Below, one piece after another: positions 1-64,000 of a stretch of DNA of 64,000 nucleotides (position 1 is its first letter; every line of letters begins with the position of its first letter). The position numbers were made by a program, and so were the translations under genes. This stretch comes from Candidatus Latescibacterota bacterium (GTDB lineage: Bacteria; Latescibacterota; UBA2968; GCA-2709665), in assembly GCA_965219995.1 (NCBI GenBank), contig CBDCOX010000002.1, forward strand, positions 768,001 to 832,000, in the 5' to 3' direction. The notes below the pieces were generated by a model, which was given only the letters and a program-made list of their open reading frames with translations, had not been told where the DNA came from and did no database searches.

Positions 1-748
1 ATTCCTCGCGAATCCAATCGTAGCCTTCGGCTTCCAGCTTCTGAGAGAGTTCCTTGCCGCCCGATTTGACGATTCGGCCGTTCAGAAGTACATGCACGAA
101 GTCGGGTACGATGTAGTTCAGTAGCCGCTGATAGTGGGTGACCACCAGGACCGCGCCTTCAGGGGTCTTGCGGTGAAGCGTATTCACGCCGTTGGCCACG
201 ATTTTCAGCGCGTCGATGTCAAGCCCGGAATCCGTTTCGTCCATAATGGCCAGCCTGGGTTCGAGCATTGCCATCTGAAAAATCTCGTTGCGTTTCTTCT
301 CGCCCCCGGAGAATCCCTCGTTGACCGACCGGTTGAGAAAGGACTCGTCCATTTCCACCAGCTTGAGCTTCTCCCTGGAGAGCGCAAGGAAATCCATCGC
401 GTCGAATTCGTCCTGGCCCCGTGCCTTGCGGAGTTCGTTGAGTGCCGTCCTGAGAAAATAGGCGCTGTTTACGCCGGGAATTTCCACAGGATATTGAAAG
501 GCCATGAAGATGCCGGCCTGGGCGCGTTCTTCCGGATCCAGTTCCAGCAGGTCTACCCCCTCGTATTGTACCGAGCCGCGGGTCACCTCGTACTCTTCCC
601 GTCCGGCCAGTACCTGGGCAAGGGTGCTCTTGCCGGATCCGTTGGGACCCATAATGGCGTGAATTTCGCCTGCGTTGACTCTCAGGTTGATACCGGAAAG
701 GATGCGGGCGCCTTCGACGCTTGCGTGCAGGTCGTTGATTTCCAGCAT
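1..748 (-). CDS. sufC: Fe-S cluster assembly ATPase SufC (3' end runs off the window)
   Basis: Manual translation from ATG at 748: [13 protein letters not shown]..., Walker [22 protein letters not shown], and C-terminal [20 protein letters not shown]...GYDWI. Lies directly downstream of sufB. Absent from the ORF track because the frame is open at the window edge. Confidence 0.95.
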
Positions 749-873
749 TCGTGTTCCTCTTTGAAAACTGTCGATGGTACGGGGGTGAAGTCCGGATTAA
801 CGGGTCGTTTACGCGGGCCTCCAGGGAAGCCGTCGATGCGTTTGAGGGTTCTCCGTTCGTCGCCGGATGTGCA

Positions 874-2352
874 CTATCCGACGCTGCCTTCCAGGCTGAT
901 GCCAAGCAGCTTCTGCGCTTCAACGGCGAATTCCATGGGGAGTTCTGCCAGCACCTCCTTGCAGAAGCCGTTGACGATCATGGAGACGGCGTCTTCGGTG
1001 GAAATACCACGCTGGTTGCAGTAGAAAATCTGATCTTCGCCGATCTTCGAGGTGGAGGCTTCGTGCTCTACCTGCGAGGTGGTGTTCCTTACGTCGATGT
1101 AAGGGAAGGTGTGCGCCCCGCATTGGTCGCCGATGAGCATCGAGTCGCATTGCGTGAAGTTTCGGGCGTTTGCCGCGCCCTTCAGAACCTGGACCCGTCC
1201 CCTGTAGGTGTTCTGACCGTTCTTCGCGGAAATGCCCTTCGATACGATGGTGCTGCGCGTGTTCCTGCCAAGGTGAATCATCTTGGTGCCCGTATCGGCC
1301 TGCTGGCGCCCGCTGGTAACGGCCACGGAATAGAATTCTCCGATGGAGTTGTCGCCCTGGAGGATGCAACTGGGATATTTCCAGGTGATGGCCGACCCGG
1401 TTTCCACCTGTGTCCAGGAAATCTTGGCATTCGCGCCGCGGCAGGCGCCGCGTTTGGTCACGAAATTGTAGATGCCGCCGACGCCGTTTTCGTCACCGGG
1501 ATACCAGTTCTGAACGGTTGAGTATTTGATCTGCGCGTCGTCCAGGGCAACCAGTTCCACAACGGCCGCGTGGAGCTGATTCTCGTCTCTCTGCGGGGCG
1601 GTGCAACCTTCGAGATAGGATACGTAGGCTCCTTCTTCGGCAACGATGAGCGTCCGTTCGAACTGGCCCGTATTGGCGGCGTTGATGCGGAAGTACGTCG
1701 ACAGCTCCATCGGACACCGCACGCCCCGGGGGATGTAGCAGAAAGAGCCGTCGGTAAAGACGGCGGAGTTCAGCGCGGCGAAGTAATTGTCGTTGTACGG
1801 CACGACGGAACCGAGATACTTCCTCACCAGTTCGGGGTGTTCGTGCACCGCTTCCGAAAACGAACAGAAGATGACTCCCAGTTCGGAAAGCTTGTCCTTG
1901 AATGTGGTGGCCACGGAAACGCTGTCGAAAACGGCGTCGACCGCCACGCCAGCCAGTATCTTCTGCTCCTCGAGGGGGATGCCCAGTTTTTCGTAGGTCC
2001 GGAGGATTTCAGGGTCTACCTCTTCCAGGCTCTGCAGCGTTTCCGCCTTCTTCGGCGCCGAGTAATAGATGATTTTCTGGTAGTCGATATCAGGATAATC
2101 GACCATCGCCCAATGCCGGCTACGCTTGCGACGGGTCGGATCTTCCATCTTGAGCCAGTTGTGATAGGCTTTAAGCCGCCATTGCAACAACCAGTCGGGT
2201 TCGCTCTTCTTCATGGAAATGAAGGCGATGATATCCTCGCTCAGACCCGGGGGCGCCGCGTCCTGCTCGATGTCCGTTACGAAGCCGTATTTATACTCTC
2301 TGGTTGCCAGTTCTTCGAGTTCCTGCACTTCGTCACTTACGATTTCGCTCAT
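874..2352 (-). CDS. sufB: Fe-S cluster assembly scaffold SufB
   Basis: Motifs [45 protein letters not shown], ending LPMEFAVEA...SLEGSVG. Confidence 0.97.
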
Positions 2353-2437
2353 CGTGCGCTCCTTTCATCGCCTGAAAGGGCATTAGTTATGTTGCATTTT
2401 CTGCGACGTGACAATAATGTTTCCTGAATTCAACCGT

Positions 2438-2466
2438 AACATACCCAATACGCATCCATGTGTCAA
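2438..2466 (-). promoter_or_regulatory. sigma70-like promoter of the suf operon
   Basis: Minus strand TTGACA (2466-2461), 17 bp spacer, TATGTT (2443-2438). Confidence 0.55.
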
Positions 2467-2689
2467 GATTAAAAATGTACGAAAAAGTCAAGTTTGCCGG
2501 ATCCGCCTCGCGCCGGGCCGGACGCATCCGGCGGATGGGATGTCTGACGGGTGCTTTTCCCTTGACAGAAGCGTCAGGTTTTCGCTTATTTACCGCCGTC
2601 GGTCCCGAACGCGTACGGCGTTGGAATTCAGGCCCGCGCCGGCACGCCGCTCCTCCTTGCCGCGCGTCACCTCATGAGGCCCCGATACG

Positions 2690-3109
2690 ATGCTGGATCA
2701 ATATGCCAATGTCCTGATTTTTCTGGGGATCGGCGGGCTCTTCGTGGTGGTCAATCTGTTCATCGGCAGTCTGATCCGGCCCCGGAATCCCAGCGCGGAG
2801 AAACTGAGTACGTACGAATGCGGTGAAGAGCCGGTGGGTGGATCGTGGATTCAGTTCAATATCCGGTTCTACGTGATTGCCCTGGATTTCATCATCTTCG
2901 ACGTCGAAGTCGTACTGCTGTATCCGTGGGCGGTAGTGGCGAATGATTTCGGCTGGTACGGCTTCGGTGCAATGTCTGTTTTCGTGGTGGTGCTCCTGCT
3001 CGGCCTGGCGTATGCCTGGCGGAAGGGGGCCCTCGAATGGGTTCGTCCCAAGCTGCCGGAACGGCAGGCGCCGGTGGCCGCTTCGACAACCGGAAGCCGC
3101 GTGGGCTGA
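2690..3109 (+). CDS. nuoA: NADH-quinone oxidoreductase subunit A
   Basis: YECGEEP, RFYVIALDFIIFDVEVVLLYPWA, YAWRKGALEW. Confidence 0.96.
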   Translation: MLDQYANVLIFLGIGGLFVVVNLFIGSLIRPRNPSAEKLSTYECGEEPVGGSWIQFNIRFYVIALDFIIFDVEVVLLYPWAVVANDFGWYGFGAMSVFVVVLLLGLAYAWRKGALEWVRPKLPERQAPVAASTTGSRVG

Positions 3110-3243
3110 TCCGCCGGCCCGAACTGAGCCCGTCGCGAGCGCGGGAACCGAATCGCGGCCGGCCTTTTCTGCTTGTCCACGTTCAATTCGCGGCGTTTCA
3201 CGGCAATCAGTCAGGCTGACTGCTTCAGGAGGCAGGCCCATCC

Positions 3244-3729
3244 ATGGGTAAGCTCACAGGTCGTTTCCAGGATAACGTCATCGTGACGTCGGTCGATTAT
3301 TTCGTCAACTGGGCGCGGTTGTCTTCGCTCTGGCCGATGACGTTCGGACTGGCGTGCTGCGCGATCGAAATGATGGCCACGGGCGCGTCGCGATACGACT
3401 GGTCGCGTCTGGGCATGGTCCCGCGCGCCACACCCCGGCAGTCCGATCTGATGATCGTGGCCGGTACGGTGACCCTGAAAATGGCCACTCGCGTGAAGAA
3501 GCTGTACGACCAGATGGCTGAGCCCCGGTACGTGATGTCCATGGGCTGCTGCGCCACGTCCGGTGGGCCGTACTGGCAGCACGGTTACCACGTTTTGAAG
3601 GGTGTTGACCGGGTCGTACCGGTCGACATCTATGTCCCGGGATGTCCGCCGAGGCCGGAGGCCCTGCTCGAAGGCGTCATGAAACTCCAGGACAAGATCC
3701 GCATCGATTCCATCGCGAAAGTGAGCTGA
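3244..3729 (+). CDS. nuoB: NADH-quinone oxidoreductase subunit B
   Basis: [34 protein letters not shown] (N2 cluster ligands). Confidence 0.97.
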
Positions 3730-3772
3730 GTTTCGTCCGCCGTCTTTCCCGGACGGCGGGTGGAGGCAATCT

Positions 3773-4243
3773 ATGACACCGCAGGAGATCTTCCACCGGC
3801 TGAAAGCGACGTTCGGCGACCGGGTTCTGGATCTGACCGAAAACGTGGATCCGTTCATCCGGGTAGATGCCGGCGCGATTGCCGAAATCGGTCTGTACCT
3901 GCGGGACGACGAGGCGATGCGGTTCGAGTCTCTGATGTGTCTGAGCGGGGTGGATTATCCTGAACACCTTGCGGTGGTCTATCATCTGTTTTCCACGTCT
4001 TTGGGGCACAAGGTGACTTTGAAGACGGAGGTGGGGAGAAACGATCCCCATGTGCCGTCCGTGGAAGGGGTATGGCGGGTGGCGAACTGGCACGAGCGCG
4101 AAACGTACGACATGTTCGGGATCGTTTTCGACGGCCACAGCGACCTGCGGCGCATTCTGTGTCCCGACGACTGGGAAGGCTGGCCCCTGCGCAAGGATTA
4201 CGAGGTGCAGGAATATTATCGCGGCATCAGGGTTGAGGTATAA
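3773..4243 (+). CDS. nuoC: NADH-quinone oxidoreductase subunit C
   Basis: ANWHERETYDMFGIVFDGH, GWPLRKDY. Confidence 0.96.
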   Translation: MTPQEIFHRLKATFGDRVLDLTENVDPFIRVDAGAIAEIGLYLRDDEAMRFESLMCLSGVDYPEHLAVVYHLFSTSLGHKVTLKTEVGRNDPHVPSVEGVWRVANWHERETYDMFGIVFDGHSDLRRILCPDDWEGWPLRKDYEVQEYYRGIRVEV

Positions 4244-4246
4244 ATC

Positions 4247-5446
4247 ATGGCAGGGATTCCACGGGCGGCGGCAGAGGTGACGGTGGAGCGGCCGGGTCTG
4301 CCGCCGGCAGCGGACATGGGGGGCGACAATCTCACCAGCGAACTGATGACCATTAATATGGGACCCCAGCACCCGAGTACGCACGGGGTGCTGCGTCTGG
4401 AGATTAGGACCGACGGAGAAATCGTCGAAGAGGCGAAACCCCATATTGGCTATCTGCATCGATGCTTTGAAAAGCATGCCGAGAACCTGCCGTATCCGCA
4501 GGTGATTCCGTTCACGGACCGAATGGATTATCTCGCGGCGATGAACAACAACATGGGGTATGTGCTGGCGGTGGAGAAACTCCTGGGGCTCGAGATTCCG
4601 GAGCGCGTGGAGTACATCCGGGTCATCATGTGCGAGTTGAACCGGATCGCGAGTCATCTGGTTTCGTTCGGGACCTATGGAATGGATATCGGGGCGTTTA
4701 CGCCCTTTTTGTTTGCCTTCCGGGAACGGGAGGATATTTTCGACCTGTTTGAAATGACGTGCGGAGCCCGGATGTTGTATAACTACATCTGGGTGGGCGG
4801 GGTCTCACACGATCTGCCGCCCGGATTCGTGGAGCGCTGCCGGCACTTCCTGGACGCGTTCGAAGGGAAGCTGAAAGAGTATAATGACCTGCTGACGTAC
4901 AATAAGATCTTCATTGAACGTACGGCCAACGTCGGCGTGCTTGCGCTGAAGTCGGCGTACAGCCACAACATTACCGGCCCCAATCTTCGGGGGTGCGGGG
5001 TGAAGTGGGACCTGCGCAGGGACGAACCGTACTCAATATACGACCGGTTCGAGTTCGACGTGCCTTCTGGCAGGGGAGAGATGGGGACTCTGGGAGATTG
5101 CTGGGACCGGTACATGGTGCGGATTCGCGAGATGGAGCAAAGCGCCAGGATCGTATCCCAGGCGCTCGATCAGTTGCCGGAGGGCGGCGACGTACAGGCG
5201 GCGGTACCCCGAAACGTGCGTCCGCCCAAAGACGCCGAGTGTTACGTTCGCAGCGAAAACCCCCGGGGCGAACTGGGGGTCTACGTCATCAGCGACGGTT
5301 CAAACGTGCCGTACCGGGTACGGGTGAAGTCTCCGTGCTTCACGGTGATGAGTGTATTTGACGAACTTGCCCGGGGCCATTATCTGGCGGACATTATCGC
5401 CATTATCGGAAGCATCGATATCGTACTGGGCGAGATCGATCGTTAG
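4247..5446 (+). CDS. nuoD: NADH-quinone oxidoreductase subunit D
   Basis: NMGPQHPSTHGVLRL, GYLHR, DRMDY, ends DIVLGEIDR. Confidence 0.97.
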   Translation: MAGIPRAAAEVTVERPGLPPAADMGGDNLTSELMTINMGPQHPSTHGVLRLEIRTDGEIVEEAKPHIGYLHRCFEKHAENLPYPQVIPFTDRMDYLAAMNNNMGYVLAVEKLLGLEIPERVEYIRVIMCELNRIASHLVSFGTYGMDIGAFTPFLFAFREREDIFDLFEMTCGARMLYNYIWVGGVSHDLPPGFVERCRHFLDAFEGKLKEYNDLLTYNKIFIERTANVGVLALKSAYSHNITGPNLRGCGVKWDLRRDEPYSIYDRFEFDVPSGRGEMGTLGDCWDRYMVRIREMEQSARIVSQALDQLPEGGDVQAAVPRNVRPPKDAECYVRSENPRGELGVYVISDGSNVPYRVRVKSPCFTVMSVFDELARGHYLADIIAIIGSIDIVLGEIDR

Positions 5447-5455
5447 GATTGCCTT

Positions 5456-6628
5456 ATGCTCGAATTAGCGGCGGCGCTCGCAGATCAGGTGGGATTCTTG
5501 AGCGCGGTACCGATCGGTCTGCTGTCCGTTGCGCTGGGGCTGCTCGCCGGAATCGTGGTCGTAACGCTCGTCGCCGTTCTGGGCCTGATCATGGTTTATA
5601 TGGAAATGAAGATTTCCGCCCACATCCAGGACCGATTGGGGCCGATGCGAACCGGGGGTTGGCACGGCTGGGCACAGCCGATTGCCGACGGCGTCAAGCT
5701 TCTGCTGAAGGAGGACATCATTCCGGCAGCTGCGGATAAGGGCCTGTTCATACTGGCGCCTCTTCTCGTCTTTTCCGGAACCCTGGCGATCTTCGTGTGC
5801 ATTCCGTTCGGCGGCAGCCTTATCGTGAGCGATCTCAACATCGGGGTCTTTTATATTCTCGCCATCTCGTCGCTGGGCGTGCTCGGGATTCTCATGGCCG
5901 GATGGGCGTCCAACAACAAGTGGTCTCTGCTGGGCGCGATGCGCTCCGCCGCGCAGGTCGTCAGCTACGAGATTCCCGTGGCCATGGCGTTTTTGAGTGT
6001 GATCCCGCTTGTGGGCACGCTGAGCACGCAGGAACTGGTCGCGGCGCAGTCCGGATCGATATATCACTGGTTCGTTTTTCGCAATCCCTTTACGTTCCTC
6101 GCGTTCATTCTTTACTTCATCGCCTCGCTTGCAGAGGTCAACCGGACGCCGTTCGATATCCCCGAAGCCGAATCCGAACTGGTGGCGGGGTACCACACCG
6201 AATACAGCGGTATGCGATTCTCGTTCTTTTTCGTCGCGGAATACGCGGCGATGGTTGCCGTGGGCATGGTCGGGGCGGTCGTGTTTCTGGGGGGCTGGCA
6301 GGCGCCGTGGGGCGGCTCGTTCCCGGCCGGTCCCGTCTGGATGATCGGAAAGGGACTGTTGCTGGTCGCGGTGCAGATGTGGATTCGCTGGACCCTTCCG
6401 CGGTTGCGCGTCGATCAGTTGATGTTCGTGGGCTGGAAGGTGCTCACGCCGGCCGCGTTCCTCTGCATGCTGGGATCGGTCGTCTGGCACTTTGCCGCTC
6501 CGGAGTGGCTGCAGGAACTCGCCAAGGTGGGACTGATGGGCGTGATGGCTGTCGTTCTCGCTTTCCTCTTGCGTTCTGCCGCCCAGGGACTGATGCAGGG
6601 GCGGACACAGCGCGCCCACACGGCATAA
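5456..6628 (+). CDS. nuoH: NADH-quinone oxidoreductase subunit H
   Basis: [49 protein letters not shown]. Confidence 0.97.
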
Positions 6629-6673
6629 GGTCCCACTCAGGAATCTACGGACTCCTTCTCCATAGGTGACGCA

Positions 6674-7159
6674 ATGGCATCGTATTTCAGGAATCTCTAT
6701 CAGTCGGCTGCTTCCATCTGGACAGGCTTGAATATCACGCTGAAGCATCTGTTCACGCCTTCGATTACACTGGAGTACCCGGACGAGCGCTGGCAGATGC
6801 CGGAACGGTCGCGCAACCAGTTGTTCAACGATATCGACGACTGCATCGGGTGTGATCAGTGCGCAAGAGCATGTCCGGTGGACTGCATCTACATCGAGTG
6901 CGAAAAAGCCGGTCCCGACGAGGATCTCGGCCTGACGTCCAAGGGGACCAAGAAACGGCTCAAGGTTCTCCGTTTCGACATCGACATGGGGCTTTGCTGC
7001 TATTGCGGCCTTTGTACGTATCCGTGTCCCACCGAATGCCTGATCATGACTCCGAATTACGAGTCGTCCGTCTACGACAGGACGGACCTGATCTACCGGT
7101 ACGCCCGTCCGTGGGATTACGAAAAAAAACCCGCCGACGCGGCGTCTGCGGATCGTTAA
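6674..7159 (+). CDS. nuoI: NADH-quinone oxidoreductase subunit I (2x[4Fe-4S])
   Basis: CIGCDQCARACP and CCYCGLCTYPCP ferredoxin motifs; operon position. Confidence 0.95.
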   Translation: MASYFRNLYQSAASIWTGLNITLKHLFTPSITLEYPDERWQMPERSRNQLFNDIDDCIGCDQCARACPVDCIYIECEKAGPDEDLGLTSKGTKKRLKVLRFDIDMGLCCYCGLCTYPCPTECLIMTPNYESSVYDRTDLIYRYARPWDYEKKPADAASADR

Positions 7160-7255
7160 CGGAGAGCGAAGCGTCGAAAGAAAACGCCGGAGCCGGTCCG
7201 TACGCGGGCAAGCAATCGGCTAAAGGTGAGGGACCCCCGGGGTTTGGTTGATATT

Positions 7256-7777
7256 ATGGAACTATCGACGATCGTATTCTACCTGTTTGCCGCGGTGACC
7301 GTGGGGTCGGCGGCCGCGGTCGTGTTCGTTAGCCGCCTGATCTACGCGGTGTTTGCCCTCCTGTTCACGTTTTTCGGCGTCGCCGGTCTGTACGTATTTC
7401 TCGACGCAGACTTCCTGGCGGGCGCGCAGGTGTTGATTTATGTCGGTGGAATCCTGATTCTGCTGCTCTTCGGCGTGATGTTGACCAACCGGATCTACGA
7501 TTTGAATCTGCTGTCCGAACGGGTGCAGTTTCTGCCCAGCGTGGTTGTCGTCGGCGCCGGATTTGCATTGCTGGTCATGGTGATCATGAAGACGGCGTGG
7601 CCGCTGGCGGAAGGCCCGTCACCCGCTTCCAGTACGGCGGAAATCGGCAAGTCCCTCATGACAACCTACGTCCTGCCGTTCGAAGTGGCCGGAATGCTGC
7701 TGCTGGCGGCCCTGCTCGGCGCCTCGATGCTGGCCGGAAAAGGGAAGGGGCAGGAGGAGGATGAGGGGGAGTTATGA
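7256..7777 (+). CDS. nuoJ: NADH-quinone oxidoreductase subunit J
   Basis: Hydrophobic; AQVLIYVGGILILLLFGVML, YVLPFEVAG. Start taken at ATG 7256. Confidence 0.93.
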   Translation: MELSTIVFYLFAAVTVGSAAAVVFVSRLIYAVFALLFTFFGVAGLYVFLDADFLAGAQVLIYVGGILILLLFGVMLTNRIYDLNLLSERVQFLPSVVVVGAGFALLVMVIMKTAWPLAEGPSPASSTAEIGKSLMTTYVLPFEVAGMLLLAALLGASMLAGKGKGQEEDEGEL

Positions 7778-8079
7778 TTGCACTGGAGCACTATCTGGTC
7801 GTGGCGGCCATTCTGTTTTGTCTGGGAATTCTGGCCGTTGCCACGCGCCGCAATGCGATCAGCATCCTGATGGGGGTCGAACTCATTCTGAATTCCGCCA
7901 ACCTGAATCTCGTCGCGTTCGCGCGGTTCACCGATTCGGGAATCGAAGGCCAGGTATTTGCCGTGTTCGTCATTGTCCTCGCCGCGGCCGAAGCGGCGGT
8001 TGCGCTGGCGATCGTTCTGAATATCTACCGCAATTATCAGATGGTTAACATAGACAGACTGGACTCACTGAGCGGTTGA
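7774..8079 (+). CDS. nuoK: NADH-quinone oxidoreductase subunit K
   Basis: RRNAISILMGVELILN, AAAEAAVALAI; ATGA overlap with nuoJ. Confidence 0.96.
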   Translation: MIALEHYLVVAAILFCLGILAVATRRNAISILMGVELILNSANLNLVAFARFTDSGIEGQVFAVFVIVLAAAEAAVALAIVLNIYRNYQMVNIDRLDSLSG

Positions 8080-8096
8080 CGTCTCCGGGAGAGTGA

Positions 8097-10184
8097 ATGG
8101 CCTTGGACCTGCTCCTCATCCTGATGATCCCCGTACTGCCCCTTGCGGCTTTTGCCATCCAGGCGTTCTGGGGGCGGCGCCTGCCCCGCGGGGGCGATTG
8201 GATACCCCTCGCTGCAATTTCCATTTCGTTTCTTCTTTCTCTCCGGTACTTCATCCTCGCGCTTTCTGCATACGATCCGGCCTGGCGCCTCGAATTCGAT
8301 TCGTGGATCTGGCTGGATCTGAGCATTGCGAAAATCGCCGTTGGCCTGCTGGTCGATAATATCACCGCCGTCATGTTGATCGTTGTCACGGTCGTAAGCG
8401 GACTGGTGCATCTCTATTCGGTCGGCTATATGCACGGAGACCCGCGCTATTCGCGGTTTTTCGGGTTCCTGGCCATTTTTTCGTTCTCGATGCTGGGCCT
8501 GGTTCTGGTCGATAATTTCCTGCTGCTTTACGTATTCTGGGAACTCGTGGGGCTCTCTTCCTATCTGCTGATCGGCTTCTGGTACGAAAAGCCTTCGGCG
8601 GCTGCGGCATGCAAGAAAGCGTTCCTGGTAAACCGAGTGGGGGACCTGGGCTTTTTCGTGGGCATCATGATCGTTTTCTGGAAGGTCGGCGCTTTCGATT
8701 ACGCGAGTGTCTACGACGGGGTTGCCAGCGGGAGGCTCGGCGGGGGACTGCTGACGGCTGCGGGTCTATGCCTGTTCTGCGGCGCGGTGGGCAAGTCGGC
8801 GCAGTTTCCACTGCACGTCTGGCTGCCCGACGCCATGGAAGGTCCCACGCCCGTCAGCGCCCTGATCCATGCGGCGACCATGGTTGCCGCGGGTGTGTAT
8901 ATGGTAACGAGGATGTTCCCGATCCTCACGCCGGACGCGCTTGTGGTGATTGCCTACATCGGAGCGATCACGGCAATTCTGGGCGCGACCATCGCCGTGG
9001 CGCAATACGATATCAAACGCGTCCTGGCATATTCGACCATCAGCCAGTTGGGATACATGATTATGGGACTGGGCGTCGGCGCGTACGTGGCCGGGTTTTT
9101 TCATCTGATGACGCACGCGGCGTTCAAAGCCTGTCTCTTCCTCGGATCCGGCAGCGTCATCCACGCGGTCGAACACGCGTTCCATAAGACACATAACGAC
9201 CTCGACCCACAGGATATGCGGAATATGGGCGGGCTCCGGGCGAAGATGCCGCTGACCTTCTGGACCTTTCTGATTGCGACCGTGGCCCTGTCGGGCGTGC
9301 CGCTGACCTCCGGATTCCTCAGCAAAGATGCAATACTGGCCGGAGCGCTGGGGTTCGGCGGTTTCTCCCGGCCGGTCCATTTCCTGCTGCCGTTGATCGG
9401 GTTTGCCGCGGCCGGATTGACGGCCTTTTACATGTTCCGGCTGATTTTCCTTACGTTCTACGGAAAGCCGCGGGAGGAGTCCCTTGTCGAAAACGCCCAC
9501 GAATCCCCTCGCGTAATGACCGTTCCGCTGATCGTGCTCGCGGCACTGAGTTTCTGGATCTTCTATGCCTGGAACCCGCTTGGGGGAGAGGGCTGGTTTC
9601 ACCACCTCGTGAGGGCGCCTGAAGTGGGGCTGCAAGCCGCTGGCAGCGAACCGCTGCCGGTTGGAGCCGGCGCCGATGTTTATGCGGCCGGATCGGGCAA
9701 CGACGCTGCCCACGCGGCGCACTACCCGGCGATGGTTCTCTCGCTGCTGGTTGCCGGGGCCGGCATCTATACGGCATATCGCAAGTACTACAACCGGCGG
9801 GAGGAGATGATCGCACTGGAGGCGTCGTCGCTTCAATCGGGTGGATTCTTCCGAACGTTGAACCGCAAGTGGTATTTCGACGAACTGTACGAAGCCAGCT
9901 TTGTCCGGGCGGTCATGGTCGGACGCACGGTATTGGACTGGTTCGACGCCCACATTGTAGACGGGCTCGTGAATCTGTCCGCGACGTTAACCCGGGGCAT
10001 TTCCTTTATCGATCGCCTGTTTGACGAATGGGTGGTCGACGGCCTCGTGAACGCCGTTGCCGCTGTGATCAGGTGGGCCGGCGGCGGGTTGAGACGCATT
10101 CAGACAGGACGCCTCCAGACGTACGTGGTTCTGGTGATGGGAGGCATTCTGGCGCTGATGGTCATCAGATTGATGGTTGCATGA
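8097..10184 (+). CDS. nuoL: NADH-quinone oxidoreductase subunit L
   Basis: GKSAQFPLHVWLPDAMEGPTPVSALIHAATMV, LAYSTISQLG, HAAFKA. Confidence 0.97.
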   Translation: MALDLLLILMIPVLPLAAFAIQAFWGRRLPRGGDWIPLAAISISFLLSLRYFILALSAYDPAWRLEFDSWIWLDLSIAKIAVGLLVDNITAVMLIVVTVVSGLVHLYSVGYMHGDPRYSRFFGFLAIFSFSMLGLVLVDNFLLLYVFWELVGLSSYLLIGFWYEKPSAAAACKKAFLVNRVGDLGFFVGIMIVFWKVGAFDYASVYDGVASGRLGGGLLTAAGLCLFCGAVGKSAQFPLHVWLPDAMEGPTPVSALIHAATMVAAGVYMVTRMFPILTPDALVVIAYIGAITAILGATIAVAQYDIKRVLAYSTISQLGYMIMGLGVGAYVAGFFHLMTHAAFKACLFLGSGSVIHAVEHAFHKTHNDLDPQDMRNMGGLRAKMPLTFWTFLIATVALSGVPLTSGFLSKDAILAGALGFGGFSRPVHFLLPLIGFAAAGLTAFYMFRLIFLTFYGKPREESLVENAHESPRVMTVPLIVLAALSFWIFYAWNPLGGEGWFHHLVRAPEVGLQAAGSEPLPVGAGADVYAAGSGNDAAHAAHYPAMVLSLLVAGAGIYTAYRKYYNRREEMIALEASSLQSGGFFRTLNRKWYFDELYEASFVRAVMVGRTVLDWFDAHIVDGLVNLSATLTRGISFIDRLFDEWVVDGLVNAVAAVIRWAGGGLRRIQTGRLQTYVVLVMGGILALMVIRLMVA

Positions 10185-10235
10185 CCTGCAGTGCAGCGTG
10201 TGGCGTGAGATTTCGATGAGGGAGGTAGCCGACAG

Positions 10236-11813
10236 ATGGCTCAATGGATTCTGACATTGTTGACGTTTATTCCCGTACTCGGCGCCGTGGTGATTTTACT
10301 CCTGCCCGGAAAGTCGGTGGATGCGATTCGCCGGGTTGCGCTGGCTGCGACCGGGCTTTGTCTTCTGCTGGCGGTCTGGCTGTTCCAGGATTTCGATCGG
10401 TCCGTGCCCGATATGCAATACGAAGTGCAGCTGCCCTGGATCGAGTCGTTCAACATCCAGTATTACATGGGTATAGACGGCCTGAGCGTCTCGATGGTGC
10501 TGTTGACGGCGCTGCTGGGCTTCCTTTGCGTTCCCGCATCATGGAACATCCAACGGGGGGCAAAGGGATACTTCGCACTGTTTCTGCTGCTCGAGACCGG
10601 AATGCAGGGTGTGTTCGTGTCGCTCGATTTCTTTCTGTTCTACGTGTTCTGGGAAGTGATGCTGTTGCCGATGTATTTCCTGATCGGGATCTGGGGAGGC
10701 CCCCGAAAGGAATATGCGGCCATCAAATTCTTCCTTTATACATTGGCGGGCAGTGTACTGCTGTTGCTGGTGATGCTCGCGTTCTACTTCAACGTCACAG
10801 ATCCCGATACGGGGAAACACACGTTCAATATGCTGGTGATGATGGACCAGGCGAACCACTCGGAGTGGCTGCGGGCCGGAATGATCTTCGGGTATTCGGC
10901 TCCGGTTATGATCTGGTTTGCCATGTTCATCGGCTTCGCCATAAAGGTGCCGCTGTTCCCGTTCCACACCTGGCTTCCCGATGCCCACGTCGAGGCGCCT
11001 ACTGCCATCAGCGTGATTCTGGCGGGCGTGCTCCTGAAAATGGGCACGTACGGCATTCTAAGATTCAACTATCCGATGTTGCCGGACGTGACCCGCGATT
11101 TCAGCTATTTTCTGGCTGTGATCGGGGTCATCAACATCATCTACGGCGCGCTCGTCGCGATGGCGCAGTCGGACCTGAAGAAGCTGGTGGCGTATTCGAG
11201 TATCAGTCACATGGGGTTCGTAATGCTCGGAATGTCCTCGTTTACGCCCCACGGTATCAACGGCGCGGTATTCCAGATGTTCAACCACGGCACCATAACG
11301 GCGATGTTGTTTCTGCTGGTGGGCGTTATATACGACCGGGCGCACCATCGGTATATCGTGTATCCCAACGATTACGAAGATCCCGATTTGCGCGGAAAAC
11401 TGGGATTCGGCGGGCTGTGGTCGCATATGCCGGTATACGGAAGTCTGACGATGGTGGCGTACTTCGCCGCCCTGGGGTTGCCGGGCCTCTCGGGATTTAT
11501 CAGTGAGGCGCTCTGTTTCCTGGGCGCATTCCAGGTCCATCGCACCATGACCATCTTGGGCACGCTCGGGGTGCTTCTGGGCGCTGCGTATATGCTCTGG
11601 GCTTTTCAGCGACTGTTCATGGGGCCGTTTAACGAACGGTGGAAAGACCTGCCCGAGATTAACGGCCGTGAGATTTTCAGCCTGGCGCCGCTGGCGGTCA
11701 TTGTTATCGTTCTGGGCATCTACCCCGCGCCGGTTCTCGATCTTCTCGCGCAGTCTCTGGGAGAACTCGTTAAGGACCTGAACGGACCGGTGATGTCCGC
11801 GTTGCAGCGGTAG
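10236..11813 (+). CDS. nuoM: NADH-quinone oxidoreductase subunit M
   Basis: AIKVPLFPFHTWLPDAHVEAPT, LLKMGTYG, AYSSISHMG. Confidence 0.97.
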   Translation: MAQWILTLLTFIPVLGAVVILLLPGKSVDAIRRVALAATGLCLLLAVWLFQDFDRSVPDMQYEVQLPWIESFNIQYYMGIDGLSVSMVLLTALLGFLCVPASWNIQRGAKGYFALFLLLETGMQGVFVSLDFFLFYVFWEVMLLPMYFLIGIWGGPRKEYAAIKFFLYTLAGSVLLLLVMLAFYFNVTDPDTGKHTFNMLVMMDQANHSEWLRAGMIFGYSAPVMIWFAMFIGFAIKVPLFPFHTWLPDAHVEAPTAISVILAGVLLKMGTYGILRFNYPMLPDVTRDFSYFLAVIGVINIIYGALVAMAQSDLKKLVAYSSISHMGFVMLGMSSFTPHGINGAVFQMFNHGTITAMLFLLVGVIYDRAHHRYIVYPNDYEDPDLRGKLGFGGLWSHMPVYGSLTMVAYFAALGLPGLSGFISEALCFLGAFQVHRTMTILGTLGVLLGAAYMLWAFQRLFMGPFNERWKDLPEINGREIFSLAPLAVIVIVLGIYPAPVLDLLAQSLGELVKDLNGPVMSALQR

Positions 11814-11885
11814 TCGATTAACGGAAAGTCCGCTTTTCTGAACGTCAGCGCGGTACGGGCTCGACGCAGACCGGAGGACGACTTT

Positions 11886-13415
11886 TTGGCCGATGCCATC
11901 GAAAACGCGATCGCAGTGAATCTGGACGGCCTGCAATACATCTGGCCGGAGATCATCGTCACGCTGGCTATTATCGGCATTGTGACCGTCGATCTGGTCC
12001 TGACCGGAAAGAAGAAGGCGGTGTTGACGGCGCTGACGCTTCTCGTGCTCGTGCTCTGCCTGTTTTCGATTGCGGGGTTGTACGACGAGGCGCCCGGCTC
12101 TTTGTTCATGGGAATGATCGCCCTGGATGGCTTCGCCCTGTTCTTCAAACTGCTGATTGTGGTCACGACGATCGTGGTCACGCTGTTCGGTCTGCAGTCG
12201 CGGGACATCGACGCCGATCGCATCGGTGAATTCTACGCACTCTTTCTCTCTGTTGTTCTGGGCGGCTTCCTGATGGCCGGCGCCGCGAACCTGCTGATGA
12301 TGTATCTGGCGCTCGAACTGGTCAGTCTGCCGTCGTATGTGCTGGCCGGCTATCAGAAGCAGGTCCGGCGATCCAATGAGGCAGCGCTGAAATACGTGGT
12401 GTACGGCGGGGTGTCGTCCGGCATCATGCTGTACGGGTTTTCATTGATCTACGGATTGACAGGGACGCTGGACATTTACGGTATTGCGGCTCACCTGGGA
12501 ACCACCGCGCCTTACGAACTGACGCTGTTTCTCGGCGCGACGCTCGCGATGGCGGGGTTTGGCTATAAGGTGGCCTCGGTTCCATTTCATTTCTGGTGTC
12601 CTGACGTCTACGAGGGTGCGCCCACACCCGTGACGGCGTTTTTCTCGGTTGCGCCGAAAGCGGTCGGTTTCGCTATGCTGGCGCGGTTCTTTTACGTGGG
12701 TCTGTCCGCTTACGACGGCGCTTCGGGCACCGGCGCCGCGTTGGGCGTGGCCTGGCCGCAGTTGCTCGCCGTTATTTCCGCATTTACGATGACGCTGGGC
12801 AATCTGACGGCCATCTGGCAGCGAAACCTGAAGAGGCTGCTGGCGTACTCGAGTATCGCCCATGCGGGTTACATGATGATGGGTGTGGTGATGCTGTCGG
12901 CGGCGGGTCTGAAAGCCGTGATGTTTTATGCGGGCGCGTATCTGTTTATGAATCTTGGTGCATTCCTGGTCGTTCTTCTGTTGGCCGAAAAAATCGACAG
13001 CGAAGACATTGACGATTACAGGGGTCTGGGCTGGCGGTCGCCGTGGATTGCGCTGGCGATGTCCGCGTTTCTCTTTTCGCTCACGGGATTGCCGCCTACG
13101 GCGGGATTTGTTGGAAAGGTGTATCTGTTTGCCGCGGTGGTTGATGGCGGGCTCTACTGGTTGGCGGTGGTGGGGGCGCTGAACAGCGCCGTTTCCCTGT
13201 ATTATTATGCAAGGGTCGTGCGCGCCATGTACCTGGAGAAGCCTCTTTCCGACACGCCGGTTGTGATGTCTCCGTTTGCCACGGGAACCCTGGCGGTATT
13301 GTTCGTCGGCACGCTCCTGTTTGGTGTGTACTGGGCGCCGCTGGCCGATCTGGCCGAAACGTCTACGGCGATCTTTCTGAACGGAAGTGACGCGGTGCAG
13401 GCGATGGTCCGGTAA
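11886..13415 (+). CDS. nuoN: NADH-quinone oxidoreductase subunit N
   Basis: EAALKY, KVASVPFHFWCPDVYEGAPTP, KRLLAYSSIAHAGY, GLPPTAGF; TTG start. Confidence 0.96.
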   Translation: MADAIENAIAVNLDGLQYIWPEIIVTLAIIGIVTVDLVLTGKKKAVLTALTLLVLVLCLFSIAGLYDEAPGSLFMGMIALDGFALFFKLLIVVTTIVVTLFGLQSRDIDADRIGEFYALFLSVVLGGFLMAGAANLLMMYLALELVSLPSYVLAGYQKQVRRSNEAALKYVVYGGVSSGIMLYGFSLIYGLTGTLDIYGIAAHLGTTAPYELTLFLGATLAMAGFGYKVASVPFHFWCPDVYEGAPTPVTAFFSVAPKAVGFAMLARFFYVGLSAYDGASGTGAALGVAWPQLLAVISAFTMTLGNLTAIWQRNLKRLLAYSSIAHAGYMMMGVVMLSAAGLKAVMFYAGAYLFMNLGAFLVVLLLAEKIDSEDIDDYRGLGWRSPWIALAMSAFLFSLTGLPPTAGFVGKVYLFAAVVDGGLYWLAVVGALNSAVSLYYYARVVRAMYLEKPLSDTPVVMSPFATGTLAVLFVGTLLFGVYWAPLADLAETSTAIFLNGSDAVQAMVR

Positions 13416-13497
13416 ACGCGCGCGACAAACCGCCCAAACTGCGCGCCGCATCTCTTGCGTCTCTGAGGGCAGACGCCTTTACAGACCTGGCATACTG

Positions 13498-13534
13498 AAG
13501 GCCCCGCGGTATTGAATCGCGGGGCCTTTTTTTT
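13498..13534 (+). terminator. Rho-independent terminator of the nuo operon
   Basis: AAGGCCCCGCGGT-ATTGA-ATCGCGGGGCCTT hairpin running into a T8 tract. Confidence 0.85.
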
Positions 13535-13553
13535 CTGATCCGGCATGCAGCGC

Positions 13554-13979
13554 TTATCCCCACGCTTTTCCGCTGGCGCTTCTATTTCGTTTCTTCAGAT
13601 CGCCTTTCTCAACCAGAAAACCGAGCAGATTCTTGCGCCCGAGGGTTCTGAGATAGGTTAATAGAGAGATTTCGGCTTCCTTTGCGTTGAGCTTGTGGGT
13701 TTCGCACAGTTGCTTTATCATCGAAGCCACCGACGTGCGTCCGTCGCACATTTTCCAGACCTGAGAGCCAATCTCATCCAGAACCAGCGTTCGTTTCTCA
13801 GGCACCCAGAAGATTTTGGAGAGGATCTTCACTTTCGTGGTATCCGCACGCTTTAACGTAATTGCGACTTCGTCGTCTTTGTTCGTCTTCCAGTCCAGCC
13901 GGTCGTTCCGGGTGGGCTTGGAGTTGAACATCGCCTCCCGGCTGATCTTGGGCTGTTTTTTTAATGAGAACAGGGACAT
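13554..13979 (-). CDS. PqqD/RRE-family protein
   Basis: C-terminal pattern LDEIGSQVWKMCDGRTSVASMIKQL...LLTYLRTL resembles the PqqD winged-helix RiPP-recognition element. Confidence 0.75.
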   Translation of the reverse strand: MSLFSLKKQPKISREAMFNSKPTRNDRLDWKTNKDDEVAITLKRADTTKVKILSKIFWVPEKRTLVLDEIGSQVWKMCDGRTSVASMIKQLCETHKLNAKEAEISLLTYLRTLGRKNLLGFLVEKGDLKKRNRSASGKAWG

Positions 13980-14045
13980 TCCTTATCCTGTGGTCCAGAG
14001 ATGCCAAAGAAACGTTCGCCGGGCGCTTCAATCCGGTAGAACGGA

Positions 14046-14987
14046 CTATCGGTGGCAGATAACGGCGCTTCGGGCATTCTCGATGTCCGGCACATCCCTG
14101 CGCTTCTTGTAAAAGGTGTGTACCGCATAGATCTTGTTGGCGTGTTTACAGGTCCAGACGCGGGCCTCCATGTACAAGCGCGGTCGCACATTCCAGAACG
14201 GGAGGGGCATCAGCAGACCCCGCCAGCGGCTCTTGGGTCTTCCACACAGGCTCAGGCCGATATGGCCTCCCACGTTGGTTTCTCTCGCGTCCAGATTGAC
14301 CTGGCGCAGGCTCTTGCGGAAGAATTCCCGGTACCAGTCGAGAAGGGTTCGCTTCTTCAGGAGAACTTCGGCAAGGCTGAGCCGGTCGAACTGGAGGATA
14401 TTCCGGCCTTGCTGAAAACAGAGACGAAGGTGTCCGGACTTGAGGTCGTAGGTTTCCAGAGAGAACTGCGGAGGCGACGAACAGACGAAATCGTAAAGCG
14501 CCCACGTCCGGTCACCGTCGGGTGCGGTATCCCGGACGGAGTTGAAAATCCGCCTGATATTTTGCCCGGCGTCCTCATCCAGCTTCGTCCTGATCTTAAT
14601 CAGAAAAAGCCGATCTGACATACTGCTGTAGAAGGCCAGCGCATGGATTCGGTACTCGGCGTGCCAGGCGAACACGACTGGCGAACCCGCATCGGGCAGT
14701 TCCAGCCATCCCGCATCGGGAGTGCGTTCGACGTCGAGTTTCTTCTTTTCCTTGCGGGCACTCTGGGAGAGTCCGTCAACAAAGCGATCGACGACTGGCG
14801 CGACCTTCTGGTCGCCGCGGGCGTCCTTCCACTCGATCTCCAGCCTGGCAAGCGTCGGATCGTCGAGGCGGACGCTGCCCGCCTTGAAATCGCCCGTTAT
14901 CTTACCGGGATTCCACTCCTGTGGGACCTCCACTGTCAGCCCGTGCCATCCGAACAGGGACCAGTCTGAATAACGCAACGACTTCAA
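14046..14987 (-). CDS. hypothetical protein with apparent internal duplication, upstream of the PqqD-like gene
   Basis: Long ORF (track 14046..15053), likely TTG start at 14987. Two similar segments: WSLFGWHGLTVEVPQEW...G.VRL and WALYDFVCSSPPQF...GHLRL. Confidence 0.7.
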   Translation of the reverse strand: MKSLRYSDWSLFGWHGLTVEVPQEWNPGKITGDFKAGSVRLDDPTLARLEIEWKDARGDQKVAPVVDRFVDGLSQSARKEKKKLDVERTPDAGWLELPDAGSPVVFAWHAEYRIHALAFYSSMSDRLFLIKIRTKLDEDAGQNIRRIFNSVRDTAPDGDRTWALYDFVCSSPPQFSLETYDLKSGHLRLCFQQGRNILQFDRLSLAEVLLKKRTLLDWYREFFRKSLRQVNLDARETNVGGHIGLSLCGRPKSRWRGLLMPLPFWNVRPRLYMEARVWTCKHANKIYAVHTFYKKRRDVPDIENARSAVICHR

Positions 14988-15217
14988 GGGGCGCCACCCT
15001 CGGCCAAAAGATTCCGGGATATCGGATGGATAAATATACGTACCCCTGCACACCTGTCAAGAACTTTGTGCTTTAACTAAGTATAAGTTTTGCAATGACT
15101 TGTATCGATCCATCGCGTCAGGATCGCGTGGATTTCAGTTTTGGCGCCTGTTTCCATTCAATCGCCTATCGGTCTGTTCCGCGGTGGCGGCAATATTCCG
15201 CGCCTCAAAAACAGTGG

Positions 15218-15246
15218 TTGACGAATGAACTAATGTTCACTATATT
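15218..15246 (+). promoter_or_regulatory. lexA promoter with an SOS box in the spacer
   Basis: TTGACG (15218-23), 17 bp, TATATT (15241-46). The spacer contains the palindrome TGAAC-TAAT-GTTCA (15226-15239), i.e. GAAC-N4-GTTC. Confidence 0.85.
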
Positions 15247-15345
15247 CAAATGAGCAGTGCACACTTTGCCGGTCCTTTGCAGGTCAAGCGAAACCGGGCC
15301 GTGGCGTACCCTACCGTATGGCGTTGGTTATTCAGGAGATGCGTG

Positions 15346-15975
15346 ATGCGTCAGAAGCTGACGGACAGACAAAGAGACATTTACGGATTTATCGCCCGGA
15401 CGATACGAGACGGCGGCGCTCCTCCAACAATTCGCGAGACCATGGATGCGTTCAACATCGCTTCCACCAACGGCGTAAGGACCACGCTGGCCGCACTCGA
15501 AAAAAAGGGCTATATCTGCAGACGCCCCATGGTGTCGCGGGGTATCGAGCTGACCGACTTTGTCGAACGCGAAATCCCGGGTGAATCCACGTCGCGAGAG
15601 GTGCCCGTTATTGGGCGCGTGGCTGCAGGGGAGCCCATCCTGGCAACCGAAAACGTCGAGAGTACGGTGGCTGTGGATCGGTCCTTTCTGCCGTCTGAAG
15701 ACGTTTTCGTCCTTCGAGTCAAGGGTGAGAGCATGCGCGATGCGGGGATTCTGGATGGAGACTACGTTGTGGCGCGTCAGCAGGATACGGCGAGTCCGGG
15801 TGAAATTGTCGTGGCGGTGATCGGGGAGGAGGCGACCGTGAAGCGGTATTTCCCCGAAGCCGGTCGGGTAATGCTCATCCCGGAAAACGAGGCGTTCGAA
15901 GCCATCGAGGTTCGTCCGGGCCGGGATGACTTTCGCATCGCCGGAAAGATCGTGGGCCTGATGCGTCGTTTCTGA
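15346..15975 (+). CDS. lexA: SOS repressor LexA
   Basis: N-terminal LTDRQ/PPT HTH, cleavage site VAAGEP, catalytic GESM and TVKR; RBS AGGAGA before ATG 15346. Confidence 0.97.
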   Translation: MRQKLTDRQRDIYGFIARTIRDGGAPPTIRETMDAFNIASTNGVRTTLAALEKKGYICRRPMVSRGIELTDFVEREIPGESTSREVPVIGRVAAGEPILATENVESTVAVDRSFLPSEDVFVLRVKGESMRDAGILDGDYVVARQQDTASPGEIVVAVIGEEATVKRYFPEAGRVMLIPENEAFEAIEVRPGRDDFRIAGKIVGLMRRF

Positions 15976-16004
15976 GGTAACGAAGCAGTGGTCCAATACG
16001 CACG

Positions 16005-16033
16005 CCCCCTTGCTATTCGAGGGGGTTAATTTT
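16005..16033 (+). terminator. possible terminator between convergent lexA and dprA
   Basis: CCCCCTT-GCTATTC-GAGGGGG stem followed by TTAATTTT. Confidence 0.45.
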
Positions 16034-16057
16034 GTCTCCGCGGTCCGTGGATCCGGA

Positions 16058-17170
16058 TCAAGCCATCTTCCGAACAAACCGTTTGCCCGGAAGTTGCTCC
16101 GCAACGCCGGCCAGCTCCAGGGAGAGCAATGCCGTCAGCGCGTTTGAGGCCGGCATTTCCGTCCGGTCGGCAATGGCATCGATGTGGGCGGGCACGTCGA
16201 CCGAAAGGCAATTGAAGACCAGACGTTCCGGGTTCGAGAGATTCGCGGGCTCCGCCGCAGTGGGTTCGCGGGTGTATCGAGGCTGGAGTTGTGTCAGGTG
16301 CGGACGGAGTTCGTCCAGAATGTCCTCCACGGATTGTACGAGAACCGCGCCCTGCCTGATGAGCCGGTTTGTGCCGCGGCTTCGGCCTGAGTGAACGGGA
16401 CCGGGGATGGCGAAGACCTCCCGATTTTGTTCCAGGGCCAGCCGGGCGGTAATCAACGCGCCACTGCGTTCACCCGCTTCGATAACCACGACGCCCAGGC
16501 TGAGTCCGCTGATAATCCTGTTACGGCGCGGAAAGTTGTGGGCTTCTGCGGATGCGCCCATCGGGAATTCGGAAACTGCGGCGCCGTTCTCGCTGACGAC
16601 CTGCAACAGGTCCTTGTTTTGCGGTGGATACGGCCTGTCAAGCCCGCTGCCCAATACGGCGACGGTATATCCGCGTGCGGCAAGTGCTCCCCTGTGCGCA
16701 TGAGTATCGATGCCGGTGGCCAGTCCGCTGACCACGGTTATGCCGTGGCGAACCAGTTCTCCGGAGATCTGAAAGGCGATATCCCGACCATAAGACGTGA
16801 ATGACCGGGACCCGACGACGGCGACGGAAGGAAGCGCGCAGGCGTCGATGGCTCCAAGCACATAGAGAATGGGCGGCGGCGCATAGGTTTGACAGAGATA
16901 ACCCGGATAATCAGGGCTCTGTAGAGTCAGAAGGTAGACCCCTTTATCTTCGGCGCGTCGAAGCTGTTCTTCCGCCCAGGACGGGTCGCGTTCCGTGCGG
17001 ATTGCCCCCGCGAGTTCGGGGCCGATACCAGGCACGGAGCACAAGTGTGCGCAGGTCGCTCGCAAGACCTCTCGCGGGCTGCAAAACCGACGCAGCAACG
17101 CGGAGTACGCGACGGGCCCCAGTCCGGACACCGAATGAAGCGTCAACCAGTCTAGGATATCATTGGACAT
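16058..17170 (-). CDS. dprA: DNA-processing protein DprA
   Basis: VAVVGSR, VSGLATGID, FPRRNRIISGLS, SGALITA, C-terminal winged helix LELAG; start ATG 17170. Confidence 0.95.
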   Translation of the reverse strand: MSNDILDWLTLHSVSGLGPVAYSALLRRFCSPREVLRATCAHLCSVPGIGPELAGAIRTERDPSWAEEQLRRAEDKGVYLLTLQSPDYPGYLCQTYAPPPILYVLGAIDACALPSVAVVGSRSFTSYGRDIAFQISGELVRHGITVVSGLATGIDTHAHRGALAARGYTVAVLGSGLDRPYPPQNKDLLQVVSENGAAVSEFPMGASAEAHNFPRRNRIISGLSLGVVVIEAGERSGALITARLALEQNREVFAIPGPVHSGRSRGTNRLIRQGAVLVQSVEDILDELRPHLTQLQPRYTREPTAAEPANLSNPERLVFNCLSVDVPAHIDAIADRTEMPASNALTALLSLELAGVAEQLPGKRFVRKMA

Positions 17171-17413
17171 CTTGGCAGAGAAAACCGGTTTGTTGCAACC
17201 AGCGGTGGCCACCCGGGCGAGGTGTATGACGGGTTCGATCTACATGAAGGCAATCGGCGTGCCATGAGAAAAGCACGCTATATGGGCGGTGGACACGTGG
17301 CGGGGTGAAAATGGCTTTCAGAATGTGGCGCCGACTTCGAAAGAATCGTGCAGGCCGAATATTGCGGGGACGGGTAACTTCTGCGGGGTCCGGCGACGTT
17401 TGTAAGCGAGTGA

Positions 17414-19018
<1,605 letters not shown>

Positions 19019-19022
<4 letters not shown>

Positions 19023-19978
19023 GATTTCTCCTTTTCGAGTGCCATGTGGGCCAAACCGCCCGCAACGCTGAATGCAGATTGGCTCGTCAGAAAATGCCGC
19101 TGTGAGTCTGGGAGCGTCTCCGTCGTGCATTTCGAAAAAGGCGCGAGGGTTTCGGGTTTCGGAACCTGCGTTGCTTCAAGATGATCCGAAAGAGTCGCGA
19201 TCTGGGCCTTCTCGCCACATAACAGAACCCGACGATAGCCGCGGGACCGGTGTCGAAGCGCATGGCGGCCTCCACCGAGCCAGTGACGTATCGTGGCTTC
19301 TGTTCTTTCCGCGTACGTTTTTGCGTGCGCGTGTACCCCTGCCAACCCGTTATCCGTGTCGGGGAAGTCCAGGCAGGCAGCCTCGGCTGCAATCAGACAA
19401 TTGGATTCCGCCGCCACAAAATAGATCCAGGGTTGTACAACCATGATACCTGCGATCCTGGACCCGGCCTCGTTCTTCATCAGAAGACAGGCGTGAAAGA
19501 GGCCCATTGGCTCTGCTTCCAGCCGAAACTGCCCCACACCAAGGGACAACAGTAATTCAGACCAGAATTCGAAGACCTCCTTGCGGACGGCAAACCAGAA
19601 TGCTGTTCGTCCGGAGGCGACGTAATCCACGATGTACCGGTCGATGGGGTCGACCAGAGTCTGCGATGCCTCCCAGGTGATATATTCCAGCCTGTCGCCG
19701 GCAGAAGCCTGTTCCAGCGGTGTTTTCTGCAGATGGAAGAAGCCGCCTCCCGGAGAAATCACAACCATTCCTGGTGCGTCCCGGACCTCATCGAATCCTC
19801 GCTGTAGACGCTCACCAATGCACTGCCGGACCCGGGCCGGAACAGGCCACCCGGGGAGCAGGGGCGACGTCAGCCTCGATTCCAAAAGGGCACAGAGGCG
19901 ATATCCCGCGTGCGTCCGCTCCAGACTCGCCATCCGAAGCAGACTCCCGGCAATCTGAATTCCCGTTGCCCTGTTCAA
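19019..19978 (-). CDS. divergent PilM-like (actin-fold) protein
   Basis: TTG start overlapping the comEA stop. N-terminus ATGIQIAGSLLRMASLE resembles PilM GIDIG...K(M/V)VEL; also I.WEA.Q...DY, VLLCGE and C-terminal FSVAGGLA. Confidence 0.55.
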
Positions 19979-20379
19979 GGGGTGCTCACAGTTATCTTCG
20001 GGCGCAGTCTCTCCACGGTTTTTCTGCCAATCCCCTTTACCCGCGTCAGATCGTCCACGTTCTGGAACGGCCCGCGCTGATTGCGATCGTCCACAATTCG
20101 GCGGGCGGTTTTGGGACCGATTCCCCGGAGCCGGGTCAGTTGTCCGGCTGAAGCCCGATTCAGATCGATCGGGCCGGTGTCCTGCTTCACAATCCCGGTC
20201 TTGTGCCGGCTTTCGGGAACGGGTACCGCACCCTTTTGAACGTGAAAGTCCGGGACGTCGCGGTCCCCAAAGCGCTCTACGAGATTGACTGCCCCGCCGA
20301 TCAGCAACGCGGCCGCCAGCCCCAGCAAGACAACCCGTTCTTTCCGATTGAAGGAAAACATACGGACTCCGGTATCCAT
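19975..20379 (-). CDS. comEA: ComEA-family helix-hairpin-helix DNA-binding protein
   Basis: N-terminal TM segment; IDLNRAS...LRGIGPKTARRIV...GPFQNVDDL.RVKGIG. Confidence 0.9.
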   Translation of the reverse strand: MDTGVRMFSFNRKERVVLLGLAAALLIGGAVNLVERFGDRDVPDFHVQKGAVPVPESRHKTGIVKQDTGPIDLNRASAGQLTRLRGIGPKTARRIVDDRNQRGPFQNVDDLTRVKGIGRKTVERLRPKITVSTP

Positions 20380-20412
20380 CCTGGGATGAAGTTAAACTGG
20401 TGGCGGATAACC

Positions 20413-23400
20413 TCAATTGAAACGAATCTCTCCCCAGACCCTGAATTCCCAGACCCGGTTGTTCAGGTCGCGGAGCTTGTCCTTCCGGTTCTCGTGGCGG
20501 AAGCGGGTGCCGCCGGTAAATTTGCTGCTGAACTGATATTGACCCGCCAGGCTGGCGTGCCAGCGGTCATCGCTCTGGCGCACAACGGCCTGTTCGGTCT
20601 CAGTAGCTTCCGCGTTCCGGGGGATTTCCCTCTTGAGGCTGGAGCTGGTGCCGTACTCGATCGTCAGGTCCAGGTTGCTTTGCAGTTTAGTGAAGAACTT
20701 GGAACTCAGCGAATATCTGAGGGATGCCGTGAACTGGGAGGTTTCGGTGATGGTCGTACCAATAAGGCGCTCCTCCAGCGTCGGCTGTGCCACGGTGGTG
20801 TCGGCAGCCACGTTGCGCTGGTACCGGAGGTCGTTCTGCCGGCTCCGGTTCGTACTGAAATTCGTGTGCATCTTGTTCTTCCACCGGGCCTGCCATCTGA
20901 TGAGAGGCCGGAAGTCCGTTCTCCGGGTATCGCTGGTCAGAACGTTGTCGTCGAGACCGCCGTCCCCGCGAAAGATGCGGTTTGACTTGTAATTGAAGTT
21001 CAGGTTCGAACTGGCGAATAACCACCTCAGGACCGGAAGTTCGCCGAGACCCCGCCACTGCGCGGAGAAACTGGGGAATTCGAGCTTCTGTTCTTCCGTA
21101 TTGGCATTGCCAAAGCTCCTGACATGATTAAACGTCAGATGAGTATCGCCGCGAAAGCCGGCAGGCAGGCGAACACCGCCCTTGAGCGTCGCATTGTCGG
21201 TGATGTTTCTGGTATTTACGCGTGAAACGCCCCCGGATCCGTAACGGGGCGATGACGTGGTGTCGGCCAGGCCGAGTTGAAATCTGAATTCAGGGCGACG
21301 CCTGAGACCATAGAGATTAAAGTTGCGATTTCGAGTGACATTGGCCTGCACGGCTTCCAGCGCTCCGCCGAGCCTTCCGATGAGCCGGATGACCGAAAAC
21401 CCTGTCTGGCCTTTTGAGGGACGCGCCAGCGGGCGAAAAAGCCCGGGCAGGTTCAGGCTGACCCTGCCGCCGACCCGGCCGTTGGTGTTCACGCTGAGGC
21501 CCCTTCGTTCATTTCCGATGGAAGTCCGCTGGCCTCCGGTTTCAAGCCGCTCGCGAAAGCGGGAGGAATAGACGGTGTTGACGTTGAGCCACCTGGAAAC
21601 CCGGGGTGTGAAATTGAAGCCCACCTCCTGATTTCGCGTGGTCTCGCGGCCAAACTGCAGCCTGGGTACATCGAAAGCGTTCCGGAGGTCCCGGTTCACG
21701 GCAAGGGAGTAGTTGGCGGTCAGGCTTCTGAAGGGCGTCAGTTTTATCACGAAACTCTCGTTGAGATTGAAGGTCTGGTTCAACACGGCAATGACGTCGG
21801 AGGTGTCGCCCTCAACGGCGGAAAAGGAGCGTCTGTTGATGTTCTTCCGATCAAAACGCATGTTGTATCGGAGCGTTGAGGGAAGGTAGAAGAACTGGAC
21901 TTCCTCAAACCTGGAGCCCAGAAGCGGGACCCAGTTCAGGATTCTCACCCCCTTCTGATTGGGCCAGTTGACGTCATAGCTGAAGCTGCCGTTGAAGTTC
22001 TGTTCGTTGTTGGACCGGCGACGTGTGATTGCCCCGCTGACCGCGTTGTTGGTCAGAAAGTTCAGAGACGCATTGATCCGGTCGAACAAGAGCCGGGCGA
22101 TCCAGCGAGGGTCTCTGGTAGCCCGACGTTTTCGCATGGAGACGTTGAATCGGGACGACGCGCGGACCGCGCTCTCTCTGGACTTCTGCTGGTCGGTCAG
22201 TACGATGTCGGAACCCTGTCGAATCCGTGGAACGGATCCGTTCCGGAGGTAATTGAAGCGTACAGGAATGGCGGTGTTCCACCGATCGGGAAGGAACTTG
22301 TTCAGATTGAATGAACCGTTCATGCTGACCTGTGTTGTCGTATTGCCTGTGGAGCGCCCCTGAAGATCCTGAAAGTCCCCGCTTCTGCGTTCCAGGTTGA
22401 GGCTTACGTTGCCCAGATCGGCCAACGTGGTTTGAACGTTCAACAGCATGGAGACGGCATTCTTCTTACGGATCCGATCGACGCGCAGTTCGTCCAGCCA
22501 GATCTCGTTTTCACCCTCCAGCGGAAAGACCCCGTTATTGGTAACGCCAATCACGAACGACTTGATTTTCGAAAGCGCCGGGTTTCCCCGTACGGTATAC
22601 GTGCCGCCGTGCAGGTCCGCGCGTATCTGATTGGCTTCACTGTCATAGTCCGCAAGGACTTCTACCGTTGGCAGGGAGAGACGCAGGGTGTCGGACGCCT
22701 GTCCGGTGGCCTCCAGGTCCGTGAGTTTACCCTTGATTTGAGAAAGTACATCGAGCTCGATTTTGAATGTATTGTCTTCCGGCGACCAGCCGCGATACAC
22801 TGGTTTTCTGAACTCGTAGAAATTGAGCGTATCCTCACCGATGGGTGAAAACCTCACGAAGAGCTCGATCGGACTGAAGCTGCCGGTTGTCGAATCGGGT
22901 CCGACCGGGAAATTGTCTTCATAGGTGGTGGACGTGGGATTGCCTCCGTGCACGAACATGGTCATCAGACCATATCGCGTGTAGTTCTGACCCTCCGTAA
23001 AGGTTCGTGATGCCGACACGCTTTCGCCCGGATAGAGGTCTTCAAAACGGAGAACCAGGGACCGTTCCAGGAGTTGCCTCCCGGTTTGCGGGTCGGTTTC
23101 ACGTTCAAGGCCGGGCGGCAGTTCATAGACCTGGTTGTCGGTACCGATGGTGGCCACTCTGAAGTCGCCCGATTGTTGGTGTTCGGGAGATTCATCCTCG
23201 AGCCAATCGCTGCCCACCGCTGCAATTGTGTAAATGTCCAGCGAGGTCGTATCGTCGTGCTCGATCCAGATTCGCGCAAAATCGAATACGCCGGCAAACG
23301 TGGTGTCCGGGTTGCCTTCGACGCTGCGCGGCGCATTGCTGCCCCGCAACGGGATGCGCAACAGCCTCCAGGGACGGTCTGAAGGATCCGACTTGCTGCC

Positions 23401-26400
23401 TACGACGAGTACCGAAGGCCCGTCGTAAACGCCCGTTGCCGGATTCCAGCCCCGATCGGATGCCAGGTTGACGCTATAATGCAGGTAGTTGTTGCGGGTG
23501 TCCAGGATGCCGTTCTGGTTCAGGTCTTCGGAATCCGGCCTCTGTTCCCGTTCCCGATTGTTATTCTGAGTGCCGTTTACGCCGGAAGGATACCGGAAAC
23601 GAAGGTCCCCCTGGTCGAAGTCCACGTCCTTGAAGTTGTCATCCGACGGGTCGTCCGGCACGGTGACGCCAGGGAAGATCAGCCTGAAGACCGAATCTTC
23701 CTGAGCGTCGGTCAGGCCGTCCAGGCCGATATCCTCTTCGGGAATCGCCACGTCATCGCCGGTAGGAAAGCCCGGGAGAGGTTGGTCTTCGGTACGAAAT
23801 TGACCGGGAGGCGGCGGATTGAACGTCGCATGATCGAGCAGCAGATCGGACCGTTCGGAGATTTCACCGAGGTCGATGTGCAGCCGGCCCGAATTACCCC
23901 TTATCCAGAGTTCGATAAACTTGGATCGCGAGAAGTCCATTCCAAACAGGTACGATGAAATGCCCGCCCAGGAGTTTTGAGGGAGGCCGCCGGCCGAATT
24001 CCGTGAGGTCTCAGGAAAGCCGTTGGTACGATGTGGCTCGAACCGGATGCTGAGAACATCGTCCACAATACTGCTCTCCACCGGAATATCGTCTCGCCCC
24101 GGCTGAATTTCGTAGATCGAATACCGGTCGCGGTCCACGAGATTGTACCAGGTGAGGCGTCCCTTCGGCTCGGAAAGCGGGAGTCCGTTCCGCGTTGGGC
24201 TGCTGCCCGCGGACCAGACGTATTTGAAGGTGGAAAACGCCTTTCTGCTCTCGGCGCCTTCAAAATCGTCGATGTACGCCACGTTCTTGACGTTCGGGTT
24301 GGGCAAACTCTGTGCGACTTCCATGTCCACGTTGAATGCCGAGGGCGCCTGGGTGGAAATGAATGGCAGCCTGTTCACGAAGTCCGTGAGGATCTGCGGC
24401 TTGAAACGAAACCTGCCGTTCAAGTCCCAGATCAATGTGCGGGCCGGCTCCTCGCCAACGCGAACCCGCTGAGTCCTGGCGCTTTCGCTACCGTAAAGCA
24501 GGCTCATTCCCACCATGGAGACGTTGTCCCTGAACGGGTGTTCCGCCCGGATGCCGACGAGGCTCTTCTGCCCTCCACCCAATCCAAATTGGCTCTTGGA
24601 CCCGTAATTGATCACCAGGTTGGCGGAGGGATCGGCCGCGAGGTCCGCTGCTTCGCCAACCAACTCGACCTCTCCGCGTTCGTATTCGATGAGGTAGTCC
24701 CGCCCGCGTGTCAGCCGACGATTGTTCAGCAGGACCTCCTCGCTGTCTTCGATCAGGCCAAAGCCCAGGTAGAACGTCGTGGACCTGCTCTTCGAACGGA
24801 TGCGCAGGAAGTACTGACCCTTTTGCGCTCGTGTGGTGTTATTGGTGGTGTTGTAGATTTCGGGCACCCGGGCGTCGTCCGACAGCGCCTCCGCGCCGGC
24901 TCCGCGTTCACCAAATGGCTCCAGGTCCGGAAAAACAAGGTGGCCGGTCAGCAGATTGAGTCCGGGCAGGTTCGTGCCGCCGTCGATGTCGATGAGATTG
25001 TCCGGCGGGGAGGACTCCGAGGCGCCGTTGGTGTGCCTGTCCAGGCCGAAGATCTGGAGGTAAGGCGTACCGCGCTGGTTGTCAACCGCCTCCTGACCGG
25101 CCACGTCTCTGAGGATCTCCAGCTCAAAACCCTCCGGCTCGATGTCGCGGCTTCCCAGGAAGTACACATTTCGCCACGCGAGGTCCCAGGATGGGAATTC
25201 CGGTCGCTGCTGCCGGGCGTGAATGAGCTTCAGCCTGATCTTCGCGTCCGGATTCGACGGGTCCTGGATGAAATTCAGGTCGCCGAAGACGCGTCCGTCG
25301 GACGTCCGGTACGCGACCGCAAGCGTATGACCTCGCAGGACTCTCTGCCGGGTCATGATCAGATATCCCCTGGCGTCCACCAGAAACTCGGAGCGATCCA
25401 GTTCGTGGAAAAACCCCTCTTCGACGCCCCCGCTCTGCGCGCCATTGGCGCCTGCATCGGGCTCCGGGGCAGATCCGGTGGACCAGAACGCGTAAGCGAT
25501 CCCGCGCCCGGCGCGGTGCTCGATGTCGTTGCGGTCGTTGAAGTCGTTCAGGAAAACACGTACGGACCCGATGTCCACCAGGTCCTGACGGGCGGGTTCG
25601 TCCGGAAAGCTCCGGCGATACGCAAGATCGAGAAAGAAGTAACGGTTTTCTTCGTAATCATAGTCACGTATTCTGTGCGCGACTTCCTCCGCCTGCCCCT
25701 GGAAGGATTTCCGGTTGCTTGCGCCCCGGTCGTGGCTTGTAACCACCGTCACATCCAGTCCGCCCAGGCGTCCGCGGCCTTTAAGTCCGAACAGACCGCT
25801 TCGGTTGGACGAATTGAAGCCGACCAGCCGGGTGCCGGGCAGACTGAGCGACGTCCTGCCCGCCTCGATCTCCTGGATAATGTCGTCTTCGTCTCCGTCG
25901 TAACGGAATTGGAGCGACTCACTGATATCGGATTGACCGCGGCTGTCCTGCTGGAGGTTCAGCGTAATGCGGTCCCCGATGGTGCCCTGGACGTTCAGTT
26001 GGGATTCCTGCTCGAAGTTGACGGTGAATCCTTCGGCCGCCCTTGCACGTACGGTCTGCGCCTGTCCGCCCACCGTGGTATTCACGCCGGACAGGTCGAT
26101 GCGCCGCGATCCGGTAATCTTGATATTGGTGTCGCCTTCACCGGTAATGACACTCAGCGCCTTGGGTACCTTGACGGGAATCTTGATATCAACCAGCGCG
26201 CCGCCGACGCCCCGCCGCGCCCTCACGGGCAGGCTCAGCTTTTCAGCGGCCACGCGATCGAAATCCGCGTCGAATTTGTACGCGGTCAGGCCCTTCAAGG
26301 TGATGACGGCCGGTATCCCATGGACAACGTCGCCGCTGGCACGATAGACCATCAGCGTTCCGGTCCCGGCGCCAAGCAGGCGGGTCACCGTCTGGGTGAA

Positions 26401-26637
26401 CTGCCGCCGCTGTCGAAAGAGAGGTTGAAAGGCGGTGGTACGGGAAAAGGTCAGCTTTCCGGGGGAACGATGGAAGACGTGCGCAGGTGTCTTTCCGAGG
26501 GTGAATCGGATGCCCGGTTCGGCCTGGAGCGGGTCCGAATCGGCAAGCAGACACGTGCAAAAAGCCCAGGCGAAGACCGCACGCAACGGAAGGGACGATC
26601 CCCTTTGTGAATCTTTGAAAATGTTTGGGATCTGCAT
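20413..26637 (-). CDS. sprA: SprA-like large outer-membrane protein (T9SS translocon family)
   Basis: 2074 aa with signal peptide. SprA-type motifs YDGDEDDIIQEIEAG, GLFGLK, AYIDDFEG, LHIDLGEISE, PDSEDLNQNG.LD, EIWLDELR; beta-strand-rich C-terminal half. Confidence 0.85.
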   Translation of the reverse strand: MQIPNIFKDSQRGSSLPLRAVFAWAFCTCLLADSDPLQAEPGIRFTLGKTPAHVFHRSPGKLTFSRTTAFQPLFRQRRQFTQTVTRLLGAGTGTLMVYRASGDVVHGIPAVITLKGLTAYKFDADFDRVAAEKLSLPVRARRGVGGALVDIKIPVKVPKALSVITGEGDTNIKITGSRRIDLSGVNTTVGGQAQTVRARAAEGFTVNFEQESQLNVQGTIGDRITLNLQQDSRGQSDISESLQFRYDGDEDDIIQEIEAGRTSLSLPGTRLVGFNSSNRSGLFGLKGRGRLGGLDVTVVTSHDRGASNRKSFQGQAEEVAHRIRDYDYEENRYFFLDLAYRRSFPDEPARQDLVDIGSVRVFLNDFNDRNDIEHRAGRGIAYAFWSTGSAPEPDAGANGAQSGGVEEGFFHELDRSEFLVDARGYLIMTRQRVLRGHTLAVAYRTSDGRVFGDLNFIQDPSNPDAKIRLKLIHARQQRPEFPSWDLAWRNVYFLGSRDIEPEGFELEILRDVAGQEAVDNQRGTPYLQIFGLDRHTNGASESSPPDNLIDIDGGTNLPGLNLLTGHLVFPDLEPFGERGAGAEALSDDARVPEIYNTTNNTTRAQKGQYFLRIRSKSRSTTFYLGFGLIEDSEEVLLNNRRLTRGRDYLIEYERGEVELVGEAADLAADPSANLVINYGSKSQFGLGGGQKSLVGIRAEHPFRDNVSMVGMSLLYGSESARTQRVRVGEEPARTLIWDLNGRFRFKPQILTDFVNRLPFISTQAPSAFNVDMEVAQSLPNPNVKNVAYIDDFEGAESRKAFSTFKYVWSAGSSPTRNGLPLSEPKGRLTWYNLVDRDRYSIYEIQPGRDDIPVESSIVDDVLSIRFEPHRTNGFPETSRNSAGGLPQNSWAGISSYLFGMDFSRSKFIELWIRGNSGRLHIDLGEISERSDLLLDHATFNPPPPGQFRTEDQPLPGFPTGDDVAIPEEDIGLDGLTDAQEDSVFRLIFPGVTVPDDPSDDNFKDVDFDQGDLRFRYPSGVNGTQNNNREREQRPDSEDLNQNGILDTRNNYLHYSVNLASDRGWNPATGVYDGPSVLVVGSKSDPSDRPWRLLRIPLRGSNAPRSVEGNPDTTFAGVFDFARIWIEHDDTTSLDIYTIAAVGSDWLEDESPEHQQSGDFRVATIGTDNQVYELPPGLERETDPQTGRQLLERSLVLRFEDLYPGESVSASRTFTEGQNYTRYGLMTMFVHGGNPTSTTYEDNFPVGPDSTTGSFSPIELFVRFSPIGEDTLNFYEFRKPVYRGWSPEDNTFKIELDVLSQIKGKLTDLEATGQASDTLRLSLPTVEVLADYDSEANQIRADLHGGTYTVRGNPALSKIKSFVIGVTNNGVFPLEGENEIWLDELRVDRIRKKNAVSMLLNVQTTLADLGNVSLNLERRSGDFQDLQGRSTGNTTTQVSMNGSFNLNKFLPDRWNTAIPVRFNYLRNGSVPRIRQGSDIVLTDQQKSRESAVRASSRFNVSMRKRRATRDPRWIARLLFDRINASLNFLTNNAVSGAITRRRSNNEQNFNGSFSYDVNWPNQKGVRILNWVPLLGSRFEEVQFFYLPSTLRYNMRFDRKNINRRSFSAVEGDTSDVIAVLNQTFNLNESFVIKLTPFRSLTANYSLAVNRDLRNAFDVPRLQFGRETTRNQEVGFNFTPRVSRWLNVNTVYSSRFRERLETGGQRTSIGNERRGLSVNTNGRVGGRVSLNLPGLFRPLARPSKGQTGFSVIRLIGRLGGALEAVQANVTRNRNFNLYGLRRRPEFRFQLGLADTTSSPRYGSGGVSRVNTRNITDNATLKGGVRLPAGFRGDTHLTFNHVRSFGNANTEEQKLEFPSFSAQWRGLGELPVLRWLFASSNLNFNYKSNRIFRGDGGLDDNVLTSDTRRTDFRPLIRWQARWKNKMHTNFSTNRSRQNDLRYQRNVAADTTVAQPTLEERLIGTTITETSQFTASLRYSLSSKFFTKLQSNLDLTIEYGTSSSLKREIPRNAEATETEQAVVRQSDDRWHASLAGQYQFSSKFTGGTRFRHENRKDKLRDLNNRVWEFRVWGEIRFN

Positions 26638-26647
26638 GCGTGAATCG

Positions 26648-26709
26648 GACAGTCTTGAAAGGGGAAGGGCCGGACGCAGCCCGGATGGACTTTATCAACG
26701 GGCTGTCAG
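26648..26709. repeat. palindromic MITE-like element, copy 1 (sprA leader)
   Basis: 26680-26709 CCCGGATGGACTTTATCAACGGGCTGTCAG matches the reverse complement of 30390-30419 at 29/30 nt. Degenerate partner arm GACAGTCTTGAAAG at 26648. Confidence 0.7.
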
Positions 26710-26713
26710 GTTA

Positions 26714-26742
26714 AAAATACCGAACACCGCGTTAAAGATCAA
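26714..26742 (-). promoter_or_regulatory. putative sigma70 promoter of the sprA operon
   Basis: Minus strand TTGATC, 17 bp, TATTTT. Confidence 0.4.
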
Positions 26743-26926
26743 GGGAAAACCCTGACCGGGCACATTGCAAATAAAGATAATATAAACAAATAGTTATATA
26801 GAATTATCGACATCCGTGATGCGTGAGGGGTTGAGAAAGGGCTACCGCCGGTGGAAATTTCCGGTATATTCTTGCGCCCAGTATCTTTAACTCTTTTGAA
26901 AACACACGGTTCCCTGGAGGCGCGAC

Positions 26927-28225
26927 ATGGTGCTGTCCAGATACGTCCTTAAGGAGCATGCCGCGCCGTTTGTTTTCGCATTCTCGGTTATCATGTTTCT
27001 CCTGGTCGTCGACCTGATTCTCCAGAAGATGGATCTGATGCTGGGAAAGGGCATTGCGCCGGGTGTGGTTCTGGAGTTGTTCCTGCTGAATACCGCATGG
27101 ATGATCGCCCTGGCGGTACCAATGGCGGTCCTGGTCGCCACCCTGATGGCTTTCGGCCGACTGGGCGCCGACGGTGAAATCTCCGCAATGCAAGCGCTGG
27201 GCATCGGGGTCTTCCGGGTGATCTGGCCCGTACTGATGGCAGGGGTTGCGCTTTCGCTCGGGCTGGTTGTCTTCAATGACCGGGTACTGCCCGAATTCAA
27301 CTATCGGGCGCGGCTGCTCATGGGGGATATTCAGCGCAAGCGTCCGTCAGTCGCCCTGGAGGACCGCAGCGGCGTCTTTATCCAGGATTTCGCCAACTAC
27401 AGGATTCTGATAGGCGATATCGACAGGCGGACTTCGGTACTCAAGGATGTCCTGATCTACAAGTACGAAGCCGGGGGATATCCGGTATCCATTGCCGCCG
27501 AATCCGGCCGGATTCGAATTGACGGCGAAAGCGACGAAGCGCTGGTGACACTGGAGAACGGGGAGTGGCATCGGGTGGATGCGTCGGATCCCGATGTCTA
27601 CTTCCGGGCGGGTTTCAAGAAGAAGAATCTGCGTCTTGGAGAAGCCGGCCGGCAACTCATACGCACCATGTCGCACTATCGGACGGACAGAGAGATGGGA
27701 CTGGGGGCAATGATGGACAGGGTGCATACCTATCAGCGGGAGGCGTCCGCCCTGCAGGCCGAATCCGCGGACAGCGCGGCTTCGGTTTTGAGGCGCCTGT
27801 TCTTCGCGCCGGGAGCCGAACGTCGGGCTTTCGGTATCGTGGCTGACCTGAGCACCCGTTTCCATACCGACACCGCGATTCGACATCACAAACTCCGCCA
27901 GGCGGACCGGTACCGGGTTGAGATCCACAAAAAGCTCTCGATTCCCGTTGCATGTATTGTCTTTGTCTTGATTGGCGCCCCACTCGGCATCCGGGTACGT
28001 GGGAGCAGCCCCGCTGTCGGCGCGGGAATCAGCATTGGGTTTTTTCTTCTGTGGTGGCTCTGTCTGATCAGCGGAGAAACGCTCGCCGATCGCGGGTACG
28101 TTCCGCCGTGGGTTGCCATGTGGAGTCCCAACTTCATCGTTCTCTCGTGTGGTTCCTGGCTCGTGTGGGGCACCTTGCTCGAGTGGCGTTTCGGGGTGTG
28201 GAGAGGCAGGCCATGCGCATCCTGA
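26927..28225 (+). CDS. lptF: LPS export permease LptF-family
   Basis: LSRYVLKE, VPMAVLVATLMAFGRL..DGEI.AM...G, EIHKKLSIP...IGAPLG. Confidence 0.88.
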   Translation: MVLSRYVLKEHAAPFVFAFSVIMFLLVVDLILQKMDLMLGKGIAPGVVLELFLLNTAWMIALAVPMAVLVATLMAFGRLGADGEISAMQALGIGVFRVIWPVLMAGVALSLGLVVFNDRVLPEFNYRARLLMGDIQRKRPSVALEDRSGVFIQDFANYRILIGDIDRRTSVLKDVLIYKYEAGGYPVSIAAESGRIRIDGESDEALVTLENGEWHRVDASDPDVYFRAGFKKKNLRLGEAGRQLIRTMSHYRTDREMGLGAMMDRVHTYQREASALQAESADSAASVLRRLFFAPGAERRAFGIVADLSTRFHTDTAIRHHKLRQADRYRVEIHKKLSIPVACIVFVLIGAPLGIRVRGSSPAVGAGISIGFFLLWWLCLISGETLADRGYVPPWVAMWSPNFIVLSCGSWLVWGTLLEWRFGVWRGRPCAS

Positions 28226-29283
28226 GTCGATACGTAAACAGACAGTTCCTCGTATACCTGGCGCTCAGCTTTTCGGGATTCCTGGCTGTATTCGTCGTTG
28301 TGGACCTGGCAGGACGGCTCAGTGGCTTCATAGACAGAGGTGTGGGCGGTGGAACGATCCTATTGTACTATATACTATCCATTCCCTATATGGGAATTCT
28401 GACGTTGCCCATGGCGATGTTGCTGGCGAGTCTCTTTTGCTTTGGCAGTCTCGCTCGCTTCGGTGAGCTTGCCGCAATGAAATCCGCCGGTATATCTCTC
28501 TACCGTGTTGCCGCGCCGGTTCTGGCGGCCGCCCTTCTGGTGTGTGCCGCATCGTTTTTCCTGACCGACCGGGTGATGCCGGGAGCAAACCGCAAACGTG
28601 CATCCATCACCCAGGTCCGGCGTCAGGCCGTCTTCAATCCAGTGGTCTCGCAGGTTATCCTGCAGGACGTGGACGGACAGATCCTCTCGGTCGGCACCTA
28701 CTTCCGCAATGAAGCGCGAGGAACGGAAGTGATGCTGGACAGGTACGACGGAACACGTCTGGTCGAAAAATTGCGTGCCGGGGAGATGGCGTGGCAGAAC
28801 GAAGCGTGGACGTTTCTCAGGGGTGAAGTGAGACGGTTTCAAGTGGACGGCGCCGAACAGGTGATCCGGTTCCGGGAGATGCCTGCAAGTCGCGTCACGC
28901 TGAGACCCGAAGACCTGGCGCGGGAGGTTCGATCCGAGGATGAGCTCAGCTTTTCCGAGCTAACCGAGTATATTCTGCGCAAGCGACGCATGGGCGACGA
29001 CCCGGTACGGGTAGAGGTCGCGCGGTATATGCGCCTGTCATTTCCGTTCACAGGGTTCGTTATGGTGTTATTCGGTATCTCCCTTTCGTCCCGGACCCAG
29101 CGTGCCGGGAAACCTCTCCTGGTGGGTATCTGTCTGCTGATTTCGTTTGTTTATTATGGGTGCATTCAGGCCGGCCGTGTAATGGGCTGGAACGGCATTC
29201 TCCCACCGCTGTGGAGCTCCTGGTCCGCCAATTTCCTGTTTTTATGTCTGGGTGCCGGCTTGCTGGCCAGGACCAGACGGTAG
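28213..29283 (+). CDS. lptG: LPS export permease LptG-family
   Basis: MRILSRY start at 28213; LPMAMLLASL...ELAAMKSAGISLYR; tandem with lptF. Confidence 0.88.
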   Translation: MRILSRYVNRQFLVYLALSFSGFLAVFVVVDLAGRLSGFIDRGVGGGTILLYYILSIPYMGILTLPMAMLLASLFCFGSLARFGELAAMKSAGISLYRVAAPVLAAALLVCAASFFLTDRVMPGANRKRASITQVRRQAVFNPVVSQVILQDVDGQILSVGTYFRNEARGTEVMLDRYDGTRLVEKLRAGEMAWQNEAWTFLRGEVRRFQVDGAEQVIRFREMPASRVTLRPEDLAREVRSEDELSFSELTEYILRKRRMGDDPVRVEVARYMRLSFPFTGFVMVLFGISLSSRTQRAGKPLLVGICLLISFVYYGCIQAGRVMGWNGILPPLWSSWSANFLFLCLGAGLLARTRR

Positions 29284-29361
29284 CGGATTCGAGACGGTAC
29301 AAAGAATGAAGGCGCATCGTCGATGCGCCTTCTCTTCGTGGCTTCCTTCCCGGAAAGATCA

Positions 29362-30336
29362 TTAGAATCGGGACAGACGACTTCTACGGCCTTTCTCTTT
29401 CTGGATGTATTTGCGAGGATTTTCCACGATTTCATTCTCCCCGACCTTTCTTGTTACGCCATAGTGCAGATGAGGCGCCGTTGCACGTCCGGATCTTCCC
29501 ATTTTGCCAATCACCTGTCCGCGTGTGACGGGTTGACCCTCATCCAGCGATGGTTTTTCCAGCAGATGGGCGTACAGCGTCCTGTAAAACGGGTCGTGAT
29601 CGAGAGAAATGTACCAACCCAGATATCTGTCTTTGCCCACAGATTCCACCCGGCCATTGGCGGTAGCGAGAATGTCCGTGCCGGACCGCCCGGCGATGTC
29701 GATGCCTTTATGAAACTGCCTGGCGCCGGAAAAAGGATTCCTGCGGTAGCCAAAGCCCGACGAAATCCAGCAGCCCGACTCGGGCGGAACAGGAAGAATG
29801 GATGGAGTATGCAGCCGTGCGATTTCGTTCCGATTGAGGATGGAGGCAATATGCACGAAACTGTCTTCGAGGAAACGGGCTTCCCGCAAGAGCTGGTCGA
29901 CGTCGGTGTATGCCTCTGTAAGCCGGTTGCCGATTTCCTGAGGTACCCGGCCTTCCCACTCCGGCTCACCCGTGGAATACCCGCCCACGCCCATTTTCCG
30001 CACCTCATCACCCGGTTCCGCCAGATTGACCCAGGACCGGAACATCCGGTCCATCTCGGTGAGATCATTGACGTTTTCCCGTAGTCCTTCCACCTTCTGC
30101 TGCAACCGGCTGACCTGCTGTTTGAGGATGGAATTCTCAGACGTCAACGCCAGCAGTCTCGTCTCCTGCTGGTGGTTCACAAAATACCCAAGCGCATAGA
30201 AGACGACAGCAAGTGCGAGACACCCGAACAGCAACGCGGCCCCGATACCCCAGACCGTGGGGCGCGAGGCCCTGACTTGACGCATCTGATCTCGATTATG
30301 CGGTATGACCATCAGCGTCAGGTTTCTCTTCCACAT
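29362..30336 (-). CDS. M23-family metallopeptidase with TM segment and coiled coil
   Basis: ISSGFGYRRNPF, HKGID, YAHL, HLHY zinc motifs. Confidence 0.93.
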   Translation of the reverse strand: MWKRNLTLMVIPHNRDQMRQVRASRPTVWGIGAALLFGCLALAVVFYALGYFVNHQQETRLLALTSENSILKQQVSRLQQKVEGLRENVNDLTEMDRMFRSWVNLAEPGDEVRKMGVGGYSTGEPEWEGRVPQEIGNRLTEAYTDVDQLLREARFLEDSFVHIASILNRNEIARLHTPSILPVPPESGCWISSGFGYRRNPFSGARQFHKGIDIAGRSGTDILATANGRVESVGKDRYLGWYISLDHDPFYRTLYAHLLEKPSLDEGQPVTRGQVIGKMGRSGRATAPHLHYGVTRKVGENEIVENPRKYIQKEKGRRSRLSRF

Positions 30337-30389
30337 AGAAAGTGCCTTTCGTCGGCGGCTTTTGGGCCAAAGTTAGTTAACACTTGCAT

Positions 30390-30450
30390 CTGACAGCCCG
30401 TCGATAAAGTCCATCCGGGGTGCAAAGCGACTCTTTCAACGAACTGGCAG
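30390..30450. repeat. palindromic MITE-like element, copy 2 (M23 gene leader)
   Basis: 22-nt imperfect inverted arms CTGACAGCCCGTCGATAAAGTC / GACTCTTTCAACGAACTGGCAG; one arm shared with 26680-26709. Confidence 0.7.
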
Positions 30451-30464
30451 GACTGACAGACTGA

Positions 30465-30494
30465 AAGTTACGAACTTTTTCCGGTTTGTGTCAA
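30465..30494 (-). promoter_or_regulatory. putative promoter of the M23 gene
   Basis: Minus strand TTGACA, 18 bp, TAACTT. Confidence 0.45.
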
Positions 30495-30714
30495 GGCAAA
30501 ACTCGATTGATACGCATCATCCGGGTAACCGGAACAAGGCCGTGTACGGGTGAATCGGGCATGCCTGCGGAAGCGCCGGAGGGGGTAGCAACAATCTCGC
30601 ATTCAGTCTCGCCTCCACCTGCCGCAACCGAGAGTCTTCGTGGTCGGATGCAGTATTCTGCACCAGCATCGCAAACAACCGGCAGTTGGAATTCAGATGG
30701 TAACACGACGCCTG

Positions 30715-32064
30715 TTAAGCTGACCTGATGTGGTCGATCACCTCGGCCTTGAGTGCCTCTCTCAGCAACGGGTTATCGACACAGAAGATACGTACGACCT
30801 TGGCCTGCGTCTCAAAATTGCCGATCAGATACTCCTTGAGCATGGAGACTTCCGGGTCGTCGAATTGGAGGGGGTCGGCTTTGTCGACAGGGATGTGGGA
30901 CCCGAAATAGACATTCAGGTTTACTTCGGGGCTCTTTCCAAGGCGGGGAATATCGATGAGAATTTCGTCGCCGTTCAGTCGGAGCCCGGTCTTCGTGCCG
31001 AACGCCCTGCACAGCTCAATTTCGAGCATGCGCCGGTCCGGCGGATGGTAATACAACCTTGCGAGTTTGGCCGCCAGTCCCTCTTCTCGCTCGTGAGGGA
31101 AGAAGACCCGGGCGACTTTATGGAGTTTTCGGCGTTTCAGACGGCCTATCATGCTGTTTCGTCGATCGACGCCCAGTCTGTCCATTTCCAGTTCCAGGCG
31201 ATGAATCAGGTCGGCTTCCGTCGCCCGGTTGAAGTCGCCTTCGCCAAGGCTGGACGCGTGATGGTGCAACAGGTCCTGGACGCCACGTTTGAACATTGCG
31301 TTGGCAGACCGCACCGCGTGGTGCCAGTAGACGTTTCGATACATCAGATAGCTGGTGAATACGAGGGCTTCCACCGCCGAAACACCCTTGTAGGTGATTG
31401 CGGGGCGTTGTCCCTTCGGATCGTACGTTATTGAGCCCAACAGGCGGTCGCGGTTGACGGATTCTCCGAACGGCACACCGCAGTAGCGCGCGTCTCTCAG
31501 CAGGTAGTCGATTTTGTCCGGATCGAGTGTACCGCTCAGAATGTGCGCCAGGCGCAGATCCTCATCGGGGATGGACACGTTTCGGTTGCGATAGTCAATC
31601 ACGTTCGCCACGCGAAGGGGGTCCGTCTCCGTCTGTATCAGGGCGCGGTTGACCTCCGTAGAGGCGTCGAGGATGATCTGCCGGCCGCGCTCCTCGTGAT
31701 CGGAGAAAAACATCTGCATTTCTTCGAGCACATGGCAGAACGGGTAGTGCCCGATGTCGTGCAGGAGGCTGGCTGCCAGCAGGACCCGTGCATCTTCGAT
31801 CGTGACGTCCAGGGGCGGATCCGCCAGGACAAGCCGGCGCAGAAACTGCCCTGTTATGTGAAAGACTCCCAGAGAATGTTCGAACCGGGAATGGCGCGCG
31901 CCGGGATACACGAGAAGTACATGGCCAAGTTGCGAGATGTCCCGGAGGCGCTGGAATTCCTCGGCGTCAACGAGTGGAACCAGATCGTGGGGAATGTGGA
32001 TGTGTCCCCAAATGGGGTCCCGGATGGCCTTGCCGGTATCCAGAAACCGGAGGTCGATGCGCAT
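30715..32064 (-). CDS. HD-superfamily phosphohydrolase (COG1078 / SAMHD1-like dNTPase family)
   Basis: IRDPIWG, FQRLR.I.QLG, HSRFEHSLGV, LLHDIGH.PF.H, DKIDYLLRD, MY.NVYWH. Confidence 0.9.
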   Translation of the reverse strand: MRIDLRFLDTGKAIRDPIWGHIHIPHDLVPLVDAEEFQRLRDISQLGHVLLVYPGARHSRFEHSLGVFHITGQFLRRLVLADPPLDVTIEDARVLLAASLLHDIGHYPFCHVLEEMQMFFSDHEERGRQIILDASTEVNRALIQTETDPLRVANVIDYRNRNVSIPDEDLRLAHILSGTLDPDKIDYLLRDARYCGVPFGESVNRDRLLGSITYDPKGQRPAITYKGVSAVEALVFTSYLMYRNVYWHHAVRSANAMFKRGVQDLLHHHASSLGEGDFNRATEADLIHRLELEMDRLGVDRRNSMIGRLKRRKLHKVARVFFPHEREEGLAAKLARLYYHPPDRRMLEIELCRAFGTKTGLRLNGDEILIDIPRLGKSPEVNLNVYFGSHIPVDKADPLQFDDPEVSMLKEYLIGNFETQAKVVRIFCVDNPLLREALKAEVIDHIRSA

Positions 32065-32349
32065 AGTCGGATGCTCGGTGGGAGGCCGCTATGGGAAGGA
32101 GAACGGCCGTACACGATCGGTTCGAAAAACACTGGCATGACGCCCGTCATCAGTGATTTTACCGTGTTCGGCACTTCGAAATATCGGTATCGAAGGGTTG
32201 CATGTCAAGTCTCGCGGCCTGAAACGGACTTCCCCGGCGCAGGGTGTCGGAATTGAAGCTCACATTACGGTTCGGTATTCCGCGGCTGAACGGCGTCAAC
32301 GCCAGGATGCCGCCTGCCTGAGGCCGGCCGCTTTTCGAAGAGGTCACCG

Positions 32350-33072
32350 ATGTCTGTATTGGAGGCATGGTGGGAAGGCCCATCGCGTCGGGCGCGTGTG
32401 GCGGTGATTGCAGAAATGTCCAGGGTGCTCGACGAAACATTCGGCGGCGCAGCCTGGGACCTCAAACGCGTACGTCCGGACGGCCTCGATGCGCTGATGC
32501 GGACCATCCTGTCGCAAAACACGAACGACGAAAACCGGGACCGGGCATACGAAAGGATGCGTGCGCGGTTTCCGGTTTGGAGTGACGTGATGGCAGCAGA
32601 CACGGCGGCCCTGAAGGACGCCATCCGCGTGGCAGGACTGGCGAATACGAAGGCCCCGAATATGCAGGCGTTTCTATGTTGGCTGGCGCGTGAACGGGGG
32701 AGCTTGAATCTGGACTTTCTCAGGGACCTGCCGAACCGGACCGCGGTAACCATGTTGACGGAACATCGAGGCATTGGGATCAAGACGGCATATATTGTGC
32801 TGGCCTTTGCCTTCGACCGCGACCTGTGTGCGGTGGATACGCATGTGTATCGCGTGCTCCGTCGGGTGGGGATTGTTTCGGCGCGATGCGGCCGTGAGAA
32901 AGCCCACACGGAACTCGCGCCTCTGGTCCCGAAAGGCCAGGCCAGGCCGTTTCACATGAACATGGTTGATTTCGGCAAGACGGTGTGTACCGCCAGAAAC
33001 CCTTCCTGCGATGTCTGTCCCGTTTCCCATCTGTGCAGAACCTATCACGAAATACAGGACGGGCGCGTCTGA
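32350..33072 (+). CDS. endonuclease III-like HhH-GPD DNA glycosylase
   Basis: ILSQNTND, GIGIKTA, VDTHVYR, [4Fe-4S] motif CTARNPSCDVCPVSHLC. Confidence 0.92.
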   Translation: MSVLEAWWEGPSRRARVAVIAEMSRVLDETFGGAAWDLKRVRPDGLDALMRTILSQNTNDENRDRAYERMRARFPVWSDVMAADTAALKDAIRVAGLANTKAPNMQAFLCWLARERGSLNLDFLRDLPNRTAVTMLTEHRGIGIKTAYIVLAFAFDRDLCAVDTHVYRVLRRVGIVSARCGREKAHTELAPLVPKGQARPFHMNMVDFGKTVCTARNPSCDVCPVSHLCRTYHEIQDGRV

Positions 33073-33135
33073 CAGCAAAAGGTTCCGAATGCTGCCGCGT
33101 CAACGGATTGCCCGGGCGGTGGCGGCACGTGTGCG

Positions 33136-34203
33136 TCAATCGATCCTGATTCGCTGAAGGTCGTACGAGTCGACGTTGTAGGGCTCGAAAGTGTCGTCGT
33201 CGCCGGGCGTATAGACCGCGACGTAGAGATTTCGATCGTCGTTATCGATGACGATGCCGCGTTCTTTGAGGTTTCCTGCCGCGAGAAGATAGTTCGTCTC
33301 CAGTTTTGTCTGCGTATTGAATTCGACGATGAACACACCCGCTTCATCGGCGTCCGTAGGCGCGACGAACAGACGTCGGCCGTCGCGGCTCAACGCAAGC
33401 CCCAGAGCGGGAGACTTGATTTCGTATTTGCCCGTCAGCGTCAGATCGCGGGCGCTGAATACCCACAGATCCTTGACGTTGCCGCGGTCATCCGGGTCCG
33501 CCAGCCCCAGAAAGAGATGGTCGTTGGAAGGTCCCATCACGAAATCGTTGATCCTGGCGGAGAAACTGAAGCGGGTTGACGTGGTTTCTGTCGATGGGAA
33601 ATGCCCTGAGGCGTCGTATTTCAGGACGTTGTTCCTGGCGGCAACGAAGAGCTTACGGTCGCCGTGGTCCATCAGCAGAGCGCCCGAACGCACATTCCCG
33701 CTGGTTTCCAGATTGTCTGCAATGGATACCGCAATCAACAGCGGTTCATCCAGCGAGGACACGTAAACAATCGAATCGGTCCCGCAGACGATGTGGGATA
33801 TGTCATTCAGCGAAAACGGAACTGTCTTAAGGATGGCGAACGCATTCAGGTCGATTACTTTCAGGTTCGATTCGCCGTTCAGGCCCACCACCAGACGGCG
33901 CCGGTCCGGGGTAATGTCGAGGTCGATGGGGTGCGAACCTACCTGAAGGCTCCCTTCCACCACCATCTGGCTGCCGGTGTGAACGCGGAGTATCCGGTTG
34001 TTTCCGTAGTCGGCAAGGTACAGATACGGCTGGACCGGGTCCATGACCATATCAGAGATGTTCACGCCGAGTTTCAGGATCTCGAAATCTGTGAATTCGT
34101 AAAACTGCTCCGGCTCTTCGTCGTCTAAATAGAGCGAACAGCCCGAGACGAGAAGAAACACGGACAGAACAAGAAAAAGGAATCGGCCGCCTGTCTTTCC
34201 CAT
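33136..34203 (-). CDS. YncE/YVTN-like beta-propeller lipoprotein
   Basis: Lipobox LVSG-C; repeats VGSHPIDLDITPD, LALSRDGRRLFV, IDNDDRNLYV. Alternative start at 34239. Confidence 0.75.
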   Translation of the reverse strand: MGKTGGRFLFLVLSVFLLVSGCSLYLDDEEPEQFYEFTDFEILKLGVNISDMVMDPVQPYLYLADYGNNRILRVHTGSQMVVEGSLQVGSHPIDLDITPDRRRLVVGLNGESNLKVIDLNAFAILKTVPFSLNDISHIVCGTDSIVYVSSLDEPLLIAVSIADNLETSGNVRSGALLMDHGDRKLFVAARNNVLKYDASGHFPSTETTSTRFSFSARINDFVMGPSNDHLFLGLADPDDRGNVKDLWVFSARDLTLTGKYEIKSPALGLALSRDGRRLFVAPTDADEAGVFIVEFNTQTKLETNYLLAAGNLKERGIVIDNDDRNLYVAVYTPGDDDTFEPYNVDSYDLQRIRID

Positions 34204-34222
34204 GAGGAGAATGCCGGATCGC

Positions 34223-35188
34223 CTAAAAAGAGAAGACATAGGACGTGCTCAGTTCAATCAGATAGTCGGACGTCAGCTGGCTCTCGTTCACGTTCTGGAA
34301 TACGACGATGGGCAGGTGAAATTCAACGCTCAGATTGTCCAGGACATTGATCCCCAGTTCCGGCGTAAGATACGTCCACCTCCCGCCGCGTTCCCTTGTA
34401 ATCTTGCCGAACTGGTATCGGTCTCTTGACGTGATCAGGTTTTTCAAACTCAAGCCGCCGAAGAACCAGCCTTCGCCCGCATATTCCAGAGACAGGCTTG
34501 CGTGCAGTTCGTTTCCGTATTTGTAGCCGTAGATGTTCTGCCGTGTGGTGATGCGTGTGAAGACGCCACCGGAGACCGTCAGGTCTTCGAGTTGATGAAA
34601 CACATTGAACGCGAGAATCGGATCCACGCTTCCTGATCCAATCTGAAGATTGTCGGAGAAACGCTCGCCGTATTGGTCTATTGCATTAACGGATCCGTTT
34701 GCCAGCTTCATTCCAACGCCGACATTCATAGCGGGAAAACCCGCTATCAGAGGTGCGGCGTAATTCAACATGACCACGATATCGCCCAGGCCGGAAGCAT
34801 GCCGGACATACTTCCCTCCCTCATATTGATTGTGGTTCTGGCCGCGCAGAAGCACCTTTTCGTTGGTCACGGAACGAAAAGGGACGGCCAGCGCGAGACC
34901 GATGCGTCCGGTCACACCGTACGAGGCGAAGACGGTGGTCGTGGCATTATCGGTTCGCTCACGATTGACGTTCGGTATCGCGCGAGACCCGTAGTGGGGG
35001 TCGGACAGGAACTCGTAATCGTAGTGAACGCTGAGCTTCAGATGGTCCTGTACGCCCAGATTGTTCTGCATCAGGCTTCCGCCCGGAAGCACGGGGCGGC
35101 GTCAGCTGACGCCGCCTTGAGCGTTGGCGGCCTGGGCCGTGATGAATTGCGTTAAAATGAACAGGCAGAACGCTGAGTACAAACGCAT
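34223..35188 (-). CDS. putative selenocysteine-containing outer-membrane beta-barrel protein (in-frame TGA at 35102-35104)
   Basis: RBS GAGGA and ATG 35188 give a signal peptide MRLYSAF...AANA-QGGVS, then TGA, then the same frame continues RRPVLPGG... to a C-terminal YVFSF. Motifs GLGDI and LQIGSGSVD. Hairpin 11 nt after the TGA. Confidence 0.75.
35075..35090 (-). promoter_or_regulatory. candidate bacterial SECIS hairpin
   Basis: UGA, 11 nt, GCUUCC-GGGC-GGAAGC; the loop begins with G. Confidence 0.6.
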
Positions 35189-35356
35189 ACGGGGTTTCCT
35201 CGTTCCCTGGGTTTTAAACTGGAGGCTGGCGTCCGGGTTTCGCGGGTTGAAATATACCTTACATGCGCCTGGATGGCAAGGCGGATTTTGGTTCATGAGT
35301 CCACATAGAGCCCAAATTTACATATCTTTACATAACCCGCCGCCGCTCGTTTTCGC

Positions 35357-35385
35357 TTGACACCACCTGGCGATTGCGCTATCTT
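35357..35385 (+). promoter_or_regulatory. tRNA operon promoter
   Basis: TTGACA, 17 bp, TATCTT upstream of tRNA-Arg. Confidence 0.7.
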
Positions 35386-35429
35386 TATCCACCGCTTTTC
35401 AGCGGACGGCTTCGTGCGCCGGACTTGTG

Positions 35430-35503
35430 GCTCCCGTAGCTCAGCTGGATAGAGCAACTGCCTTCTAAGCAGTAGGTCGCAGGTTCGAGTCCTGCCGGGA
35501 GTG
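35430..35503 (+). tRNA. tRNA-Arg(TCT)
   Basis: Cloverleaf with GCTCCCG/CGGGAGT acceptor, ACTGC-CTTCTAA-GCAGT anticodon arm and TTCGAGT T loop; CCA not encoded. Confidence 0.96.
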
Positions 35504-35519
35504 TATTGTGGCAGTTCGT

Positions 35520-35597
35520 GGTGGGTGTAGCTCAGATGGTTAGAGCGCCTGGTTGTGGCCCAGGAGGTCGGGGGTTCAAGTCCCCTCACTCACCCCA
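35520..35597 (+). tRNA. tRNA-His(GTG)
   Basis: G-1, GTGGGTG/CACTCAC acceptor, TTGTGGC anticodon loop, C73, encoded CCA. Confidence 0.96.
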
Positions 35598-35671
35598 TTT
35601 TTTTCGCTTTCTCTGGCCTTTGGTTCTCTGTCGGTTGTGGACCAGAGGTTTTTTCACGTCCACCACATTCC

Positions 35672-37033
35672 ATGATTTCGGCCGACCACCTTCGAAGCGA
35701 GCCGTTACGGGCGATGATTATCGGCCTGGATGGTACTCCATGCAGTCTGATACACCGGATGGTCTCCGACGGCCTGATGCCGAATTTCGCGAACCTGCTG
35801 CAGGGCGGAAGCCTGTCGTATATGGAGTCCGTATTGCCCACGGTCTCATCGGTGGCCTGGGCGTCGCTGGTAACCGGGTGCAATCCGGGCAAGCACAATA
35901 TCTATGGCTTCATCGATCGTGTGCCGCAGACCCACGAAATGTACATCCCGACGTCCCGAACAATGCGAGCCAGGACGTGGACGGAGATTTTCAGCGGGAT
36001 GGGCGGGCGTGTCTTTTCCATGGGCGTGCCGACGACCTACCCCCCAAAGCCGGTGAACGGCATTCAGATTTCGGGCTTTCTGGCGCCGGACTTGAAACGG
36101 GCAACCTATCCCACCGATGTGGCAGACCTGTTGTCTGAGATGGGGTACAAAATCGACATTGACGCGTGGCTAGCCCGCCGGGACACGGAGAGATTTCTGG
36201 ACGATGTATTCCGGGCTCTGGAGCGACGGTTCGACGCGATGTTCCACTTCCTGGACCAGGAGCCATGGGACCTGTTTGTCGCGCATGTTCTGGAAACGGA
36301 CAGATTGCACCATTTTCTGTGGGGACTTTTTGAGGACGGCAGCGAGACTTATCTGCCCTGGTTCAACCGGTTTTATGCCCGGGTTGACCGTGCCATCGGA
36401 GAAGTCACGAACCGCCTTGACGACGACGTATTGCTGATGATTGTATCCGACCATGGATTCTGCAAGTTGAAGTATGAAGTACATTTGAATTTCTGGCTTC
36501 GACAGGCAGGCTATTTGCGTACCCCGGTTCGACAGGCCAAAGGACTTCGCGACCTGGCGCCGGGCTCGCGTTGTTACTCACTGTTGCCCGGGCGCATGTA
36601 TATCTCTCTGCGCGGCCGCGAACGCGGTGGATGCGTGGCGCCCGGGGCGGAGTACGAGTCAGTGAGACAGGACATCGCCGACGGACTGATGGAGATCCGA
36701 AATCCTGTAACGGGTGTACCGGTGATCCGGAGGGTCTTCAGGCGCGAGGAACTCTATACCGGCGATGCATTCGACCTGGCGCCGGACCTGGTGGCCATGC
36801 CGGAGGACGGGTATGATTTGAAGGGTGGATTCGACAAAGAGGAATTGATGACGCGCGGTCCGGTAAACGGCACCCATACCTTCTCGGACGCGATGTTTTT
36901 TGTCAATCGCAAGGTGGATTTATTGCCACGGCTTCGCGTGATCGACGTGTTTCCGACGCTTTTTGATGCCGTCGGTCTGAACGTCCCTGCCGGTGTCGAC
37001 GGGCGGTCCGTCGTTGCCGGCAGCGTGAACTGA
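35672..37033 (+). CDS. alkaline phosphatase superfamily / type I phosphodiesterase-nucleotide pyrophosphatase
   Basis: IIGLDG, S.AW.SL.TG.NPGKH.IYGF, ETDRLHH, VSDHGF, GTH. The start must lie after the tRNAs (ATG 35672). Confidence 0.88.
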   Translation: MISADHLRSEPLRAMIIGLDGTPCSLIHRMVSDGLMPNFANLLQGGSLSYMESVLPTVSSVAWASLVTGCNPGKHNIYGFIDRVPQTHEMYIPTSRTMRARTWTEIFSGMGGRVFSMGVPTTYPPKPVNGIQISGFLAPDLKRATYPTDVADLLSEMGYKIDIDAWLARRDTERFLDDVFRALERRFDAMFHFLDQEPWDLFVAHVLETDRLHHFLWGLFEDGSETYLPWFNRFYARVDRAIGEVTNRLDDDVLLMIVSDHGFCKLKYEVHLNFWLRQAGYLRTPVRQAKGLRDLAPGSRCYSLLPGRMYISLRGRERGGCVAPGAEYESVRQDIADGLMEIRNPVTGVPVIRRVFRREELYTGDAFDLAPDLVAMPEDGYDLKGGFDKEELMTRGPVNGTHTFSDAMFFVNRKVDLLPRLRVIDVFPTLFDAVGLNVPAGVDGRSVVAGSVN

Positions 37034-37105
37034 GGCGCGAGGAAACACACCGGACCGGCGCATGCGGGTGGACGCCGGGTTTGGCACAGTGACGCGGGGA
37101 ATGGC

Positions 37106-37738
37106 ATGAAACCTGGAGATTTCGCTTTCGGAAGCGTCTTGTCGAAATTGTTCCTGATTGCGCTCGCAACGGGTGTATCGGCGGCTTTCGCTCACGCCGA
37201 CCGCGGCCACGTGCTGGACACCAGCGAAGAGAACATGGAGCGGATCGCCGGGTCGCTCGGGGTACGGTGTAGTTACTGTCATACCTCACGGAGGCCGGAT
37301 GGAAGACCTGACTTCGAAGCGCCTTCCCTGTTCAAGGAGACAGCCGTCCATATGAAGGTACACTTTGTGGACGGCCTGAAAACCGCGGATGGGAAATCGC
37401 TGGACTGCCTGTCCTGCCACCAGGGGAACGCCCGATTTATTCCGCGTGACCTCAAGGATGCCAAACCGTCCAACATGTCCGAGCGGCTGCCCCGGCGGGA
37501 GATCTTTCGGAAGATGAAGGCCATTGAGAAGGCGCTGGGGGTTAACTGCGAATTCTGCCATGTCAGGCGCGAAGACGGACGCCTCGCCCCGGAACAGCCG
37601 ACGAAGCACAAGCTGATGGCCAAATACATGATGGACCACTACGAGGGTGCGTTGATCACGTCAGGCGGGAAGCCGGTCACCTGCGCAACCTGCCACGCGG
37701 GTACAGCTGCATTTCTGCCGCGCTCGACGGGTGAGTGA
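37106..37738 (+). CDS. secreted tetraheme c-type cytochrome (PufC-like repeats)
   Basis: Signal peptide (AHA) and four CxxCH motifs: CSYCH, CLSCH, CEFCH, CATCH. Confidence 0.88.
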   Translation: MKPGDFAFGSVLSKLFLIALATGVSAAFAHADRGHVLDTSEENMERIAGSLGVRCSYCHTSRRPDGRPDFEAPSLFKETAVHMKVHFVDGLKTADGKSLDCLSCHQGNARFIPRDLKDAKPSNMSERLPRREIFRKMKAIEKALGVNCEFCHVRREDGRLAPEQPTKHKLMAKYMMDHYEGALITSGGKPVTCATCHAGTAAFLPRSTGE

Positions 37739-37763
37739 AAGCGTAGAGGTCGGCATGAAAAGC

Positions 37764-37800
37764 AGAAGGGCCGGACGGAAAACCGTCCGGCCCTTCTTTC
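37764..37800. terminator. terminator between the convergent cytochrome and nrdJ genes
   Basis: Perfect 15-bp stem AGAAGGGCCGGACGG-AAAA-CCGTCCGGCCCTTCT. Confidence 0.85.
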
Positions 37801-37815
37801 CTTATTCGCCTTTTG

Positions 37816-40800
37816 CTATGAACAGCCCACCGAATTCCCGCAATTCAGGCAGCGATAGCACGAGCCGTTACGGACCGTAATGTGACCGCACGTGTCGCAA
37901 AAAGGCGCATCCCCCATCATCCGCGAGAGTTGATCGTCGAGGACCATGGTTTGAGGATGCGCGTGCGCTTCCGTATGGGATGACGATCCATTGGACGCGG
38001 TTTGTTGTGAACCGGCGCCGTTGGCCGCCGGATTGGCTTTCGGGGCCGGGTCTGCCGGCGGGGAAGCGCCCTGAGTGTCGGCGGGTACGCCGGGCGACAC
38101 GGAACTCCGGGAAGAGAGTGAAATCATTTCGGTTTCCAGGTCCTGGTGGTCGTTGATGTCCGGAGCGATATCTTCGGGTTTGACTTGCAGAAAGTCCGTC
38201 CGGCCAAGGTATTCATAGCCCAGGACACGGAAGATATAATCGATGACGGAAGTCGCGAATTTTATGTTGGGGTGATCGACGGATCCCCACGGTTCGAAAC
38301 GCGTAAAAGTTAAGCGGTCCACGAACTCTTCGAGGGGTACACCGTGTTGCAGACCCTTGGAAATGGCGATGGCGAAGCAGTCCAACATGGCGCGAAACGG
38401 CGCACCCTCTTTGCTCATGTCGATGAAGATTTCGCCGAGAGTACCGTCTTCGTATTCACCCGTGCGCAAGAAAACCTTCTGGTTGGCCACGCGCGCCTCC
38501 TGGGTGAATCCGCTTCGTTTCTTAGGGAGGCGCCTCCTGGTGGGCCGCGTCGCCAGCGGAACGGGCTCCGGCTTTGATTTTCCGGATGCACCTGCCAATG
38601 ACTCATCGCGCGATGCGACCGCCTCGGCGGCTTCCTCGTTCACGTCCGATTTGGTTGCCGTACTCAACGGCTGCGAGAGTTTGGAGCCGTCTCGATAGAT
38701 GGCCACGGCCTTCAGGCCCAGATTCCAACCCTTGACGTAAAGATCTTCAATCTCTCCCGTGGTGGTTTCGCCAGGGACGTTTACGGTCTTGGAAATGGCT
38801 CCGCAAATAAACTTCTGGGCGGCGGACATCATGCCTAGATGCGCCATCGGGGCAATAAAGCGTTTGCCATGTCTGCCACACTTGTTGGCGCAGTCGAATA
38901 CGGCCAGATGCTCATCTTTGAGATGAGGCGCACCTTCAATGGTCATTCGGCCGCAGACGTATTCGCTGGCTTCGTTGACTTGCATTTCGGTAAAGCCGAG
39001 TTCAGCGAGCAGATTGAAGCCGGGGGCGTTGTACTGTTCCGGAGCGTAGCCCAGGCGTTGCATCAGTGCTTCGCCGAGAATCCAGGGTGTGAAGGCGAAT
39101 TCCAGTTCAAGAACGCCTGGCAGTGCGCCTTCCGCCTTTTTCAGATCCACCGGGCCGAATCCCTTCGCCATTAACGACTCGGCGTTGACGTGCGGCGCGT
39201 CAATCAGGGTCAGCCTGCCGCAGAGGTAGGCCAGAATGTCGGCAATTTCCGCCTCGGAATAACCGAGGTGCTCCAGAGCCCTGGGCACGGCGTGGTTGAC
39301 AATTTTGAAATAGCCACCGCCGGCAAGCTTTTTGAACTTGACCAGGGCGAAATCGGGTTCGATTCCGGTGGTGTCGCAATCCATCAGAAGGCCGATGGTG
39401 CCGGTTGGCGCGATGACGGTGGCCTGTGCGTTACGATAGCCGTATTTTTCACCCAGTTCAACCGCAAGGTCCCAATCTTCCCTCGCGGCACGAAGCAGAT
39501 CGTCCGGGCACGCGTGAGCGTCGATATTGAACGCGGCATCGCGGTGCATGTTCATGACGTTGAGCATGGGACCGCGGTTCTTTTCGAAGCCCGGAAACGG
39601 ACCCTTGTCGGCCGCCATGCGGGCCGAGGTCGCGTAGGCCTGACCGCACATAATTGCGGTGATGGCGGCGCAGATGGCCCGTGCGCCGTCGCTGTCGTAG
39701 GGCAATCCCTGTACCATCAGAAGCGTTCCCAGGTTGGCATAGCCGAGACCCAGGGGGCGGTAATCGTGGCTGTTCCGGGCGATCATCCGGGTGGGATAGG
39801 ATGCGAAATCGACCAGGATTTCCTGTGCGATGAAAAAGATTTTGCAGGCATAACGGAAACCGTCGATGTCGAAGGTGCCATCCTCATCGAGGAACTTCAT
39901 GAGGTTGATTGATGCGAGATTGCACGCCGTGTCGTCGAGGAACATAAATTCCGAACACGGGTTCGATCCGTAGATGCGGTCGGTGTTGGCGCAGGTGTGC
40001 CAGCGGTTGATGGTGCTGTCATACTGCATGCCGGGGTCGGCGCAGGCCCAGGCGGCTTCGCCGATCTGGCGCATGAGATCGCGGGCCTTGTGCGTTTCGT
40101 AGACTTCGCCGGTCGTGCGAAGCCGGGTGTGCCATTCGCCGTCGTCTTTGCAGGCCTGCATAAACGCGTCGGTGACGCGGACCGAGTTGTTTGAGTTCTG
40201 GCCGGAGACCGTCTGGTAGGCTTCACCGTTGAAGTCGGAACTGTAGCCGGCTGCCATGAGCGCCGCGACCTTCTTTTCTTCTTTTACCTTCCAATTGATG
40301 AAATCGAGAATTTCAGGGTGGTCCATGTCCAGACAGACCATTTTGGCGGCTCGCCGCGTCGTCCCGCCGGATTTGATGGCGCCGGCACCTTTGTCGAGGA
40401 CCTCCAGAAAGGACATCAGGCCGGATGAGACCCCACCACCGGAGAGCTTCTCCATTTTCCCGCGGATTTTCGAGAAATTCGTACCCGTTCCGGATCCGTA
40501 TTTGAAGAGACGAACTTCGCTCTTCAGCAATTCGAAAATGTCCATGGTGTCGTCCTGGACGGATTGAATATAGCAGGCGGAACACTGGGGATGGGAATAC
40601 GAGTCTTTGGTTTCCGATACGGAATTTCCGTTCCAGTGCCAGTTGCCGCCGCTGCCTTGAATCCCGTATTCGTGGTACAGTCCGCAATTGAACCAGACCG
40701 GCGAGTTGAATGCGCCCATCTGATGCACGAGATGGTAGGCAAGTTCCGCTTCGAATGTATCGGCGTCTTCGGTTGAGTCGAAATATCCGCCCTGTTTTTC

Positions 40801-41067
40801 TCCGGACCTGCGGATGGTGTGGGCTACCCGGTGCATGACCTGCCGAACGGAGGTTTCATGTCCCGTCTCGGGCACTCCTCGCTTTCTGAAATATTTCGAC
40901 ACGACGATATCCGTTGCCAGCTGGGACCAGCCGGCCGGGACTTCGGCATCGTCCATGCGAAAAACTTCAGATCCGTCGGGATTGGTAATGACGGATGTTT
41001 TCTTAATGTATTCGACCTGGTCCAGCGGATTCCGGCCGGGCGTGGTCTGCCTGCGTTCAAGCTTCAT
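37816..41067 (-). CDS. nrdJ: class II (adenosylcobalamin-dependent) ribonucleotide reductase
   Basis: FNSPVWFN, PQCSAC, GGTTRRAA, SNPCSEF, APTGTIG, TSCPD-like domain, C-terminal CxxC..CxxC; RBS GGAGG before ATG 41067. Confidence 0.96.
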   Translation of the reverse strand: MKLERRQTTPGRNPLDQVEYIKKTSVITNPDGSEVFRMDDAEVPAGWSQLATDIVVSKYFRKRGVPETGHETSVRQVMHRVAHTIRRSGEKQGGYFDSTEDADTFEAELAYHLVHQMGAFNSPVWFNCGLYHEYGIQGSGGNWHWNGNSVSETKDSYSHPQCSACYIQSVQDDTMDIFELLKSEVRLFKYGSGTGTNFSKIRGKMEKLSGGGVSSGLMSFLEVLDKGAGAIKSGGTTRRAAKMVCLDMDHPEILDFINWKVKEEKKVAALMAAGYSSDFNGEAYQTVSGQNSNNSVRVTDAFMQACKDDGEWHTRLRTTGEVYETHKARDLMRQIGEAAWACADPGMQYDSTINRWHTCANTDRIYGSNPCSEFMFLDDTACNLASINLMKFLDEDGTFDIDGFRYACKIFFIAQEILVDFASYPTRMIARNSHDYRPLGLGYANLGTLLMVQGLPYDSDGARAICAAITAIMCGQAYATSARMAADKGPFPGFEKNRGPMLNVMNMHRDAAFNIDAHACPDDLLRAAREDWDLAVELGEKYGYRNAQATVIAPTGTIGLLMDCDTTGIEPDFALVKFKKLAGGGYFKIVNHAVPRALEHLGYSEAEIADILAYLCGRLTLIDAPHVNAESLMAKGFGPVDLKKAEGALPGVLELEFAFTPWILGEALMQRLGYAPEQYNAPGFNLLAELGFTEMQVNEASEYVCGRMTIEGAPHLKDEHLAVFDCANKCGRHGKRFIAPMAHLGMMSAAQKFICGAISKTVNVPGETTTGEIEDLYVKGWNLGLKAVAIYRDGSKLSQPLSTATKSDVNEEAAEAVASRDESLAGASGKSKPEPVPLATRPTRRRLPKKRSGFTQEARVANQKVFLRTGEYEDGTLGEIFIDMSKEGAPFRAMLDCFAIAISKGLQHGVPLEEFVDRLTFTRFEPWGSVDHPNIKFATSVIDYIFRVLGYEYLGRTDFLQVKPEDIAPDINDHQDLETEMISLSSRSSVSPGVPADTQGASPPADPAPKANPAANGAGSQQTASNGSSSHTEAHAHPQTMVLDDQLSRMMGDAPFCDTCGHITVRNGSCYRCLNCGNSVGCS

Positions 41068-41387
41068 AGGAGTACTTCCTCCGGATTTCTGGAATTGACT
41101 CAAATCGCAAAACGATTGGGAACCTGACTGATCGAACAACGGCTCGTTACAGGCCGCGTTTTTCCTTCGCGGCCGACACCGGGTGTTCCGTCTCGGATTC
41201 AGGTCGCCGGCACTCGGCCGACGAATCGCCCGTCTCATTGCGATAACACGACGAGACGGAATAAGCCGAATGGCGACTCAAGCGAGGGACGGGACACGAG
41301 AAGTTGTTGGCGAAATCATACGTTGAAGACGCATCTGAAGGGGAATGGCGCGTCCGTGTTACGTGGGGCAAGGGGAGGTAATCGGGT

Positions 41388-41852
41388 TCAGTCTCCTGCT
41401 TGAGGGGAAGCGAGTTGCCGGAGTTCCTTTTCGAAGTCGCTCAGGTCCTTGAACTGTCTGTAGACCGATGCAAAACGGACATAGGCGACCTGGTCCAGGT
41501 CCTTGAGTTCGTTGATGACCAGTTCGCCGATATCGTTGGCCTCCACCTCCCGCTCGCCGGTGCCGCTCAGCCCGGCTTCGATCCGGTCTGCGATCTCTTC
41601 GAGCCGATCCGTAGAGATGGGCCGTTTGTTGCAGGCGAGATGCAACTTGGAAAAGAGCTTGTTCTTGTCGAAGGGTTCACGTCGACCGTCCGATTTGACA
41701 ACCATAAGCGGCGTGTCTTCGATGGATTCGTAGGTTGTAAACCGTCGACCGCAGCCCAGACACTCCCGGCGTCTGCGTATGGCCGTTGCCTCCTTGCTGG
41801 ACCTGGAGTCAACGACCTTGTCCTCCACTGTTGCACAGTAGGGACACCTCAT
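41388..41852 (-). CDS. nrdR: transcriptional repressor NrdR
   Basis: MRCPYC...RRRREC..C.RRFTTYE zinc ribbon, ATP-cone, DQVAYVRFASVY. Confidence 0.97.
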   Translation of the reverse strand: MRCPYCATVEDKVVDSRSSKEATAIRRRRECLGCGRRFTTYESIEDTPLMVVKSDGRREPFDKNKLFSKLHLACNKRPISTDRLEEIADRIEAGLSGTGEREVEANDIGELVINELKDLDQVAYVRFASVYRQFKDLSDFEKELRQLASPQAGD

Positions 41853-41888
41853 GCGAATTCTCCCGAAACTTCACGGAGAGCGGGGATA

Positions 41889-41969
41889 GGGACAGATATA
41901 GGGTCCTCGGGTTAAAGGACCCTATATTGTGGGGTAATGCTATTATAATACAAAATATTGAGTTGTCAA
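41889..41969 (-). promoter_or_regulatory. nrdR-nrdJ promoter with tandem NrdR boxes
   Basis: Minus strand TTGACA (41969-64), 16 bp, TATAAT (41947-42). The spacer ATACAAAATATTGAGT matches the NrdR consensus acaCwAtATaTwGtgt at 13/16; weaker boxes at 41919-34 and 41889-904. Confidence 0.75.
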
Positions 41970-42092
41970 GGAGAAATTTCAATATTCCAATTCAACGATT
42001 TCAGGCTGGAATCCGGCGCACGCGCAGCGATGCGCGGGACCCTTCCCCGCCAAATGCATAGCAGCCCGTTCAGGCCCTGTTGCGCGTCTGTC

Positions 42093-44495
42093 TCAAGGAG
42101 ATGGCACGGCCAGGCTCCGGTCTTTAAACGCCAACCTCTTACCTGAAACGACCGCGTGTGAGAGGTAGCTGCCGTCGGAACGGGTCCTTACGATCGCGCA
42201 AATCGCATCCGTGCCAAGTTCGTCCGCACCGAACGTGCGGTACGAACCGTCTGAAATAACAATGTGGTCCACGATGCCGGCGTGTTCCACGAGCAGGTAG
42301 GCGGTGCCGTCCGGCCCGTCATTTTCACCGCGACGGACATTCACCCTGGGCAACGGCATGCTATCGAAGGGATAGAGAACCACGGCAAGGTCGTCCACCC
42401 GGCCGCTGCCGGAGGTCGTCTGGTCCAGCGATGCCCACCGGATGGGCTGCCGGGCGGGCCGAAGGTCCGTGATCCCGCCGAGATGCGCCATGCCGGTGCC
42501 CTGGCGCACGGCCGGGCCGTCGGGCGTAACCACAAGCAGGCCGGGCGCCGCGGCGGAGAACACGGCGCTACCGCCTCGCTGCAGCGGGGTGGGGGAGTGC
42601 AGCATGAACGAGGCCGTCCGGGACTTGCCGTCGGACGAGAACGCGTCGAATACCAGGAAGTAGGGATTCACCTCCTGTTCGGGACCCGTTGGTTTCAGGA
42701 ACAGAAAGTGCCGGCGATGCGCGACCCCCAGGGAGCGGTAGCCCTGGTGTTCGGCGGCAAAGTAGTCCATGCCCTCCCGGCTGCTCCACACCGGCTGCTC
42801 TCCCACAGCGGCCCGACGATCCAGGTTCCTGCCGTCGATCACCAGCATGTTATGTGCTTTGGAGGTAATATACCAGGGCCGGTGGAGCGGGTCGTCATAG
42901 CTGACGCCGAGGCCGGCGTCGACAGCCAGCGCCTTGCCGTAGGCGAACAGCTCGAAGCTGAGGATGTCATAGTGATAGTGCCCGCCTGCCCAGGGACCGT
43001 AATTGATGACCATATACGGACTGTTCCGCGTCCAATCCATGCGCATCACGGCGAAGCCCGACGGCCGGAAATCCATCGACGTTTCGGCAGGCGGCGCGAC
43101 GTCGTCGTCTATGTCGGCGCCCAGCAGGTTTCGGGCCACCCAGAGCATGTCGGGCCGATTGAAAACACGTCCGCCATCGACAAAGACATTGCGGTCGAAG
43201 CGTGCCCGACCACCGTCGTTCACAGCGGGCTGGGTGCCCAATGGGCTGATCAGGTACATCCAGTGGTTCAGGGTGCGTTCGAGGGGCGGACGCAGGGCCG
43301 AAGCGCGTTCGTCGTAGCCTCCGAACTCTTCCAGGAGGTGGGCGAGATTCCTCGGGTCGCGATAGGCGACATTGGAATAACTGGAAGGGCATCGTTCGGA
43401 GTGGCATCCGTCCTCGTAGAAATCTCTCTCGAGATGCTGCTCCATGCGAAAGACGCCAAGGGAGACCCAGCGGTCGGCGTCCCTGAACTCGGGGAAGTTG
43501 AGGCCCAACTCGGCCAGGGCGTAGGTCCCCATCACCTGCCAGTTGCCCGATCGGTATCCCTGCTTTTGCAATTCGTACAGCCAGCGCGACGAACCCAGGA
43601 AGTTTTTCAGGATCCGTTCATGAGTCGTTGGTGAGAGCCTGCCGCGATTCAGGCGGTAGAACTCCAGGAATACGCGGTTTCGACGGGCGCCGAGACCGAG
43701 TTCGTACCAGATCGGATCCTTGTCCTCGTATGCCCCCACGACGTCGTCACGCTGCTCGTACCACTGATTGAAGAGTTCGTCGAAGGCATCCAGATACTTT
43801 GTTTCACGCGTGCCCAGATACGCCCACAGCAGGGGCTGGGACCATTCCCAGTAGTGAAAACCGTATTTTCCGCCCCTGCCGTAGTCCGCGTTGAAATCCA
43901 CGACAGGACCGTGCTGGATGTTAACGCCGCCCCATCCCGTGATATTATGGGCGGCCAACCGGTCCGCCGCGGCGGTATACGATTTCGTGCTGAAGTACCG
44001 GAATGCTTCTTCGATGGTGTAGTAGGGTATTCCCGTATTGACATATGCATACCCGGGACGAGCGTCCCAGTAAGTACCCCACGCTTTGTAGGCGGCAGCG
44101 AAGTCCCCCTGTTCAACCGCGTGTTTCACATCCTCGAGTCCGACCCGGCTCAGGTCCATCGCGGCGAAGAGATCGGGGTCGCTGATGTGCTTGATCTGCT
44201 GATCAAGATAGACGGGATCTTCGCGGAGATCGGCTCTGGCCGCACCAAAGGCCTCTGCAAAAAGAATGAAGTCACGGAAGCCGACCTGCCCGTCGAGGTT
44301 CAAATCGAAACGGTCGTCGAAGGTGCCGTCGGACCGTGACGTACCATAGTGCCGGGCAAAGGCGACGAAGTCTGCGAAGTCCACAAGACCGTCGCCGTTG
44401 AAGTCTCCGGACAAACCGGACCAGGCGGCAGCGTGCATCAGCAGGGCAGCCGCGAGCGAGGTCAGGCGGTTCCAACGTACGACTCTGCTGGCCAT
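42093..44495 (-). CDS. secreted heparinase II/III-like polysaccharide lyase with N-terminal dockerin/EF-hand module (paralog 1)
   Basis: Signal peptide; GDFNGDGLVDFADF...DLNLDGQVGFRDF; GNWQ, DGCHSE...Y, SGFAVMR, GHYHYDILSFEL, AHNML. Confidence 0.85.
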   Translation of the reverse strand: MASRVVRWNRLTSLAAALLMHAAAWSGLSGDFNGDGLVDFADFVAFARHYGTSRSDGTFDDRFDLNLDGQVGFRDFILFAEAFGAARADLREDPVYLDQQIKHISDPDLFAAMDLSRVGLEDVKHAVEQGDFAAAYKAWGTYWDARPGYAYVNTGIPYYTIEEAFRYFSTKSYTAAADRLAAHNITGWGGVNIQHGPVVDFNADYGRGGKYGFHYWEWSQPLLWAYLGTRETKYLDAFDELFNQWYEQRDDVVGAYEDKDPIWYELGLGARRNRVFLEFYRLNRGRLSPTTHERILKNFLGSSRWLYELQKQGYRSGNWQVMGTYALAELGLNFPEFRDADRWVSLGVFRMEQHLERDFYEDGCHSERCPSSYSNVAYRDPRNLAHLLEEFGGYDERASALRPPLERTLNHWMYLISPLGTQPAVNDGGRARFDRNVFVDGGRVFNRPDMLWVARNLLGADIDDDVAPPAETSMDFRPSGFAVMRMDWTRNSPYMVINYGPWAGGHYHYDILSFELFAYGKALAVDAGLGVSYDDPLHRPWYITSKAHNMLVIDGRNLDRRAAVGEQPVWSSREGMDYFAAEHQGYRSLGVAHRRHFLFLKPTGPEQEVNPYFLVFDAFSSDGKSRTASFMLHSPTPLQRGGSAVFSAAAPGLLVVTPDGPAVRQGTGMAHLGGITDLRPARQPIRWASLDQTTSGSGRVDDLAVVLYPFDSMPLPRVNVRRGENDGPDGTAYLLVEHAGIVDHIVISDGSYRTFGADELGTDAICAIVRTRSDGSYLSHAVVSGKRLAFKDRSLAVPSP

Positions 44496-44648
44496 TCAGA
44501 TTTCCGCTGTTTGCGGCCTCTTTGTGCGTACGACCTGGCAAACGGATGGATTGGATGACTCGCCTCCGCGGCGCTCCCTGACCCGACGCCGGACCGATCA
44601 ACCGTCGTCCGCTCAATTCCCGTACGGCGAAAACGGACGGATTTCGGC

Positions 44649-47060
44649 TCAGGGGGACGACACGTCGAGACGTACATCCCTGAACGTCAGCCTCGTGCCG
44701 GAAACGGCCGCGTGTGAGAGGTAAGCGCCGTCCGAGCCGGTCCTGACGACAGCGCAAATCGCATCCGTTTCAAGGTCGTCCGCGCCAAACGTGCGATAGG
44801 AGCCGTCGGAAATGATGATGTGATCCACGATGCCGCCGTGCTCCACGAGCAGGTACGCCGTGCCCGTCGGCCCTCCGTTCTCCCCGCGGCGGACCCCCAC
44901 TTTGGGCAGCGGCATCTGCCGGAAGGGATAGAGGACCACCGCGAGGTCGTCCACATGGCCGTCGCCGGAGGTCATCACGTCGAGTGCGGCCCACCTGATT
45001 GGCCGCCGGGCGGGGCGCTGGTTCGGAATGCCGCCGAGATGCGCCATTCCGGTGCCAAGTCGAATGGCAGGCGCATCGGGCGTAGCCACGTACAGGCCGG
45101 GCGCTCCGTTGGAGTATACGGCGGTTCCGCCTCGCTGCAGCGGGGTGGGGGAGTGCAGCAGGAAGGACGCCTTTCGGCGTTGGGCGTCTGAGGAGAACGC
45201 ATCGAATACCACGAAGTACGGATTCGCCTCCTGCGCGGGCTCCACGGGTTTCACAAACAGGAAATGCCGTCGATGGCGGACACCCAGTGATCGGTAACCC
45301 TGGTGTTCAGCGGCAAAGTAGTCGATGCCTTCCCGGTGGCTCCAAACGGGTTTCTCGCCGACGGCAATCCTGCGATCCAGGTTCGCGTCGTCAATCACGA
45401 GCATATTGTGCGCCATGGACGTCTTGTACCAGGGGCCGTGGAGCGGGTCATCGTAGCTGACACCGATCCCGGCGTCGACGGCCAGCGCGCTGCCGTACGC
45501 GAAGAGTTCGAAACTGAGTACGTCCGGATGGGAATGCCCGCCGCCGTACTCCCCGTAGTTGATGACCAGATAAGGACTCGCCCGCGTCCAATCCATTCGC
45601 ATCACGGCGAAGCCCGACGGCCTGAAATCAATCGACGTTTCGGAAGGCATCTCTACGGGGTCGTCGATGTCGGCGCCGAGCAGATTTCTGGCCACCCAGA
45701 GCATGTCAGGCCGATCGAAAGCGCGTCCGCCATCAATGAAGATGTTCCGGTCGAACCGGCCCCGGCCGCCGTCGTTGACGGCAGGCTGGGTGCCGAGGGG
45801 GCTGATCAGGTACATCCAGTGGTTCAGCGTGCGTTCCAGCGGCGGGCGAAGGGCGGCCGTCCGGTCTTCATGGCCGCCGAATTGCTCAAGGAGATAGGCC
45901 AGGTTTCGCGGGTCGCGGTAGACGATTGTGGAATAGCTGGACGGGCAACGCTCGGAATGGCAACCGTCTTCATAGAAGTCTTTCTGAAGGTGCTCTTCGA
46001 TCCGGTACACGCCCTGTGAGGTCCACCGTTGCGACTCCCTGAACTCCGGCATGTTGAGGCCCAGCTCCGCCAGGGCATAGGAGCCCATCACCTGCCAGTT
46101 GCCCGAACGGTACCCCTGCTTCTCCAGTTCGTACAGCCAGCGCGCCGACCCGAGGAAGTTCTTCAGAATCCGCTCGTGAGTCCGTACCGAAAGCCGTCCT
46201 CGGTTCAGGCGGTAGAATTCCAGGAATACGCGGTTCCGGCGCGAACCGAGGCCGAGTTCATACCAGATCGGGTCCAGGTGCGCGTAGGCGCCTTCAACGT
46301 CGTCACGCTGTTCGTACCACTGATTGAAGAGTTTGTCGAAAGCATCCAGATATTTCGTGTCCCGCGTGCCCATATACGCCCACAGAAGCGGCCCCGACCA
46401 ACCCCAATAGTGAAACCCGTATTTGCCGCTTCTGCCGTAATCCGCGTTGAAATCCACGACAGGACCGTGCTGGATCGTGACGCCGCCCCATCCGGTGATG
46501 TTGTGTGCGACGACGCGGTCCGCCGCCGCCGTATAGTTCCTCGTGCTGAAGTACTGGAATGCCTCATCGATGGTGTAATAGGGGACGCCGATGTTGATAT
46601 AGGCGAATCCGGGCCGGGTGTCCCAGTAGGTTCCCCACGCTATGTAGGCGGCGGCGTAGTCTCCCCGGTCGACGGCGCGTTTCACATCCTCGAGCCCGAC
46701 GCGGTTCAGATCCATCGCGGCGAAGAGATCCGGATCGCTGATATGCTTGATCTGTTGATCAAGGTAGACGGGATCTTCGCGGAGATCCGCTCTGGCGGCG
46801 CCGAAGGCCTCTGCAAAGAGAATGAAGTCACTGAAGCCGACCCGCCCGTCGAGGTTCAGATCGAAACGGTCGTCGAAGGTGTCGTCGGACCGGGACGTAC
46901 CAAAGTTCCTGGCAAAGGAGACGAAGTCCGCGAAGCCCACGAGACCGTCGCCGTCGAAGTCTCCGGACAGACCGGGCCAGGCGGTTGAGAACGTCAGTGC
47001 GACGACAAGAAACGGTACAAATCGATTCAGCCGCAGGCGTCGAGACGTCATCCTTGTCAT
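44649..47060 (-). CDS. secreted heparinase II/III-like polysaccharide lyase with N-terminal dockerin/EF-hand module (paralog 2)
   Basis: Same architecture as 42093..44495; GHSHPDVLSFEL; long segments identical to paralog 1. Confidence 0.85.
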   Translation of the reverse strand: MTRMTSRRLRLNRFVPFLVVALTFSTAWPGLSGDFDGDGLVGFADFVSFARNFGTSRSDDTFDDRFDLNLDGRVGFSDFILFAEAFGAARADLREDPVYLDQQIKHISDPDLFAAMDLNRVGLEDVKRAVDRGDYAAAYIAWGTYWDTRPGFAYINIGVPYYTIDEAFQYFSTRNYTAAADRVVAHNITGWGGVTIQHGPVVDFNADYGRSGKYGFHYWGWSGPLLWAYMGTRDTKYLDAFDKLFNQWYEQRDDVEGAYAHLDPIWYELGLGSRRNRVFLEFYRLNRGRLSVRTHERILKNFLGSARWLYELEKQGYRSGNWQVMGSYALAELGLNMPEFRESQRWTSQGVYRIEEHLQKDFYEDGCHSERCPSSYSTIVYRDPRNLAYLLEQFGGHEDRTAALRPPLERTLNHWMYLISPLGTQPAVNDGGRGRFDRNIFIDGGRAFDRPDMLWVARNLLGADIDDPVEMPSETSIDFRPSGFAVMRMDWTRASPYLVINYGEYGGGHSHPDVLSFELFAYGSALAVDAGIGVSYDDPLHGPWYKTSMAHNMLVIDDANLDRRIAVGEKPVWSHREGIDYFAAEHQGYRSLGVRHRRHFLFVKPVEPAQEANPYFVVFDAFSSDAQRRKASFLLHSPTPLQRGGTAVYSNGAPGLYVATPDAPAIRLGTGMAHLGGIPNQRPARRPIRWAALDVMTSGDGHVDDLAVVLYPFRQMPLPKVGVRRGENGGPTGTAYLLVEHGGIVDHIIISDGSYRTFGADDLETDAICAVVRTGSDGAYLSHAAVSGTRLTFRDVRLDVSSP

Positions 47061-47132
47061 CCTGAGCGGTGGTCAACGGTTTCGATACGGCGGACTTTCC
47101 GCCGCAGGCTGCCGAAACCCATGCGATCCCCG

Positions 47133-48365
47133 TCATGACGGCGGAACCGTCTTCTTTTCGAAGACCGCGTTCCAGTCGGTACGGCCGGTGAACTGCATGG
47201 CCGTGAACAGGGTGGCGATGCACAGAATCGTAATGGCGAGGCCGGTATAGCCGGAGAAGAAAAACGAGTAAGAGAAGAGTACGAGATAGATGAACTGGCC
47301 CGCGGCGATCTCGACGAACGCGAGGCGCGTGCCCACAACGAGGCGCATGTACGACGTCACGAGGACAATCGAAACCGCGGAGGCCAGGAGAAAGGCATAG
47401 TGGATGAGCATGTGGTCGACCAGGTAGGCCAGCAACAGATGGAAACTGAAGAAGGCGGCCCCGATGAAAAAGTAGTGCATCGGGTGCAGGTCGACGCCGC
47501 GCACCGTGGCGAAGACAAAGAGCAGAAAGAAGAACAGAAACAGGGATACGGGTGCCGCGAAGACGACCTGCTGAACCCAGGGTCCGGGGTTGAGGCGGGC
47601 CGGGAAGACCAGGCCCAGATCGACGCCGGTGAGCAGATCTTCGTAGCGCCAGGTCAGGCGCCATCCGTCGGCGTCCCGGGTTTTCGAGACGGGCGATACG
47701 CTGTCATCCGGAAAGTCAATTTCGTCGAAGTCGGTCCGCATCACCAGTTCGAAGTCCGATACCTGGTTGACGCCATCCCCGAAACGGTACCGCCATTGGT
47801 CCTGACCCTGCGAGCGGTAGGATACGTGAACGGGAAGTTCCTGGCCTGGCGCGAGATCGAGGGGCTGGACCAGACGTCCGGAGCGGACGGGCACCCCGGC
47901 GATGCGTCGGCCGTCTACGCTTAAGGCAATATCGTCGTACACGGCGCGGCGCGCGGGCAAGGGCAGATCGAAGTAAATGTCCAGGATACGGTCGGTGGGG
48001 TTGGCCAGCGTGTACGTGGCGGCGAATCGGACCCGATAGGTGGAATACCATAGCAGGCCCTTTCGCCGGTGCTCGAGGGACAGGTCGACTTCAATGCGGC
48101 TGGCGTTGAGGCTCAGAAAGTGCTTCTCGTCCACCGTGCGCGTGACGGACTCGCCCTCGGGCCCGGGTTCGACCCGGGTGACGCGGTCCAGCCAGTAGAT
48201 TTGCGGGGCCTGCTGCGTCTGGGCCGTGCCCCAGAGTTGTCCCACAGAGTCTTTGAGTTTGTTGTCCTGTCGCGACGTGCGAAGGTGAATGGTCTGGCCC
48301 AGAATCAGCCACGCGACCGAAATACACAAATAAATGAAACCGACAGCGGCGATGCGCTGGATCAT
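47133..48365 (-). CDS. CreD-like inner membrane protein
   Basis: N-terminal TM, periplasmic domain (RRKGLLWYSTY), C-terminal multi-TM region with LHPMHY...FHLLLAYL and ending TDW. Confidence 0.75.
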   Translation of the reverse strand: MIQRIAAVGFIYLCISVAWLILGQTIHLRTSRQDNKLKDSVGQLWGTAQTQQAPQIYWLDRVTRVEPGPEGESVTRTVDEKHFLSLNASRIEVDLSLEHRRKGLLWYSTYRVRFAATYTLANPTDRILDIYFDLPLPARRAVYDDIALSVDGRRIAGVPVRSGRLVQPLDLAPGQELPVHVSYRSQGQDQWRYRFGDGVNQVSDFELVMRTDFDEIDFPDDSVSPVSKTRDADGWRLTWRYEDLLTGVDLGLVFPARLNPGPWVQQVVFAAPVSLFLFFFLLFVFATVRGVDLHPMHYFFIGAAFFSFHLLLAYLVDHMLIHYAFLLASAVSIVLVTSYMRLVVGTRLAFVEIAAGQFIYLVLFSYSFFFSGYTGLAITILCIATLFTAMQFTGRTDWNAVFEKKTVPPS

Positions 48366-48514
48366 GAGAACTCCCGCGCTTCGAGACGAGTAGGGGTTTT
48401 AGTTTGAACGCGTCGTCTGAAACGGAGTTCCATCGATAACCGACAGGAGCATTCCGTGCACGTTGCAAGGGATCCGGGAGACCGACCCGAAGCTCACGGA
48501 GCGATGCACGAAGT

Positions 48515-51361
48515 CTAAAGGTAATGTGAGAGACGAGCGTAAAGATATCTGCCCATGAAATCGTAGGTACTGGAATCCGAGGTGCCGAGAAAGCCGTTGA
48601 ATATCACCGCGGGCCGCTGGTTGAAGATATTGTTGATACCGACCGTCAAAACGGATGCGCCCATCCGTGTCCCGAGTCTGTAGGTTCCGTACAGGCCGAA
48701 GGTGCTGTTCGCGCTGACGTCGCGACTTACAGGCGTTTCCGACACGTCCTCGCGATACAGACCCTTGCAGTCGTCGTCCTCGCATTCCAGGAACCCTCCG
48801 ACGTACTTCCAGTTCAGGCCGAGAGAGACGCGCGGCTGACTCAGACCCGCCGTAAGCGCATGCCGCCACCTGGGAAATACCCCCAGATCGTAGTAACCCC
48901 TTCCCTTCACCAGTTCCAGGCCGCCGGGCGCCGGAACAAGCTGCTCGTATTTGAAAAGCAGATTGCTCTCCGTGCGGGTCGTTAGAATCCCCAGGGGCGT
49001 GTCGACCGTGTAATCCAGTTCGATGTCCAGTCCGCTGGTCTCGGTTTCACCCACGTTTGCGCCCTGCGAAAAGATGGTCGTAATCAGCTTCGTATTCGGG
49101 TCCCGTATGATCTGATCGCAGTAGGACGGCGTTTCCTGCGAATAGCAGTTACTCAGAATGAGCCCTGCAGGAAGCGCCCCGATCACATCCTCTATCTTAT
49201 TCGTATAGTAGCTGACGGCAACATCCAGGTTTTCGGCGTATTCAGGCTCGTAAACCACCCCCGCCGTAATCATGGCGGCGGTTTCCGGTTCCAGGTCGGT
49301 AGAGCCGCCGACTTTGGCCCGCAACTGCGCGCGTGCGTCTTCGAAGTCGGGCGGGACGCCGGCTGCCGCGCAATTCCTCTGTTGTTCGGCCGTCAGCGTT
49401 CGCGTGCTACCGGCTTCGTCCACCACGCTGCAGGGGTCGCTTACGAGCGGGAAAGCATCGCTCTGGCCGAGGAACATCTCCGCGATGCCGGGGGCGCGAA
49501 ACGCATTGGATATTGTCGCCCGGAGCGTCAGTCCCCGGGGGAGCACGCAGCGGGCGCCAGCCTCGTACGTCACGCCGCTCCCGAAGGTGTCATAGTCGAA
49601 TGCCCTGCCAGCCGCCGTCAGGTCCAGGCCAGCGGCTTCCGTCCGATATACCGGCACGGAAGCCTCCCCGTACAGGGCCCTTACCGAGTAGGTGCCTTCG
49701 GTGGATTCCTGCTTGCTGCCGGTCGTATTTCCCGATTTCGTTACCGGATCCGGGAGATAGGCACCAGCTTCCCAGCGTGAAGATGCCCCCGCCGCCACCG
49801 CCAGCGGTCCGGCCGGCAGTTCGGCGATCTGCCCGGTCAGGTTCAGCTGGAGGATCTTCTGTTTGGTGTAGCCCGTCGCGATTCCGGTATACTGGATATA
49901 GTCCAGCATTTCCTGAGTGATCGTCCCGGCGCCGTGCAGCAGATCAAGCGGAACGCAATCGCCGATGGCGGCGCATTCCTCGGCGGGCCCCAGTGCATGC
50001 GCGAGATTGCTGAGGATGAATCGACCTTCGTTGATATTGGTTCCCTCGCTGCGGCCGTACGAATACGACAGATCCGTGTCGAAACCCGAGATCGGATATT
50101 CCAGGCCAAGTACGACGCGGTAGGTGTTGATGTCCTGGAGGAAGTTGCGATTGCCCGCTTCGACGAACCGGCGGCGGACGTCGTAAAACTCCCGGCCGAA
50201 TTCATTGTAGACATTTGTGGAAGAAATCGAGAGGCCCTCGCTGATGATGAAGAGGGGGGTCGGGGCAAGCTTCTGGTCGGACTGCCGGTTTGTATAAGAG
50301 ACCTCGAAGAAGCCATTGGCCTCCGGGGCGAGTTCATAGGTGCCGCTGAGAAAGGTGGTGTATCGGGTCTGGGGCGTATAGAGGTAATTTTCCGGCTGGT
50401 AGTTGTACAGGTCGCCGCTGCCGTCCGATGAGTTGCCAGCCCAGTTGAACGGGCGCCATCCACCGTTGGGGTCGCGGTGGTAGTCGCCGGCTTCATCCCC
50501 GGCTGCAGAAACCACGGCCTGCCACGTCTCGTTACCGGGATCTTCGGTGCGGTCGATGATGTGACCTTCCGGCGTCGCCGAACTGCCGCTTGTGGCGTAG
50601 GTGCCGTCGTTTTTCCCCCAGTCGTAGGACTTGTCCTCGTTGCTGAAGGGCCGGTCGCCGGTCCATACGGGGCCCTGATTGTGGTAGCCGGCCGAAAACA
50701 GGACGCTGCCTTTTTCGCTCTTCAGACCGGCTGTCACGCTGACATCCAGCGTCTCGCCGTCGCCCTCGCCCGAAACACCCCGGTAGAATTCAAGCTCGAG
50801 ACCTTCGGTTTCGGCCCGTGTGATGACATTGACGACGCCGCCGACCGCGTCGGAGCCGTACACTGCCGACGCGCCGTCCTTGAGCACTTCGACGCGTTCA
50901 ACGGCCGAGGCAGGAATGGCATTGAGATCGACCGAGGAATTGGCGCCGGTGCCGCCCGGAACGAAGCGGCGGCCGTTGAGCAGCACCAGCGTTCGATGCG
51001 CGCCCAGCCCCCGGAGACTGATGCGCGTGGACCCGTCGCCGCCGTTGTTGGCCTGTGTATTGATGGCATTGGACTGGACGGTGAGGGTCTGCAGGACGTC
51101 TCCTATCGACGCCAGGCCCCGTACCTTGATTTCATCCCGGGACATGACAATGACCGGAGCCGGCGTAAGGTCGTCCTCGCTCTTGATCCGGGAGCCGGTC
51201 ACGGTAATGGTTTCCATCTCGTAGACCATAATCTCCTCGTCCTCGGCCTTTTCAACTTCCTCGACGTCTTCAACGTCTTCGGCAACCGCCGCGGTAACGC
51301 ACACTGTGCTGGCGAAAAAGACAACCAGCACGAACCACAAGACCTTGGCAGGGTTCTTCAT
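48515..51361 (-). CDS. TonB-dependent receptor
   Basis: Signal peptide from ATG 51361; TonB box ETITVTGSRI; plug LRGLG..RTLVLLNGRR and VEVLKDGASAVYGSDAVGGVVN; barrel LEPET, GINNIFN, YDFMGRYLY. Confidence 0.95.
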   Translation of the reverse strand: MKNPAKVLWFVLVVFFASTVCVTAAVAEDVEDVEEVEKAEDEEIMVYEMETITVTGSRIKSEDDLTPAPVIVMSRDEIKVRGLASIGDVLQTLTVQSNAINTQANNGGDGSTRISLRGLGAHRTLVLLNGRRFVPGGTGANSSVDLNAIPASAVERVEVLKDGASAVYGSDAVGGVVNVITRAETEGLELEFYRGVSGEGDGETLDVSVTAGLKSEKGSVLFSAGYHNQGPVWTGDRPFSNEDKSYDWGKNDGTYATSGSSATPEGHIIDRTEDPGNETWQAVVSAAGDEAGDYHRDPNGGWRPFNWAGNSSDGSGDLYNYQPENYLYTPQTRYTTFLSGTYELAPEANGFFEVSYTNRQSDQKLAPTPLFIISEGLSISSTNVYNEFGREFYDVRRRFVEAGNRNFLQDINTYRVVLGLEYPISGFDTDLSYSYGRSEGTNINEGRFILSNLAHALGPAEECAAIGDCVPLDLLHGAGTITQEMLDYIQYTGIATGYTKQKILQLNLTGQIAELPAGPLAVAAGASSRWEAGAYLPDPVTKSGNTTGSKQESTEGTYSVRALYGEASVPVYRTEAAGLDLTAAGRAFDYDTFGSGVTYEAGARCVLPRGLTLRATISNAFRAPGIAEMFLGQSDAFPLVSDPCSVVDEAGSTRTLTAEQQRNCAAAGVPPDFEDARAQLRAKVGGSTDLEPETAAMITAGVVYEPEYAENLDVAVSYYTNKIEDVIGALPAGLILSNCYSQETPSYCDQIIRDPNTKLITTIFSQGANVGETETSGLDIELDYTVDTPLGILTTRTESNLLFKYEQLVPAPGGLELVKGRGYYDLGVFPRWRHALTAGLSQPRVSLGLNWKYVGGFLECEDDDCKGLYREDVSETPVSRDVSANSTFGLYGTYRLGTRMGASVLTVGINNIFNQRPAVIFNGFLGTSDSSTYDFMGRYLYARLSHYL

Positions 51362-52010
51362 GAGAGGACTCTCCTCTGGTAAGGCACCATCTAGTACCTG
51401 GAATCGGTGGCGCTCACTGGCAAAGTCAACACTGCCCTTCTTCAATCGGCAACCCGCACGATGGGGGATGGTGCGCAGGGACACGACCAGAAATATTGCC
51501 TCGTATCTGGTGGGGGAGTTGGGGTGGGGTCTCCTCGCATCGATAAACGTGCAGATACGGCGCGTGGCTGTCCCGCAAGGGATCTTCATATTAAATATAA
51601 CGCCGACGGAGACAGCGGCAAGGTGTCTGATCGGTTATATTTCGAATTGTTACGGACGGCACGGGCCATTTCCCCCGGCCGACTGCCCCGGGGGAGAGGG
51701 GAGACGTGAGACGGGAGAGGAACCCACCGCCGTCACCGGTCGCCAATGTGGCCAAGCGATGAATTCGCGTTGGCGCGGCAACCGCTCCCCCCTGCCGCAA
51801 AAAAGCAGGAGTCAGCGATCAGTCATAGGCCGTCGGCCAGAACCGGTCAGCGGTACGGACATGCGATGTCAATTCACGGATTTCCGCAGGGGATTCACTC
51901 CATTGGAACCCGATTCTGGTTGTATTTCTCGCTTGCAGGTCGTAGTTTAGCGATCACGAATTCAGTGAATCCGCGTGACAGCGACGGGTGTTTTCTTCAG
52001 GAGAGTGGAG

Positions 52011-52607
52011 ATGATTGGTATTTTCCGGTGGTGGGCACGAAGGACGGTGACTCCTCAAAGGCTGCAGCTCCCGGTCGTTTTCCTGACCGCGGCTTTGCTG
52101 TTTGCCTGCGGCAATGATTCCGTATCCGACGAGCCCGGTTCGGATCTGAGGGACATCGATCGCATTGAGGATCTCAAGGCGATCTTCAATCGGGATGCCG
52201 GCGCCCCCCGCCTCATCCTGCTGCTTTCGCCCACGTGACCGGTCTGCCAGGCAGGCGCCAGTTGGGTGCAGGACGAGATTCTTGAAAGGAACGGCGAGGC
52301 AGACGTGAAGGTCTACGCGGTCTGGCTTCCCATGATCGCGAGCGATGCCCGGTCGGAGTGGCGGCACAGCCTGCTTCCGGATTCCAGGGTCGTCCATCTC
52401 TGGGATGAGCAGCGGGTTACCGGACGCTGGTTCGCGCAGCAGGCGTGGTACGATAAGGACGTGGACGTCGCGTGGGACATCTATGTCCTCTTCGGCCCGG
52501 AAGCGCGGTGGGACGCGTCGCCCGGTCCGCCCGTCAGCTGGGGGGAAACCGTCGTGGATGCACGTGAACAGCTCAGGCGGGACTTTCAGGCGCTGCTGGG
52601 TGAGTAG
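52011..52607 (+). CDS. putative thioredoxin-like selenoprotein lipoprotein (UxxC; in-frame TGA at 52236-52238)
   Basis: Track ORFs 51975..52238 and 52266..52607 are in the same frame and join as LILLLSPT-TGA-PVCQAGASWVQ. Lipobox LFA-C; alternative start GTG 52047. Confidence 0.85.
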
Positions 52608-52674
52608 GGGGGTGGGAGAACAGAGACGAAACCATTCGTTTGAATTGACCGCGTCGTCTCCGATTTTCGTACGA

Positions 52675-52701
52675 AAAAAAGGAGGCCGAAAGTCGGCCTC
52701 C
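52675..52701 (-). terminator. terminator after tRNA-fMet
   Basis: GGAGGCCGA-stem hairpin followed by a T6 tract on the minus strand. Confidence 0.8.
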
Positions 52702-52714
52702 TCTGTTGTTTATT

Positions 52715-52791
<77 letters not shown>

Positions 52792-52836
52792 ACCACAAAT
52801 CCATTATAGTGAAATCTATCAATCCGAGTCGTTTTG

Positions 52837-54126
52837 TCAAGCGATTTCTTGTGTTTTGTCCTGTTTGTTCCGATCGGGTTCCTGTTTGACGATCCGGACG
52901 GTGGTAATGCGTTGACCGACCACTTCCTCGACCCACAGCGTGAGGTTTTCGAATACAAAGGTCTCTTCGGGACCCGGGACCCGGCCCAGGTGGTTGTAGA
53001 TGAACCCGCCGAGGGTTTCGTATCCTTCACGCGGAAGCTCGATATTAAGGATCAGATTGAGGTCGTCTATATCCAGCCTCGCATCGGCAACCAGCACGTG
53101 TCCGTCTTCGTCCCAGTGAAACAGTTGCTCTTCCTCGTCGTATTCGTCGTGGATTTCGCCCACGATCTCTTCGATCAGGTCCTCGAGCGTGACCAGTCCG
53201 GAGGTGCCTCCGAATTCATTGATGACAATGGCCATATGCACCTTGTTGGTCTTGAATTCCCGCATCAACTCCGCGATTTTCTTGTTTTCAGGCACGAAAT
53301 ACGGCTTGCGCATGGCGCCTTCCGGAGTCCAGTCCTCACCGGTGCTTAAGAGCTCGAGCAAATCCTTGGCGTAAACCACGCCTTCGATATGGTCCACGCG
53401 TTCCCGGTAGATCGGAATGCGGGAGTGGCGTCGCTGCTGGATCAGCGCCAGGATGTCCGCCGGTTTGGAGGAGATTTCTGCGCACACCATATCAATACGC
53501 GGAACCATCACTTCCTTCACGGTGGTGTCGCCGAACTCGAATATGCCGGCGATCATGTCCCGCTCTTCCTCTTCGATGGTCCCTTCCTCGGTCTCGGTTT
53601 CCACAATCTGACGCAGTTCCTCCTCCTTGATGGCCCTAGTATCGGTTTCGCTGACAAACAGGCTCTGAGTCTTCTGCAGGAGCATCGTTGGCGCAAGCAG
53701 CAGCATATAGAGTGGATAGTATATGGCAATCAGATGCGGCAGCGGGCGGTCGGATCCCTCTTCCCGCCTGTAGAACGAGACGGCATTGCCAATCAGCAGC
53801 GAAAACAGCACGAACACGGTGATGCTCAGCAGGTCGCGCAGAAGCGGCCAGGCGAAGTCACCCAATCCGAACCTGACGAGGGATGCGAACGCAAGTCCGC
53901 CCAGGGTGATGGAAAGCGATTGACCAAGCGTGACCGTCAGGCCCAGAGCGTATCTCGGCCGGTACATCGACAGCAGGAGATTCGCACGGGGGACGGCTTC
54001 ATCCCGGAGGCGTTCCAGTGTCGCCCTGGATATCGTGCTTCCGATCGCGCCTGCGCGTGCAATCAGCGCGGTAACGACCAGGGATCCACACGCGACAAGT
54101 GCTGCCAGCCATTCGGAGTCGTCCAA
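52837..54126 (-). CDS. hemolysin-family / CorC-type CNNM-CBS-CorC membrane protein
   Basis: TM N-terminus; VKEVMVPR, HSRIPIY, NEFGGTSGLVTLEDLIEEIVGEI.DEYD, YETLGG. Confidence 0.9.
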   Translation of the reverse strand: MDDSEWLAALVACGSLVVTALIARAGAIGSTISRATLERLRDEAVPRANLLLSMYRPRYALGLTVTLGQSLSITLGGLAFASLVRFGLGDFAWPLLRDLLSITVFVLFSLLIGNAVSFYRREEGSDRPLPHLIAIYYPLYMLLLAPTMLLQKTQSLFVSETDTRAIKEEELRQIVETETEEGTIEEEERDMIAGIFEFGDTTVKEVMVPRIDMVCAEISSKPADILALIQQRRHSRIPIYRERVDHIEGVVYAKDLLELLSTGEDWTPEGAMRKPYFVPENKKIAELMREFKTNKVHMAIVINEFGGTSGLVTLEDLIEEIVGEIHDEYDEEEQLFHWDEDGHVLVADARLDIDDLNLILNIELPREGYETLGGFIYNHLGRVPGPEETFVFENLTLWVEEVVGQRITTVRIVKQEPDRNKQDKTQEIA

Positions 54127-54133
54127 AATGGAT

Positions 54134-54586
54134 TCACGCTCCTTTCATCGGTATGCCTGCTTGAAGCCGCGCCAGATATTCGCATTCCTTGCGTCGCATG
54201 GACGCACTGGATCCGGGCTCGTCGTGCCGGTACCCGAGCAGATGCAGGGCGCCATGTACGGCAAGCCACGAGATTTCATCGGACAGGTCGCGAGATCTTT
54301 CCCGTGCCTGCGCTTTGGCCCGATCCACCGAAATGTAGATTTCACCGAAATCGCCGCCATCGGGATGGATCGGGTCCGCCAAATCGAAGGACAAGACATC
54401 GGTAGGCCCGGATGCGCCTTTGAACTCGCGGTTCAGACGACAAAGCGTCACGTCGTCGGCCAGGATCAGGGTGAGGGTACCGACCGCATCGTGATCCTCG
54501 AGCACGCGGTTGAGCAGGAAGTCGAGGTTCACCGGATCGAAGGGTTCGGGAAGCCGCGCTTCCTGCTCGATGCAGATCCGGCTCAC
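54134..54586 (-). CDS. ybeY: rRNA maturation endoribonuclease YbeY
   Basis: LNREF, PTDVLSF, GEIYIS, HGALHLLGYRH; GTG start overlapping the upstream stop. Confidence 0.93.
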   Translation of the reverse strand: MSRICIEQEARLPEPFDPVNLDFLLNRVLEDHDAVGTLTLILADDVTLCRLNREFKGASGPTDVLSFDLADPIHPDGGDFGEIYISVDRAKAQARERSRDLSDEISWLAVHGALHLLGYRHDEPGSSASMRRKECEYLARLQAGIPMKGA

Positions 54587-56895
54587 AGGACTTCCTTTCC
54601 GCGCCTGGATTGAACCCGCTTCTGTTCGTGCTGCCACGGATAGGCAACGCGGCTGTGCCATGTGCCCTCGAGGATGGGCAGAAACGCTTCCTGAATCCTG
54701 GTCAGGTCCCGGAGCGTCAGGTCGCATTCGTCCAGCTCACCGGCGGTAAACCGTCCCTTTACGAGCCTTTGCACCATTTCACGGGTGTCGTCGGGAGAAA
54801 TCGCGTTGAGGCTGCGTATCGCCGATTCCACCGCATCGGCAAGGCTGACGATACCTGCCTCTCGCGTTTGCGGCCTCGGACCCGGATATCGGAAATCGGC
54901 GTCGCGCACCTCGTCAGGGGCGCTGCTTTCCATGGCGCTCTTCTTGAATCCCGCGATTTCGCTGGTCCCGTGATGCTGGGAGATCATGTCGATAATCACC
55001 CGCGGCAGACCTTCCTCTTCCGCCATTCTGACGCCGTCCTTCACATGGGAGATGAGAATCAGGGCGCTCAGACGGGGCTGGAGTTCATCGTGTGGGTTCA
55101 CGCCTTTCTGGTTCTCGATAAAATAGTGGGGCCGTGTCATTTTGCCGATGTCATGGTAATAACAGCCTACCCGCGCCAGCAGGCCGTTGGCGCCAACGAC
55201 TTCAGCGGCGGCCTCCGAAAGCCTGGCCATGATGATGCTGTGACTGTACGTGCCCGGCGCCCGAATGGCCAGGTTGCGAAGCAGCGGGCGGTTCAGATCC
55301 GATAGCTCCAGCAGCGTGTAGGTCGTGACCACGCTGAATGCGCTTTCGAAGATCGGCAGCAGGCCGATGGTAAGAACTGAGGATGCGCAGGCTGTGAAGG
55401 TACCCAGAACCAGGTCCCACCTGACCTTCTGGAAAAACTCACCGAAACTTGCATAGCTGAACAAAAGGGTGGCGGTTGCGAAGGTGGAGAGCAGATAGGC
55501 GCAGACCAGGAAGGCGATGGAACGGTAAAAAAAGTCGCTGCGCCGGTTTACCGGACGCACGGAGTATGCCCCGGCAGCCCCGGTAATCAGGTATATCAGT
55601 CCGAACGAAAGGCTTCCCACGATACTCGCGCACAGCGTGGCGCAAACGAACGACACAACGAGGCCGACTTCCGTGTCGAATAGCACGGTCGCCAGCATCA
55701 CCGACAGGGCAACCGGCACCAGCAGGGGCGTTATCGACGACACGGTTGCCGCATAGGACGCGACCAGGCACGGCATGGTGACCAGGATGCCGAACAGGAC
55801 GAAGTTGGAGGTTGACGCGAAGACCGCGGGCCGCGACACCTGAAGAAATACGAACAAAATCGCAACCAGCAGGGCGCTGACTGCGGCCTGGGCGCCAACC
55901 TGCAGATGATAGAGGTAGGGGACCCGGTCGATCGCACGGTTCATGTGCGCGGCGAGAGAGCGCAACTCGTCCATGTGTTCCGAGGTCACGCGGTCGTGTT
56001 TGTCGACGATGCGCTCGCCTCCCAGAACGGTCCCCTTGTAAGGCGAGACCCTTGCCGCGGCCTCTTCTCTGCGCCGTCCGGTCTCTTCGGTGCTGTAGGT
56101 GAGATTGGGCGTCAGAAAGACGACGACAAGCTCGTATACGGCCTTGATCTCCGCGGGAGTACCCTGCGGGAACTGGGTGTCGATCTCATCCTGTAAGCTT
56201 CGCTCATACCACTCCAGGCCTCGGATAGGCGCCCCCGAAATGCGTCGCTCGCCGTCTGCCTGGACGAGGAGCACTTCTACGGTTTCGTCTCCGAGGACTT
56301 CGGAGTCCTGGTTCAAAACGCCGGCCGTATAACTGGATATCAGCAGATCGCGGACAGTGGTGCGGAGCTTCTCGAATCCGGTAGGGTAATTGGCCGCCTG
56401 ATCGATGAGAAATCTCAAGCTGGCCTGAGAAACGGAGCCGATTTCAGAATGTGCCTGCTGGAGATGATGTACGGCCGAGTCCGGAACGACGGCAGCACTC
56501 CTCCGGCTCAGATCCTCGAAGAATCCGTCAAGCGCCTGTTGCCGATCCGTTGCGATCCCCTCGTTCAGGATCAAGACCGGAAGAACGTCTTCGCGGGCCG
56601 CTTCCACTTCACGGCCGTATTCGGTTTCGTTCTTGAGCACTTTGAAGTTTTCCGGTGCGATCACTTCGTAGGGCGCGATGGTGCCCTCGCTGAATGCACT
56701 GTGTTCGTAGTTCGTTCTGGCAATGGGGAAGAAATACGTCAAGAGGGCAACCAGCGTGAAGAGGATGCCCCCTCGAAACAGAACCCTCACGCGCGAACGC
56801 AACTTGCGACGGGACAACGCAAGGCGGTCATCGCCGCCCGTATCCGGTTCCAAGAATCCTGTGTCCAGGAGCATCTGTCGGAGACTGCGCATCAT
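54583..56895 (-). CDS. 7TM-HD phosphohydrolase (PgpH-like, HDIG)
   Basis: 7TMR-HDED extracellular region and TM helices; APGTYSHS, YYHDIGK, HV.DG, QHHGT, F.YPGP.P, LADAVESA. Confidence 0.9.
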   Translation of the reverse strand: MMRSLRQMLLDTGFLEPDTGGDDRLALSRRKLRSRVRVLFRGGILFTLVALLTYFFPIARTNYEHSAFSEGTIAPYEVIAPENFKVLKNETEYGREVEAAREDVLPVLILNEGIATDRQQALDGFFEDLSRRSAAVVPDSAVHHLQQAHSEIGSVSQASLRFLIDQAANYPTGFEKLRTTVRDLLISSYTAGVLNQDSEVLGDETVEVLLVQADGERRISGAPIRGLEWYERSLQDEIDTQFPQGTPAEIKAVYELVVVFLTPNLTYSTEETGRRREEAAARVSPYKGTVLGGERIVDKHDRVTSEHMDELRSLAAHMNRAIDRVPYLYHLQVGAQAAVSALLVAILFVFLQVSRPAVFASTSNFVLFGILVTMPCLVASYAATVSSITPLLVPVALSVMLATVLFDTEVGLVVSFVCATLCASIVGSLSFGLIYLITGAAGAYSVRPVNRRSDFFYRSIAFLVCAYLLSTFATATLLFSYASFGEFFQKVRWDLVLGTFTACASSVLTIGLLPIFESAFSVVTTYTLLELSDLNRPLLRNLAIRAPGTYSHSIIMARLSEAAAEVVGANGLLARVGCYYHDIGKMTRPHYFIENQKGVNPHDELQPRLSALILISHVKDGVRMAEEEGLPRVIIDMISQHHGTSEIAGFKKSAMESSAPDEVRDADFRYPGPRPQTREAGIVSLADAVESAIRSLNAISPDDTREMVQRLVKGRFTAGELDECDLTLRDLTRIQEAFLPILEGTWHSRVAYPWQHEQKRVQSRRGKEVL

Positions 56896-56907
56896 CGTTC
56901 GGATACC

Positions 56908-57909
56908 TTACACTTCCTGCTGACCCGCGCCGTCGTTCGGGTCGGGTTCATCGGCTGCCTGAAGCTTTTTTTCACTCTCATAGCGGTCGTAAGCCGAAAT
57001 GATCTTCCGGACCAACGCGTGGCGTACGACGTCCCGCTCCGTAAAGCTGACGAATCGGATGGCCTCGATATGCGAGAGGATCTGCTGGACGTGCACAAGT
57101 CCGGACACATCGTCCGGCAGCAGGTCGATCTGCGTGACATCACCGTTGACAACGGCCTTCGAGTTGGCCCCCAATCGCGTGAGAAACATCTTCATCTGGC
57201 TGATCGTCGTGTTCTGGGCCTCATCCAGGATGACAAAGGCGTTGTTGAGCGTGCGCCCTCGCATGAATGCCAGGGGAGCGATTTCCAGAGTCCGATTCTC
57301 GAGCAGGTGTTGTATATGCTCGCCGGGAATCATGTCCCGCAGTGCGTCATATAACGGCCGCAGATAGGGATCGACCTTTTCCTGAATGTCACCCGGCAGG
57401 AATCCCAGGCTTTCTCCGGCTTCGACCGCCGGGCGGGTCAGAATGATCCTCGAGACTTCCTTGCGCTTCAAGGCGGCGGCGGCACAGGCCACAGCGAGAT
57501 AGGTCTTGCCGGTCCCGGCGGGGCCGATGCCGAAGACGATATCGAATTTCTCGATTCCGGTCACATATTGTTGTTGGGCGGCGGAACGAGGCCGAATCAT
57601 GCACTTCTGTGTAACAAGAACGGTCTTGCGGGTGTCGGACGGGCCGTTGTCGACGGTCACGGCGCACGACTCCTCCGACTGTTCGGGGATGTCGCCGCGC
57701 CGCAGACAGGAGACCATCTCTTCCAGCAGGCCGGAAACATGCCGTACCTTGAACGCGGGACCGGAGATCGTGACGGTTTCGCCACGGGCCGTTACGTGAA
57801 CGCCGTAACGGGCTTCGAGCGCCAGGAGGTTGACGTCGTTGTGACCGTACAGCGTGAGGGGATCGACACCCTTGATCGATAGCTGATGAGATAAGGTTCT
57901 GTTTCTCAA
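56908..57909 (-). CDS. phoH: PhoH-family ATPase
   Basis: GPAGTGKTYLA, RPAVEAGE.LGFLPGD, PLAFMRGRTL, DEAQN, GD.TQIDL; start uncertain (TTG 57909). Confidence 0.95.
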   Translation of the reverse strand: MRNRTLSHQLSIKGVDPLTLYGHNDVNLLALEARYGVHVTARGETVTISGPAFKVRHVSGLLEEMVSCLRRGDIPEQSEESCAVTVDNGPSDTRKTVLVTQKCMIRPRSAAQQQYVTGIEKFDIVFGIGPAGTGKTYLAVACAAAALKRKEVSRIILTRPAVEAGESLGFLPGDIQEKVDPYLRPLYDALRDMIPGEHIQHLLENRTLEIAPLAFMRGRTLNNAFVILDEAQNTTISQMKMFLTRLGANSKAVVNGDVTQIDLLPDDVSGLVHVQQILSHIEAIRFVSFTERDVVRHALVRKIISAYDRYESEKKLQAADEPDPNDGAGQQEV

Positions 57910-57929
57910 CCGGTCAGGTCTTTTAGAAA

Positions 57930-57975
57930 TAAAAAAAGCCCTCGTTCCGGTCAGACTCCGGGAACGAGAGCTTTT
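57930..57975 (-). terminator. terminator after the LysM gene
   Basis: Minus strand AGCTCTCGTTCC...GGAACGAGGGCT followed by a T tract. Confidence 0.7.
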
Positions 57976-58062
57976 CATGTGGTTTATTCGTGGTGTGAGT
58001 CGCTATCCATTTTGCGAGGGCGTAATTCTCCGTCGTTCGAAGGCAGGGTGTCCGGTGACCGG

Positions 58063-58911
58063 TCAGTCTTCCGGAACGTCGATGACCTGCGCCGGGAAGA
58101 CCAGGTTCGGATCCCTGATCTGAGATTTGTTCGCCCGATAAATGCGGTGCCATTTCGTCGGGTCGTTATAAACCATGCCGGCGATGCTCGTAAGCGTATG
58201 TCCCTGAAGGATCAGGTGTTGTCCTCTGTCTACGCCGAAGGGAATCTGCAGAACCCAATCGGGGTAGATCAGATCCGGATTCTTGATCTTGTCGCGATTT
58301 TCAAGATAAATCCGGGGCCACAGGTAGGCGTTGTCGTAGATTTCCTCGCTCCTTGCGATCTTCCAGAGGTTGTCGTTTCGGAGCACCGTGTAGTCTTTGA
58401 TTTTCTTCGCGGGCATCCGGGCGGAAATGCTCTCGATCAGTTGCACGATGGTCTTCAGTTTCATCCGTGCTTTGGGAAGATGGCGGATCTTGTTCTGCTT
58501 CAGGCCTTCGACCTCTTCGGAAATCGCATCGAAATGATCACGCTGGTCGAAAAGATCGGCGTCCGGAAGATTCATCAGGGCCCTGAGTTGCCCCTCGATG
58601 CGATCCAGCGCGGCCAGGTAGGCATCGATGCAGGCTTGATCGGGACACCCGACCAGGTCCAGGATTTCCTGCAATGTACTTGCAATCTGCGCATCCAGGT
58701 CGGCGATTTGCTGTGAGACCCTGTCACCGGCCTCTTTGCATTCCTGCACTTTCTGCTTCGTTTCCTGGATCTCACGCTGCACGCTCGCGAGTTGCATTTC
58801 GTACTCTTCGTAGGTCATACCGTCGGACTGGGCAAAAGCAGCCACCGGAACCAGAGCCATTGCCAGCGCAGTGCAGACGAGTGAAAACCCGATGTGTTTA
58901 CGATTCTTCAC
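58063..58911 (-). CDS. secreted coiled-coil protein with two C-terminal LysM domains
   Basis: Signal peptide; YTVLRNDNLWKIA...WPRIY..N...IKNPDLIYP and a second LysM WHRIYRAN..IRDPNLVFP. Confidence 0.9.
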   Translation of the reverse strand: MKNRKHIGFSLVCTALAMALVPVAAFAQSDGMTYEEYEMQLASVQREIQETKQKVQECKEAGDRVSQQIADLDAQIASTLQEILDLVGCPDQACIDAYLAALDRIEGQLRALMNLPDADLFDQRDHFDAISEEVEGLKQNKIRHLPKARMKLKTIVQLIESISARMPAKKIKDYTVLRNDNLWKIARSEEIYDNAYLWPRIYLENRDKIKNPDLIYPDWVLQIPFGVDRGQHLILQGHTLTSIAGMVYNDPTKWHRIYRANKSQIRDPNLVFPAQVIDVPED

Positions 58912-58927
58912 AGGAATCTCCTTTCCA

Positions 58928-59203
58928 TTACGGATTCAGGGCGTTCTGCACGGCGTCCCGATCGGCGGTCAGTCTCTGAAGTTCTTGTTTCTTTTCGGCC
59001 AGCGTGCGTTCCAGTTCGGCACGCTTCTGCCGGCACGCAGCCAGATCCGCTTCGGCCGCCCGGGCATTGTTCCTTGCCTCCTCCAGCATCTGGAGATCTT
59101 CGTCCGACGCCATCACGTGACAGCCCGACAGAAGGGGAAGCAGGAACAGCGCCAGGACGACGCCAAATCCCGTGAAACGATCCTTCAGATTGCGCTTAGC
59201 CAT
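58928..59203 (-). CDS. small alanine-zipper/coiled-coil lipoprotein (Lpp/OprI-like)
   Basis: Lipobox LSG-C; Ala/Glu-rich heptads; RBS AAGGAG. Confidence 0.75.
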   Translation of the reverse strand: MAKRNLKDRFTGFGVVLALFLLPLLSGCHVMASDEDLQMLEEARNNARAAEADLAACRQKRAELERTLAEKKQELQRLTADRDAVQNALNP

Positions 59204-59340
59204 CGATGTCTCCTTGGGGACACGTGTTCATGCGTTGAAGAAACGTTGAATTAACAGACAGACACAAAAACGGCGACTGACGTTGAGCACAGGAAACAAG
59301 CTCGAGATCACCGTCCGGCCAGGTCACAATTAGTGCCTCC

Positions 59341-59369
59341 AAATTACTACAAGAACCCATCAAAGTCAA
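59341..59369 (-). promoter_or_regulatory. promoter of the lipoprotein-LysM operon
   Basis: Minus strand TTGACT, 17 bp, TAATTT. Confidence 0.5.
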
Positions 59370-59415
59370 GAAAAAAAACATCACGAACGCGTGCGGGACA
59401 ACGCCCGAATGAGGC

Positions 59416-61212
59416 TCATGGATGGACCGATTCGCCGCCCAGCAGCCGGATACCGAGTTCTCTCAATTGGCCGGCGTCGACCGCCGACGGAGCGCCGTCC
59501 ATCAGCGAGGCCGCATTGTTGGTTTTGGGAAAGGCGATCACGTCACGGATGTAATCCCGGCCAGCCATCAGGGCGACCAGGCGGTCGTACCCGAATGCGA
59601 TGCCGCCGTGCGGCGGCGCGCCATACCGGAACGCGTCCATGAGAAAGCCGAATTTCTCTTCCGCCTCATCGGGAGAAATATCCAGCAGATCAAACATCTT
59701 CTCCTGTATTTCGCGACGGTGGATACGAATGCTGCCGCCTGCTATTTCATTCCCGTTGAGCACGAGGTCGTACGCGCGCGCACGCACGCCGGAAGGATCG
59801 GTAGCCATTTTTTCGATGTCTTCATCCAGCGGCGACGTGAACGGGTGGTGGCACGCCGCATACCGCTTCTCGCCCGGATCCCATTCCACCAGGGGAAAAT
59901 GGGTCACCCACAGGAAGCTGAACTTACCGCGGTCCAGCAGATTCAGGTGATCCCCCAGCCTCAGACGCAAGTTGCCGAGTACCTCGGCCACAATGGACGG
60001 CCGGTCAGCCGCAAACAGCAGAAGATCGCCCGGCTCGGCCTGCATGGCCTCCCGCAGCAGAGCCTGCGACCGTTCGGGGAAGAATTTGACAATTGCCGAT
60101 TCCATGCCGCTGTCCGTTACCCTGATCCACGCCAGTCCCCTCGCCCCGAAACCGCTCACGAAGGCGCCGAGATCGTCAATCTGCTTGCGCGAAAACGTGC
60201 CGCAACCCCTGGCATTGATGCCGCGAACCTGTCCCCGTTCGGCCAGCACGCGCTTGAACACCTGGAATTCGGAAGCTTCGGCGGCGGCGGCCAGGTCCAC
60301 AATTTCCAGCCCGAACCGGGTGTCCGGCTTGTCGGACCCGTAGGTGTCGAGCGCCTCCGTGTGGGAGAGACGGGGAAAGGGCCTGTGCAAGTCGATGTCC
60401 AGAATATCCTTGAAGAGGCCGGCGGTAAGCCGCTCGGCGGCGTCCATGACGTCGTCTTCATTGACAAATGACATCTCAATGTCGATTTGCGTGAATTCCG
60501 GCTGCCGGTCTCCCCGAAGATCTTCATCTCTGAAACAGCGCACGATCTGAAAGTAACGGTCGAATCCGGCCACCATGACAAGCTGCTTGTAGGTTTGCGG
60601 GGACTGTGGCAGGGCGTAGAAGTGACCCGGATTGATCCGGCTGGGCACCAGATAGTCGCGTGCCCCCTCGGGCGTACTCTTCATCAGAAACGGCGTTTCG
60701 ACCTCGATAAAGCCGTCGTCTGAAAGGCGGCGTCGCGTGGCCTGCGATATGCGGTGCCGAAGCAGGATGTCTGCTTGAATGTCCGGCCGGCGCAGATCGA
60801 GGTAACGGTGGCGGAGCCGGATTTCTTCGTTGGCATCCGACCCTGCTTCGATGAGAAAGGGCGGGGTTTCCGATTCGTTCAGAATTTTCAGTTCGGATGC
60901 CTCGACGTCGATTTCGCCCGTAGGCAGGTTCGGATTCGCCATGCCTTCCGGTCGGGACTCCACCCTGCCTTTGACCGCGAGCACGAATTCGTTCCGGATG
61001 GCTTCGGCGTTCCTGTGAATTTCAGGACTCAGATCGGGGCGAAAGACGACCTGCGTGAGCCCGTCCCGGTCGCGCAGGTCGGCGAAGATCACGCCGCCAT
61101 GATCCCTGCGTTTGGCGACCCAGCCCATCAGGGTGACCTGCCTGCCGATGTCCCGGGCGCGAAGGTCGCCGCAGGAGTGCGTGCGTTTCCAGTCGCCGAG
61201 GGATTTCGCCAT
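59416..61212 (-). CDS. aspS: aspartate-tRNA ligase (probably non-discriminating)
   Basis: RTHSCG, RRDHGG, STPEGARDY, FRDED.R.DRQPEFTQ, GAPPHGG. Confidence 0.97.
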   Translation of the reverse strand: MAKSLGDWKRTHSCGDLRARDIGRQVTLMGWVAKRRDHGGVIFADLRDRDGLTQVVFRPDLSPEIHRNAEAIRNEFVLAVKGRVESRPEGMANPNLPTGEIDVEASELKILNESETPPFLIEAGSDANEEIRLRHRYLDLRRPDIQADILLRHRISQATRRRLSDDGFIEVETPFLMKSTPEGARDYLVPSRINPGHFYALPQSPQTYKQLVMVAGFDRYFQIVRCFRDEDLRGDRQPEFTQIDIEMSFVNEDDVMDAAERLTAGLFKDILDIDLHRPFPRLSHTEALDTYGSDKPDTRFGLEIVDLAAAAEASEFQVFKRVLAERGQVRGINARGCGTFSRKQIDDLGAFVSGFGARGLAWIRVTDSGMESAIVKFFPERSQALLREAMQAEPGDLLLFAADRPSIVAEVLGNLRLRLGDHLNLLDRGKFSFLWVTHFPLVEWDPGEKRYAACHHPFTSPLDEDIEKMATDPSGVRARAYDLVLNGNEIAGGSIRIHRREIQEKMFDLLDISPDEAEEKFGFLMDAFRYGAPPHGGIAFGYDRLVALMAGRDYIRDVIAFPKTNNAASLMDGAPSAVDAGQLRELGIRLLGGESVHP

Positions 61213-61301
61213 ATTCAAGGCTCCGGTAGAGGTGCGAGATTTATCGCGGTGGCGCCGCCAGGGCGTTTCTCCATATCGTTATATCGTTACCCTGGGGTAA
61301 A

Positions 61302-62582
61302 TCATGTCGTTCTTATGTGTTCCGAGAGTTTGTTGATATCGTCGGACGGCAGAATGGTCTGCGCTCCTGTTGCCAGTTTTTTCAACACAACGGTATTCGA
61401 CCGTAATTCGTCGGGTCCGACGATGGCAACAAACGGAATGCCCTTTCGGTGGGCGTATTTCAGCTGCCGGTCGAGTCGTTGACCGGGCTTGAGACCGAGT
61501 TCGACGGCGAGTCCCCGGGATCTGGCCCGTCTCGCGTATTCCGCGGCGGGTTCGGCCACGTCTTCGGAAAAGACCGTGACGAGCAGGTCGGGAACCCCGG
61601 CGGCGACGTCGGTGATCAGATCCGATTCCTTCAACAGTTCGGTGATCGCCATGTCGCCAACCGCAAAGCCAACACCGGGAACCGGCCTCCTGCCGCCGAC
61701 CTGCAAGGTAAGGTTGTCGTACCGGCCGCCGCCGAACAGAGCGCGCTTCAGTGAATTCCTCGCCCAGGCTTCAAAGACAATGCCGGTGTAATAGTCGAAG
61801 CCGCGAACGATCTTCGGGTCGGCTTCAATGTATTCCGAGACATCGTTCTTTTCGAGAAGCCGGATGACCCGTTCGAGCCGCGGCGAGAACCCCGGGGCTT
61901 TGCTTTCCAGAGTTTTCACGAGCCCGTCGATCTGTTCCGGAACCAGGCCGAGGGCTTCCAGTCCTGCGCTGAATTTCTCGAAGGGGATCCTGTCGATCCG
62001 GTCGACGATGGCGAAGAGCGGCCGAATCTGATCCGGGAGCAGGCCGAGGGAGCGGATGAGGTGACACTCGAGGCCGTGTCGATCGTTGAGCCTCACCGTC
62101 ACCTGACCGGAAGACAGTCCGAGAACCTTGAAAAGTTCGCAGGCGATCGTAACGATTTCGACGTCGGCATAGAGCGTATCGCTTCCTAGCAGATCGATGT
62201 TCCATTGAAAGAAAGACCTTCCTCTGCCACGCTGAGGACGTTCGTACCGATAAAAGCGTCCGTACGACTGCCAGCGCAGGGGAAAGACGAGCCGGTCTTC
62301 CTCCTGGGCTACCATGCGGGCGAGAGTAGGCGTGAGTTCCGGTCGAAGAACGAGGGTCTTCTCGTCGCGGCCGGACAACGAGAATGTCTGCCGGCCCACA
62401 ATCTCTTCGCTGGTCTTCCCCAGGTAGAGGTCCATGTATTCGACGATGGGCCCCTCGTACTCCTGATAGCCGTATCCGGCGCCAAGCGAGATGCACGTTT
62501 CACCGAGCCACTTCTGAAGGGCCCAGTCTTCAGGGTAGAAGTCCCTGACTCCTTTGACGCGTGGGATGCGTTCAGCCGCCAT
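61302..62582 (-). CDS. hisS: histidine-tRNA ligase
   Basis: LRPELT, RYERPQRGR, RGFDYYTG.VFE, GGGRYD, C-terminal anticodon-binding domain. Confidence 0.95.
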   Translation of the reverse strand: MAAERIPRVKGVRDFYPEDWALQKWLGETCISLGAGYGYQEYEGPIVEYMDLYLGKTSEEIVGRQTFSLSGRDEKTLVLRPELTPTLARMVAQEEDRLVFPLRWQSYGRFYRYERPQRGRGRSFFQWNIDLLGSDTLYADVEIVTIACELFKVLGLSSGQVTVRLNDRHGLECHLIRSLGLLPDQIRPLFAIVDRIDRIPFEKFSAGLEALGLVPEQIDGLVKTLESKAPGFSPRLERVIRLLEKNDVSEYIEADPKIVRGFDYYTGIVFEAWARNSLKRALFGGGRYDNLTLQVGGRRPVPGVGFAVGDMAITELLKESDLITDVAAGVPDLLVTVFSEDVAEPAAEYARRARSRGLAVELGLKPGQRLDRQLKYAHRKGIPFVAIVGPDELRSNTVVLKKLATGAQTILPSDDINKLSEHIRTT

Positions 62583-62668
62583 GATCTTCAAGATTCCAGG
62601 TGGATAAGCCCTTGATTTTCAGCCAAATCGACAAAGATACACACAAGTCGATCCATTGTCAAGACATA

Positions 62669-63871
62669 TCAGGATTCCGGTCGAAATGCGGCTTCGAGGT
62701 GCCGAATCCGGGGCGTTTCGTCCTCGAAGCAAACGGCAATTACGTCGAATCGCGGGGTCGTTCCGGGGTCAGGGTGACGCTGGAGATACGCCCTCGCGAC
62801 CCGGACGATCTGACGCTGCTTGTTGCGGGTCACGCGGGTTTCGGGCGGTCCGAATCCTGTTGCGGCCGTGGTTTTCACTTCGACAAATGCGAGGGTTCGT
62901 CCCCTCGTTGCGATAAGATCGACTTCTCCGCCCACCGCCCGGTAGTTTCGATGGAGTATCCGGTAGCCGGCGTTCGCGAGCATGACGGCGGCCGCGTTCT
63001 CCCCCCGCCTGCCAGCCCATGGCAGACGCGTCTGTACCTGTCCAATGCGGCTGGCATGGACATCCTGGCTTGTCTTCCGGGGTGCGTCGCCCGCACGGCG
63101 GGACGGCTGCACGCCATTGAAGGACAACCGGTGGATCCGACAGGGACCGTGGGTTCGGAGCGCGCACCGGTGGCTGGCGCTCCCATATCCCTTGTGGTCG
63201 GCAAAACCGTATACCGGGAACTCACGATGGAACGCCGCCATTTTTCGGTCTCGCGTTACTTTGGCGAGTATGGAAGCTGCTGCAATAGAAAGGGAAGCCG
63301 CGTCGCCGTCGATCACGGCGGATTCCGGAAAGGGGCTGCCGGGGACCCCTGCGCCGTCCACCAGTACGCGGTCGGGTGATGCGCCGAGCCGTTCAATGGC
63401 GCGTCGCATGGCCAGATAAGTGGCCTGCAGGACATTCATGCGGTCGATTTCTTCAGCCGAGGCCTCGCCGGTGGCATGGGCGACGGCGATTCCCTGGATC
63501 CGGTCGTAAAGCCTCTCCCGTTTGAGAGGCGTGAGTACCTTGGAGTCGTTCAGTCCGTGGATCAGCGCATCCGGGGGTAAAATAACGGCGGCGGCGACGA
63601 CCGGTCCGGCCAGGGGCCCTCTTCCGGCTTCGTCGACGCCCGCGATAAGGCGGAGTCCCCTTGCGCGCAGCTTGCTTTCCAGGACCCGCATTTTTTCCAG
63701 ACGTGCGCGTTCGGCCGCCGCGGACCTGCGGCGTCGACGCTCCTTCAGCGCCAGGCTGCGTACGCCGGCGCGCGGGTCCGCATCCAGGACGTCCAGCAGG
63801 GCAGCGTCGATTTCGTCCGATTCACGCAGAAAGTCGCGAACCTGGGAAACGGTAAGACTGGAAAAGTCCAT
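62669..63871 (-). CDS. rnhB: ribonuclease HII fused to a C-terminal YraN-family nuclease domain
   Basis: RNase HII motifs GVDEAGRGPLAGPV, DSK, SIAAASILAKVTRD, HKGY, IHR.SF; then YraN motifs GENAA, RNYR...GEVDLIA, FVEVKT, RFDVIAV in the same ORF. Confidence 0.93.
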   Translation of the reverse strand: MDFSSLTVSQVRDFLRESDEIDAALLDVLDADPRAGVRSLALKERRRRRSAAAERARLEKMRVLESKLRARGLRLIAGVDEAGRGPLAGPVVAAAVILPPDALIHGLNDSKVLTPLKRERLYDRIQGIAVAHATGEASAEEIDRMNVLQATYLAMRRAIERLGASPDRVLVDGAGVPGSPFPESAVIDGDAASLSIAAASILAKVTRDRKMAAFHREFPVYGFADHKGYGSASHRCALRTHGPCRIHRLSFNGVQPSRRAGDAPRKTSQDVHASRIGQVQTRLPWAGRRGENAAAVMLANAGYRILHRNYRAVGGEVDLIATRGRTLAFVEVKTTAATGFGPPETRVTRNKQRQIVRVARAYLQRHPDPGTTPRFDVIAVCFEDETPRIRHLEAAFRPES

Positions 63872-64000
63872 GGGAACGTGGGTCCAACAGGTGTCCGAGA
63901 CGCATAACAGTACGTTGAATTATGGTCGAATGCGCGTGAACATGCAAGAAAAAGCGCCCCGCCAGGCGCCGCTGAATGTTGAATTCGGGAATTTTTGGAC

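Follow-up and report, generated by a model that had tools for sequence, protein, structure and literature searches.

Does the TGA at codon 29 of this reading frame end a short leader peptide, or is it decoded so that the leader and the long frame behind it make up a single protein? In the stretch of 64,000 nucleotides analysed here, which we call the window, we consider it highly probable that positions 35188 to 34223 of the minus strand are one gene for a secreted beta-barrel selenoprotein. In this protein the UGA would be read as selenocysteine (Sec), and a site for that residue in the barrel lumen, together with a relay involving the products of neighbouring genes, can be proposed from analogy and from the gene neighbourhood.

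The reading frame and its TGA codon

The gene and its 5' part comprise the following features.

34223–35188, minus strand: candidate selenoprotein gene of 321 codons plus TAG, with one in-frame TGA; the frame and the single TGA are common to relatives
35197–35201, minus strand: putative ribosome-binding site GAGGA, 8 nt 5' of the ATG at 35188–35186, proposed from the sequence
35120–35188, minus strand: predicted signal peptide, residues 1–23, MRLYSAFCLFILTQFITAQAANA, ending in A-N-A and followed by Gln24 (read by eye)
35078–35119, minus strand: conserved mature N-terminal motif QGGVS-U-RRPVLPGG, residues 24–37, from relatives and codon tables
35102–35104, minus strand: UGA codon 29, predicted Sec, mature residue 6; TGA in 54 of 54 distinct aligned sequences

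Read directly, the frame continues after the TGA for 292 further codons to ...YVFSF and the TAG at 34225–34223, so that codon 29 within QGGVS-TGA-RRPVLPGG and the terminal Phe are as the sequence-only reading had described them. The ribosome-binding site, the ATG at 35188 and the AANA-Q signal peptide that it proposed also agree with the sequence, the leader being a prediction by eye. The table-11 open reading frame 3' of the TGA starts at GTG 35092, is 289 amino acids long and begins VLPGGSLMQNN; it has no hydrophobic leader, as had been claimed. The leader is found in every relative: after the ATG come a basic residue and a hydrophobic stretch, then A-x-A or a similar end. It takes up 24–36 codons before the TGA and varies in length by whole codons only. 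The translated mature protein contains no Cys at all. An assembly error or a strain-specific nonsense mutation was ruled out by the TGA of the relatives and by contigs from three other runs, of other studies, which are identical at 35102–35104; one of them (X7, record 18) covers 34230–35297. The check proposed for positions 35102–35104 has thereby come out in favour of the TGA. Among the sequencing runs listed as containing this stretch, none was an RNA run.

The TGA is conserved far beyond this genome. All 33 copies read in related genomes have it at this column, as do 55 of 56 loci from species genomes and 56 of 62 metagenome loci, and the remaining seven loci (one species-genome, six metagenome) lack that part of the gene. 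The carriers belong to Latescibacterota, KSB1, Calditrichaceae, Marinimicrobia and Fidelibacterota, with identities down to 28%. Among 61 related genomes, an orthologue (79–94% identity) and a paralogue (about 52%) were found in all 14 other congeneric genomes as well as in the window genome itself (G000). Each copy in these 15 genomes has exactly one in-frame TGA, and the same is true of both genomes of a second genus; all 33 copies read ATG, leader, then AQ[GP]GVS-TGA-RRPVLPGG. The 56 species loci come from one-genome-per-species contigs, of which L073, L074, L099 and L100 were inspected individually, and L099 is the one without the 5' part. From the metagenomes, 55 loci have the motif with TGA and six are cut at the 5' end; the motif pattern missed these and also L163, which was then read separately and, at 28% identity, retains the TGA in GVK-U-ASPNLPVGG. 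The homologue search suggested for this locus has thus found the TGA kept at its column, with similarity on both flanks.

Wherever the 5' end could be read, the column was never TGG, TGT, TGC, TAA or TAG. The residue before the UGA in the 54 distinct rows is Ser, encoded by AGC (43), AGT (6), TCC (3) or TCA (1), or in one row Asn (AAC), and both CGN and AGR codons are used for the two Arg residues after it. This mixture of AGY and TCN for Ser, and of CGN and AGR for Arg, indicates selection on the amino acids on both sides of the TGA. Taken with the conservation of the codon itself, these data suggest that UGA 29 is very probably maintained for the insertion of one Sec near the start of the mature protein.

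Database proteins give a more varied picture of this column. Most of the 69 homologues are 282–289 amino acids long and begin just 3' of the TGA, and one carries the source label 'transporter'. Trp is printed at the column in P0037, P0038, P0060 and P0075; however, near-identical DNA (L082, L098, L083) has TGA there, so that the printed Trp is most likely the product of gene calls under genetic code 4. Two close metagenomic homologues (P0015, P0019) have Ser and two distant ones (P0093, P0072) have Glu or Pro. Trp, Arg, Gly or Ser in place of Cys or TGA had been named beforehand as evidence against Sec; Ser does occur, in those two homologues, and is outweighed by more than 100 conserved TGA codons. 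Cys at exactly the Sec column was not found in any homologue compared. The missing Cys-for-Sec homologue is unusual for selenoproteins, for which such a homologue is a usual and not a defining feature.

The hairpin behind the UGA and the Sec machinery

An RNA element follows the UGA within the coding sequence.

35075–35090, minus strand: SECIS-like hairpin GCUUCC-GGGC-GGAAGC, core 35076–35089, loop 35081–35084

In the window the two arms, GCUUCC (35090–35085) and GGAAGC (35080–35075), enclose the loop GGGC (35084–35081) and the structure starts 11 nt after the TGA. The hairpin with its G-initiated loop, which had been put at 11 nt, is present as written, and its description can now be refined: the conserved core has five base pairs (CUYCC / GGRAG) and starts 12 nt after the UGA, with an NGGN loop of 4 nt from 17 nt, and the outermost of the six pairs is standard in only 33 of the 54 distinct sequences. 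Each of the 54 distinct rows pairs at all five core positions. Covariation scored 0.229, compared with 0.132 ± 0.016 in shuffles, none of which reached it (0 of 500); a control in which the partner was slid gave at most 70.1% paired cells, and RNAalifold recovered the same five pairs from the alignment. Over all loci, 68 of the 70 distinct motif strings have all five pairs and two have four.

Four of the five core pairs are (almost) invariant, in part because of the protein conservation of L-P-G-G, and the covariation is carried by one core pair. The Leu and Gly codons, compared at their third bases in 58 distinct sequences, occur as CTC/GGG (37), CTT/GGA (19) and CTT/GGG (2), and CTC/GGA is absent. 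A tree was drawn from 95 distinct protein sequences of the downstream part (at least 230 amino acids, with a degenerate match to the TGA motif; L163 and the loci cut at the 5' end excluded), and along it this middle pair switched from C-G to U-A or back no fewer than 11 times, with seven U·G cases and zero C·A. These paired synonymous changes indicate that the hairpin is conserved at the RNA level by compensation. A search of both strands of the 5.4-Mb genome for TGA-N12-CTYCC-NGGN-GGRAG gave three matches, two of which are the window gene and its paralogue. The minimum free energy fold of the single sequence (first 60 nt) prefers a different pairing over the hairpin, and an Rfam scan of 34950–35250 at E up to 10 returned no SECIS family and six chance-level matches. 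We also considered a longer lower stem, since GGCGGCGUCAG/CUGACGCCGCC form a perfect palindrome around the UGA in the window. Relatives do not keep the third bases that it requires: in 16 of 54 rows the Val codon ahead of Ser has A or G as its third base. We take the palindrome to be lineage-specific.

The genome has the machinery that such an element would serve: selA (473.8 bits), selB (366.8 bits), a tRNA-Sec with anticodon tca, and a selD gene with an in-frame TGA of its own, so that all four of selA, selB, selC and selD, which the sequence-only reading had proposed to confirm, are present. The selD gene offers a comparison within one genome. Its UGA is followed by 10 nt, a stem of 7 bp and a loop GGUC that starts after 17 nt, and in the barrel gene and its paralogue the loop, GGGC, likewise starts 17 nt after the UGA; the loops of two Prx-like selenoprotein genes in the same genome start after 16 nt. 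The minimal SECIS of E. coli fdhF has a spacing of 11 nt after the UGA. Both the fdhF element and the selD element resemble the barrel hairpin in lying within the coding sequence just after the UGA and in having a G-containing loop of 4 nt. In contrast to the selD element, the barrel-gene stem is shorter (5 conserved bp versus 7), with no bulged U seen; in L163 the stem is 7 bp and the loop again begins after 17 nt.

Among the relatives, SelA was found in 16 of 17 carrier genomes, and it is present in all 15 of the genus. There was no SelA or SelB match in the carrier MAGs G062 and G063 and no SelA match in G018; all three carry other signs of Sec use, namely a selD with in-frame TGA (G062, G018) or matches resembling tRNA-Sec (G018, G063). 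SelA is near-universal in these clades (57 of 61 relatives, and 53 of 61 genomes in the Marinimicrobia-type order), so its presence does not discriminate.

The barrel, its sister family and its neighbours

The remainder of the protein and the adjoining gene are arranged as follows.

34226–35044, minus strand: predicted beta-barrel domain, residues 49–321, with terminal Phe (AlphaFold2, Foldseek, Pfam PF13557)
33136–34239, minus strand: lipoprotein beta-propeller partner gene; likelier start ATG 34203 (MGKTGG...LLVSGCS), 19 nt past the barrel stop

The AlphaFold2 model (mean pLDDT 75.9) has its first strand at residue 49, after about 25 mature residues, and folds as an all-beta, closed domain; DSSP divides its strands into 15 pieces. 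The best Foldseek match was FapF (5o65; E 1.2e-13, TM 0.62/0.66, 14% identity), and the COG4313 channel 4rl8 was also found (E 2.6e-10, TM 0.65/0.76, 12% identity). FapF itself forms a barrel of 12 strands, plugged from the N-terminal side. The Pfam family PF13557 (Phenol_MetA_deg) aligns with residues 95–288 at a marginal 24.5 bits (cut-off 22, E 3.3e-5). The structure prediction that had been recommended has thus produced a COG4313/FapF-like barrel, and the idea of a MetA-pathway-like barrel holds, though weakly, with a match above threshold. On the model, the fold resembles the 12-stranded COG4313 and FapF channels.

The COG4313/PF13557 channels, for example Pput2725 of Pseudomonas putida F1 (PDB 4rl8), are of similar size, and in them too the first strand is preceded by a short N-terminal segment. 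The first ~14 mature residues of Pput2725 are described as folding into the lumen and occluding it, with Asp7 lining the constriction (PMC4493636). The window family differs from COG4313 in its N-terminal Sec, in motifs of its own (RGQNxNQYxGGKY, YGYKYGNE, RERGG and NESQL) and in its linkage to a lipoprotein propeller and a redoxin rather than to aromatic-degradation genes. Unlike FapF of Pseudomonas, it has no long coiled-coil N-terminal domain, only the short segment before the barrel, and no fap-type genes lie beside the annotated barrel loci. This N-terminal segment has a pLDDT below 50 in the models of the Sec family (residues 14–37) and of a sister family (residues 16–35), and the position in the lumen proposed for the Sec is drawn from analogy with the COG4313 channel.

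That sister family (P0086–P0217; L166, L167) is homologous to the Sec family along its entire length (hhalign probability 100%, E 2.4e-46) and has a mature N-terminus of Q-G-C-C or Q-T-C-S-C. Its Cys residues align 1–3 columns before the Sec column, and the distance from the cleavage-site Gln to a conserved Pro is the same in both families, with the chalcogen residues in the same segment. N-terminal Cys motifs in related barrels, which had been proposed, do therefore exist. The sister genes contain no in-frame TGA, three members scanned had no Pfam match, and the two genomic examples are followed by a gene for a DUF3179 lipoprotein and not for the propeller. A relationship between these two partners was considered and rejected (hhalign probability 1%).

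Gene neighbourhoods were compared in 21 chosen loci and the window. The propeller gene lies directly downstream of the barrel gene in 19 of the 22, a gene for a WCxxC redoxin upstream in 11, and a gene for an FG-GAP/ASPIC protein adjoins in 14, and two of the three such proteins scanned carry a tail for type IX secretion. The propeller has weak matches to SGL/lactonase and YVTN-type families. All 14 aligned propeller sequences have the lipobox Cys, the one Cys that is conserved, and a propeller Cys was accordingly rejected as a partner of the Sec. In the window the neighbours are the propeller lipoprotein, an HD protein, a phosphodiesterase and a cytochrome. The paralogue lies between redoxin and methyltransferase genes, and the redoxin gene there is closely preceded by one for an NHL propeller.

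Possible function and competing explanations

From these observations a sequence of events may be proposed. The ribosome would initiate at ATG 35188 and make the signal peptide, and at UGA codon 29 the downstream hairpin would recruit SelB with Sec-tRNA(Sec), so that Sec is inserted instead of termination. Export and a signal-peptidase cut at A-N-A/Q would leave a mature protein beginning QGGVS-U-RRPVLPGG, the rest of which would form a COG4313/FapF-type barrel in the outer membrane. By analogy with the COG4313 channel, the selenol-bearing N-terminal segment may fold back into the lumen from the periplasmic side, placing a single Sec in or at the channel mouth with no Cys in the mature protein to pair with. 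The neighbourhood suggests that this Sec could be a reactive or ligand residue for a passing or gating species, with soft metals and forms of sulfur or selenium as examples. It may act with the lipoprotein beta-propeller encoded next door, and a periplasmic WCxxC thioredoxin-like protein, encoded adjacently in many lineages and here beside the paralogue, may keep it reduced or recycle it.

A more specific version, which we put forward as speculation with a low probability, is that the selenol, on a tail threaded into the lumen, is a covalent relay: at the surface of the cell it would trap a soft metal or a form of sulfur or selenium in a Se-S, Se-Se or Se-metal adduct, and would then hand its catch to the periplasm for release by redoxin and propeller. 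Were this true, the protein would be the first channel for uptake across the outer membrane to use chalcogen-exchange chemistry. It might also supply the dedicated route, so far missing, by which selenium or reduced sulfur enters the abundant marine Marinimicrobia and the sponge-associated Latescibacterota, and the Cys-Cys or Cys-x-Cys sister family would be its sulfur-only version.

Other explanations of the TGA have to be weighed against Sec insertion. Public gene calls split the locus into a 28-codon leader ORF that ends at a true stop and a barrel ORF that starts at GTG 35092 or ATG 35069, and most of the 69 homologues have the corresponding length; a decayed gene or an assembly error belongs to the same group of explanations. 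We regard this group as extremely unlikely, and the comparative data already contradict it, because the downstream ORF would have an outer-membrane barrel fold and no signal peptide, and the leader, the frame and the motif up to the TGA are kept across phyla with synonymous variation and with length changes of whole codons only. The TGA is also found in the contigs of other studies and in both paralogues in all 15 genomes of the genus. A leaky or regulatory stop that uses no Sec is harder to dismiss, and we still judge it quite improbable. The hairpin would here slow the ribosome, and a near-cognate Trp, Cys or Arg tRNA would now and then decode UGA-C/A, so that synthesis of the barrel stays low and tuned. 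A UGA is leaky when C or A comes next, the hairpin is small, Trp is printed in four database proteins, no Cys-for-Sec homologue was found among those compared, and G062 and G063 gave no match to SelA or SelB. However, if Trp, Cys or Arg served at this position, TGG, TGY or CGA would be expected among more than 100 diverged copies and none occurs in readable DNA, and the near-identical DNA of the Trp proteins has TGA. The position and type of the hairpin loop match those of the selD element in the same genome. SelA is encoded in all 15 genus genomes and nearly all carriers among the relatives, and the three carriers with no SelA match have a selD with TGA or tRNA-Sec matches.

It is also conceivable, with a probability that we set as low as that of the relay, that Sec is inserted but has no chemistry with a channel substrate, serving as a translational switch for selenium supply or as an anchoring or cross-linking residue, for example by a selenylsulfide to a partner. 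Since the mature protein has no Cys, any Se-S bond would be intermolecular, and the WCxxC redoxin gene adjoins in half of the loci compared (11 of 22). Relatives with Ser exist, so the barrel presumably folds in the absence of Sec. Against this, the conservation of GG[VI]S-U-RRP at the protein level exceeds the needs of the RNA element, which argues for a functional site and not a mere switch. The propeller offers no conserved Cys except that of the lipobox, and the Cys-Cys or Cys-x-Cys of the sister family in the same segment points to a shared chemical role.

The literature searched contained no COG4313 selenoprotein and no relevant report linking selenocysteine with COG4313, MetA-pathway or Phenol_MetA_deg proteins. 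The sequence-only reading had set this protein apart from mostly soluble bacterial selenoproteins, and that contrast needs a correction: outer-membrane barrels predicted to contain Sec have precedents. In a 2026 review (PMC13188914), these are the GSU2204-family MtrB/PioB-type barrel (NF041027) and a TonB-dependent receptor with an FCYXU motif (NF049945). An NCBIfam scan of the read-through protein gave no family at E ≤0.01 (e.g. NF041027, NF049945, NF041374), so the window protein belongs to neither of the two, and it differs from both in barrel type, in the position of the Sec (mature residue 4–6 here) and in its partner genes. The same review counts roughly 119 prokaryotic selenoprotein families, to which the barrel, if Sec is inserted, would add a widespread, extracytoplasmic family that is not of thioredoxin fold (PMC13188914).

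The family is widespread and at present truncated in databases, and it appears to be absent from known selenoprotein lists, as far as the accessible parts of these sources go; candidates listed in the supplements of large recent surveys, for instance a groundwater MAG study cited in the review, could already include it. The GOS survey describes discovery by Sec/Cys pairs at one column (PMC2398784), and a family with no such pairs cannot be found in this way, which is a blind spot of pair-based discovery. Annotation as a leaderless protein of 282–289 amino acids ('transporter' or hypothetical) further hides the signal peptide and the predicted Sec. A lone Sec in a plug segment, with a periplasmic thiol reductase encoded nearby, would offer a concrete test of selenol chemistry in outer-membrane transport or gating. 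The barrel family is spread over phyla of the FCB group, with two copies in the window genome, and its habitats include those of the ocean-abundant Marinimicrobia and of sponge- and coral-associated lineages.

Layout of the gene and conservation of its TGA

The barrel gene (34223-35188, minus strand) had been proposed to run through an in-frame TGA at codon 29, decoded as selenocysteine (Sec), and its parts are arranged as follows.

35201-35197, minus strand: likely ribosome-binding site GAGGA, 8 nt before the ATG
From ATG 35188, minus strand: leader, codons 1-23, MRLYSAFCLFILTQFITAQAANA, basic at its start, hydrophobic in its core and closing on A-N-A
After the leader, minus strand, read from the sequence: QGGVS, the TGA (35104-35102), then RRPVLPGGSLMQNN
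34225-34223, minus strand: TAG, following YVFSF in the read-through frame

The only table-11 ORFs here are one of 289 aa from GTG 35092 and one of 64 aa terminating at the TGA. Since the frame stays open for 292 codons past the TGA and the downstream piece, as we read it, has no leader of its own, the two most probably form one gene, as had been suggested.

A six-frame search found the gene in 20 of 61 related genomes. The genome holding the window and all 14 other genomes of its genus each carry two copies, an orthologue at 79-94% identity and a paralogue at about 52%, with exactly one in-frame TGA per copy in all 15 and in both genomes of a second genus. In every one of 33 excised copies an ATG lies 28-32 codons upstream, followed by a hydrophobic leader and then AQ[GP]GVS-TGA-RRPVLPGG. 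A contig scan of one genome per species gave 56 loci, with record titles naming Latescibacterota, Gemmatimonadota (MAG labels), KSB1, Calditrichaceae, Neomarinimicrobiota/Marinimicrobia, Fidelibacterota and 'FCB group'; the single exception to the TGA among them, L099, has sequence only from residue 123 on. A metagenome scan gave 62 loci, 55 with the motif and the TGA, six with the 5' end missing, and L163, only 28% identical, which reads GVK-TGA-ASPNLPVGG. The family is patchy in the order of G063, a carrier genome from another phylum (5/61 genomes), and every case has a single TGA. The TGA is conserved, not accidental, and the expected homologues with TGA at this column and similarity on both sides were recovered in 33/33 copies, 55/56 species loci and 56/62 metagenome loci.

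The protein sequence around the TGA is also kept. In 54 distinct 60-nt stretches, Ser directly precedes it (AGC 43, AGT 6, TCC 3, TCA 1) save for one AAC (Asn), and the next two positions hold Arg, for which both CGN and AGR are used. Leader lengths (24-36 codons) differ by whole codons only. Swapping a Ser or Arg codon family needs at least two base changes, therefore amino-acid selection acts in the same frame on both sides of the TGA.

An assembly error or strain-specific mutation is rejected, because the genus keeps the TGA in both copies and positions 35102-35104 are unchanged in contigs of three sequencing runs from other studies, one of which covers the whole gene. Another reading would place an ordinary amino acid at the column. 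Most of 69 database homologues have 282-289 aa and are called from directly after the TGA, and five are full-length, with Ser in P0015 (SSRRPALLGG) and P0019 (GSRHPVLPGG) and Trp in P0037, P0038 and P0060. For the Trp forms, whose source consists of short metagenome contigs, near-identical DNA (L082, L098, L083) has TGA, and we regard them as probable gene calls under genetic code 4. No readable DNA of relatives has TGG, TGY, TAA or TAG at the column. The claim that homologues should have Cys or TGA here therefore stands as TGA for every locus with a readable 5' end, but not for the two Ser proteins.

The downstream hairpin and the selenocysteine machinery

The hairpin GCUUCC-GGGC-GGAAGC, 11 nt after the UGA, is present as first read, but the core common to relatives is the 5-bp CUYCC-NGGN-GGRAG beginning 12 nt past the UGA, and the outer sixth pair is standard in only 33/54 distinct rows. 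By pair counting, all five core pairs are formed in each of these 54 rows, and in 68 of 70 distinct motif strings from all loci; slid partners paired at most 70.1% of cells, and RNAalifold gave the identical five pairs. The covariation score was 0.229 versus 0.132 ± 0.016 for shuffles, none of 500 reaching it. The middle pair consists of the third bases of one Leu and one Gly codon, and 58 distinct sequences show CTC/GGG 37 times, CTT/GGA 19 times, the wobble CTT/GGG twice and CTC/GGA never. A FastTree phylogeny built from 95 distinct downstream protein sequences, with the hairpin's own codons excluded, implies at least 11 switches of this pair between C-G and U-A (U·G states 7, C·A 0). The other four pairs are almost invariant, partly because L-P-G-G is conserved. 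When the window sequence is folded on its own, the MFE structure differs from this hairpin, and no Rfam family matches the hairpin region.

35091-35116, minus strand: perfect palindrome GGCGGCGUCAG/CUGACGCCGCC, its centre lying just before the UGA

This palindrome could form a second stem that encloses the UGA, but it looks lineage-specific because the bases needed are not kept in AT-rich relatives.

Elements following in-frame TGA codons in the same genome, and in the distant locus L163
selD (own in-frame TGA): spacer 10 nt, stem 7 bp, loop GGUC starting after 17 nt
Barrel gene and paralogue: spacer 11-12 nt, stem 5-6 bp, loop GGGC starting after 17 nt
Two Prx-like genes (in-frame TGA): spacer 10 nt, stem 6 bp, loop AGUU / CGGGU starting after 16 nt
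Two SelW-like genes: stem 5-6 bp, loop GUU starting after 22 nt
L163 (28% identity): spacer 10 nt, stem 7 bp, loop AGUU starting after 17 nt

The barrel-gene element looks like the known SECIS elements of its genome. The machinery that the sequence-only reading called for is complete, with selA (473.8 bits), selB (366.8 bits), tRNA-Sec (selC) beside them, and selD. SelA is found in 16/17 carriers among the relatives, the exception, G018, being 80% complete, and SelA with SelB in 3/5 carriers from other phyla; in the other two, G062 and G063, neither was found. A selD with in-frame TGA is present in G062 and G018, tRNA-Sec-type matches exceed the gathering score in G018 and G063, and complete absence of a Sec system is shown for no carrier. 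Given that SelA is near-universal in these clades (57/61 relatives, 53/61 genomes in the order of G063), its presence is a matter of consistency and not a discriminating test. Five further in-frame-TGA genes on contig C2 of the genome (4668900-4669118, 2280023-2280232, 3765042-3765533, 439894-440163 and 5157666-5157893) belong to known families, two SelW/Rdx-like and three AhpC/TSA-like, so that the organism has a sizeable selenoproteome.

We consider Sec insertion at UGA 29, directed by the hairpin, highly likely. The gene very probably encodes a genuine selenoprotein and represents, within this analysis, the first example of an apparently unlisted family. Envelope members in a 2026 review table of 119 families (PMC13188914) include an MtrB/PioB-type barrel and a TonB-dependent receptor, and the parts of that table examined have no PF13557-type barrel. 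Within the papers searched, nothing relevant links selenocysteine with COG4313, MetA-pathway or Phenol_MetA_deg; one NCBI record calls a truncated form 'transporter'.

Fold, and a cysteine-bearing sister family

The sole Pfam match of the read-through protein is PF13557 (Phenol_MetA_deg), and no NCBIfam model (release 20) matches. The AlphaFold2 model (mean pLDDT 75.9) has a short helix at 36-41 and, as anticipated, an all-beta domain from residue 49; among solved structures it is closest by Foldseek to FapF (5o65, E 1.2e-13) and to the COG4313 channel Pput2725 (4rl8, E 2.6e-10, TM 0.65/0.76). The proposed MetA-pathway likeness is favoured by this channel and by PF13557, although the latter scores 24.5 bits against a cut-off of 22, a small margin. 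From the periplasmic side of Pput2725, the first ~14 mature residues fold into its lumen, with Asp7 lining the constriction (PMC4493636). Sec, which is mature residue 6 in the window protein and residue 4 in some lineages, would by analogy lie in or at the channel; the N-terminal segment has pLDDT < 50 in both AlphaFold2 models (Sec and Cys-Cys families).

The mature barrel protein contains no Cys. An exhaustive profile search gave 2,028 proteins at E <= 0.001, and among the full-length distant relatives retrieved, 17 (~80-125 bits) have a mature start Q-G-C-C-[ST]-x-G-x-P or close variants. This sister family is homologous over its whole length (hhalign probability 100%, E 2.4e-46), and two members from the window's own phylum have AQTCSCAGAP. 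The N-terminal Cys motifs suggested for related barrels thus exist, but with no Cys at the exact Sec column, which MAFFT places one residue past C-S-C and two to three past C-C. A hand alignment anchored on L-P-G, putting the second Cys of C-S-C on Sec, is not what alignment programs give. The chalcogen residues mark the same short N-terminal segment with no strict Sec/Cys pair, which may be why pair-based methods such as the GOS survey (PMC2398784) would miss this family.

In two genomes of the window's phylum, the Cys-x-Cys barrels of L166 (375-1487, minus strand) and L167 both have a DUF3179 lipoprotein after them, which carries a TYCPLTG motif, and DUF3179 is listed as a selenoprotein family (UxxC/T) in PMC13188914. 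Pairing with periplasmic lipoproteins that bear a thiol or selenol may be a general trait of barrels in this superfamily.

Neighbouring genes and putative role

Neighbourhoods were compared at 22 loci representing all lineages. A lipoprotein beta-propeller gene, in which the lipobox Cys is the only invariant Cys, lies directly 3' of the barrel gene in 19, a thioredoxin-fold gene with invariant WCxxC lies upstream in 11, and an FG-GAP/ASPIC gene adjoins in 14, with a type IX secretion tail in 2/3 examples scanned. The window orthologue has no redoxin gene next door. Its paralogue, at C2 249120-250070 (L101 6121-7071; ~52% identity), keeps the TGA and the hairpin. Upstream of the paralogue lies a WCxxC redoxin gene, itself immediately preceded by an NHL-repeat propeller gene, and downstream a SAM methyltransferase gene. 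A periplasmic thiol reductase beside a lone selenol suggests that Sec is kept in or returned to the reduced state, and our reasoned guess is that it might serve as a ligand, relay or gate in the channel, a putative role that the need for reduced Sec would fit.

33136-34239 (likelier start 34203), minus strand: propeller gene
37816-41238, 42093-47060 and 48515-51589, all minus strand: class II (B12-dependent) ribonucleotide reductase with TSCPD, two tandem heparinase II/III-like genes, TonB-dependent receptor
20413-26637, minus strand: 2,074-aa ORF matching SprA_N, of the type IX secretion translocon
35555-37033, plus strand, divergent from the barrel gene: type I phosphodiesterase/nucleotide pyrophosphatase-family protein
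37106-37738, plus strand, also divergent: small multihaem c-type cytochrome

The reductase, heparinase-like and TonB genes are ordinary context and fit a polysaccharide-degrading, host- or particle-associated lifestyle. The SprA_N ORF fits the type IX sorting tails of FG-GAP/ASPIC proteins beside the barrel gene in other lineages. The phosphodiesterase and cytochrome pairing is seen in close relatives only (three of the compared loci). DNA near-identical to 33900-35400 occurs in sequencing runs X5-X13, which come from several studies and are labelled as sponge, coral or marine metagenomes; among X1, X5, X6 and X7, the sponge label is on X6 and X7 only.
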